A stretch of DNA of 41,907 bases from Promethearchaeota archaeon (GCA_011364975.1 RDOE01000022.1:1-41907), one strand, 5' to 3'; shown: positions 1-41,907, numbered from the stretch's first letter. Numbers and translations are program-made. Notes: generated by a model from the sequence alone, not told the origin.

Positions 1-1
1 T

Positions 2-379
2 TTAGATTTTGATGCATCTGCACTTCCCAAAGCGATGAAAATGCGAAGTGAATTCTATCAAAAGATCTATGATGGATTCAAAAATTATGATATCCTTATT
101 ACACCCACAACAGCAGTCCCTGCCTTCGAATTAGGAATTCCAGCACCTTCTACGATAGAAGGAAAAGGAGTTCCCCCAATCGGGTGGCAACCATTCACCT
201 TTCCTTTTAATTTCACAGGAAATCCCGCTGCATCTATTCCATGTGGTTGGTCTTCAGAAGGTACACCAATAGGAATGCAAATTATAGGAAAGAGATTTCA
301 AGAGTCGTTGGTTCTTCAAGTATCTAAAGCATTTGAAGATATTGCACCTTGGCAAGACAAAAAACCAGCTTATAGTTAA
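2..379 (+). CDS. Amidase-signature family protein (GatA-like amidase), 3' part only
   Basis: The frame is open from base 2. It carries typical amidase C-terminal motifs DILITPTTAVPAF, FTFPFNFTGNPAASIPCG and PIGMQIIGKRF. Confidence 0.9.
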   Translation, partial: LDFDASALPKAMKMRSEFYQKIYDGFKNYDILITPTTAVPAFELGIPAPSTIEGKGVPPIGWQPFTFPFNFTGNPAASIPCGWSSEGTPIGMQIIGKRFQESLVLQVSKAFEDIAPWQDKKPAYS

Positions 380-481
380 AATTAAACTGAATATAATTTT
401 TAAAATAACCATAAAAAAAATTTTTAATTCACGATTCAATCTGATTCATTATATTAACATTTTAAGTTCAATTAGAGCAAA

Positions 482-1330
482 ATGAACAAGAAAATATTAA
501 GAAAGGAGATCGAATCATTTGAAACTACCCAAATTAAAGAAAATTATCAAAATCTTAATTTTACAATCATTTTAGTGCAACCAGAAACTGCTGGGAATAT
601 TGGAGCCATTGCAAGGGTAATGAAAAATTTCGATTTTGATAAGTTATTAATCTTTAATCCAAAAGAAACAATAGAAAATATTCTTAGTTATGAAGCCGAT
701 GGATTTGCCATGCATGGTAAAGAAATATTGAGAAATTCAGAAATAATTACATTAAGTGATCAAACAACACATTCAACTCAATTTAGCAAATTAATGAAAC
801 GATTTGACCTCGTTATCGCATCAACGGCAAAAGGTACTCATTATCGGAATTTGCGGCGATTGTCAATTTTTCCTGAAAACTTAAACTTACCTAAATCTAT
901 AGCACCACTAGAAGTTGCATTGATATTTGGTAAAGAATCGAGAGGTTTAACTAATGAAGAAATTGAACTAGCTGACATTTTAATAAGAATCCCTACTTCT
1001 GATAAATATCCTACGTTGAACTTATCTCATGCTTGTAACATTATCCTTTACGAAATATTTAAAAAAATTAATAATATTTCTCTTGGTCGTGGTAAAAATC
1101 CAGTCATATTAGCTGGTAAGGAAGATAGAAAAATATTATATAATATCATTCAAAATTTGATTGAAAAATTAAAAATTCGTACTCACAAAAAAGAAAATGT
1201 ATTATACGCATTCAAGAATGTATTTGAACGCAGCTTAATCTCTAAAAAGGAATTAAGTCTTATTTTAGGAGTCTTTTCTAAAGTAGAATCTATTCTAAGA
1301 AATAAAAAATTATATGAGAAAAAAAAATAG
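482..1330 (+). CDS. trmJ: SPOUT RNA methyltransferase, TrmJ/TrmH family
   Basis: IILVQPETAGNIGAIARVMKNF, ALIFGKESRGLTNEE and YPTLNLSHAC are TrmJ/LasT SPOUT motifs, followed by a C-terminal helical extension. Confidence 0.85.
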   Translation: MNKKILRKEIESFETTQIKENYQNLNFTIILVQPETAGNIGAIARVMKNFDFDKLLIFNPKETIENILSYEADGFAMHGKEILRNSEIITLSDQTTHSTQFSKLMKRFDLVIASTAKGTHYRNLRRLSIFPENLNLPKSIAPLEVALIFGKESRGLTNEEIELADILIRIPTSDKYPTLNLSHACNIILYEIFKKINNISLGRGKNPVILAGKEDRKILYNIIQNLIEKLKIRTHKKENVLYAFKNVFERSLISKKELSLILGVFSKVESILRNKKLYEKKK

Positions 1331-1331
1331 G

Positions 1332-1553
1332 TTAGGCAGCCCTATATTTTCTAGGCTTTCTATTATATACTACAATTAAATCTTGGGGATATTCTTCAAT
1401 AATCCTCTTAATTACTTTTGCAAGCGCATTGTGCGTTTCATAACCCATAGCTCTTGCCCATTGACTAGCAGTCGCTATTCCAAGTTCCCTTAATTTTTCT
1501 AAGCAAATTTGTTCATATGTACGAGGCACTTCTTTTTTTAACTTTAAAAACAA
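1332..1553 (-). CDS. Small basic winged-helix protein (TrmB-N-like), copy 1
   Basis: LRELGIATASQWARAMG...KPRKYRA matches the TrmB N-terminal wHTH pattern. It is 61/73 identical to 1774..1995, and there is an SD-like GGTGAG upstream. Confidence 0.75.
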   Translation of the reverse strand: MFLKLKKEVPRTYEQICLEKLRELGIATASQWARAMGYETHNALAKVIKRIIEEYPQDLIVVYNRKPRKYRAA

Positions 1554-1617
1554 CTTTTTCGCTCACCAATCAATTTTTTTTTACTTTTTCTTTATTGATG
1601 AAAAATAATCTTTTGGC

Positions 1618-1669
1618 TTTATAAAGAATGATGTCGATGAATAGTGTACGAATACTGACCAATTGTATT
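1618..1669 (-). promoter_or_regulatory. Promoter/operator block of wHTH copy 1
   Basis: Read on the + strand: TTTATAAAG, ATGATGT, a 9-nt spacer, GTGTACGAATAC, then an AATAC-N9-GTATT inverted repeat. The same blocks with the same spacing occur at 2114-2165. Confidence 0.65.
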
Positions 1670-1773
1670 AGTTTTTAAATTATTTTTACTCTAAATAATT
1701 TTTAAATTTGTTAGTAGCTAACGTCCTATAAATTTCCACCTATAAAAAAGAGATATATAATATAGAGCAATTT

Positions 1774-1995
1774 TTAAGCTGCTTTATATTTTCGGGGTTT
1801 CTTATTATATACAATTATTAACTGACTTGGATATTCTTCTTTAATCCTCTTTATTACCTTTGCAAGAGCATTATGTGTTTCATACCCCATAGCTCTTGCC
1901 CATTCACTCGCAGTCGCTATTCCTAGTTCCTTTAACTTTTCTAAGCAAATTTGTTCATATGTACGAGGGTTTTCTTTTTTGAGTAATCTCAACAT
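1774..1995 (-). CDS. Small basic winged-helix protein (TrmB-N-like), copy 2
   Basis: Tandem paralog of 1332..1553 with 12 substitutions; SD-like GAGGT upstream. Confidence 0.75.
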   Translation of the reverse strand: MLRLLKKENPRTYEQICLEKLKELGIATASEWARAMGYETHNALAKVIKRIKEEYPSQLIIVYNKKPRKYKAA

Positions 1996-2113
1996 TTTTA
2001 TTTACCTTTCTTTGGATTCAGTTTAGCGACTTTTAGATAGTTTTACTAAAAATTCGAACCTAAATTGATACAATTCTAATTTTATTATCTAAATAAAAGT
2101 CTAGAACCGTGCC

Positions 2114-2165
2114 TATTTAAAGCATGATGTGGCTAACCCGTGTACGAATACATAAAGTATGTAAT
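2114..2165 (-). promoter_or_regulatory. Promoter/operator block of wHTH copy 2
   Basis: TATTTAAAG-CATGATGT-N9-GTGTACGAATAC-N9-GTAAT, collinear with 1618-1669 while the flanking DNA has diverged. Confidence 0.65.
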
Positions 2166-2467
2166 AAGGGTATTATATTAAAATTTGAAATAAAAAGGTA
2201 TATTATTAAAAATTAAATCATTATTAGATATCTCCTTCGTGGTATTGAGAAAGAAACGGAATCAAAACTAAACCTAATTTCATGTATTTAATATCATGTT
2301 GGAATTTAAAAAGACTTTATTCAGTTCAGGATAATATTTAATGATTTATGTTAATATGAAGTGAAATTTTGAGAGCAAATGTCTTTGTTAAGATTAAAGA
2401 AGTCCTATAAATTATATGATCAAATAGCTTAATATTTTATTACGACTTTATGGATTGATGAGTAAAT

Positions 2468-5086
2468 TTGAAGCCTAAAAGAAGAAGATCGCTAAATGGT
2501 GTTTGGGATTTACATAATGAAAATGGTATAACAAAGATTCCAATAAATATTCCTGGAACTGTGTTTGAAGCCTTATTAAGTAATGATCTCATATCCGATC
2601 CTTTTTACGGAAATAATGAACATAATGTTAGCCACGTTTACAATGAAAATTGGATATTTGAAAAAAAATTTGATGTTGATGAAGAATTGTTATTCTACTC
2701 TAATATTATTCTTCAATTAGATGGAATAGATACAATATCTCAGGTTGAATTGAATGATAAAATCCTTGGAACAACAGAAAATATGTTTTTACAATATGAA
2801 TTTAATGTTAAGGAAGTACTTAAAGCGAAAAATAATAATTTAAAGATTTCTTTTAGGAGCCCCATATTTGTAGCATCACAATATGTTAACAATTTTAACA
2901 TAAATTTGAAAAATTTTGAAGGTGTTTCAGGGGTACCGTATTTACGAAAGGCTCAATACTCATTTGGATGGGATTGGGGCCCTTGTTTGCCTGATATTGG
3001 TATTTGGAAATCAGTAAGTTTAATCTTTTTTGAAGATATTAGAATAGATTCTTATTATATTGATTTAAAGTTTAATTATAATAACGATCCTTCTAAAATT
3101 ACTGATACAAAAAATTTAACCTCCCTAATGGTTAATTCTGTGAAAATAGATATTCAAATAAATCTAAGAACGTCTTCAAATAGAAATTTAAAAGAAAATA
3201 TTTATTTAAAATGTAATTTAACGGCTCCAGATAAAATTTCGCATGAAAAAACGATTATTATTCAAGATCAATTTCCTTCAATAGAATTCCAAATAGATTT
3301 TCCTTACCTATGGTGGACTCACGATCTTGGAATTCCAAACTTATATGATTTAGAGATTTCTATAGAACAAAATGGAAGAATCATTGATTCCAAAAAAGAA
3401 AAAGTTGGATTACGAGATATAAAACTCATTAGAAAACCCGATAAATGGGGAGAAACATTTTACTTTCAATTGAATGGAACACCTCTATTTGCTAAAGGAG
3501 CCAATTGGATTCCAATTGACAGCTTCATCCCTCGTGGTAGAAACAAAGGATTAATTGAATTGAACATCGAAAACGCACTTCAGGCCAACATGAATATGAT
3601 AAGAGTCTGGGGGGGCGGTGTTTATGAAGATGATCTATTCTATAAAACATGTGATGAAAAAGGAATTTTAGTTTGGCAAGATTTTCCTTTTGCTTGTGCA
3701 ATTTACCCCATCCATAAAGAATTTATTGAAAATGTTAAAGAAGAAGCAATATATAACATTAAGAGACTACGAAATCATCCAAGTTTAGCTTTTTGGTGTG
3801 GAAATAATGAAATAGAGCAGTTGTGGAAATTTTTACTTCAGATATCTGGATTAATTAATCCCGATATAATAAAAAATTATGAAGAGGGATATCTGTCACT
3901 TTTTAAAGATATTTTACCCAATCTAACAAAAGAATATGATCCAAGGCATCAATATTGGCCGAGTTCTGCATTAGATAAGTTTGAAGGATCAAAGATTCTC
4001 TCAAGTAATCCAAATAACCCTGAAAGTGGAGATTCCCATTACTGGTATGTATGGCATGGAGGAGCTTCTTTTAAATCTTATAGAAATTTCGACTCCCGAT
4101 TTATGTCAGAATTTGGATTTGAAAGCTTTCCATCCATGAAAACTATTAAAAATTTTTGCCCTACAGAGCAACTTCATTTCGATTCACAGATAATGGAAAA
4201 TCATCAAAAAAACAAAGCTGGTAATAAAAAAATCCATCAATATATGAAAAAAAGATTTGGAATCCCTAAAAAGTTTGAGCAGCAAGTAATTTTGTCTCAA
4301 CTGACACAAGCAGAAGCAATTGAGTATGGAGTGGAACACTGGCGTCGAAATCGAAATGAATACCATTGCATGGGAACGTTATATTGGCAATTAAATGATT
4401 GTTGGCCGGTAGCTAGTTGGTCTTCTTTTGATTATTATGGAAGATGGAAAGCTTTACATTATTATGCTAAGAGATTTTATACTCCTCTCTTTCCAAGTGT
4501 GAGAGAAGAGAATGATAAAGTTGAATATTGGATAACTAATGATTTAAGAACATCAGAAAATTATATTTTGGAGTGGAAAATCTTTAATTCGGCAAATGAA
4601 CTATTAAAAAAAGATTTTTATGAAGGAATAATCTCTCCATGCTCTTCTAAATTGTTGGGTATAGTAAATGTAGAAGATATTAACAATTCTAAAGAGAAAG
4701 CACAGCAAAATATCATATTTTATACCCTTAAAAAGGATAAGTCTGATACTTCTTATTTATATCATGGAATGAAACTCTTTGGCGCCCCTAAAAAAATTCA
4801 GATGCAAGATCCAAAAATTAAATGGGATTTTATACCATCCGAAAGTGGGAATACTGAGAGAGTTATAAAAATCAAAATTGTTTCAGAAAAAATTGCATAT
4901 TATGTTTATATTGACTCCGATGTGTTTGATTTTAAAGCATCCGACAATTTCTTTTCAATGGGACCAGGGGAAAGTAGAGTCATAACTTTATGGAAATTAA
5001 ACCCACTAGATAAATCTCAAATGGACCTGTTAAGTCTAAAGAAGGAACATTTCTATGTTAAATCTTTATTTGACTTGATATCTTAA
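2468..5086 (+). CDS. Beta-mannosidase, glycoside hydrolase family 2
   Basis: RKAQYSFGWDWGP, FAKGANWIP, NMIRVWGGG, WCGNNE (acid/base), RFMSEFGFES (nucleophile) and LYWQLNDCWP. Confidence 0.93.
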   Translation: MKPKRRRSLNGVWDLHNENGITKIPINIPGTVFEALLSNDLISDPFYGNNEHNVSHVYNENWIFEKKFDVDEELLFYSNIILQLDGIDTISQVELNDKILGTTENMFLQYEFNVKEVLKAKNNNLKISFRSPIFVASQYVNNFNINLKNFEGVSGVPYLRKAQYSFGWDWGPCLPDIGIWKSVSLIFFEDIRIDSYYIDLKFNYNNDPSKITDTKNLTSLMVNSVKIDIQINLRTSSNRNLKENIYLKCNLTAPDKISHEKTIIIQDQFPSIEFQIDFPYLWWTHDLGIPNLYDLEISIEQNGRIIDSKKEKVGLRDIKLIRKPDKWGETFYFQLNGTPLFAKGANWIPIDSFIPRGRNKGLIELNIENALQANMNMIRVWGGGVYEDDLFYKTCDEKGILVWQDFPFACAIYPIHKEFIENVKEEAIYNIKRLRNHPSLAFWCGNNEIEQLWKFLLQISGLINPDIIKNYEEGYLSLFKDILPNLTKEYDPRHQYWPSSALDKFEGSKILSSNPNNPESGDSHYWYVWHGGASFKSYRNFDSRFMSEFGFESFPSMKTIKNFCPTEQLHFDSQIMENHQKNKAGNKKIHQYMKKRFGIPKKFEQQVILSQLTQAEAIEYGVEHWRRNRNEYHCMGTLYWQLNDCWPVASWSSFDYYGRWKALHYYAKRFYTPLFPSVREENDKVEYWITNDLRTSENYILEWKIFNSANELLKKDFYEGIISPCSSKLLGIVNVEDINNSKEKAQQNIIFYTLKKDKSDTSYLYHGMKLFGAPKKIQMQDPKIKWDFIPSESGNTERVIKIKIVSEKIAYYVYIDSDVFDFKASDNFFSMGPGESRVITLWKLNPLDKSQMDLLSLKKEHFYVKSLFDLIS

Positions 5087-5202
5087 AATCTACTTTAAGT
5101 AACGATATTTTTAGAAATAATTTTGTTATCTAAAATAAGAAATTTTTGGATTTATACTAAAAAATGCTTAAAAGAAGAGTAGCTAACGGTTAGATCTCTT
5201 AA

Positions 5203-5248
5203 TATACAACAAATATGTATTAGTCATTTATATAGATGCAATCTATAT
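5203..5248 (+). promoter_or_regulatory. Putative promoter/operators of the wHTH gene at 5318
   Basis: TATAC-N9-GTATT (5203-5221), TATA-like TTTATATA (5227-5234) and the overlapping inverted repeat ATATAGAT-GCA-ATCTATAT (5230-5248). Confidence 0.45.
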
Positions 5249-5317
5249 TCATCAAATAGCCAAGGCTTTTATTTATCAAAAAATATATATGGCAAATTAT
5301 AGTATTTTAAATTAACC

Positions 5318-5782
5318 ATGTCAATAACGTATGAAGAATTTTTAAAAAAGTATCTGATCGATGATTTTAAAACAAATCTAAAGCTCACTGGCCGTAATAA
5401 AATTGACTTCTATAACGATATTGATAAATTACTAGGAATAATATGCAGAATCTTTGATAAGCTTACAAGTATTGCACCAATGAGAGGCGGGCAAGTATTA
5501 ATGGCCTTAGCAAAGCTATCGAAGCCAGGAGTTGTTATAAATAAGACAGATATTAAAAATAATTTGGATATTGATAGACTGGAAAAATTATATTATGCGT
5601 TCGATTATTTAGAAGAACATAATTATATTAAGATTGAGAAAAAAACAGAAAAATTCCACATCATTAGGTTAAATGAGGAAGAGATTCCTGATCTCAAAAT
5701 ATTTCGCGAGATCGTTCAAAAATATTGGACATCCCCAGAAGAAGAAAAAGAAAAGGCAAAGCGATGGAGCGGAGAAAAGTGA
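5318..5782 (+). CDS. Putative winged-helix DNA-binding protein
   Basis: GQVLMALAKL...INKTDIKNNLDI..LEKLYYAFDYLEEHNYIKIEK..KFHIIRL follows an HTH plus beta-wing pattern. Confidence 0.6.
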   Translation: MSITYEEFLKKYLIDDFKTNLKLTGRNKIDFYNDIDKLLGIICRIFDKLTSIAPMRGGQVLMALAKLSKPGVVINKTDIKNNLDIDRLEKLYYAFDYLEEHNYIKIEKKTEKFHIIRLNEEEIPDLKIFREIVQKYWTSPEEEKEKAKRWSGEK

Positions 5783-6768
5783 TAAATAGCACAAAAAAAT
5801 ATTCTGAACTCAGTTTCGAAGACGAGGAGAGTATGATCACCTCGGTAAAGATCATTAGATCAGAATATTTTAAGAAAGCTATTAAATCAGGGATTTGCAT
5901 AACTGCAATTTTAGCGGTTGCGATTAGTTATTTATTTTATGGATTTTTACCCAATATAGCAAATGATTCCATAGTCGTAGTATCGCCTAAGGGAGTATTT
6001 TCACTCGACTTAACGTTAAACTGGGCATTATTTAGTACGTCTATTTTTTTGGTGATTTATTTAATAAAAATAACTTATATGAAATTTACTCCCTCTCTTA
6101 TATCCTATATCAAGAATGAAACGAATTATATTGGGTTTGAATTTAGAAAGAAATTTGAGAGTATTTTCTTGTTTTTTATACTTAACATAATTTCAATAGC
6201 ATTATTGTTTTATTTAGATCTTAATAGGGTTCAATTTGACAATACGCCAATGTCTCAACTAATGCAAACCATTATATGGATTTATTTATTCATTAGTTTA
6301 ATCCTACCTATCGTATGGATTTTCATTAATGATAGATTTATAATTAAAATTAAAGATAATTTTTACATACTCTGTGATTTGCGGTACAACATCAGAAAAA
6401 GAAAAAGTCATGATCCTAATTTACTCGGAATTTTACTTACCTCTAATAAATTATGTTCTAAGTTTAGTAAATCTGGAAAGGATATGCATGATGAAATCTC
6501 TCAATATCGATGGTTACGACGTAATGATACTTCAGTTATCTCACCATATCTTCATTTTCAAGAGTTTTCAATTCCTTTTAATTTCCAAAAGCAATTTCTT
6601 AATATTGTAATGGCTTTAAGTGACTGGCAAAATAAGTACGATCATAATTTAGACACTTTAAATTACTACTTTTCTACATCTTTTCCCTATCATAAATACA
6701 AAATTAAAAAGTATCAAAAAGATAATAGAGAAGATCAACTTCTCTTCTTTAAGTTCTCAAGATTCTAA
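5725..6768 (+). CDS. Hypothetical 4-TM membrane protein (true start probably near 5764-5779)
   Basis: Four hydrophobic segments and a soluble C-terminus. It overlaps the upstream wHTH gene and is followed by a T-rich tract. Confidence 0.65.
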   Translation: MDIPRRRKRKGKAMERRKVINSTKKYSELSFEDEESMITSVKIIRSEYFKKAIKSGICITAILAVAISYLFYGFLPNIANDSIVVVSPKGVFSLDLTLNWALFSTSIFLVIYLIKITYMKFTPSLISYIKNETNYIGFEFRKKFESIFLFFILNIISIALLFYLDLNRVQFDNTPMSQLMQTIIWIYLFISLILPIVWIFINDRFIIKIKDNFYILCDLRYNIRKRKSHDPNLLGILLTSNKLCSKFSKSGKDMHDEISQYRWLRRNDTSVISPYLHFQEFSIPFNFQKQFLNIVMALSDWQNKYDHNLDTLNYYFSTSFPYHKYKIKKYQKDNREDQLLFFKFSRF

Positions 6769-6774
6769 AATAGC

Positions 6775-6793
6775 TTTTTCTTTTTCTTTCTTT
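6775..6793 (+). terminator. T-rich archaeal terminator
   Basis: Pyrimidine tract TTTTTCTTTTTCTTTCTTT immediately after the stop codon, between convergent genes. Confidence 0.4.
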
Positions 6794-6889
6794 AACTTAA
6801 TCTTGTATAATATTGATTTTTAAGTATTCTTCGAATCATAAAAGATGACTTATTAATAATTGAAGATAAAAAAAGTAAGAAAAGTAGAA

Positions 6890-7540
6890 TTATATAAAGA
6901 ATTTCTGCTGAAGCATAACATATTCGTTATAATCTACGAATTGTGTTTCTACCAACTCAAAAACAATCTCAAATAATTGTCTAAGTAGTTCTTCAGGAAA
7001 GGCTTTATGTTCAAAAATAATATCACAGACTAATTCTTCGGTTAATATTTGGGAGTTAATTGGTTGATGATATATTAAAAATTTCATCATTTCCTCATCT
7101 ACTCTGGTCTTTACTATATTCTTGATTAATTTTAAACTTAAATCTCGCTTAGGATCTATAAAATATGGAAAATTCATATCATCGAGGATTTTAATATAAC
7201 CTATGGTGTTTTCTATTTTATCTACCGTATATTCCAATGATGAAATTTCACATTTAAATTTATGACAAAATTCCTTCTTTGTTTCATGAGCAGGAAAGGC
7301 AAATGGATGGCGAGTTACAATATAATAGGCTGCAATAAAGAACTTATAAAGGTTGTGAGGGATTTTAGATTGTATCTTTAAATATCTATAAACCAAAGAC
7401 ACTGCATCTAGTAAAAATTCATTATTGATCTTGAATTGTTCTAGAAATTCTTTCCCATCTTTTATTAAATTAACTGTTATGCGTTCCTTAGTGTTCAATA
7501 CTTCATAATTAGGGGTATATAGCTCTAACATTTTACACAC
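6890..7540 (-). CDS. Hypothetical protein with a cyclin-box/TFIIB-repeat-like segment
   Basis: AVSLVYRYL...FFIAAYYIVTRHP...ETKKEFCHKFKCEISSLEYTVDKI resembles the TFIIB/cyclin repeat pattern AAxLYIxxR..P.T.KE. No Zn ribbon is present. Confidence 0.55.
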   Translation of the reverse strand: MCKMLELYTPNYEVLNTKERITVNLIKDGKEFLEQFKINNEFLLDAVSLVYRYLKIQSKIPHNLYKFFIAAYYIVTRHPFAFPAHETKKEFCHKFKCEISSLEYTVDKIENTIGYIKILDDMNFPYFIDPKRDLSLKLIKNIVKTRVDEEMMKFLIYHQPINSQILTEELVCDIIFEHKAFPEELLRQLFEIVFELVETQFVDYNEYVMLQQKFFI

Positions 7541-7621
7541 ACGCTTTTTCTATTTATGAATTTTATGAATTAATGAAGTGATATACAGATACTATTATTA
7601 TAATATCAATATAACATAAGT

Positions 7622-7683
7622 TATATTTAAATGTTGCAGTGCTACATCTTCGCATATGATGTGCATCACATAGATTTAAATAT
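7622..7683. promoter_or_regulatory. Symmetric divergent promoter with central inverted repeat
   Basis: Outward-facing TATA boxes TATTTAAA (7624-7631) and TTTAAATA (7675-7682) flank ACATC-N9-GATGT (7644-7662). Confidence 0.6.
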
Positions 7684-7739
7684 GAAAAATTCTGTTAATC
7701 ATGTAGCAATTAATTTTTGTCGTCACATAATTAATAACA

Positions 7740-8186
7740 ATGCCTCCCAAAACCAAGGAAGAAATAGAAAAAGAACGGAAAAAGCCGAAATTGCCTAGAA
7801 TAACAGTAAGTCTAGATGATTTTGATGAGCTAATAATTAGCAAATTAGTTGGATTTGAGGGGCAAACTAAATCTGAAGTTATTAGAAGTATTATTAAAAA
7901 ATGGATAGGCACGAATTCTGAAACTATTCAAAGGATTTATGGAATCAGATTTGAAGACGTAAGACGGGAAATACAGCTATTACAGGATGAAGAACAGCTT
8001 CAAGAAAAAATAGAAAAATTACCACAATTCTTTAAAAGAATCAATAAAATTGAAATAGATAGACTTTCAAGCCAATTAGATCTCAACTCTCAAACTTTAG
8101 TCAATCTTATTCTTGAAAATGGGGATCAGTTAGAGAAAAAGGGACTTAATTTAGTTATTGATGGAGAATTCATAATAAAAGAGTGA
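7740..8186 (+). CDS. Ribbon-helix-helix (CopG/Arc-like) regulator with C-terminal HTH-like region
   Basis: PRITVSLDD...SKLVGFEGQTKSEVIRSIIKKWI is a classic RHH pattern; the C-terminus reads IEIDRLSSQLDL...DGEFIIK. Confidence 0.75.
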   Translation: MPPKTKEEIEKERKKPKLPRITVSLDDFDELIISKLVGFEGQTKSEVIRSIIKKWIGTNSETIQRIYGIRFEDVRREIQLLQDEEQLQEKIEKLPQFFKRINKIEIDRLSSQLDLNSQTLVNLILENGDQLEKKGLNLVIDGEFIIKE

Positions 8187-8193
8187 AATTGAA

Positions 8194-8373
8194 ATGATTA
8201 AAAATCGAATGGGATCTAAACCTAAAAGTAGCTTAAAATTTCCAGATTCTGATATTTATTGTGGCAATGAACGAATAAAATTCTATAATCGTCATCCAAT
8301 TTATAAATCCTTAATGAAACTTGAATTCGAGCAGGCAATGCGTGAATATATGAAAATTATGAACTCGAAATAA
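8194..8373 (+). CDS. 59-aa micro-protein of the DIYxG family (not in the ORF track)
   Basis: Translated by hand: MIKNRMGSKPKSSLKFPDSDIYCGNERIKFYNRHPIYKSLMKLEFEQAMREYMKIMNSK. It shares a motif with 8392..8598 and 13195..13395 and fills the operon gap. Confidence 0.7.
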   Translation: MIKNRMGSKPKSSLKFPDSDIYCGNERIKFYNRHPIYKSLMKLEFEQAMREYMKIMNSK

Positions 8374-8391
8374 CATAATTCTATTTCAACT

Positions 8392-8598
8392 ATGACCGAA
8401 TCAGAATTAGATAAACTTTATAGGAAAATTTTTGAACGATTGGAAGAACTTGAGTTCGATATTTCCGATGCTGTCATCCATTTCGATGAAATCTTTCCTA
8501 AAGCTTCTTCTAATGACATATACTCTGGGACAGAAGAGATACCCTTTAAGTACCGGGAGAAAGAGTATAAATTAATTCTAAAAAAGGAATTTCTTTAG
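8392..8598 (+). CDS. 68-aa micro-protein of the DIYxG family
   Basis: DIYSGTEEIPFKYREKEYKLILKKEFL motif, shared with two paralogs in the window. Confidence 0.75.
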   Translation: MTESELDKLYRKIFERLEELEFDISDAVIHFDEIFPKASSNDIYSGTEEIPFKYREKEYKLILKKEFL

Positions 8599-8812
8599 GT
8601 TTATTAAAAGTTTAATCTAATATGACATCTTGGGCAATAGTTTAATTAGGCTTTACTCTTATATCCACATCGGGAGTATTTTACGATGTTTTTAAGCTCA
8701 AATCTCTGTTTTAACACTAATGTAAGGTATAGTAAGTCCAAAAATATTTTAAGGTACTCTTTTTACCTATAGAGTATAAATCAAAAATTAAACTAAATCT
8801 TGAGGTAATCAT

Positions 8813-9175
8813 ATGAGTGAAGAAGAAAATGCAGAATCAAGTTTAGATCCAAAAGAATTAGAAATATTTTATGAAGTTCTTTTTAAAAGGATTATGGACA
8901 TAATCAAACGACCCGATGTTGATCTTGATCCTTTTGGAGGGATGATAAAGATATTAGTAAGATTAAGCGAGATATTCAGCTTTAGAAGCATGATATCGTT
9001 AATTCCAGAATTAGTTGCTTTTGCCATGAAATATGGTATGCTTGTAGAAAAATCTTATGAAGAGGAGGTTATTGATCTAGAGGAAGATATTCAGGGATTT
9101 GACTCAGAAGAAGGTCAACAAAAAAGAGTGGATGTTATGAGGAAAGATTTAGATAAATTAAATCTCTATTTATAA
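8813..9175 (+). CDS. Acidic helical hypothetical protein
   Basis: 120-aa ORF with GAGGT SD upstream; no family recognised. Confidence 0.65.
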   Translation: MSEEENAESSLDPKELEIFYEVLFKRIMDIIKRPDVDLDPFGGMIKILVRLSEIFSFRSMISLIPELVAFAMKYGMLVEKSYEEEVIDLEEDIQGFDSEEGQQKRVDVMRKDLDKLNLYL

Positions 9176-9184
9176 GGTTTATTT

Positions 9185-10075
9185 TTAATTATAATATTCT
9201 TTTACTTGGATTGCTTCTATTTTAGTAGAAGGAATTTCAGTAGAATCTATTTCTTTTTTTGCCTTTTCTATAGATTTTCTCATTAAGGTATTAGATCCAT
9301 AGGTAAATACTACAATTATAGTAACAACAGACAATAAAATTGTATAATAAACAGTTCCAAAACTAGTATTGTTGATGGGAATGATCCAATAAGAGACGTT
9401 AATCGATGTATGAAACAACATGGCTACTAAAACACTTCGATTGGTATTATTATATAACCAAGTAAATAAAATTGAGAGTATTAACACCGAAGGGAAAAAA
9501 CTATAAAATGGTTGTTCGAATTGAATTGTACCTGGAATAAAGAATGAAGGTGCATGCCAGAAAGCCCATAATACTCCGATAATCAGACTTGATGATAAAG
9601 AGTTATATTTTGATTGAAGTCTATCGAGAGCATACCCCCTCCACCCAAACTCCTCTTGTAATGGACCTCCAAGAAAGAATGTGGAAATAATTAAAGGAAT
9701 ATTTTCTTCATTTAAAATATTAGATACTTCCGGGGGAATTAATCCTTCTGTATAAACTGCTATTAAGAGTGAAATAATAATTAATAGTGGGATTAAAAGC
9801 AGAGCGGGGATTAAATATAAGGGTTTTTCTAAATGCCATCCTCTCCGCCATAAGTCAAATACTCCTAGAGAGCGTTCTTCCATATAACTTAATAAAAAAC
9901 CCGCAATTGTTGGACCAAAGGTTCCTATAACTCTTAACCCAGCTATTATATCTGAGAACTCATTTTGTACACCAGAAAATATAAAGCTGGGAGTCCATAA
10001 TAACCAGGAAAATGCAAATGAAAAGATAAAAAATAATTGAAAATTTTTCTTGTTAATTTCTAAAAAATCTGGCAT
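9185..10075 (-). CDS. CPBP/Abi (CAAX protease type II, Rce1-like) intramembrane protease
   Basis: QEEFGWRGY, WAFWH and AMLFHTSIN motifs in a multi-TM protein. Confidence 0.92.
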   Translation of the reverse strand: MPDFLEINKKNFQLFFIFSFAFSWLLWTPSFIFSGVQNEFSDIIAGLRVIGTFGPTIAGFLLSYMEERSLGVFDLWRRGWHLEKPLYLIPALLLIPLLIIISLLIAVYTEGLIPPEVSNILNEENIPLIISTFFLGGPLQEEFGWRGYALDRLQSKYNSLSSSLIIGVLWAFWHAPSFFIPGTIQFEQPFYSFFPSVLILSILFTWLYNNTNRSVLVAMLFHTSINVSYWIIPINNTSFGTVYYTILLSVVTIIVVFTYGSNTLMRKSIEKAKKEIDSTEIPSTKIEAIQVKEYYN

Positions 10076-10272
10076 AATCTTATAAAATCTATTTTTATTT
10101 TAGTTAAATTAGATAATGTAATCCAAAAAAGGTTATCTTCATTTATATTTTGACATTCAAAACTATTAAGTTCAATAATAGAAAAACTTCAATAATTTAA
10201 AATCTAAAGGTTTAAACAATATAATTTAATGAGTGAATTTACTTATTTTATAAAATTCTATTTTAAATCTGA

Positions 10273-11016
10273 TTACATTAATGAGCCTAATCTTTGTACA
10301 TTTCTATTATGCCCTATATAACTTGATACAAATTCATTTTTTGGATTTTTAATTAAGTCTTCAGGGCTGGCAGATTGTTCGATCTTACTAGCACTCATGA
10401 CGGTAATTCTATCACCTATATCAAAAGCTTCAGTAATATCGTGTGTAACATAAATAGTGGTAATTTCTAAAGTTTTTTGCAAACGGCTTATTTCCATTGT
10501 AATCTCTTTTCTAGCAACCCAATCAACGGAACTCAATGGTTCATCTAATAATAAGAGCCGGGGTTCTATTGCCAAAGCTCTTGCTAAAGCTACTCGTTGT
10601 TGTTGACCCCAACTCAATTGATTTGGCATTCTTAATTCTAAATCTTCAAGTTTCAACATTTTTATTATTTTAGATACTTGGAAATTAACCTTATCTTGTG
10701 AAGCCTTACGCATTTTCATTCCAAAACCTATGTTTTCATGCACATTTAAGTGAGGAAATAAGCCAAAATTTTGAGGAACAAATCCAATATTCCTTTTTGA
10801 GATTGAAATATCATTGATTAATTCTTCATTGAAGTAAATCTTACCACTATTAGGTTTTAATGAGCCAAGGATTATTTTTAAAAGGGTTGTTTTACCACAC
10901 CCGCTTGGACCTACTAATATCATTAATTCTCCTTCTTGTATCTCCCAATTAATACGCTTCAATATTTCAATTTCAGCAAAATTTTTTGAAATATCCATTA
11001 ATCTAACAGAAACCAT
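10273..11016 (-). CDS. ABC transporter ATP-binding subunit (ModC/WtpC/CysA-like)
   Basis: Walker A GPSGCGKT, signature LSWGQQQR, Walker B LLLDEP and H-loop VTHD. Confidence 0.92.
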   Translation of the reverse strand: MVSVRLMDISKNFAEIEILKRINWEIQEGELMILVGPSGCGKTTLLKIILGSLKPNSGKIYFNEELINDISISKRNIGFVPQNFGLFPHLNVHENIGFGMKMRKASQDKVNFQVSKIIKMLKLEDLELRMPNQLSWGQQQRVALARALAIEPRLLLLDEPLSSVDWVARKEITMEISRLQKTLEITTIYVTHDITEAFDIGDRITVMSASKIEQSASPEDLIKNPKNEFVSSYIGHNRNVQRLGSLM

Positions 11017-11019
11017 ATT

Positions 11020-11808
11020 TTATTTTTTCCTCTCCAAAAGTAATTTAAATACGATCAAAATAGTAATTGAAATAATTGCAAGAATTAATGCGAGAGTTAA
11101 AGCCGCTGGTAATGAGGTTTGTGCTTCGAATACTATTATCGCAGGCATAGTTTGAGTCACACCGGGAATGATAGCTCCAGCAAATACTATTGTACCTGCA
11201 ATTTCTCCCAAAGCCCGAGCCCAACATCTAGCACTACCTGCTACCATTGCCTTTTTAGACAATGGTAATGTAATTGAGTAAAAAGTTTTATAGTCAGAGG
11301 CACCCAAAGACTTTGCGATAACTTCTAACTCTGATTCGCGAAGTTGTCGAAATTTCATTGTTAATATACCTACTAAAAAGGGAGCGGAGATAAAAGTCTT
11401 AACTAATATCATTGCCCAAAAAGTGTTTATTATATTTAGCCCTAAAGTATTTAATATCATTCCAATTGGGCTTGTTGGTTGGAACATAAGAAGATATGTA
11501 GTACCTACCACCCCGGGTGGAAATGAGTGAGGAATATCAACTATTAATGTTTCTAATATCGTTTTATTTTTAAAATCCTTATTTGCCAATATCCAAGCGG
11601 TAGGGATTCCAAATATTAAGGAAATTATCACAACTATAGTTGATGAACTTATACTTACCCATAGAGCAAGAAGAACTTGATAACTAAACAAATAATCTAA
11701 AATTAATGGGCCATAACTAAATGCTGTAAAGAGATAAAATATTGAAACCAATACATAAATAGTAAAAAAACTAGCTAAAAACATCATAAAACTATTAAAT
11801 TTCTCCAT
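11020..11808 (-). CDS. ABC transporter permease (ModB/WtpB-like, molybdate/tungstate)
   Basis: DIPHSFPPGVVG, EAA-loop EVIAKSLGAS..TFYSITLPL and WARALGE; GAGGAG SD upstream. Confidence 0.85.
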   Translation of the reverse strand: MEKFNSFMMFLASFFTIYVLVSIFYLFTAFSYGPLILDYLFSYQVLLALWVSISSSTIVVIISLIFGIPTAWILANKDFKNKTILETLIVDIPHSFPPGVVGTTYLLMFQPTSPIGMILNTLGLNIINTFWAMILVKTFISAPFLVGILTMKFRQLRESELEVIAKSLGASDYKTFYSITLPLSKKAMVAGSARCWARALGEIAGTIVFAGAIIPGVTQTMPAIIVFEAQTSLPAALTLALILAIISITILIVFKLLLERKK

Positions 11809-11993
11809 CAGATACTCCTCAACTATATTTATTGTTTTTGGTAAATTTAATTTCTTCTCTGGATCATAATTAATTTAAATTTTATAAGTTGATTTTTAAT
11901 AAAATTTTTTATGTGAAGTAGCCTAAGAAAATATTAGATAAAGGAAAATTAATTAAAAATCTCTAAATAAAAATTAATTTTGAGGTTAGAATT

Positions 11994-12884
11994 ATGAAAG
12001 AAATCCAACACGGAGGAATAACATTTTATATTGTGGATGTTTTTGCAGAATTTAAATATGGCGGTAATCAACTCGCTGTTGTTATTAGTAATAATCATCT
12101 TTCAGACAATATGATGCAGAAAATTGCAAGAGAAATGAATTTTTCTGAAACGACTTTTATAACATCTGTAGAAAATTACGATGTGAGAATTTTTACCCCC
12201 AAGATAGAATTACCCTTTGCGGGGCATCCAACTATTGGTACAGCTTTTATTCTACATCAAGAATTCATTAAGGAGAAGGTTAAAACCATTAGTCTAAATT
12301 TAAAGATTGGTCAAATTGCTATCTTATTTAAATATAAAGGAGAAAATTTAAGTGAAATTTGGATGGAACATAAAACTCCCACATTTCATGGTTATTTTGC
12401 TCCTAATTTATTAGCGGATGTTTTAAGCTTAGCAGAAGATCATATAGATGGTAGATTTAAAATTCAAGAGGTCTCTACAGGTGTTCCTACAATTATAGTT
12501 CCTTTAAAGAATTTAGATGCGGTCAAACGTGCTAACATAAATAAAAATAAATATAACGATTTAATCGCAAAGACTAATGCTAAATCAATTTTAATTTTTT
12601 CTCCTGAAACTTATGATAAAAAAAATGATTTAAATGTTCGATTTTTCGCAGATTACTATGGTGTTTCAGAAGATCCCGCAACTGGGTCAGCTAATGGATG
12701 CTTAGCGGCATATCTGGTTAAACATGAATACTTTGGTACAAAAAAAATTGATATTAGGGTTGAACAAGGTTATGAAATTGGAAGAGAATCATTATTACTA
12801 CTAAAAGCAGAAGAGAAAGAAGGTAAATATTTCGTAGCAGTAGGGGGAAAAGCAATATTAGTGGCTAAGGGTAAATTGCTCTAA
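11994..12884 (+). CDS. PhzF-family (DAP-epimerase fold) isomerase
   Basis: VDVFAE..GGNQLAV, EMNFSETTF, ELPFAGHPT and EDPATGSA. Confidence 0.93.
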   Translation: MKEIQHGGITFYIVDVFAEFKYGGNQLAVVISNNHLSDNMMQKIAREMNFSETTFITSVENYDVRIFTPKIELPFAGHPTIGTAFILHQEFIKEKVKTISLNLKIGQIAILFKYKGENLSEIWMEHKTPTFHGYFAPNLLADVLSLAEDHIDGRFKIQEVSTGVPTIIVPLKNLDAVKRANINKNKYNDLIAKTNAKSILIFSPETYDKKNDLNVRFFADYYGVSEDPATGSANGCLAAYLVKHEYFGTKKIDIRVEQGYEIGRESLLLLKAEEKEGKYFVAVGGKAILVAKGKLL

Positions 12885-13194
12885 ATTATTTTTAATTAAC
12901 AATGATCTATTAAAAATTTCATATCGTTATAATCTAACTATCCTGTAAAAGATTTAACGAGTGTATTAGTTCTTTTTTTAAACTAATTAAAAATAAATTT
13001 CATATTGATGGATATTTACCTTTAATTCGAGTAGCGGTAAAAGATAGAAAACAAATATGAAATAAAAAAATTTCTCATGACCGAATTTTTACGGGAATTG
13101 AAATGAAATAAATCTTACATTACTAAATTTATTGCCTGTTAAATTATAAAAACTAAAAAATCTAATCATTATAATAAAAATCTATGCAATTGTT

Positions 13195-13395
13195 ATGATT
13201 ATAAGAGAAGAAAATTATCGTAATAAAAGTTTGAACACATTATTTTATTTTGAATTACTACAAATAATAATTCCACTAAAGGATTTTTTCAGAAGTTTTG
13301 AGCAACCAGATATTTATAATGGAACAGAAAATATACCTTTTGACAAGAGAGAGACAGAATTCAAAAAGATTTTATTATCTGAATTTCTAGAATAA
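13195..13395 (+). CDS. Third DIYxG-family micro-protein (start uncertain, possibly decaying)
   Basis: DIYNGTENIPFDKRETEFKKILLSEFLE aligns without gaps to 8392..8598. Confidence 0.55.
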   Translation: MIIREENYRNKSLNTLFYFELLQIIIPLKDFFRSFEQPDIYNGTENIPFDKRETEFKKILLSEFLE

Positions 13396-13456
13396 AGATA
13401 TTTAAAAAGTATAAGAAAAGTAAATTTGAATTTAAAAAGAATTAAATTTATTTTAT

Positions 13457-13861
13457 TTATTTTCCCAACTCTTGCCGATAGTAAAACCATGAAAATGCAA
13501 TACAAAAAACAAGCATTATGGCTATATTTACCCAAACTATTAAGGGAGGAATAATTGAAGGAAACATCGTAAAAGCAGCCCAAAATTGAGCAACAGTGCC
13601 GATTATTAACCAAGTTATTTCCATTTGAACAGTTATTTTAACTTTTAACCATTCAGTTTCTCTCCAACAAAGAAGGGAAGCCATACCGAACCCAATAAAT
13701 GCTGCTCCTAAAGTACGCCCTGCTATTGGGTCTAAATACGGCCAACCTGTGACATTAACGTAGACTTCAATGAATAGTAGAAAAATTAGACCAAAGATTA
13801 TTGCAACAAAAAAATGCAATAGAAATGCTAGCTTTAAGGGTTTAGAAATCTGTTCTCTCAT
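13457..13861 (-). CDS. 4-TM membrane protein
   Basis: Four hydrophobic helices including WPYLDPIAGRTLGAA; GGAG SD upstream. Confidence 0.75.
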   Translation of the reverse strand: MREQISKPLKLAFLLHFFVAIIFGLIFLLFIEVYVNVTGWPYLDPIAGRTLGAAFIGFGMASLLCWRETEWLKVKITVQMEITWLIIGTVAQFWAAFTMFPSIIPPLIVWVNIAIMLVFCIAFSWFYYRQELGK

Positions 13862-14009
13862 AACTAATCTCCTTATTTTTAATTATTGAATATTTAATTA
13901 GATTTACTTAAAATATGCTATTTGTTGTTATTTATAAATTTTTGTTAATAAGCAATTATTTGATAGAAATAGGATAATTACTTTTTAACCTTAAGATTTT
14001 AGGGGATAT

Positions 14010-14798
14010 TTACTTAAATTTTGAAATAAAGTCTTTGAAAGCCGTAAAATATATGTCATTATTTATAGAAATTGAATTATGCCCTACTCCTTCTATTAAA
14101 ATAAGATTCTTTTCAATAGATTCAGGAAGATTTTTATATAATAATTCTCCTTCGGTATATGGAATTATATAATCCTCTGTTCCATGAATAACCAGAGTGG
14201 GCCTTTTAAAATTGCGCACTCGTATCTCATTAGAATACTTTGCTACGGAATTCGGGGTTAATTGGGAACTTTCCACACGAAATATGGCGGTCATCATATT
14301 ATATAAACTTGCAAATCCACTTTCAATAATAATTCCTTTAACATCTTCTGGATTATTAGCTCCGATTTCTGAAGCGCATACACTACCTAAAGATCTTCCT
14401 TGAATAAAAAAAGATTTTAAAAGGCCATATTCCTCAGCCCAAGTTTTAAAAGCATTATAGATTGGTATTGCATCTGAAATTAAGCATGTATAGTACGGTT
14501 CTCCTGTGCTAAATCCATACCCCCGGTAATCCATTACTGCCAAATTAACATTACATTCAAAAAATGTGGGTGCTGCAAATATATAATCTAACGCAACCTC
14601 ACCATTTCCATGGAAAAATAAAATTGTAGGTAATTCTGTGTTTTTTATATAACATATTCCCCCAATTATGATTTTCTTATCTATAGGAAATCTTAGAATC
14701 TTAGTAAATGGATCTAAATTTGAAGGAACTGGTGTTTTTCTAGGAAAAAATACCTGACGGGATACTACTGGATTATTTATTAATAATTTTTTTTCCAT
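14010..14798 (-). CDS. Alpha/beta hydrolase (ABHD17/BEM46-like)
   Basis: FFHGNGE, DYRGYGFSTG, nucleophile elbow GRSLG, HGTED and GVGHN. Confidence 0.9.
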   Translation of the reverse strand: MEKKLLINNPVVSRQVFFPRKTPVPSNLDPFTKILRFPIDKKIIIGGICYIKNTELPTILFFHGNGEVALDYIFAAPTFFECNVNLAVMDYRGYGFSTGEPYYTCLISDAIPIYNAFKTWAEEYGLLKSFFIQGRSLGSVCASEIGANNPEDVKGIIIESGFASLYNMMTAIFRVESSQLTPNSVAKYSNEIRVRNFKRPTLVIHGTEDYIIPYTEGELLYKNLPESIEKNLILIEGVGHNSISINNDIYFTAFKDFISKFK

Positions 14799-14937
14799 AA
14801 TAATGGTGGTTTAATGTCATTTATTAAATTATTTGCACCAGAAAATTTAGATAATAATGTCAAGATTTTTATATTTTCTAAGAATTATTATTTATTACGG
14901 AGAAATCCAAAAAAAAATAATTAATGATGTGATTTTT

Positions 14938-15246
14938 ATGGGTCTTTATATGATGACAGTATGGTATCCTCCTGATAAAGCGCCTGAAATGGCAAAACTA
15001 TACCTTAAACAACCAAGAAAGCTTCCTTCCATCACAAAATGGAGAGTTTTTAACACTGCTGGAGGATTAAATGGTATGAAGCAATATCATTTAGTTTATA
15101 CAGAAAAAGGTAAAATGGAAGAAGCTAGCGCAGAATTGATTAAATACTTTACGCCATTCATAAATATTGAAGGATTCAGATATGCTGTTGAACCTTTAAT
15201 GGGTGTTTCAGATAGTTATAAGTTACTCGGAATGAAATGGGAATAG
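14938..15246 (+). CDS. Small ferredoxin-like/dimeric alpha-beta barrel hypothetical protein
   Basis: Likely start is MGLYMMTVWYP at 14938 (the ORF track extends to 14857); alternating beta/alpha pattern. Confidence 0.6.
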   Translation: MGLYMMTVWYPPDKAPEMAKLYLKQPRKLPSITKWRVFNTAGGLNGMKQYHLVYTEKGKMEEASAELIKYFTPFINIEGFRYAVEPLMGVSDSYKLLGMKWE

Positions 15247-15457
15247 TTTAAATTTAATTCTTAAATATTATTTTTTCTTTCTTATTAATTTTTTATGAAT
15301 ATGGTATTTGCGAATCAAAATAGTTAATTAAGGTAAATTTATTTATAATTATTATTAGAAATGCATGTTCTATAAGTGAACAACAATAGACAGATTAGTA
15401 AAATTATATAAAGCCGTAAGTCATCCTTCTCTGACATTATTAACACTTTTTGCACCG

Positions 15458-16045
15458 TTGCTAACAGTACTAATAGCAATAATCCTCTATTTATCTGTGG
15501 ATCCTTCATTTAGCTTGATCACTCATTATTTAAGCGACTTAGGGGCGGGCCCTAACGGTTCAAATTTTGTCTTTAATATTGGAATGATTATTACTAGTAT
15601 TATTATGATTGCATTTTATGTTCACTTAAGTTTAATTTTGTATATGAAAAAGGGTTACAAATTTTTAATCATAATATCCTTTTGCTTAGGATTAATCTCT
15701 GCTATAGGGACATTTTTTGTGGGACTCTTTCCTATAAATGTTTCACAAGACATTCATAATTTTTCAGCAAGTTTTTTTTTCCTTGGGGGATTGGGTGCCG
15801 CATTCTTTTATACTATCACAGAATTTACAGCACCAAAATTCTCAAATATACAAGCATTATCTGGCATTGTGATAGTATGTAGTTTTTTACTTTTCATTGT
15901 ATATAATGCGCTTAATTATTTTAACCCAGGGCATTATGATTTAGAATCTCATATTACAGAATGGATTCTATACTTTATACTCATTTTTTGGATTGTTGAA
16001 CATGCAATCATCATATTTAAACTAAAAATACATAAAACTAGTTAA
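15458..16045 (+). CDS. DUF998-like multi-pass membrane protein
   Basis: HYLSDLG, FVGLFP...IH and EW motifs with about 5-6 TM helices. The start is uncertain (frame open from 15380). Confidence 0.75.
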   Translation: MLTVLIAIILYLSVDPSFSLITHYLSDLGAGPNGSNFVFNIGMIITSIIMIAFYVHLSLILYMKKGYKFLIIISFCLGLISAIGTFFVGLFPINVSQDIHNFSASFFFLGGLGAAFFYTITEFTAPKFSNIQALSGIVIVCSFLLFIVYNALNYFNPGHYDLESHITEWILYFILIFWIVEHAIIIFKLKIHKTS

Positions 16046-16057
16046 ACATCTCACATC

Positions 16058-16804
16058 TTATGCTGCTTTACCTTGATCAGCGACTTCTTTCATAGCCTTT
16101 TCTACTTCTTCGGGATCTCCTAAATAATAATGATTTAGGGGCTTGAGATTCTCATCCAGTTCATATATTAATGGAAGTCCTGTAGGAATATTTAAGGATA
16201 CGATTTCTTCTTCAGAGACATTGTCTAAATATTTAACAAGTGCTCTTAAACTATTACCATGGGCAGAAATTAATACTTTTCTTCCTTTCTTCACTGAGGG
16301 CGCGATAGTATCATGCCAATAAGGTAAAAAACGATCTATTGTATCCTTTAAACTTTCAGTTAATGGAATCTCTTCATAGTTTAAATCCTTATATCGAGGA
16401 TCATCCCCAGGGTATCTTGGATCCGTTGTTTTGAGAGCAGGAGGCTTAATATCATAACTTCTTCTCCAGATTAGTACTTGTTCCTCACCCACTTCTGCTG
16501 CCATTTCATCTTTACGAAGTCCTTGAAGAGCACCATAGTGTCTTTCATTTAATCTCCAAGAACGATATACTGGAATCCACATTAAATCCATCTCATCCAA
16601 TACAATCCACAATGTTCTTATCCCTCGTTTTAAAACAGAAGTAAATGCTAGATCAAAAGTAAAACCATTTGCTTTCAAGATTTTACCCGCTTTTTTTGCT
16701 TCATCTATTCCCTTTTCTGAAAGATCAACATCTGTCCAACCAGTAAATATATTTTCTTTATTCCAAATACTTTCTCCATGGCGGAGAAGAACTAGTGTAA
16801 ACAA
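16058..16804 (-). CDS. gpmA: 2,3-bisphosphoglycerate-dependent phosphoglycerate mutase
   Basis: [27 protein letters not shown] and [13 protein letters not shown]. Confidence 0.96.
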
Positions 16805-16895
16805 TTTATTTCACATCGAAAATACTTTATTTGTATATTTAAGTAATCAATTATTATATAATTTTACCAATAGAAGATACTTTACTTTTTCAAAA

Positions 16896-17579
16896 TTGAT
16901 TAAAGGTAAAATTACGATGAATCATAGGGGTATTTTAAAAGGAGCAGAAAGAAAAGAAATAAATTGGAGAAAAACAAAACTAGGAGAACCATTCCGAGAT
17001 GTATTAAATGAATTTAGAGAAAATGTAATGAATCGAAGTGATTTTGATGCAACCTCGTTACTCCAATTTGGATTATTTATGGCAACTGCAATAATTAATA
17101 TATTAAAAGAAAGTGAAAAAATATTAGGTCAGGAAGGTCAAAAAGTAGTATTCGAAGCTTTAATAAAAACCGGGTATGATATTGGGACACAAATCGTTAA
17201 AAATGTTGAAGTTCCTCACGATATCTCTGATATTGAACTCATGAGCTATTTGGCAACGATCATTAATACACAAGCTTGGACCTCAATTGAAGACCCCAAA
17301 ATTGATAGTGAACATAAATGCTCTTTTGATATAATTTGGTGTCCACTACAAAGAATATATAAAGCATTTGATTGTAGAGTTCAACGATATTTAGTCCAAG
17401 GGATTATAAATGCATTTAAAGATTCAAACCTTCTAAAAAGTGATTATCAAATTGAATTCAAGTCTACTATTCCATCAGGGGCAGACGTTTGTAGTTTTTC
17501 AATTAGAAAAAAGGAAGAGGGAGAACCGGATATATGGGCGGAATATTCAAAAGATTTAGCTGAGAAAGCATTAAAATAA
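16896..17579 (+). CDS. V4R/ATC-hydrolase-like ligand-binding protein (start probably 16917)
   Basis: WCPL...DC... and TIPSGADVCSF Cys pattern. Confidence 0.6.
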   Translation: MIKGKITMNHRGILKGAERKEINWRKTKLGEPFRDVLNEFRENVMNRSDFDATSLLQFGLFMATAIINILKESEKILGQEGQKVVFEALIKTGYDIGTQIVKNVEVPHDISDIELMSYLATIINTQAWTSIEDPKIDSEHKCSFDIIWCPLQRIYKAFDCRVQRYLVQGIINAFKDSNLLKSDYQIEFKSTIPSGADVCSFSIRKKEEGEPDIWAEYSKDLAEKALK

Positions 17580-17740
17580 TAGAAAACTTAAAGAGTTTGA
17601 TGAAATAAGTGGCATTTAAAGGTAATAAGTAATATATCCAAAATAATTTACATATCAGAATTTAAGCTTAAATATTTTAAACTTCTATAATTCATTATCT
17701 AAAGAAATTATAATTAACTTAATCTTCAGTTAAAAAGACC

Positions 17741-18442
17741 ATGAAAAAAGGGAAAATCTCTTTATATTTTTTAATTTTTTCACTTATGTCACTGATAGTC
17801 TTTCCGAATTATTCATTTGCAAGCACAATTTTAGGGGAATCTACTTTTCCAGCAGAAATAGGAAATGAATTTATATGGGAAACTGTAAACGCGACAGAAT
17901 CATGGTATATGGAAGTAGAGTACGTACGTTTCACTGTAGATTCGATTTATAACTCAACATATCTGGATAATAATTATCTATTTATGAATTATACTTTAGA
18001 ATATTATCATCGTTTTTCTTGGGTTCCACAGTATATTAACTCATTCTATATGGCTTACAATAAATCACTTAATTTCTTAAATTGGTCAAGTGAGGGATTT
18101 TATGGCGGAAATTTGTTCATCTTTCCTACTCCGGTTAATTATACTTTAATTCAAGAAGCAATTGAAGTCGAAGGGTATTTTAATACATCAAGAGAGGGTA
18201 ATAAGTTAATTCTTGATTATGGAAATACTACTTTTATAGAACATACTATTGATCCATCTGGAATATCTTCTATAATTGAAAAAATTACAAATGGTACCAC
18301 CATCTTTAAATGGGAATTAAATACCGAAGATGTTATCATAAGAATACCTTTCGGGAATGGTTTTATTGTTTTTTCACTTACATTTATGCTCTTTTTAGTG
18401 ATAATTTATTCGAAGAAATTAAAAAGAATTAAGAATGAATAA
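17741..18442 (+). CDS. Secreted/surface protein with Loki-CTERM-like anchor
   Basis: N-terminal signal peptide, several NxS/T sequons, and a C-terminal IPFG + TM + KKLKR tail. Confidence 0.7.
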   Translation: MKKGKISLYFLIFSLMSLIVFPNYSFASTILGESTFPAEIGNEFIWETVNATESWYMEVEYVRFTVDSIYNSTYLDNNYLFMNYTLEYYHRFSWVPQYINSFYMAYNKSLNFLNWSSEGFYGGNLFIFPTPVNYTLIQEAIEVEGYFNTSREGNKLILDYGNTTFIEHTIDPSGISSIIEKITNGTTIFKWELNTEDVIIRIPFGNGFIVFSLTFMLFLVIIYSKKLKRIKNE

Positions 18443-18513
18443 GAAGAAATTGTTTTATCATAATCTATTCTAAAAATAGATCTCAATAATAAAATTCATC
18501 AAAAAAAGATATT

Positions 18514-19413
18514 TTATCCATTTTTTTCCATTCTACCGCGGTAGATATCAAAGGGAATTCGTTCACCAGTATCAACTATCCGTCTATAAGAACTAGTCTT
18601 ACTCTCTTCTCTAAATTTTTGTACAGGCTGGTATTTCTGAGCAGGTTTACCAATATATATATAATTCGGTTCTAATACTTGTCCGATATGCGTGACGGCC
18701 CAAACTCCAAGAGTTGTGCCCTTACCAATAATAGTTCCAGGAGCTACTATTGAATGACCTCCAAGTACTACATGATCCCCAATAATAACTTTTTTAATTA
18801 AGAGATAATCTTTACTATCGATTTTGATGATTATGCTTGAAAAAACTATGGCTCCTTGCCCAACCATCATATTATTACCAAAATCGATAAATTCAACATC
18901 ACACCACCCATCAAAAAACGTACTTTTAAAGTCAGCTCTTATATCACATGATTTAAACACTAAGTTTGAAGCCCAGGGAAAGCAAAAATTATTCCAAATC
19001 CAAAAAATAAACTTCTTTACTACAATCCGCAAACTATAGTAGTAATAATCCTTATTACCGCTTGTTGCTTCAAATAAACCCTCTCGTGGCTTATGAATCA
19101 TTTTTAGGATAACTAAGGATAATTTTCCAAGTAGAAGACTAATAAGGAGATATGACCCCCACCATGCTAAAACGTCGATAAATACAATAAATATTCTCCA
19201 ATGAAATATAAAGGAATCCATCGCAAATGTAAAAAATGTTAAAATCATGACGCTTGGAACTAAAAAAGATAATATATTCAATATAAAGTATAAAATAGTG
19301 GCAAAAAATGTCCATGAGAATGTGTTAGTTGTGATGGGATATTGACTAATATCAATTTTTCCTAAGATTTTTGAGATATCTTTATTAGATTCACTCTCCA
19401 AAATTTTCACCAC
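18514..19413 (-). CDS. Membrane protein with one left-handed beta-helix (acyltransferase-like) unit
   Basis: TM hairpin, KPREGLF, then hexapeptides FGNNMMVGQGAIV and IGDHVVLGGHSIVAPGTIIGKG, ending YIGKPA. Confidence 0.8.
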   Translation of the reverse strand: MVKILESESNKDISKILGKIDISQYPITTNTFSWTFFATILYFILNILSFLVPSVMILTFFTFAMDSFIFHWRIFIVFIDVLAWWGSYLLISLLLGKLSLVILKMIHKPREGLFEATSGNKDYYYYSLRIVVKKFIFWIWNNFCFPWASNLVFKSCDIRADFKSTFFDGWCDVEFIDFGNNMMVGQGAIVFSSIIIKIDSKDYLLIKKVIIGDHVVLGGHSIVAPGTIIGKGTTLGVWAVTHIGQVLEPNYIYIGKPAQKYQPVQKFREESKTSSYRRIVDTGERIPFDIYRGRMEKNG

Positions 19414-21004
19414 CTAAAATTTTTTTTACTTCCTCATTATTCAATTTTTTAGCAGGAAATCCTTCATATATAGCACTACCATCTAATTTATCATATTTAA
19501 GGGTAGTGCACCCTGGTAACAATGTAGAATCATCACCTATTTCTGTACCCGGAAGCCCTCCTGTTATGGCATTAAGAATGACTCTATCTCCAATATCAAC
19601 GCCTATAAATGTTAAATTTTCATCACCATAAACTCCGTCCACTAAATGATTTGTAATATGAGAAGATGTCCCTAAATAACTGTTTTTCCCGAAGTTGATA
19701 TGACTATGTAAAAAGGTTTCTTCAAGAATAGTACCCTTTCCTATTTTGTTTGATCTGATAAATCTTAATTCCCAATTAAGAAGCCATGGAAAGGGAGACC
19801 TTGAAAAAGCAAATATTGGATATTTCATCAGAAATGAGCTAAAATGGTAATAATCCAAAGCCTTTATTGATGTATCTAGATTTCTGTCATAAATTCCTTG
19901 GGAAGGCCCTCGTTTATCAGCCATAATATAGAAATATCTGGTAAATAGTGCAATAAAAAACAGATGGATAAGATAAATCCCAATAATAATTAAAGGAGTT
20001 AAAAGAGTCAATGTATAAACCATAGGATGTAATAATGAATTAAATGTAAGTGGTAATGTGAATAAATTTGTTCCTAAAATCATATATAGATAAAAATAAA
20101 ATAATAACCCAGGAATTATAAATGAAAATCCAATGATAATTATTCCGGAGATTATATAAAAATGAAATGGTACTGATAATTCTTTCATATGCGCTCTTAA
20201 AAATGACTCATTATCAATCATACCCTTACTTTGTTCAAATAAACTCCTTTCAATTGCATCTTTTTCTTTAAATGAAGCATTCTGAGTTATTTTCTTAACG
20301 GGTTTACCCCCAAATACTTCGTTCTTTTCTAAATATTGATTTACCTTGGTAATAGAGTTACATTCAACAACTACATTATCTTCGATTATAGTACCTGGTA
20401 AAATTAATGAATGGGCACCAATAATTACATCATTACCAATATTTACCTCTTTAATGATTAATTTATTTTGAACAATAATATTCGACATGATTAGTGTTCC
20501 CTGGCCAATTTTAGAATTTTTTCCAATTTTTACAAACTCGCAATCCACCCAAGAATCATGTAAGGATGCCGAAAATGAAGTTTTAATCCCAAAAATTTTA
20601 TAAATTAGCGTTTCAAAAAATGGAATTGAAAGTTGCCTTGCTAACCAAATAGGCCATTTCTTAATAACACTTCTTAAGCTCCAATAACGGCAATCTTTAT
20701 TATTCATGTTAAACTCAAAAATCCCTTGTTTCGGTTTATAAAATAAATTTGTTATTATCAAGAAGATTTTTGAGACAATAGTAGAAAAAAGGATCATTAA
20801 GACCACTCCTAATAAAAAAGCAAAAGGAAAAAAAACATAAAAAATAGTCCCAACAGTATAACACGTTTTCCAATAAAACCAAAACCAATAAATTGTTGGT
20901 TGTGCCCCAAACGTTATTAACAAAAAATAAATGATAATATAATACTTTTTCGCGAGAGCATTAGTTGTTCTTGGTCCTTCTCTTAAGGATGCAGGGATCG
21001 ACAT
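19391..21004 (-). CDS. Membrane protein with two TM-hairpin + left-handed beta-helix units
   Basis: Two repeats: KPKQGIF...IGNDVIIGAHSLILPG...GGKPV and GPSQGIY...IGDRVIL...PGTEIGDD...EGFPA. Confidence 0.8.
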   Translation of the reverse strand: MSIPASLREGPRTTNALAKKYYIIIYFLLITFGAQPTIYWFWFYWKTCYTVGTIFYVFFPFAFLLGVVLMILFSTIVSKIFLIITNLFYKPKQGIFEFNMNNKDCRYWSLRSVIKKWPIWLARQLSIPFFETLIYKIFGIKTSFSASLHDSWVDCEFVKIGKNSKIGQGTLIMSNIIVQNKLIIKEVNIGNDVIIGAHSLILPGTIIEDNVVVECNSITKVNQYLEKNEVFGGKPVKKITQNASFKEKDAIERSLFEQSKGMIDNESFLRAHMKELSVPFHFYIISGIIIIGFSFIIPGLLFYFYLYMILGTNLFTLPLTFNSLLHPMVYTLTLLTPLIIIGIYLIHLFFIALFTRYFYIMADKRGPSQGIYDRNLDTSIKALDYYHFSSFLMKYPIFAFSRSPFPWLLNWELRFIRSNKIGKGTILEETFLHSHINFGKNSYLGTSSHITNHLVDGVYGDENLTFIGVDIGDRVILNAITGGLPGTEIGDDSTLLPGCTTLKYDKLDGSAIYEGFPAKKLNNEEVKKILGGENFGE

Positions 21005-21157
21005 TCTATATAAAACCTATATTTATTAAAAAGATAATATGAGCCCATTAATTAAAATTTATATTATGATTTTACTAAACTTTTAGATAAATCAACAATT
21101 AAATCCAATATTAAAATTTCAATAGTTTTAAAGATATAGGTAGAGGGAATTATAAAT

Positions 21158-22687
21158 TTGAGTGAACAATTTTTTTGGTGGACGGATGAACAAAGAGAAA
21201 TTGATACAAAAGTAAGAGCCTTTGTAGATAAGCACTTTGAAGAAGCAGAAGAATATTTTTGGAGTACTAAGTTTCCTTGGCCGTTAGTAAAAAAGGTAGC
21301 TGATGAGGGTTATTTTGGTGCAGGTGTTCCTAAAGAGTATGGGGGTTTAGAGTTAGGGGCAACGGGTAGTTGCATCGTAGCAGAACAATTAGGGAGATTA
21401 TATGCGGTAGGCCATGTATTTACAGTGAGTATGTTAGCAGGTTTAGAACAAATTTTAAGATTTGGAACGGAAGAACAGAAACAAAAGTGGCTCCCTAAAA
21501 TTGCTAAGGGGGATGAGCTCGGAGCTTTATGTATAACAGAACCTTTTGCTGGTTCCGATGCAGCTAATGTATTTACTTCTGCTATGAAAGACGGTGATGA
21601 ATGGGTCATTAACGGAAAAAAACGCTATATAACAGGAGCAGGTGTATCAAATAGATATTTTATATATGCTAAAACTAGCGATGATCCATCTACTCGAAAA
21701 CAATATGGTCATATTACTTCATTTATTGTGGAAAAAGGAACTCCAGGATTTAGTTTAGAAAGAGTAAATCCACTTATCGGTTTTGATAATGTTCCAAACG
21801 GATATTTAGATTTTGATCATGTAAGGATACCTGATGAAAATCGAATAGGAGCTGTAGGGAAAGGATGGAACGTCATGATGGCAGGCTTAAACTTTGAGCG
21901 GTTAATTGGAGCTGCGGTTTTTGGAGGAGTATTTGAGGATATCACTTCTTTATTATATCACTACACTCGAAGGCGAGTACAGTTCAATCGACCTACAATA
22001 TCATTTCCAGGCATTCAAAATGAAATAGCAGATATTATCACAAAATCAAAATTAGCACGTTTATTTTCTTATTACACAGCTAAAATGTTGGATGATGGTA
22101 AGGAACCTATGATTGAAGCATCAATTTCCAAAATGATAAACACTGAATTTGCTCGCGAGGCAGGTATAAAAGCAATTCAAATTTTGGGAGGGGATGGCCT
22201 TACTAAGTTTTTACCTGTTGAACGAGTAGTGAGAGAATCAAAAATAGGAGAAATTGCAGCAGGTACTACAGAAATACAAAAAATGATAATATTCCGTTTT
22301 AGTTCTATGTTGCCATTGTATAATAGAACAATAAGGATACGGTGGAATAACGACGTAAATGCGCCAATTATCTCAAAACGAGAATCAGAATTTAAGGGAA
22401 TGGACTTAAATGAAGATAATGTTCTTAAAGTTATTGCACATGATTATAAAGTAAATCCCGGAATTTATATGACTCCAGATGAAGTAAGGGAAGATATTGG
22501 AGGTAGTAGATCTGAGATTAAAAACATTATTGAAAAATTAGAAGCAAAAAACTTAGTAGTTACGAATAAAGATAAAAATGGAAAATTAACGCTGGTTAAA
22601 GCCTCATACGATGGATTGCAGAAAGCTTTTCCAAAGGAATATTACCAATGGTTTCCGAATTGGTATGAAGAGGCTGATAAATTTTAA
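21158..22687 (+). CDS. Acyl-CoA dehydrogenase fused to a C-terminal wHTH-like domain
   Basis: LCITEPFAGSD, WVINGKKRYIT, RVQF, IQILGGDG and AAGTTEIQK, plus about 120 extra C-terminal residues. Confidence 0.92.
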   Translation: MSEQFFWWTDEQREIDTKVRAFVDKHFEEAEEYFWSTKFPWPLVKKVADEGYFGAGVPKEYGGLELGATGSCIVAEQLGRLYAVGHVFTVSMLAGLEQILRFGTEEQKQKWLPKIAKGDELGALCITEPFAGSDAANVFTSAMKDGDEWVINGKKRYITGAGVSNRYFIYAKTSDDPSTRKQYGHITSFIVEKGTPGFSLERVNPLIGFDNVPNGYLDFDHVRIPDENRIGAVGKGWNVMMAGLNFERLIGAAVFGGVFEDITSLLYHYTRRRVQFNRPTISFPGIQNEIADIITKSKLARLFSYYTAKMLDDGKEPMIEASISKMINTEFAREAGIKAIQILGGDGLTKFLPVERVVRESKIGEIAAGTTEIQKMIIFRFSSMLPLYNRTIRIRWNNDVNAPIISKRESEFKGMDLNEDNVLKVIAHDYKVNPGIYMTPDEVREDIGGSRSEIKNIIEKLEAKNLVVTNKDKNGKLTLVKASYDGLQKAFPKEYYQWFPNWYEEADKF

Positions 22688-22710
22688 TTACTTAATTTTC
22701 TTTTTATTTG

Positions 22711-23064
22711 TTATTCATCTTGTATTTCAAAGTTTTTAATTAATTCGATCTTTCCAAGAGTATCAATAGAGATCGCCTGTAATTTTAATTCATCATCTGT
22801 GCTTAATTCATCATCAACCATAACAAAATAAAACAATTCTTTTTTATTATTAAACCCCATTTCCATTTGTCCGCAATCCTCTGGTAATATCTCAATAATG
22901 CTTTCTGGAGCTTTTTCTCTTAATGTCTCAAAAATTGCATTTTCTATGGAACTTTGTTTTTGACGGACTTCTTTAATTTTTGAAAAGTCAAATTTTCCCA
23001 TAGATTCATTAGCTTGATCATTTAATTCATTCCAATTTTGAAATAATTCTTTTAATGATACCAT
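22711..23064 (-). CDS. Hypothetical protein
   Basis: 117-aa ORF fitting between genes; no family recognised. Confidence 0.6.
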   Translation of the reverse strand: MVSLKELFQNWNELNDQANESMGKFDFSKIKEVRQKQSSIENAIFETLREKAPESIIEILPEDCGQMEMGFNNKKELFYFVMVDDELSTDDELKLQAISIDTLGKIELIKNFEIQDE

Positions 23065-23169
23065 AATATAACAAGCCCATTAAAAGAACTTAAAGGTTTT
23101 TATTTCTTAGAAAATAGTTTTTAATGTAAATTCTTTTTAGAAAATCGAAACTAATAAGAGGTTTAATAA

Positions 23170-23766
23170 ATGGACATTATTCTGCCCAAACCAAACTTAA
23201 AGGGAAATATAAGCTTAGAAGAATGTATATATAGACGGGAAAGTATCAGAAAATACGCTGATCAGGAAATTGATCTTGAAAAGATATCTCAAATTTTATG
23301 GGTGTCACAGGGTAAAAAAGATCATAAACGAACGGTTCCGTCCGCGGGAGCGACTTATCCGTTAGAAATTTGGGTGATTTTGAAAAATAAAGGTCTATAT
23401 CACTATGATTTAGAGACTCATAGTTTAGAATTTATAAAGAGAGATAATATATTAAATGACTTAGTCAAAGCTTCTTGGGATCAAAATTTCATAAAAGAAG
23501 CTTATCTAAATATCGTCATTAGCGCGGATTATTCAAGAACAACTCATCGGTATGGCGAAAGAGGTTATAGATATGTTTACATTGAAGTAGGACACTGTGC
23601 TCAAAATATTCATTTACAAGCAATAGCATTAGGGCTTGTTTCAGTTCCAATAGGAGCCTTCAATGACCATCAGGTTAAAGAAATCTTATATTTACCTAAA
23701 AATCAAGCTCCACTATATATAATACCAATAGGATATCCAAGTTCATCTCATCCTAATAAAGATTAA
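23170..23766 (+). CDS. SagB/ThcOx-family FMN nitroreductase
   Basis: RRESIRKY, RTVPSAGATYPLE, RYGERGYRY and EVGHCAQN. Confidence 0.92.
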   Translation: MDIILPKPNLKGNISLEECIYRRESIRKYADQEIDLEKISQILWVSQGKKDHKRTVPSAGATYPLEIWVILKNKGLYHYDLETHSLEFIKRDNILNDLVKASWDQNFIKEAYLNIVISADYSRTTHRYGERGYRYVYIEVGHCAQNIHLQAIALGLVSVPIGAFNDHQVKEILYLPKNQAPLYIIPIGYPSSSHPNKD

Positions 23767-23767
23767 A

Positions 23768-24043
23768 TTAAGTACTTGCCATAAATACGAAAAAAAAGAT
23801 GAAAGCAAAGAAAAACACGATCATAATTATTGCCATAATCCAGAAATACTTGAATTGAGAATTAGTTGAGATCAATGGGCCATTACTTTTTTTTCCTTCG
23901 AGAGTTTTAATTTTTTCTTCAAGTTCTTGTATTTTTAAATCTTTACTCGTTTCATTTTCTATAAGATTAAAGGAATAACCGCAATAAGGACAGATATTTC
24001 CTTTAATGTCTTTCTCAGCACCGCAGTTTGGACAATAATTCAT
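23768..24043 (-). CDS. Zinc-ribbon / coiled-coil / tail-anchored membrane protein
   Basis: CPNCG...CPYCG, a short coiled coil and a C-terminal TM. Confidence 0.75.
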   Translation of the reverse strand: MNYCPNCGAEKDIKGNICPYCGYSFNLIENETSKDLKIQELEEKIKTLEGKKSNGPLISTNSQFKYFWIMAIIMIVFFFAFIFFFVFMAST

Positions 24044-24165
24044 AATATCCCTTGATTAATTGATACTTTTAGTATAGATTTGAAAAATAAAAGTGTTTGT
24101 ATGATACTTTAAATATTGTTCATACTTAGATAGAATCGACACGATTAGTATTAAAGGTGTTTTGA

Positions 24166-25101
24166 TTGAATTTAAATAAATGGGAAAATAAGAAATTAGC
24201 CCACACATATTCAATAGTAGCAAGAGATTCAAAAACTGGAGAGATGGGGGTCGCTGTACAAAGCCACTGGTTTTCTGTTGGAACTGTGGTCTCTTGGGGG
24301 GAAGCAGGAGTAGGAGTAGTAGCCACACAATCTTTGGTTAATATTTCATATGGTCCACGAGGTCTTCAATTATTAAAGGAAGGAAGGACACCAAAAGAAG
24401 CAATTGACTTTTTACTTGCGGATGATGAAGGAAGAGAATTTCGACAAGTTGCTATATTGGATGCAGTAGGAAATATCGCAGTATATACTGGGAAAAAATG
24501 TATCCAAGAAGCAGGACATGCAAAAGGAATAGATTATTCAGTTCAGGCAAATATGATGCTAACAAATAAAGTCTGGTCAGCTATGGCTAAAGCATTTGAA
24601 AAGAACGATAATCTTCCTTTACCCGAGAGAATTATAGAAGTGTTGAGAGCCGCTGAAAAAGAAGGAGGGGATATTAGAGGCAAACAATCCGCAGCTCTAT
24701 TGATAGTCGATGGGAAGAAAACTGATAAAAAGTGGGAAGACCCTCTAATTGATCTGAGAGTTGATGACCATCAACAGCCATTAAAGGAGCTTTCACGGTT
24801 ATTACAGATATATAGAGCGTATGAGCACATGAATAAAGGGGATCTGGCTATAGAACATAATAACATGGATTTAGCTTTAAAAGAATATTCATCTGCACAA
24901 ACTTTATTTCCTAATAATATTGAAATGAAATTTTGGACTGCAGTTTCTTTAGCCAATAATGATCAATTAGAACATTCAATTCCAATTTTCGCGAATATTT
25001 TTAATCAGGAACCAAATTGGAGACTACTATTAGAAAGATTGGTTAAACCTAAAATATTAAAAATTAGTTTTAAGGATCTCCAAAAAATCCTCTCTATTTG
25101 A
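24166..25101 (+). CDS. DUF1028 Ntn-hydrolase with C-terminal TPR
   Basis: HTYSIVARD, GVGVVATQ, GGDIRGKQSAAL and DLRVDDH, followed by TPR-like helices. Confidence 0.9.
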   Translation: MNLNKWENKKLAHTYSIVARDSKTGEMGVAVQSHWFSVGTVVSWGEAGVGVVATQSLVNISYGPRGLQLLKEGRTPKEAIDFLLADDEGREFRQVAILDAVGNIAVYTGKKCIQEAGHAKGIDYSVQANMMLTNKVWSAMAKAFEKNDNLPLPERIIEVLRAAEKEGGDIRGKQSAALLIVDGKKTDKKWEDPLIDLRVDDHQQPLKELSRLLQIYRAYEHMNKGDLAIEHNNMDLALKEYSSAQTLFPNNIEMKFWTAVSLANNDQLEHSIPIFANIFNQEPNWRLLLERLVKPKILKISFKDLQKILSI

Positions 25102-25113
25102 TGAGAGTGCGGA

Positions 25114-25632
25114 TTAATAGAATCCTTGGTTAACAAAATCAGGCTTTTCAATCAAAAAAACCATAATTTTACGATTAGTAGTTTCATTCACTAAATCGCC
25201 CATATACATCATTCCAATCCGCTCTGCTACTTTCCAAGCATTTTGGTTTTCAGAATGAATATAACTATTGATATTGGAGAGCTTTAATTTCATAAAGGCA
25301 AATTCTAATACTTTTTTCATTGCTTCTATAGCATATCCATTCCCTCTATATTGAGGAGATAAATAATAATAACAATTTGCCCCAGTAGTATTAAAAAAAA
25401 ATAACCCACAAAATCCGATTATTATTTCCCCATTTTTCTCAATAATTTCAAAATTGAGAAGATTTTGAATATTTGCAAAACTATTTTGGGTGAATTTCAA
25501 CGTTGAATTTATTATTGTAGCGAATACTTCATGGATATTTATTACTTCTTTAAGTTCTTTTAAATTTATATTTTGTACGGGTTGTAGAGTTAATCTTCTT
25601 GTTTGTAAAATTTCATTCAATTTATTTTCCAC
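25114..25632 (-). CDS. GNAT acetyltransferase, RimJ/RimL family
   Basis: LQTRRLTL, QYRGNGYAIEA and ENQNAWKVAERIGM. Confidence 0.85.
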   Translation of the reverse strand: MENKLNEILQTRRLTLQPVQNINLKELKEVINIHEVFATIINSTLKFTQNSFANIQNLLNFEIIEKNGEIIIGFCGLFFFNTTGANCYYYLSPQYRGNGYAIEAMKKVLEFAFMKLKLSNINSYIHSENQNAWKVAERIGMMYMGDLVNETTNRKIMVFLIEKPDFVNQGFY

Positions 25633-25750
25633 TTTATAACAGTTGTCAACTTATAAAAGTAGTTTAATTATTTTAAGTAATAATAATAAACTTAAATTTA
25701 CATTGATTAGTTATTAAGTAATAAAAGTAAATGAGAATTATGGATTACTA

Positions 25751-26413
25751 ATGGAAAAATCAAAAATCTACCATTTAGACTATTTAAATAAAATTCTCGG
25801 TGTTTTGAAATGTGCAAAGTGTAATTCTCATGAAAATATCGTACCTTACCCAATCAAACAATTAAGTAGTTATTTAATAGAAGGAAAAAATAAATCTCAA
25901 ATTAAAAAAAAAATCTCACACTCATTATTTGTGCCTATATGCTTGAGATGTACAATTGAATTCGATCGTTGGAAACGAATTAAAAGGAATAATACCCGAA
26001 AAAAATATTTAAATCTACTTTATATTCTGATTTTTAGCGTAATTTGTTATCTTTTAGTGGATAATTTAATTATCTTGATATCCTCCATTATCATTTTTAG
26101 TATATGGCTATTGAGAAATGTCATTAATGAATCTATATACCTTAAGAAGATGGATTATAACCCTCGTAAATATATGATTTTTAAAAATTTTGATAAGTTA
26201 TTCATAAAGTCTGAAAAATCACCAAATTGGGTTGAATTCATTCAATGGATTAAAGATGTATTATATGAAAGAATTTATGTTATGGAATGTTCAGATATTA
26301 GGTTTATATCCCATAATAAGGACGAATTTATTAATTGTGTTCATTGCGGAGCAAAGGTTAAAAAATCGGATATTAAATGTTTAAAATGTGATAATTACTT
26401 GCCTTTAGTATGA
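25751..26413 (+). CDS. Membrane protein with multiple CxxC zinc-binding motifs
   Basis: CAKC...CLRC, a TM hairpin, and C-terminal CVHCG...CLKC. Confidence 0.7.
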   Translation: MEKSKIYHLDYLNKILGVLKCAKCNSHENIVPYPIKQLSSYLIEGKNKSQIKKKISHSLFVPICLRCTIEFDRWKRIKRNNTRKKYLNLLYILIFSVICYLLVDNLIILISSIIIFSIWLLRNVINESIYLKKMDYNPRKYMIFKNFDKLFIKSEKSPNWVEFIQWIKDVLYERIYVMECSDIRFISHNKDEFINCVHCGAKVKKSDIKCLKCDNYLPLV

Positions 26414-26528
26414 AATTAACTATTAATAGTTAATTTATCTTTGTTTTTATAAGATAAGGAATAAGATCAACCATTTAAAACCATAAAACTGGGATTTTTT
26501 TATAGGTTTATGAATTTATTAATATGAT

Positions 26529-27011
26529 ATGGTTAATGAAATTAAGAATTCAGAATCATCAGCTCTTCTTGATGAGGTAAGAAATCTCATTCAAAAGTAC
26601 AAGCAAAAAACTACATGCGGAATTGTTTTTAAGATTAATGATAAAGAATATCCTCTTGAATTAATTAAAGTACTGAATCTAATACGGGATAAAATACAAC
26701 GATGGGGTAGCAGTACCATCTTTACTTACATTGGAAATTTATTCGAGAAAAATAAAATAGTAATAATTGGAGCTGAAAGTCAAATCCATGCGGTAGATCT
26801 TGTTATGTCAGTCTATTTGACAGAAATACTAAAATTAAATCAAATAAATGATAAATTATTTGACTCCCATAATTTTGAAGATTCAATAAAAGACAATATC
26901 AATAGTAATATAGTAATAGGATATCCTTATAATGAGGAAATTGAGAATAAAATAAAACATCATATTTTAAAGATTCTTGCCGAATCATCAGATGAAAATT
27001 CTGTAGTTTAA
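26529..27011 (+). CDS. Hypothetical protein
   Basis: 160-aa ORF; no family recognised. Confidence 0.6.
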   Translation: MVNEIKNSESSALLDEVRNLIQKYKQKTTCGIVFKINDKEYPLELIKVLNLIRDKIQRWGSSTIFTYIGNLFEKNKIVIIGAESQIHAVDLVMSVYLTEILKLNQINDKLFDSHNFEDSIKDNINSNIVIGYPYNEEIENKIKHHILKILAESSDENSVV

Positions 27012-27020
27012 TTATTTTGT

Positions 27021-27112
27021 AAAAAAGGAGAAAAGAGGAGGTTTACTCCCCTTTATACTCCCAACCCAAATCCACTATTAAAGTCTCATTCTAAGACTAA
27101 ATGTGAAACTTA
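27021..27112 (-). ncRNA. Candidate small RNA A
   Basis: Non-coding and locally GC-richer, with two hairpins and a pyrimidine/U-tract end. Its ends resemble those of 30849-30945. Confidence 0.3.
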
Positions 27113-27194
27113 AGTATCAGATATTTAACTTAGGATATATATCTATAGAGGTTAAAAGTTTTTCAATTTTTACTTAAGAAGTATAGATCAAATT

Positions 27195-27608
27195 TTACCA
27201 ATTGGTTTCAAATCCTTCTAAGATAAGCTCTTTTACTCTCTTGTTAATCTCGGAATTAAAGCCATTAAAAAGACCAACATCATTCTCCCAATTTTTTGGT
27301 AAATTTTTTTGATACGTATCATAAAATCTATGAGCTAATGTTTTAAAATTATTGTTTGCCAAATGAAATTTAATATCAGTACGAGATATTGCAATAAAGA
27401 AAAAAGGGTCTTTCTTGAAGAAATGGAGTCGATATTTGTTCATTGAGACATTTTTCAAGTCAGTTTTAAAACAAATGTTATGAATGGAATTCAAAGCAGA
27501 AAAGAAGGCACCAATCATTTGGTCATCACAATCCAATACGCATGGATTACTATATATCACTTTTCCGCCTTCTGCAAGGACAAAAAAATCTAATAAGTAT
27601 TCAGGCAA
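27195..27608 (-). CDS. Stand-alone longin-domain protein (eukaryotic signature protein)
   Basis: FFVLAEGGKVIYS...DQMIGAFFSAL...YRLHF...FFFIAIS...RFYDTY...W..DVGLF.GF follows a longin/sedlin-like beta-beta-alpha-beta-beta-beta-alpha-alpha pattern. Confidence 0.75.
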   Translation of the reverse strand: MPEYLLDFFVLAEGGKVIYSNPCVLDCDDQMIGAFFSALNSIHNICFKTDLKNVSMNKYRLHFFKKDPFFFIAISRTDIKFHLANNNFKTLAHRFYDTYQKNLPKNWENDVGLFNGFNSEINKRVKELILEGFETNW

Positions 27609-27851
27609 TGATTATCTCCTTGAATTATCAATTAAATAGTATTACAACACAATATTATTCCATTTCTTATTTAAAAAGGAGTATTATTATTATATTCTGT
27701 AGATATCCCTCAGAGATGATATGAATTCTTTAACTAAAAGTGTTCTCATTGATCAAAATTTCAAATAAGTTTTATCCATAAACTGAAACCATGTTAGTTT
27801 AAATTGTTATAATAAGAAAAATAAGTAAATATATATACATCAGTTAGGTTT

Positions 27852-28670
27852 GTGATGCAAATTAATGAATCCGAATCGTTTGAGCACCTTCGAATTAAAG
27901 AATTCCTTTTTGAAAACTTACCGCTAGAGAATAATTTAATTGAAATTAAACAAGAGTACAATATAGGAGGGCGTAAAGCAGATTTATTTCTGCTATTACC
28001 TAAAACTAAAAAAATTGTTATAGAAATTCAGCATTCAATAATTCTTCAAAAAGAGTTATTACAACGTACTCAGGATTATAATAATCATAATTGTTATGTA
28101 TTATGGTTATTCAACGGCAATTCATTTGGTCGTTATGCTCACATTGATAGTGCTGTGCAAGTTTATAATTTTGAATTAATATCGCAGTCACTTTATAAAG
28201 GAAGAGTCTATTTTCTTAATGTTTCTAAATTTGGACTGATGAATGCAATATACACTTTATATTTTGCACCATATTATGAAATAAAACAATTCAGTAATGG
28301 TAAAACTCATCTTGTACAATCTAAAACCAAAAAAAGCATTATTCCTTACACGATAACTTCATTAAAATTTAAATTGTTTAAAAATAAAGGCTATAAACTT
28401 GTAAAATTTGACGATATTGATATAAGAAGCAGATGTATCTTAGATATTAAAACATTTTTATCTAAATATCCTTATTTAGAAAAGAAGCTAAACCAAGAAA
28501 ATGAGTTAAATGCCCATCAAAAGAAACTTTTTATTATCATAGCCAAATTTGCTCCAATTTACGGAATCCATTTAACATATAATATTTTAAAAAATCTAGG
28601 CGTTGTTGAGCGAAACGATTTCAATTTCATGAATTTAACCTACGATTATTTATTTAAGAAGATTCAATAA
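27852..28670 (+). CDS. CoiA-like PD-(D/E)xK nuclease
   Basis: ESFEHLRIK, RKADL, VIEIQHS and RTQDY...VLW. Confidence 0.8.
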   Translation: MMQINESESFEHLRIKEFLFENLPLENNLIEIKQEYNIGGRKADLFLLLPKTKKIVIEIQHSIILQKELLQRTQDYNNHNCYVLWLFNGNSFGRYAHIDSAVQVYNFELISQSLYKGRVYFLNVSKFGLMNAIYTLYFAPYYEIKQFSNGKTHLVQSKTKKSIIPYTITSLKFKLFKNKGYKLVKFDDIDIRSRCILDIKTFLSKYPYLEKKLNQENELNAHQKKLFIIIAKFAPIYGIHLTYNILKNLGVVERNDFNFMNLTYDYLFKKIQ

Positions 28671-28783
28671 TGTTTAATTAAGGAAAAAGTATCCATGAAT
28701 ATTTCTGATTAGTGCTTTCTATCGATAATCATTGTATAATTTTGAAGAAAAAAAAGAAAAAAAAGAGATTTACAACTTAAGTT

Positions 28784-29665
28784 TTAAATTTTCTTTCTTT
28801 TTAACTTTAAAATGATACCTAAAGAAGTAAAAAGGATTATCATAGAGAAATACAATAAACTAAATCCTGAAATAAAAAGAGATTCGGTTATTTCATAATT
28901 TTCAATGGTTTCCATAAGTGGATATCTATCGACAATTATTGGAGTTGGTTTATGTTGATCTATAACTACAGGTCCATCACTAATTCCATTATTATCAACA
29001 TCAACTTTATCATAAAGAGAATAATAATTTCCTAAGTAATTTGTAAAGCTGTTTCCCTTATAGTTATAAGTTACTTTTTTTTGTGTGTTCCAACTGACAT
29101 TTGCTGCATAAAATATAAAATCTGCGCCCCATTCTCCATTGACAAAATTGTTAAAATAAACATAAATATCCTCTGAATAAAAAATTTGCACCCCTGTACA
29201 GTCATAACAATTATTTTCTGTAACTATAATATCACTGCTATACTCTATATCAATCCCATTACGCTGATTATATACAGTATTACGGATTATCAACCCATTC
29301 TGAACATAAAGTAATTTAACTGCTCCATCATTAAGATTTACTCCGGCATTATAGACAGTACAATTTTCAATCCGAAAAAAAGCACTCGAATTTTGAATCA
29401 AAATACAAGAACCAACTCCCCCACCATTCATTATTAAATCTTTAATAACATATGGATCTGACTTTGTACCTGTTCCAGTACAAATACCTCCTGCTTTTGC
29501 TTCAGTCCAATTGTTATCAATAAAAATTTTTCCAGAAAATGTTGAAACTCGTAAATTTGCGTTATTTAATTCATTGTTATTTGAAGTACTAGGAATGGGA
29601 TTCAGGGCAAAAATAAATCCAATAATCAAAATTAGGAGAAAAGTTTTCTTAAAAATTAAGTTCAA
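28784..29665 (-). CDS. Surface protein with NosD/CASH parallel beta-helix and Loki-CTERM-like anchor
   Basis: Signal peptide, GTGTKSDPYVI, PbH1-type repeats, GNYYS..D...GI.D, and an ISGF + TM + KRKK tail. Confidence 0.85.
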   Translation of the reverse strand: MNLIFKKTFLLILIIGFIFALNPIPSTSNNNELNNANLRVSTFSGKIFIDNNWTEAKAGGICTGTGTKSDPYVIKDLIMNGGGVGSCILIQNSSAFFRIENCTVYNAGVNLNDGAVKLLYVQNGLIIRNTVYNQRNGIDIEYSSDIIVTENNCYDCTGVQIFYSEDIYVYFNNFVNGEWGADFIFYAANVSWNTQKKVTYNYKGNSFTNYLGNYYSLYDKVDVDNNGISDGPVVIDQHKPTPIIVDRYPLMETIENYEITESLFISGFSLLYFSMIILFTSLGIILKLKRKKI

Positions 29666-29808
29666 ATTATAATCACTAAAAGTTTGTATAATACTTTTTA
29701 ACTTCCTATGTCACTTTTTATATTTATTGCAAATCCAATATCTTTTCAATTAATTTCGGATTAAGATGGAAATTTTTGTCTATTGTTTAATGTAATGATC
29801 TTCTTTGA

Positions 29809-30702
29809 TTAATTCTTTAAGGAAACCGCTTTAATATCCCTATATCCAATAACTTTAATTCCAACTTTTTCAATGCATTCTTTAACTTTTGGATTAATAA
29901 ACGCCTCATAATCTTGATTTCTCCATTTCGCAGAATCCGGAGTTATTGCTTGTAGTTCTGGGCTCATTTTGGCAGAATGAAATAAAAGATGAGTTACACC
30001 AGATTTTACTTTCTTAAATAAATTACAATAATACTTGACTTTATCAGCATGTGCGCCTCCAGTATCAATAATCATATGATCTAATATAGGTATTCCACGT
30101 TCTTCCAGATTTGAAAACATTTTCTCAAATATTTCTATTTGATCTCCCATCCCGATATCTTCCAGTTGCTTGTTCGTAGGTCTTGGTAAGAATGCGACAA
30201 CATTGTATACTTCCGCTAATTTTAAATAAGTTGGTATAAACTTAGGATGCATAACTGTTCCCATATGGGCGTCAATATGAGTAATGTCAATTCCACTTTC
30301 AATTGCCCTATTTATTTGCCCCCGCATTTCTGCTTCCGCTGCTTTTGCTGATACATTCTCAATAGCTTCCTCGGTTGTACGCCATAAACATTGCTCTGAA
30401 TCTAATAATCCTGTTGAAGAGTTAACACTACTTAAAGCCCTCCATCTATACAAATCATATTCGCAGGTAAGGGTCAAATGTACACCAAGATCATAAACCG
30501 GATTTTTCTTATATATAGCAACAGCTTCCAAAAACCATGGAGAAGGAACAATTAAAGAACCACAACTAGCAATACCATAATCCAAACATTCAAAAGAAGC
30601 CACATTAGAAGAATGTGAAAAACCAATATCATCGATATGAATAATGACAACTTTGTCCTCTACTTCATAACCAAGTTTTTCTATTAATGACATACTTTTC
30701 AT
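29809..30702 (-). CDS. YdjC/ChbG-family carbohydrate deacetylase
   Basis: IIHIDDIG, DLGVHLTL, THIDAHM and LLFH. Confidence 0.92.
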   Translation of the reverse strand: MKSMSLIEKLGYEVEDKVVIIHIDDIGFSHSSNVASFECLDYGIASCGSLIVPSPWFLEAVAIYKKNPVYDLGVHLTLTCEYDLYRWRALSSVNSSTGLLDSEQCLWRTTEEAIENVSAKAAEAEMRGQINRAIESGIDITHIDAHMGTVMHPKFIPTYLKLAEVYNVVAFLPRPTNKQLEDIGMGDQIEIFEKMFSNLEERGIPILDHMIIDTGGAHADKVKYYCNLFKKVKSGVTHLLFHSAKMSPELQAITPDSAKWRNQDYEAFINPKVKECIEKVGIKVIGYRDIKAVSLKN

Positions 30703-30848
30703 GAATCTATTTAGATAAATACTTTAAATAAAGCTAATTATTCGATATTAAACTCTACGAAAAAATATTACATAGTGTTATAGATTTTTACTTTCAAGAC
30801 AATTAATTTATAATTAATTTATTTAATATAGCCCTATTTTTTATTCTA

Positions 30849-30945
30849 AAAAAAGGATGAGAAAAGGAGAAAAAACAAGAATCCTAAGGGAGTTATGGGT
30901 AGTTGAGGAAACGATGGAATTGTTTTTTCTTCCTTTGTGAAACCT
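30849..30945 (-). ncRNA. Candidate small RNA B (long stem-loop)
   Basis: 16-bp inverted repeat with a 1-nt bulge (30863-30878 vs 30920-30936), a TATA-like box about 22 nt upstream on the minus strand, and a U-rich end. Confidence 0.35.
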
Positions 30946-31090
30946 ATAATTTACATTTAGTTTTCGTTTAAAAGTTAATGTGATATCGATATATCAATAA
31001 CCATTCCTCCCCATTCCCGTAATTTTTCTTTATATAACCGTAAATTAAACTAAATTTAATAAATAAGCATTTTGAAAAGATTGAATAATT

Positions 31091-31315
31091 ATGAAAAAGT
31101 TAAAAAATATAGAATGGGATCAATATCGACACTCTGAATTTTTACAATCGCTTAAAATAAGCGTAAATGAGTTAAAATTTATTAGGCTCTTCTTAAAGAG
31201 AGGTACCATAGATTTAGTTAATGATATTTTACGTGAAAGGAAAACAAAACAAAATACTCCTCATCAAAATAGTGGATATATTAAAACGTATAAAAAGGAA
31301 AGAATTAAGATTTAG
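31091..31315 (+). CDS. Small basic hypothetical protein
   Basis: 74-aa ATG ORF in an otherwise empty gap, followed by a T-tract. Confidence 0.45.
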   Translation: MKKLKNIEWDQYRHSEFLQSLKISVNELKFIRLFLKRGTIDLVNDILRERKTKQNTPHQNSGYIKTYKKERIKI

Positions 31316-31389
31316 ATTTTCATTACGTTGTTTCTAATTTTTTTTTAAATTATATAAAAAGAAAAGGATTTATTATAATTATATATATC

Positions 31390-32553
31390 CTATTTCCTTA
31401 GTAATCGCTTCTGAAATACTACGTGCTTTCTTCGAAGGATTGAATGAGGAAATATCGTTTTAATGGCTCTATCATTATTAGACCAGATTGTTGTACCTTC
31501 TATATAATCAACACCTTTCATACGACACATTAGTTGACCTATATTATTTAAAGCCGAAAAGATTCCTTTTCCTGCATATTCTTTCTTTATCATAGCAGTA
31601 TCCACATTCGTATGGGTTAGTTTCTCTTCATTCCAGAGTTGATAAAGATTAGGTAAGGCCATAATCATTCCTACCAACTTTCCTGTGGTCTTATCAAATG
31701 CCATTGGACAGCAAGGAACTGATTTCTCAATGTCTGTATTATTATGAATTTCAATAAATCGAGCACTTTCGAAATAAACAGTTGGATCAATTTCAATTAG
31801 TTGACTTGTAAATTTTTTATAGGTCTCTCGATACGATTCTATCATCTCTTCTATTCGAGATTTTCCCCCAGGTGCATCTGCTAATACTGAATAAAAAGAA
31901 TTCCTGGCAAGATCATAAATTTCATCCTTCAAATCAACTATTTCATCTACAGAATGAAACCTAATAATGATATTTTCGTCCAAATCTTTTCCATGTTCCC
32001 AAGATTTTTGTACAACTTCTACACAGGAATATTCTGATTCTGGAATATAACCTAACTCTGTTAAATATCCAAATTCTTTCATCTCGGGGGAATTAAAAGC
32101 AACGCCATTCATCATTGGGGCACTATGTCCTAATATCTGATATCCTACGCCACCAATATATTTTGGATAATTAATAGGACCACGAAGTTTTTTTAATTTG
32201 TTTTCTCTTACATAATGTTCACAAGCATCCATAAGTATTCTACATGATTCAAAATCGCTAGCATGAAGCCATCCGAATGTAGCACATTTCATTCCATAGC
32301 TTTTATACTCAGGGTCTATTTGACATACTACAAATCCAGTTGGAATTTGATTTTTGGTAAGAGTGAATAACTTAAGATTGTAATCAGTATTATTAATCTT
32401 TTTTTGTAGATAAGTGGCAAGTTCTAAGATAATACGAGGCCTTAATTTATCATCAGGGACATATAGAAGGCTATTTAATGTATTTATTATATCGAAGGGA
32501 TTTCTTGTTATACTTAAATCAACAATAGGTGACTTATTCGTTATAAGTGTCAT
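31390..32553 (-). CDS. Tandem-GNAT N-acyltransferase of the YghO / bacterial ceramide synthase-like family
   Basis: ATFGWL...ILMDACEHYVRE..KKLRGPIN...G...P....FN...ELGY, then VGMIMALPNL, KKEYAGKGI, YIEGTTIWSNN and HVVFQKRL. Confidence 0.75.
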   Translation of the reverse strand: MTLITNKSPIVDLSITRNPFDIINTLNSLLYVPDDKLRPRIILELATYLQKKINNTDYNLKLFTLTKNQIPTGFVVCQIDPEYKSYGMKCATFGWLHASDFESCRILMDACEHYVRENKLKKLRGPINYPKYIGGVGYQILGHSAPMMNGVAFNSPEMKEFGYLTELGYIPESEYSCVEVVQKSWEHGKDLDENIIIRFHSVDEIVDLKDEIYDLARNSFYSVLADAPGGKSRIEEMIESYRETYKKFTSQLIEIDPTVYFESARFIEIHNNTDIEKSVPCCPMAFDKTTGKLVGMIMALPNLYQLWNEEKLTHTNVDTAMIKKEYAGKGIFSALNNIGQLMCRMKGVDYIEGTTIWSNNDRAIKTIFPHSILRRKHVVFQKRLLRK

Positions 32554-32644
32554 ATTTGGTAGTAAAAAGGAGACTATTTAAAGGAAAAATCGTTCGTTTA
32601 TCCATCTTTAATTTATAATATGTTTCTATAATAGATGCAACATA

Positions 32645-33877
32645 TTATTTTATTTTAATATTTAAAAGATCTAGTAATTCCCAACCTTGAGGAAGAAGTT
32701 GTATATGCTCCACTTTCCCCTCATAATAGTTGAATACAATTTGATCTTCAAACTCGCCCGAAATTTTGTTGTAACTCCATGCGGGTGTATATCCCCTTGC
32801 ACGAAATCCAAAGTTATAAAAAATTTGTTGCTGCTCAGGATTATAGGCAGAAACGAATACCTCCACATATCTAATATTATTTTGAAGCATACTTCGTTTT
32901 AATTCTGTAAGATATACATAAAGTTCTTCCAAGGATTCTACATGATACTTTATTTTCTCGAAATTCTGAACTGTAGTCGTGTGTAAGTATAAAAAATAGG
33001 AGGAGGACTCCTTGATAAAGCATTGATAAAATTCATAGCCATATTTGTCTTTAATGATATCCATCCGATAATTTTCTTGGAGATTTCTTATTTTCTTAAA
33101 ATTTAGTTTTATTTGAGGTTCTACAATCTGAAACCCTCCGAGATGATATATACCATCGGAGTGAATATAACTTTCTAAAGCATTGCGAATTAACTGCGGT
33201 TGTCTACGTTTTCTTAGTATATCCAATGCATTTTCACTATAATTAACACATAGCACATCAGTTTCTACTTGATTGTAAAATACGTCCTTATTCGGAAAGA
33301 CCGCCAAAGTATTAAGTCCACAAATACCCGTAGAATACTGAGAAGAGGCATGAGCCGTTCGGTTTTCGCAATACCAAATGTCTATTACTTCTCGGTAAAT
33401 AGAAAACGCCCAATAGGAAGAACCAATTATGGCTTTAGTGAAATCCAAAATCCCTTGATATTTTTTTTTAACCATTAACGCACCTATATACCCCTTACGA
33501 TTATCAAAGTCGAGATAGCATTTAAAACACCCTCCAATCTCTTTATCCATCATAAAAAGGATAAAGTTGTATTCAATACTCTGTATCATCACTTCTACCT
33601 TTTCTTCATCTAAAAAATCGAGATAGGGATACGATTGGTTATATACTTCTTCGAAAATTTCCACCACATCTTTTGCTTGCTCCGGTTCAGCAAGCACTAA
33701 TTTGGGGGCAATTTTGGTTTCACTCTCTCGAGGATCAATCAAAAAATCTAATGTGATACCTGTCTCGATATCAAGGTCTATAACTCCCCGAAATGTATCT
33801 AAAAATTCATCTACTGTTCTAGGAAAAAGTTCGTCATACTTAATAACAGGCTCAATTAATAATTCTTGAGTAATCAT
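32645..33877 (-). CDS. Tandem-GNAT-like acyltransferase
   Basis: EIFEEVYNQSYPY, GYIGALMVKKKYQG, CENRTAHASSQ, and a second degenerate GNAT half (QIFYNFGFRARGYTP). Confidence 0.7.
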   Translation of the reverse strand: MITQELLIEPVIKYDELFPRTVDEFLDTFRGVIDLDIETGITLDFLIDPRESETKIAPKLVLAEPEQAKDVVEIFEEVYNQSYPYLDFLDEEKVEVMIQSIEYNFILFMMDKEIGGCFKCYLDFDNRKGYIGALMVKKKYQGILDFTKAIIGSSYWAFSIYREVIDIWYCENRTAHASSQYSTGICGLNTLAVFPNKDVFYNQVETDVLCVNYSENALDILRKRRQPQLIRNALESYIHSDGIYHLGGFQIVEPQIKLNFKKIRNLQENYRMDIIKDKYGYEFYQCFIKESSSYFLYLHTTTVQNFEKIKYHVESLEELYVYLTELKRSMLQNNIRYVEVFVSAYNPEQQQIFYNFGFRARGYTPAWSYNKISGEFEDQIVFNYYEGKVEHIQLLPQGWELLDLLNIKIK

Positions 33878-34052
33878 TTTTTGAAGGATAACTTAGTGAT
33901 AATATATATCTTACAGGTTATTCCTTACATTTATCACGAGTATATAAAGAAAAATATTGAGGAAGGTCATAGCTGACAATTTTGTTTTCAATTTTTCTTT
34001 TAAATACATTCGAAAAATTAAAAGTTTAAATAATTTGGAATTTGGACTAAAA

Positions 34053-34880
34053 ATGTTTATTAATCAACCTATACTTAATTGGACACCTCAGTATTGGGAT
34101 CATATCCAGAGAAATATTGGAATTATATCGTTTGAAGAGCAAGAGATCATAAGGACTTCCAAAGTTGCAGTACTCGGTGTAGGTGGGCTTGGTGGTACAG
34201 TTGCAGAGAATTTGGTAAGAGCAGGCTGTCAAGACATTGTAATTGCCGATAAAGATACATTTGATGCCAGTAATCTTAATCGTCAACTCTGTACCTTAGA
34301 CGATATTGATCATTATAAGGTGGATGTAATCGAAAAATTTCTTAAGAAAATCGATCCTGAAGTTAAAATCACTAAATTTACTATAATATCTCCTGATAAT
34401 ATCGAAAATGTGTTAGAGGAAGTAGATGTAGTTGCACTTACCTTGGATGGCCCTATTACTTCTATTTTAATTGAACGAGAATGTCGAAAAAGAGGGATTC
34501 CGATGTGTGAAACCTGGGCAGTACCCTTGCTCTTTTCATGGTGGTTCAGTGAAGGGAGTAAGTCCTATGAAGAATTATACGATTTGCCTACCCAACATCT
34601 TTCTAATCAAGAATTATTTAAAGTGAAAGATCAATTGAGTTTAACTTCTTGTAAATCTCTTTTTTCTAAGATAATTACCATGTTAAGTGTGGAAGCAAAT
34701 TATGACCGCGAACCCGGCGCGTATGAAATGATGATGAGAGAGCAAGTCGGAATTCGCTCTTTTGCTCCCATTGTACGTCTCACTGCAGATTATCTAGTAA
34801 TGGAACTTATTTTTGCTGGGATTTTAAAAATAAAATCTATGACATTAGCCCCTGCTTATAACGAGATTAATTATTTTTAA
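34053..34880 (+). CDS. ThiF/MoeB/E1-like adenylyltransferase (no Zn site)
   Basis: RNIG, GVGGLG, DKDTFDASNLNRQ and KVD; no CxxC pairs. The likely start is ATG 34053 behind a TTTAAATA box (the ORF track starts at 33957). Confidence 0.9.
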   Translation: MFINQPILNWTPQYWDHIQRNIGIISFEEQEIIRTSKVAVLGVGGLGGTVAENLVRAGCQDIVIADKDTFDASNLNRQLCTLDDIDHYKVDVIEKFLKKIDPEVKITKFTIISPDNIENVLEEVDVVALTLDGPITSILIERECRKRGIPMCETWAVPLLFSWWFSEGSKSYEELYDLPTQHLSNQELFKVKDQLSLTSCKSLFSKIITMLSVEANYDREPGAYEMMMREQVGIRSFAPIVRLTADYLVMELIFAGILKIKSMTLAPAYNEINYF

Positions 34881-34933
34881 TTATTTTTTATCTTGGCTTT
34901 GTTTAAATTGCCTTAAAATTGTTTCTAATTAAT

Positions 34934-35845
34934 CTAGAAAAAATTATTAATGATCTTACAGCCTATAGAGGCAATAAATGTATCATTATTGAATATCTCG
35001 GTTATAAAGTCAATTAAAAAAGTACGGATATTAGATTTATGAGTTGTTACGATATCTTGATTTAATTCTTGTTTTAATAAATAGCATATGAATTGAAAGT
35101 ATGTTATATAAGCATGGTCTACATCTTCATTGGAAAGTTTATAAAGCGAATGAGATAAATTGTTCCTAACCATAAGCAGCTTGACAACAGCATCCCTAAG
35201 TTTCTCTGATTTAACGAGATGTTCAATTCGTTCGAGATTTGTTACCTTTTCCCCTTCCGGTACGCTAAATCGATAATCATGATATTCTGTTAGAGTGGTA
35301 AAGAATCGTTGGTAGAACTGATAATCACTGCGATTAATAGTCCCATCTTCGTTAGTTAGAAATACTAATAACCAGTGGTTAATATTAATTGCATTCAATG
35401 CTCTTTTAATTTCTTCCTCCCAATTTATACCTGTATTACTATTGAGAGATGTAGGAGTATGAGTAGGAGTTATTCCAACCTTCTCTTCAAGAGTGAGTAT
35501 ACGTGGCACCAATGCTTGTAATAATGCTTCTCGTTCATGGAGTTGTCGGTTTAATTTAATTATTTCTCCATCATTTTGAGCATTGCCATCAATTTCATTT
35601 ACTGCATAATTTCCATCAGAATTAACTTTTTTAGCATAAAAGGGAAAGAACCGCTTTAAATTATTCAAGATAGTAATTCTTGATTGGAGAAGATATTCCT
35701 TTAATTCGGTACTAGTAAGTTCTCCTGTAGTAAATTGGTTGATTTTTTGCTTCAGTACCTTTAGATCTTCAGGATTTAACACAAATTGTTCCAATAGAGT
35801 CTGAAGTACATTGTCTTGATTTTTTTTCTGTTCTATTTGGGTCAA
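34934..35845 (-). CDS. Coiled-coil protein with C-terminal HEPN-like domain
   Basis: Heptad segment IIKLNRQLHEREALL...LEEKV, a low-complexity linker, and RxxxxH motif RNNLSH in a helical domain. Confidence 0.55.
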   Translation of the reverse strand: MTQIEQKKNQDNVLQTLLEQFVLNPEDLKVLKQKINQFTTGELTSTELKEYLLQSRITILNNLKRFFPFYAKKVNSDGNYAVNEIDGNAQNDGEIIKLNRQLHEREALLQALVPRILTLEEKVGITPTHTPTSLNSNTGINWEEEIKRALNAININHWLLVFLTNEDGTINRSDYQFYQRFFTTLTEYHDYRFSVPEGEKVTNLERIEHLVKSEKLRDAVVKLLMVRNNLSHSLYKLSNEDVDHAYITYFQFICYLLKQELNQDIVTTHKSNIRTFLIDFITEIFNNDTFIASIGCKIINNFF

Positions 35846-35850
35846 GTGGT

Positions 35851-38800
35851 TTATCCCTCAATGAATAATTGAAATTTATCAAATATGCGATTATATTGTT
35901 CATATAGTTCTGTACTGTAGATTCTTAAAACCTTACCATTGGGAGTTATAGCATCGCACATCTCTAAGAAAGAAACGAGCTCTAAATAGGTCATAGGAAA
36001 TCCATCCACTAAAGTAAGCTCATTTAAGAATGTTAAAAGGTCATTTCGAGAAATATCATAAGATACCTCATAGTAGGATTTACAAACGTTATACATAAAT
36101 TTAGGAAATAAATTTTTAGCTATCTGAATTGCTTGGGTAAAATCAGTGTGAATAATGTGGTTACTCATCTGAAATAATTCGTAATATAGAATAGTACTGT
36201 AATGTTTTATCAACACCTCCATTAATCTGTTATTATCAAGGGTAGTAATAGGAGTAACTAAGGATTCTTCATCATTGACTTTTTTATTAAAGCTATCACA
36301 TTTAATTTCGGTTTCCTTAATTGGAACATCAACTTCCGGGAGTTCAATATATACTTGGGCATTTCCTTCTTTTTGAGTTTGAAAATAGTCATCTAAAGCT
36401 CGTTGATAATAAGGTCCCACAGCATAGGATGTACGTATGGATTCCCCGCCACTTGCTCTTCGGGGGTGTGCTTCTATGAGATATCTTTGTTGGATCAAGA
36501 TATTAAAAATGGAATCTCGAATTTCTTTAATCCGTTTTCGGTTTTTAGTGATAGTTAGCAATTTAGGACGAATAACGTTATATAATTCATCCTTTACTTT
36601 AGATTCGTATAAATGGCCCACTTTATCGGCTGTCTTCATCATCTTCAAAAATTTAATAATATCTTCAATAAGGGCTTTATATTTTCCAAAATCACGTTCC
36701 AGTATGGTGGGTTGAGTTTTTTGTAATAATTTTCGTTCGCTATCTTCGATATCATAGCCTTGATTATTCATATATTGAATAATTTTTTCCCAAGGCATAG
36801 AGGGGATAGCTTTTAAATCTTGAAACGCAATTTTAATCGGAAAAGGCTGATATATATCTTCACGCTTTACCACTGCTTCATCCAGACTCATATCAGACAT
36901 GTATTTCATCTGGAAGCTTTCATTGCGACTAGAGCTATACATCCCTTTGCCATGAAGTGCCTCCAATCCCATAAGGTTGCCCATAAGCGCGAAATCCCGT
37001 TTATCCGTAGTCTTTAAGGCGACATAGTTAGTAAAGAAGTTAAATACATTTTGATGAAGAAAATGTAGCTGAGAAGTAGTCCCTATCAGTCCAAAATTGC
37101 GTTCAAGAAGCGGTACTAAAAATTTATCGATTTTATCATATGTGCGCTGTTTATCTAAGAAGTAGGCTTCGAATACCATATCAAGATTAGGAAGTAGAAG
37201 AAATTTAGGAATAAAATTTTCCCCTGACTGTAGATAATGAATAAATTTAGCTAAGATAAGAAAACTATAAAAACACTGTGTATTACGGTTGAGGATTCCC
37301 GAAAGATCAATAATAATAGTTTTTTCATTGGTAAGGAAGGCATTTGGAGACATATTTTCAGATTGATCTATAACATGAGACCCAATTACATTTAGGTCTT
37401 GAGGAATAAACTCCTTGAAAAAATTAAGTACAGTGTCAGTAGTTGGAGAACGCTCCCAATTTTTTCTCGTATCCAAATCTAATCCTATGGTTTGGATATC
37501 TTTAGTAATATGAAGTTCAGAAGTCTTAGATATAATCGTATTGCGAAACAGATCCATAGCATGATCATCTTTCTTATAACATAACGCATAGGCATCAAAC
37601 ATATAGTCTAAGTATCGCATATTATCTTTATCGTATGGTAAATCTGAAGAAAGAGGGTTAATGGTCAAAGTCTTTTTAAGTTTAAAATAGAGAAATCTAT
37701 CCGCATATTGGGTAGATTGACACAACGAAATAAGGCGAGACCAATTACCTGTAGAGTCAAATATAATAGCAGGATATCCTTTTTGTATTAATTCAAACAC
37801 AATTTTCATCGCAGTAAAATCTCTACTTGATGCTGTTCCATTGGTGATTAAGAGGGAATGTAATTGCTTTAAAGTAAATCCTGTTACAGTTTCCTCTTCT
37901 AAAATCTCGGTATTAATAGTATGCCCAATACTAATAAAATTCTCAAGGTGGAGTGGGGTATTAAATTCTGCGCCTATCCGTGTCTCCATCCCTTTCTTAA
38001 AGATATCTGCTATCATTATAAGATAGATAACGGTTTTTCCTTGAAAAATTACGTAATTAAGATGGGTGCCATTTTTCCGTAAATATTTCTGCTTAACCAC
38101 TTCAAACATGACTCCTGACTCCAATCTACTTTTGGCTAAAGGCGTAAGATTATAATTAAAATAATTTTGAGCATAACTAACGGAAAGGATTGTCATATGT
38201 TGACGAAGAATGTTTTCTATGGAAAGGGCTTTTTCCATATCTGGAGATGAGGAGGGTATTGAATAGTTAGTTGAAATAGTAAAGAGTGTATTCCACATTC
38301 CATAACGAAGTTGAAACCAATTTTTTGCATCTGTCGCACATTGGATTCTTGATATGAATTTTATTTGTTCCTTCTCGGTCATAGCTTCAAATCCTTCTTT
38401 ACGGAAATGATGATAATCCAAAGGAACTAATTGATAGGTTATGCAGTAGGTTGTTGCAGAAGTGGTAATAGCCTCATAAAATTTATCTGGTTTACAATAC
38501 GGAGGGCTAGCTACATATTCAAGGTTACCCATCTTCACTCCCCCCATTAACCGATTCTCTATTTGATAAAATATAGTATCGGGAAAACGGTGGAATCTAA
38601 AGAAAATGGTATCATAAAAAGGGTCAATAATTTGTATTTCTTCCGAATGAAAAATAGAGTCTTTGAATCTAAATGTAAATAAAGAGCGATTCCATATATT
38701 ACAAAGCCCTACAAAACATCCCGTGCCAATAAGAAACCTTATTAGATCAGAAAGCTGATATAATCCAAGTAGAATAGATATAAAGATTGAGATTCCTAAT

Positions 38801-39672
38801 AATACACTTGTTTTTCCAAATATTTCTATTATGTGAGAAACTTTTACAGGTATATAATCACTAAATGCTTTCTGTTCTTGGGACTGATTAAAAAAACAAG
38901 TACGATACGCATTTATTAAACTAACCCTTCTTAGACAAACTAACTGAAAATGATAGAGGTTAGATTTCTTTGCTTGTTTTAACGCCTCACTATACAAGAA
39001 GAGTTTCTGAACCATCTCTTCCAATTTAATTCTGGTTAAACATCCTTCAATTTCATGAAATACTGCTAGATATAGACAAATCTCAAATGGCTTTGATTGA
39101 GAAGGGGAAAGATCAATACCTTTGGATTTTTTAACCACTTGATATGTGAAGGGAATTTCGGTATTAACCAGTGCTTTTATAAATTGATATAAATTACCAT
39201 GGACATTTTCAGCAAGTATAGTAATTTGAAAAATTCGCATTGCTGTAGTTCGTTTTTCTTTAGTATTGGTAATACACATAATAGAATCATCCGCAGAATG
39301 ATACCAAAAAATAATATCCTTAAAGAGAGGAAAGCTGCTCCTACGAAAGAGGTGTTTCATCCGGAAAAATTCACTATGAAATACAAATGAAATCATCAGC
39401 ATAACAAGCGTAGCAATTCCTAGTCCAAATGCTATATTTAGGGTTGCGAGCATCAAGGTTATAGCGATCGTCAAAAAGAGTGCAACTCCAGAAATCGCGC
39501 GAGGTAACGTCTCTTTAAGATTCACATCGCTATAATGAGGAAGAAATCGCTCCCAAATATGATCATATTCCTCTTCTTTGGACATTTCTTCGCTACTCTG
39601 CTTGTGTGAGGTCTCTTTATGTTTTTTAATTTTATTAAAATCTAGGACATAACCATTTTCTATATTTTTCAT
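35851..39672 (-). CDS. Membrane-anchored VirB4/HerA-FtsK-superfamily protein with degenerate ATPase motifs
   Basis: HSLLITNGTASSRD (Walker A position), AIIFDSTGNW, INPL, TIIIDLS, FLLLPNLD (Walker B position), FGLIGTTSQ, NYVALK; two N-terminal TM hairpins. Confidence 0.7.
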   Translation of the reverse strand: MKNIENGYVLDFNKIKKHKETSHKQSSEEMSKEEEYDHIWERFLPHYSDVNLKETLPRAISGVALFLTIAITLMLATLNIAFGLGIATLVMLMISFVFHSEFFRMKHLFRRSSFPLFKDIIFWYHSADDSIMCITNTKEKRTTAMRIFQITILAENVHGNLYQFIKALVNTEIPFTYQVVKKSKGIDLSPSQSKPFEICLYLAVFHEIEGCLTRIKLEEMVQKLFLYSEALKQAKKSNLYHFQLVCLRRVSLINAYRTCFFNQSQEQKAFSDYIPVKVSHIIEIFGKTSVLLGISIFISILLGLYQLSDLIRFLIGTGCFVGLCNIWNRSLFTFRFKDSIFHSEEIQIIDPFYDTIFFRFHRFPDTIFYQIENRLMGGVKMGNLEYVASPPYCKPDKFYEAITTSATTYCITYQLVPLDYHHFRKEGFEAMTEKEQIKFISRIQCATDAKNWFQLRYGMWNTLFTISTNYSIPSSSPDMEKALSIENILRQHMTILSVSYAQNYFNYNLTPLAKSRLESGVMFEVVKQKYLRKNGTHLNYVIFQGKTVIYLIMIADIFKKGMETRIGAEFNTPLHLENFISIGHTINTEILEEETVTGFTLKQLHSLLITNGTASSRDFTAMKIVFELIQKGYPAIIFDSTGNWSRLISLCQSTQYADRFLYFKLKKTLTINPLSSDLPYDKDNMRYLDYMFDAYALCYKKDDHAMDLFRNTIISKTSELHITKDIQTIGLDLDTRKNWERSPTTDTVLNFFKEFIPQDLNVIGSHVIDQSENMSPNAFLTNEKTIIIDLSGILNRNTQCFYSFLILAKFIHYLQSGENFIPKFLLLPNLDMVFEAYFLDKQRTYDKIDKFLVPLLERNFGLIGTTSQLHFLHQNVFNFFTNYVALKTTDKRDFALMGNLMGLEALHGKGMYSSSRNESFQMKYMSDMSLDEAVVKREDIYQPFPIKIAFQDLKAIPSMPWEKIIQYMNNQGYDIEDSERKLLQKTQPTILERDFGKYKALIEDIIKFLKMMKTADKVGHLYESKVKDELYNVIRPKLLTITKNRKRIKEIRDSIFNILIQQRYLIEAHPRRASGGESIRTSYAVGPYYQRALDDYFQTQKEGNAQVYIELPEVDVPIKETEIKCDSFNKKVNDEESLVTPITTLDNNRLMEVLIKHYSTILYYELFQMSNHIIHTDFTQAIQIAKNLFPKFMYNVCKSYYEVSYDISRNDLLTFLNELTLVDGFPMTYLELVSFLEMCDAITPNGKVLRIYSTELYEQYNRIFDKFQLFIEG

Positions 39673-39681
39673 ATTTAATTA

Positions 39682-40501
39682 TCAGCTCTTTGAATACCAT
39701 TTTTTATTTATAAACGCAAATACAAGGATCATTAGGATACATAATAACAATAGCCACCCAATTACTGTGGTGACAAAACCAAAGACTAACATTTCAATAA
39801 TGCACACAATTCCTAATAGAAGAAAAGTGAATATTACACCTAAAACTCCATAACGTCCCTTCTTTAGCGCTAATAAGGATTGCCTTTGAATTAGCTTGTA
39901 ATGATTTTTCTAAGGATTTTAGCTGTATAAGACGCAATAGGGTCTCTTGGTCTAGCCTATGCTGTAATTCTTTGATAAGTTGTTTTTGATCTTGGCGTAT
40001 TCGATGTAAAAGCAATGGTTTTATAGGATTGTTACCATAGGACTTAGAATAGTTAAACTTACCTAGAAAAGACATCAGAGAAACAGTTCTATTTTCCATA
40101 ATATCGCTATCTTTAAGATGTTCTTGTAGATTTGGAACTTGCATATTTCTGAGGTCAAAATAGAGTTGTGTAAGTTCTTTTAAATAAATCGCGGGAAACT
40201 CATCCTCTCTTTTTTTACGATCAAATAATGTTTCCACCACTTTGATAGTAGTAATTTGGGATGCGATGAAAATATTGAGTTGAAAGTTTAACTGAAAAAT
40301 TTTATTGATCAGTTCCATATATTCTGAGAGTTTTTCATTAGCTTCCTTTCTTCGAGGGATAAATCCTAACTTATATCCAATCTCGTCTATTACATTAGAT
40401 ACAAAAATATAAAGTGCGTTAGTAGCATTTCGAATTTGGTTTACTTCAAGACTAAGTTCGATAAACCGTTTTAATTTATTATCGGAGATTGATTGAGTCA
40501 T
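39682..40501 (-). pseudogene. Helical protein whose C-terminal TM hairpin lies in a shifted frame
   Basis: ORF 40501..39794 ends in a non-natural-looking tail. A second frame open from about 39909 encodes ...RYGVLGVIFTFLLLGIVCIIEMLVFGFVTTVIGWLLLLCILMILVFAFINKKWYSKS* ending at 39682. Confidence 0.6.
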
Positions 40502-41268
40502 GGGATTATATTCCTCCGGCTTTTAATTGCTAAGAATTGCTGATAAATTTCCTGGGCTTCTAACTCATCGGAAGTTGGTAACGCTTTAACTTTTCCTGTA
40601 TTCTTAGTTTTATGTTGTTGACGATGAATTAATTCTAGTTCAGCGATAAATTTATCCAAATCAAGCACATCAGAAGATAAATTAGTAATATTGTGAAATT
40701 GCGATTCAATTTCAAAGGTATAAGCGAATTTGTAATAAAATAAAGTAAAAGGAAAACAGCAAGCAAACGCGATCACTTGAAGATAATAGCCTATCCCCGC
40801 CATAAAATAAAAGACTAAATCTAACTCATAATCATATAGAAGTAAAAAGGGAAATAGCAACTGATTCGGAAACAAATACATTATAGGAAAAATAACCATA
40901 AAAAAAATTATCATGAATATCAAACCTAAATTGATAACAGCAAATCCTTTTGCATACTTTAGTTTGGAAGGTTTCTCAGAACTATGAAATACTGCTCCAA
41001 AGGACGAAAGGGTTAACATTAGGATAAAAAAAATCATAAGCGGTATCGGGATTGTAGCATTTATCGGTTTATACCAGGTATTTAGTTCAGTATCTAAACG
41101 AGATGGAGAATACCAGTCATAAAATAGATTATAGCTCCAATCCACTAATACCGCATTAGAACTATCAATACCTTGAAATACATACCAATCCATAAATAAC
41201 GATATAAAAGCGAGGGCTATCCCCATTAAGAAACACACTCGAATAGAACCTGGTTGGTGACTTGTCAT
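40498..41268 (-). CDS. 4-TM membrane protein with cytoplasmic tail
   Basis: SLFMDWY...; four hydrophobic helices, GIGYYL and LDLDKFIAE; ATGA overlap with the next gene. Confidence 0.75.
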   Translation of the reverse strand: MTSHQPGSIRVCFLMGIALAFISLFMDWYVFQGIDSSNAVLVDWSYNLFYDWYSPSRLDTELNTWYKPINATIPIPLMIFFILMLTLSSFGAVFHSSEKPSKLKYAKGFAVINLGLIFMIIFFMVIFPIMYLFPNQLLFPFLLLYDYELDLVFYFMAGIGYYLQVIAFACCFPFTLFYYKFAYTFEIESQFHNITNLSSDVLDLDKFIAELELIHRQQHKTKNTGKVKALPTSDELEAQEIYQQFLAIKSRRNIIP

Positions 41269-41363
41269 GATGATTCTTATTATTCCTACATAACCTTATT
41301 GATCTTTTTCATTGATCCCACCTATTTAAAGAAAAAATTCTAAAAATGTAAAAAAGCTAGAAA

Positions 41364-41906
41364 TTAGTCTTCGAGAAAGGAGCTATATTTATTCAATAAA
41401 TCGCAATCATTAGAATTGTGTTTTTCCTGTTGACTAAGATCAGCTATCTCCTTTTGGAATTCTCCACGCGAATGATCTGTAGAATAACATTCAAAGTTCT
41501 CCAATATAATATAGCTTGCGGACTTCCCTAGACACTCATACCCAAATTGGACCAATATTTCATGAGAATATTCTTCTTTTAATACTAACAAATCCGCTTC
41601 ATCTAAGTGAATTTCTTTTTGATAATATGGTGTATTAAACTGAACAGCTAAGTTTTTTTTCACCAGATAAAAGCGATAATAGATATATACCATAGTAAGA
41701 GTATAAATCCCTATGACAGCATAACCGATGTTCAAGAAAATTCGCAATAAATAAAACCAATTAGTAATAAACATAATAAAAAGTAACAAGGTATACCCTA
41801 ATGTTAAAAAAGAGGTTAATCGTAGCTTACGATTAAAGGAGCCGGATGCATCTTGATACTGTTGAATGGCAGTTTTTTCATGAACATGAGTCTCAAGTAT
41901 TTCATA
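41364..41906 (-). CDS. Membrane protein, 5'-truncated by the window edge
   Basis: The frame stays open to the window end (YEILETHVHEK...); TM hairpin. Confidence 0.65.
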   Translation of the reverse strand, partial: YEILETHVHEKTAIQQYQDASGSFNRKLRLTSFLTLGYTLLLFIMFITNWFYLLRIFLNIGYAVIGIYTLTMVYIYYRFYLVKKNLAVQFNTPYYQKEIHLDEADLLVLKEEYSHEILVQFGYECLGKSASYIILENFECYSTDHSRGEFQKEIADLSQQEKHNSNDCDLLNKYSSFLED

Positions 41907-41907
41907 T

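Follow-up and report, generated by a model that had tools for sequence, protein, structure and literature searches.

A conserved membrane operon of Asgard archaea with a predicted ATP-dead HerA/VirB4-class protein

HerA, VirB4 and FtsK are textbook motors, and in VirB3-VirB4 fusions TM hairpins precede the soluble part. Every known VirB4, HerA or FtsK system relies on its motor, which a dead P-loop removes, and no HerA defence system is known to work without ATP hydrolysis. The closest described relatives of the locus reported here are VirB4/TrwK with its VirB3-VirB6-VirB8 inner-membrane complex (R388; 8rtd, 8rtb, 7o42; T. pseudethanolicus VirB4 CTD 4ag5), HerA proper (HerA-NurA; 4d2i, 7f6d, 9x1l), the HerA-class defence ATPases (DndH-C 7es4, TdpAB 8wet, SIR2-HerA/Nezha 8j4u, DUF4297-HerA 8zir) and, for its last gene, the HEPN toxins of HEPN-MNT pairs (7ae2, 7ae6, 5yep, 8xdj) together with other HEPN RNases (Csm6, AbiA). 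The Ced/Ted DNA import of Crenarchaeota comprises CedA, CedA1, CedA2 and CedB, i.e. a VirB4/HerA-like protein with one polytopic and two 2-TM partners, and CedB is described as the ATPase that powers import (PMC9905601).

The window, by which we mean the whole 41,907-nucleotide stretch of DNA analysed, is the entire contig C120 of a Promethearchaeota archaeon (GCA_011364975.1, RDOE01000022.1). Positions 34934-41907 hold four genes and a fraction of a fifth, all on the minus strand, of an operon with the order A-B-C-D-E. An initial annotation of the sequence had read at least five co-oriented minus-strand genes here, and all five ORFs are present:

41364..41906, minus strand: gene A, C-terminal part, 180 aa, open at the contig end
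40498..41268, minus strand: gene B, 256-aa polytopic membrane protein, its stop overlapping the C start (ATGA)
39682..40501, minus strand: gene C, with an ORF of 235 aa at 39794-40501 and a TM hairpin in another frame, TGA at 39682-39684
35851..39672, minus strand: gene D, 1273 aa, predicted ATP-dead HerA/VirB4-class membrane protein
34934..35845, minus strand: gene E, 303 aa, TTG start

This anatomy of a five-gene operon is near certain. The ATGA overlap at 40498-40501 and the 5-nt gap between D and E, both proposed earlier, are real. So is the 9-nt gap before the D ATG, but it follows the stop of the TM-hairpin frame of C and not that of the 235-aa ORF. The remainder of the window contains ordinary metabolic genes (26 ORFs scanned), among which there is no integrase, relaxase or transposase, and GC content shows no step at the operon. 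A scan for bacterial-type promoters and terminators was uninformative (30 found, 39 expected). Searches of the five proteins against Pfam, PADLOC, NCBIfam and PHROGs gave no significant match, and the locus, earlier read as an uncharacterised apparatus, corresponds to no described conjugative element or defence system.

TM-containing partner proteins had also been predicted, and our own Kyte-Doolittle hydropathy scan, a crude one on which the predicted topology depends, finds two segments in A, four to five in B, a hairpin in C and four helices, arranged as two hairpins, in D. The large domains are predicted to be cytoplasmic because of this hairpin topology; nothing supports the secretion apparatus that the initial annotation had entertained. 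The start of A lies outside the window, residues 1-32 being encoded where a second contig of this genome (G000:C8) ends. The 180 codons present encode the TM hairpin and a short C-terminal domain with a conserved ...KYSSFLED tail, and in relatives the full protein has ~600-720 aa, with a RadA-type HhH2 domain at its N-terminus, a linker of acidic character and a middle domain that is likewise conserved (in the 716-aa ortholog of locus L001, HHH_5 at E 1.7e-11 and the RadA N-terminus at E 1.1e-8). B, for which neither Pfam, PADLOC, NCBIfam nor PHROGs gave a family, has a predicted cytoplasmic tail of ~80 aa after its hydrophobic segments. C consists of a predicted cytoplasmic helical part of ~230 aa followed by the C-terminal TM hairpin, which is in frame in the L001 ortholog. 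Compared with L001, the closest relative, a 44-bp gap at 39879|39880 shifts the frame of C, and does so in this assembly only; near-identical contigs of all four public runs, from four studies, carry the 44 letters, and C is therefore intact in the environment. It has 284-289 aa in most of 51 loci, and a Pfam search of 38 gene C proteins returned no consistent family.

The initial annotation called for a check of synteny across Asgard genomes, and the A-B-C-D-E order is found at many loci. It is kept in ~50 of the 64-66 that could be evaluated: around D, homologs of C occur in 50/66, of B in 50/64 (upstream, at loci with enough flank) and of A in 48/63, and 51 of 77 loci have an ORF detected by a profile of the E N-terminal module, which in 48 of them immediately follows D. 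Among genomes sampled from the window's own Asgard family, 55 of 68 have the operon, and it recurs across dozens of genomes at a fixed place in the chromosome, where its flanking genes stay the same until D identity falls to ~35%. Since gene order is conserved in dozens of genomes the arrangement is not due to chance, and A-B-C-D-E is a chromosomal operon conserved in order within this family. The full-length form of D is nearly confined to this one family of the phylum, and split, fused and duplicated forms occur across different families, including a split form directly downstream of RadA in another family; paralogous D loci number up to three per genome and have varying partner genes. The operon had been left running off the contig edge. 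Extension upstream through relatives and a sister contig adds only the HhH2-TM protein and then a divergent Hel308-like helicase (seen by family scan at the two loci L001 and L003), and turns up neither an active ATPase nor a relaxase, pilin or integrase.

Gene D can be divided as follows:

38878..39519, minus strand: module 1, TM hairpin and alpha/beta domain, residues ~52-265
38083..38832, minus strand: module 2, second TM hairpin and alpha/beta domain, a duplicate of module 1, residues ~281-530
36793..37953, minus strand: P-loop-like domain of HerA/VirB4/TrwB fold, residues 574-960
37819..37854, minus strand: degenerate Walker A 'LLITNGTASSRD', residues 607-618
37180..37203, minus strand: degenerate Walker B 'FLLLPNLD', residues 824-831
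36403..36540, minus strand: winged-helix region with an invariant 'HPRRASG..S..TSYAVGP' wing, ~residues 1045-1090
35854..36231, minus strand: C-terminal helical bundle, residues 1148-1273

Both fold and sequence homology place D in the HerA/FtsK/VirB4 (ASCE P-loop) superfamily, as anticipated by the earlier reading of the large protein as HerA/VirB4-like. In VIA-align superpositions the P-loop domain scores Z 25.1 with DndH-C (7es4_A, 330 aligned), 24.6 with the VirB4 CTD (4ag5_A, 337), 23.7 with HerA (4d2i_B, 326), 20.5 with TrwB and 13.4 with FtsK; 326-357 residues align to DndH-C/VirB4/HerA/TrwB, and RecA/Rad51 are far lower (Z ~10-12). Foldseek returns 129 matches at E<=0.001, headed by TrwK/VirB4 (8rtd_T, E 2.7e-10, 688 columns) and HerA (4d2i_B, E 4.4e-10). 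The match to TrwK exceeds the CTD in length, also by VIA-align, where 469 residues superpose at rmsd 12.6. At the sequence level, only 169 of 1.84 billion proteins are picked up by a profile of residues 574-960; two of them are true DUF87 ATPases (GSGK[TS], EEAH; E 1.5e-7 and 4.8e-7), and hhalign aligns the domain with one of these over 293 columns (probability 91.8, E 7e-7). Searches of D against PDB sequences (phmmer and profile) and direct comparison with Pfam gave nothing, and hhalign of the full-length D alignment with the genome's own HerA, a single sequence, gave a probability of 0.14.

Modules 1 and 2 align with each other by hhalign at probability 98.5 (E 2.5e-15, 212 columns). In the structural model module 2 has mixed alpha/beta secondary structure, as does the region before the P-loop domain, where no HAS barrel is evident in this model. 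The modelled winged helix has a helix at 706-722 and strands at 726-729 and 743-746 (model numbering), and wHTH Pfam families match at the same place in 6 of 41 distant relatives of D. The C-terminal bundle superposes on 2hsb_A with Z 9.4 over 117 residues, a score below the caution mark for helical bundles; in the model it appears weakly HEPN-fold-like, and has no conserved R..H motif.

D was initially called a pseudo-ATPase, and in nearly all of its relatives other residues stand in for Walker A and B. Opposite 'LLITNGTASSRD' a true DUF87 ATPase has 'LFIAGITGSGKT': in D, Lys has become Arg, Thr has become Asp and the glycines are lost. In the hhalign alignment 'NGTASSRD' stands in place of 'GITGSGKT' and departs from the Walker A pattern GxxxxGK[ST]. 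N611 and G612 are invariant in the D alignment and R617 nearly so, and GK[ST] is missing in 116 of 118 D representatives. Likewise, 'FLLLPNLD' aligns with 'LFVVEEAH' and lacks the Walker B pattern hhhh[DE][DE], the acidic pair thus being replaced by Pro-Asn (Pro-His in most relatives), and P828 and D831 are invariant. To judge from these alignments the ATP site has been destroyed in essentially all relatives. An Arg is kept at the Lys position, so D may still bind nucleotide without hydrolysing it. The segment 'IIFDSTGNWS' was considered as a Walker A remnant and ruled out, as it is the strand after the true remnant 'LLITNGTASSRD'.

Gene E has a constant and an exchangeable part:

35471..35845, minus strand: N-terminal conserved helical module, residues 1-125
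34937..35428, minus strand: predicted HEPN-like C-terminal domain, residues 140-303
35150-35167, minus strand: motif R227-N-N-L-S-H232 (RNxxxH), which has the HEPN Rx4-6H form

E had been described earlier as HEPN-like with an RxxxxH motif. R227 and H232 do not vary across 53 E sequences and N228 hardly does, and the best superpositions of residues 148-264 are with HEPN toxins (Z 7.3, 7.1, 6.5). The domain is modelled at pLDDT >90, and we regard it on this model as HEPN-like. Its leading structural scores (7ae2_A, Z 7.3, 112 aligned, rmsd 4.5; 7ae6_A by Foldseek, E 0.066, prob 0.97) are under the mark for helical bundles, and weak leads in the ESM Atlas (Csm6 HEPN 0.85, RnlA 0.83) are both <0.9. 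Among curated HEPN models, HEPN_Swt1 (E 0.22) and DUF4145 (E 0.13) miss the cut-off, none of 22 E members matches a curated HEPN family at E<=0.1, and a profile of the C-terminus finds no relevant match among PDB sequences. All 80 proteins that a word-index search retrieved with the domain profile are E-type, and Pfam recognises no domain in any of them. The RNase-type effector end proposed earlier is optional: it occurs in ~12 of 48 D-adjacent E genes, ~36 have no nuclease domain, and in L015 and L059 an NYN RNase takes the place of the HEPN-like domain. Complex predictions of D 574-1273 with E 1-296 (0.00, 0.44 and 0.00 in three runs) speak neither for nor against binding.

D thus shares the P-loop fold with VirB4/TrwK, and like type IV VirB4 it is encoded with polytopic and bitopic/hairpin membrane proteins and has TM hairpins ahead of its soluble part, as in the VirB3-VirB4 fusions. 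It differs in the apparent destruction of Walker A/B, in having no Pfam CagE_TrbE_VirB match, in duplication of the TM-hairpin module and in the added wHTH and helical bundle, and the operon differs from type IV secretion in being chromosomal and vertically conserved, without pilin, relaxase or coupling protein. Family-level searches of the five proteins, the full-length A ortholog, the upstream flank and the rest of the contig found no pilin, VirB6, VirB8, coupling protein or relaxase family. The HerA group has the same fold (Z 19.6-25.1), a profile link to Pfam DUF87 and, as here with E, an adjoining nuclease-type partner; D differs in being membrane-anchored and in its predicted lack of an ATP site, and the operon has no NurA (Pfam and family scans), SIR2 or DUF4297 partner and no PADLOC match. 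E shares with HEPN RNases its best superposition and an invariant RNxxxH, whereas its scores are too low to tell it from a generic helical bundle, its Pfam HEPN matches fall short of significance, and no MNT partner is present, the domain being fused to a module encoded after a membrane protein gene. In composition the locus resembles Ced/Ted as outlined above: both are archaeal and chromosomal, with one polytopic, two 2-TM and one VirB4/HerA-class protein, and both are linked to recombination and repair, but D, given its degenerate ATP site, could not power import as CedB does. The 2-TM proteins of the operon also have large cytoplasmic domains (HhH2 in A), and there is neither an identified pilin-like protein nor detectable sequence similarity to Ced/Ted (comparisons excluding B with CedA).

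Our preferred reading, to which we give a probability of roughly 0.4, is that the operon encodes a passive membrane-bound platform for DNA handling and not a motor. D would oligomerise at the cytoplasmic face of the membrane, like its ring-forming relatives, and would be held there together with B and C, acting as a passive platform or gate. Double-stranded DNA might then be held by the winged helix of D and by the HhH2 arm of A on its long flexible linker, and E could dock through its N-module and, where a nuclease domain is present, add RNA cleavage as an output. DNA would be received or handed over at the membrane for recombination, with any pulling force supplied by another protein; such reception or hand-over is the most likely role because the layout is that of the inner-membrane core of Ced/Ted and type IV systems and because Hel308 and RadA occur as neighbours. 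RNA and protein are also known ligands of HhH and winged-helix domains.

The operon is not a plasmid and is not a known defence system. The main rival of the platform, although itself doubtful, is an undescribed conflict system, in which invading DNA would be detected by a dead HerA-like ring in the membrane and answered, with abortive-infection logic, by RNA cleavage (HEPN/NYN) through E or some other output. Anti-phage HerA-class proteins (DndH-C, TdpAB, SIR2-HerA/Nezha, DUF4297-HerA) are among the best structural matches, two RNase-type domains are swapped at the E C-terminus, and the paralogous D loci with their varying partners also fit, whereas none of the five proteins matches a PADLOC-DB 2.0 family at E<=1, most adjacent E genes have no nuclease domain, the flanks are fixed, the neighbours in the window are metabolic genes, and the high prevalence within the family is unlike patchy defence islands. 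A housekeeping tether that serves segregation, division or nucleoid organisation by attaching the chromosome, or one particular locus, to the membrane, with D as a catalytically silent FtsK/SpoIIIE-type cousin, would account for that prevalence and vertical-looking conservation, for DNA-binding modules on membrane anchors with all large domains predicted to be cytoplasmic, and for a dead motor. It leaves the RNase-type ends of E unexplained, no link to division genes is seen in the loci inspected, and near-restriction of the full-length form to one family would be odd for a core cell-cycle function, so that we consider it unlikely.

A conjugative or integrated mobile element, i.e. type IV secretion in the strict sense, has in its favour the rank of VirB4/TrwK as top Foldseek match of D and a partner set rich in TM proteins. 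We hold it to be very improbable: relatives reveal where the operon begins and ends, identical chromosomal neighbours recur across dozens of genomes, neither the operon, the rest of the contig nor the L001/L003 upstream flank contains a relaxase, VirD4-type coupling protein, active ATPase, pilin family or integrase, GC content has no step and PHROGs are blank. It sits awkwardly with a passive platform that the operon encodes no replacement ATPase, that no pilin or sizeable extracellular domain is visible, and that exchange of the E nuclease end and the many defence-type HerA matches also suit a conflict system. A more specific and rather improbable version of DNA handling has the operon descend from a type IV/Ced-like DNA conduit that lost its motor and was domesticated into a core chromosomal device of one Asgard lineage. 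A membrane gate (B and the TM hairpins of A, C and D) would lie under an ATP-dead VirB4-like ring, which would receive incoming or outgoing DNA and pass it, by way of the HhH2 arm of A, to Hel308 and RadA for recombination. If true, Asgard archaea would exchange DNA between cells, with a helicase or binding ratchets providing the drive in place of VirB4.

We found no paper on D or the operon family in the Asgard, HerA, VirB4 and FtsK literature at the level of abstracts. The D family is unusual because its relatives are motors, yet it has retained their fold, a membrane anchor and a constant set of partners, apparently without ATP, and it raises the question of what role a 'dead' translocase ring can have. 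Its split, fused and duplicated forms offer a worked example of domain accretion. The membrane and DNA biology of Asgard archaea is of special interest and nearly untouched by experiment, and the membrane-anchored HhH2 arm, the winged helix and the exchangeable RNase end of this operon can all be put to the test. The operon may bring to light a new way in which archaea receive DNA at their membrane, or else a defence system of a new layout.

Five co-oriented genes (A-E) occupy the minus strand at the 3' end of the contig, with no step in GC content along the window at the operon. The window spans a whole contig of 41,907 bp, from a genome that comprises 3.74 Mb in 200 contigs and is 30.6% GC.

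Genes of the operon
41364-41906, minus strand: gene A, 180 codons, incomplete at the contig end
40498-41268, minus strand: gene B, 256 aa
39794-40501, minus strand: gene C, 235 aa
35851-39672, minus strand: gene D, 1273 aa
34934-35845, minus strand: gene E, 303 aa, TTG start

The co-orientation, the ATGA overlap of B with C and the 5-nt gap between D and E are all present as described in the initial annotation. A TGA does lie 9 nt ahead of the ATG of D, as was also described, but it closes a frame encoding a TM hairpin and not the 235-aa ORF of C. In most of 51 loci the orthologs of C are 284-289 aa long with a TM hairpin at the end, and alignment with the closest relative (L001, labelled Candidatus Hodarchaeum mangrovi, with a D 78% identical to that of the window) shows that the frame of C is shifted because the window lacks 44 bp. 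In all four of four public runs (four studies; the window may itself derive from one of these runs), near-identical contigs have 44 additional letters, placed precisely between 39879 and 39880. C is broken in this assembly only, and the 9-nt gap was reported because C was evidently read through the break.

The operon was also thought to run off the contig edge; A is indeed open there, but in relatives the operon extends beyond this point only by the rest of A. Residues 1-32 of A are encoded right at the terminus of a second contig of this genome (G000:C8:10400-10495, counterpart edge window 41906), so ~1.5 kb of A is unassembled between the contig ends, corresponding to an acidic low-complexity linker region in relatives. 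Full-length A carries first an HhH2 domain (residues ~85-150 in L001; HHH_5 E 1.7e-11; nearest the RadA N-terminus, E 1.1e-8), then the long acidic linker and a middle domain that is conserved; after these come a TM hairpin and a short C-terminal stretch whose tail, ...KYSSFLED, is conserved. This tail (window 41364-41390; C-terminus of the A ortholog at L001:3147-5297) includes Y707, F710, L711 and D713, which are among the most conserved residues of A. The first operon gene in L001 encodes 716 aa and is preceded 5' by a 114-aa ORF and then a divergent 833-aa helicase, an arrangement shared by a second relative, L003. A family scan of the helicase finds DEAD, Helicase_C and archaeal helicase domain 4, with Hel308 scoring best (E 1.5e-100, under the NCBIfam cut-off). 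Upstream extension through these relatives and contig C8, proposed earlier as a way to look for an active ATPase, relaxase, pilin or integrase, yielded none, and these families and a coupling protein are missing from the operon and from the L001/L003 upstream stretch. None of them turns up in another 26 ORFs on the contig, all of ordinary metabolism, in agreement with the earlier observation that the window has no relaxase, coupling protein or integrase.

D has no match in sequence libraries (Pfam, PADLOC, NCBIfam, PHROGs, PDB sequences), and none of the 64 members of its family found by word-index search (~1250-1340 aa where complete) contains a Pfam domain. We compared an AlphaFold2 model (residues 340-1273, 55-row alignment, mean pLDDT 76.7) with ~48,000 PDB representatives. 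In the model, residues 565-964 align with DndH-C (Z 25.1, 330 aligned, rmsd 4.1), the VirB4 CTD (Z 24.6, 337 aligned, rmsd 4.0), HerA (Z 23.7), HerA-NurA (Z 21.7), TdpAB (Z 21.0), TrwB (Z 20.5), defence-type HerA complexes (Z 19.6-20.2), FtsK (Z 13.4) and RecA/Rad51 (Z ~10-12). Foldseek gives 129 matches at E<=0.001, with TrwK/VirB4 (8rtd_T, E 2.7e-10 over 688 columns) and HerA (4d2i_B, E 4.4e-10) tied at the top; VirB4, HerA and DndH cannot be ranked in closeness to D from these model-based scores. A profile of the P-loop domain (56 sequences) recovers only 169 proteins at E<=0.001 from 1.84 billion representatives. When 41 distant matches were compared with Pfam, two hit DUF87 (E ~3e-10), six a winged-helix family placed behind the P-loop domain, one AAA, and 32 nothing. 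Both DUF87 proteins carry canonical motifs (GITGSGKT/GVTGSGKS and VVEEAH/IIEEAH), and hhalign joins the D profile to one of them with probability 91.8 (E 7e-7, 293 columns). D is a HerA/VirB4-class protein, as first proposed, both by the fold of its model (Z 23.7-25.1) and by this profile link.

The same hhalign alignment places D 'LLITNGTASSRD' (607-618) on 'LFIAGITGSGKT' and 'LLLPNLD' on 'VVEEAH'. 'IIFDSTGNWS', previously read as a Walker A remnant, was dropped as a candidate, as it aligns with the strand after it ('IVFDWKGDY'). Within the family N611, G612, P828 and D831 are invariant and R617 nearly so, and GK[ST] is missing in 116 of the 118 representatives covering the P-loop, the exceptions being a true DUF87 protein (P0212) and a distant relative (P0183); the second DUF87 protein, P0215, is not among the rows flagged with GK[ST]. 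Judged from sequence, the ATP site of D is gone, and the replaced Walker A and B motifs support the original designation as a pseudo-ATPase. Given the conserved Arg, nucleotide binding without hydrolysis is conceivable.

Ahead of the P-loop domain, D residues ~52-265 and 281-530 are duplicates of a module consisting of a TM hairpin plus an alpha/beta domain (hhalign probability 98.5, E 2.5e-15), and behind it are a winged helix with an invariant HPRRASG...TSYAVGP wing and then a helical bundle. Simpler forms occur in other families of the phylum, either split (282 aa + 520 aa) or with a single module (~770-850 aa). In one such locus (L089, G038:C1:2530000-2543000, 1223-7947) the split D comes directly behind RadA, a protein with an M28-peptidase domain and an ORF of 150 aa. 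Its 282-aa part (L089:5531-6379) is a single module, and its 520-aa part retains an acidic Walker-B-like 'FLDDAEE' and has 'GGSHKERT' at the P-loop position. An Imm5-like protein is encoded immediately downstream.

Scanning one genome per species yielded 77 D loci. Synteny across Asgard genomes, a check proposed at the outset, is kept: where there is enough flank, C is found upstream of D in 50/66 loci, B in 50/64 and A in 48/63. Fourteen D loci without C are of a paralogous class whose partners differ. In this class, noted in L033, L038, L046, L044, L057, L061, L062 and L035, proteins of 171-186 aa and ~366 aa precede D and a 5-TM protein of 231 aa follows it; a stop codon interrupts D in L046 and L057. 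Some genomes have two or three D loci, and that of the window has one. Matches are present in 78 of 301 sampled genomes of the phylum and in 55 of 68 of the window's own family; outside this family the sample includes one genome with a full-length D, the relatives in other families being short or split. The relatives are labelled Promethearchaeota, Hod-, Hermod- and Thorarchaeota. By GTDB grouping most of them probably fall into a single family, and we therefore do not claim a phylum-wide spread. Three genes recur 3' of the operon:

Conserved 3' neighbours
33957-34880, plus strand: ThiF/MoeB-type E1-like adenylyltransferase (ThiF E 1.3e-33), convergent to E, kept in 18 loci
32645-33877, minus strand: conserved neighbour, no significant family, weak GNAT hints, 36/77 loci; ~640 aa in some loci vs 410
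31390-32553, minus strand: conserved neighbour, no significant family, weak GNAT hints, 30/77 loci

About 6 kb from the operon, a 272-aa protein (27852-28670, plus strand) has a nuclease-like domain of the competence protein CoiA (PF06054, E 1.8e-13).

The constant part of E is an N-terminal helical module of ~115 aa, and an HMM of it identifies an ORF in 51 of the 77 loci, 48 of them immediately behind D (a strict distance filter accepts 43, and five more have an earlier-starting stop-to-stop frame). Only 12 of these 48 are long forms, ten with a C-terminal domain of the window type (judged from stop-to-stop lengths); in L015 and L059 an NYN RNase domain takes its place (RNase_Zc3h12a E 1.9e-13; 2/22 scanned). 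Among 53 long-form sequences, R227 and H232 never vary and N228 hardly does. The E model (pLDDT >90 over residues 140-303) is nearest to the HEPN toxin members of HEPN-MNT pairs (7ae2_A, Z 7.3, 112 aligned, rmsd 4.5; 5yep_B, Z 7.1). A second aligner also puts such a toxin first (7ae6_A, E 0.066, prob 0.97). HEPN domains of Csm6, AbiA, Las1 and Cas13 come next. Because all matches stay short of the marks set for helical bundles and E gives no significant hit to any Pfam HEPN model, the C-terminus is only probably HEPN-like. The proposed HEPN-like effector with an RxxxxH motif is probable for the window, but most E genes adjacent to D are without such a domain. The terminal helical bundle of D (window 35854-36231, minus strand) is weakly HEPN-like (2hsb_A, Z 9.4, under the caution mark) and has no conserved R..H; it could conceivably be a catalytically silent HEPN-like partner of the E domain.

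We found no description of this family in the literature, searched without supplements. That the operon is a defence system is rather unlikely: the swappable RNase ends of E and the defence-type structural neighbours of D point that way, but the PADLOC comparison with described systems gave no match, E genes mostly have no effector, and the locus is stable and its prevalence high. A chromosome-membrane tether is less probable again, and a mobile element is very improbable.

We favor a passive platform at the membrane that holds DNA (probability about 0.4), because the operon combines a Ced-like set with a dead motor and DNA-binding modules. The predicted set of one polytopic protein, two hairpin proteins and one VirB4/HerA-class protein matches the composition of Ced (PMC9905601, whose main text does not contain the word 'Asgard'), but unlike Ced the operon has a dead motor and DNA-binding modules and no visible pilin. 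From hairpin topology by hydropathy scan, all large domains of the operon proteins should be cytoplasmic. The C-terminal tail of A looks like a docking peptide for a partner protein. Such a DNA-holding platform would feed or guard recombination.
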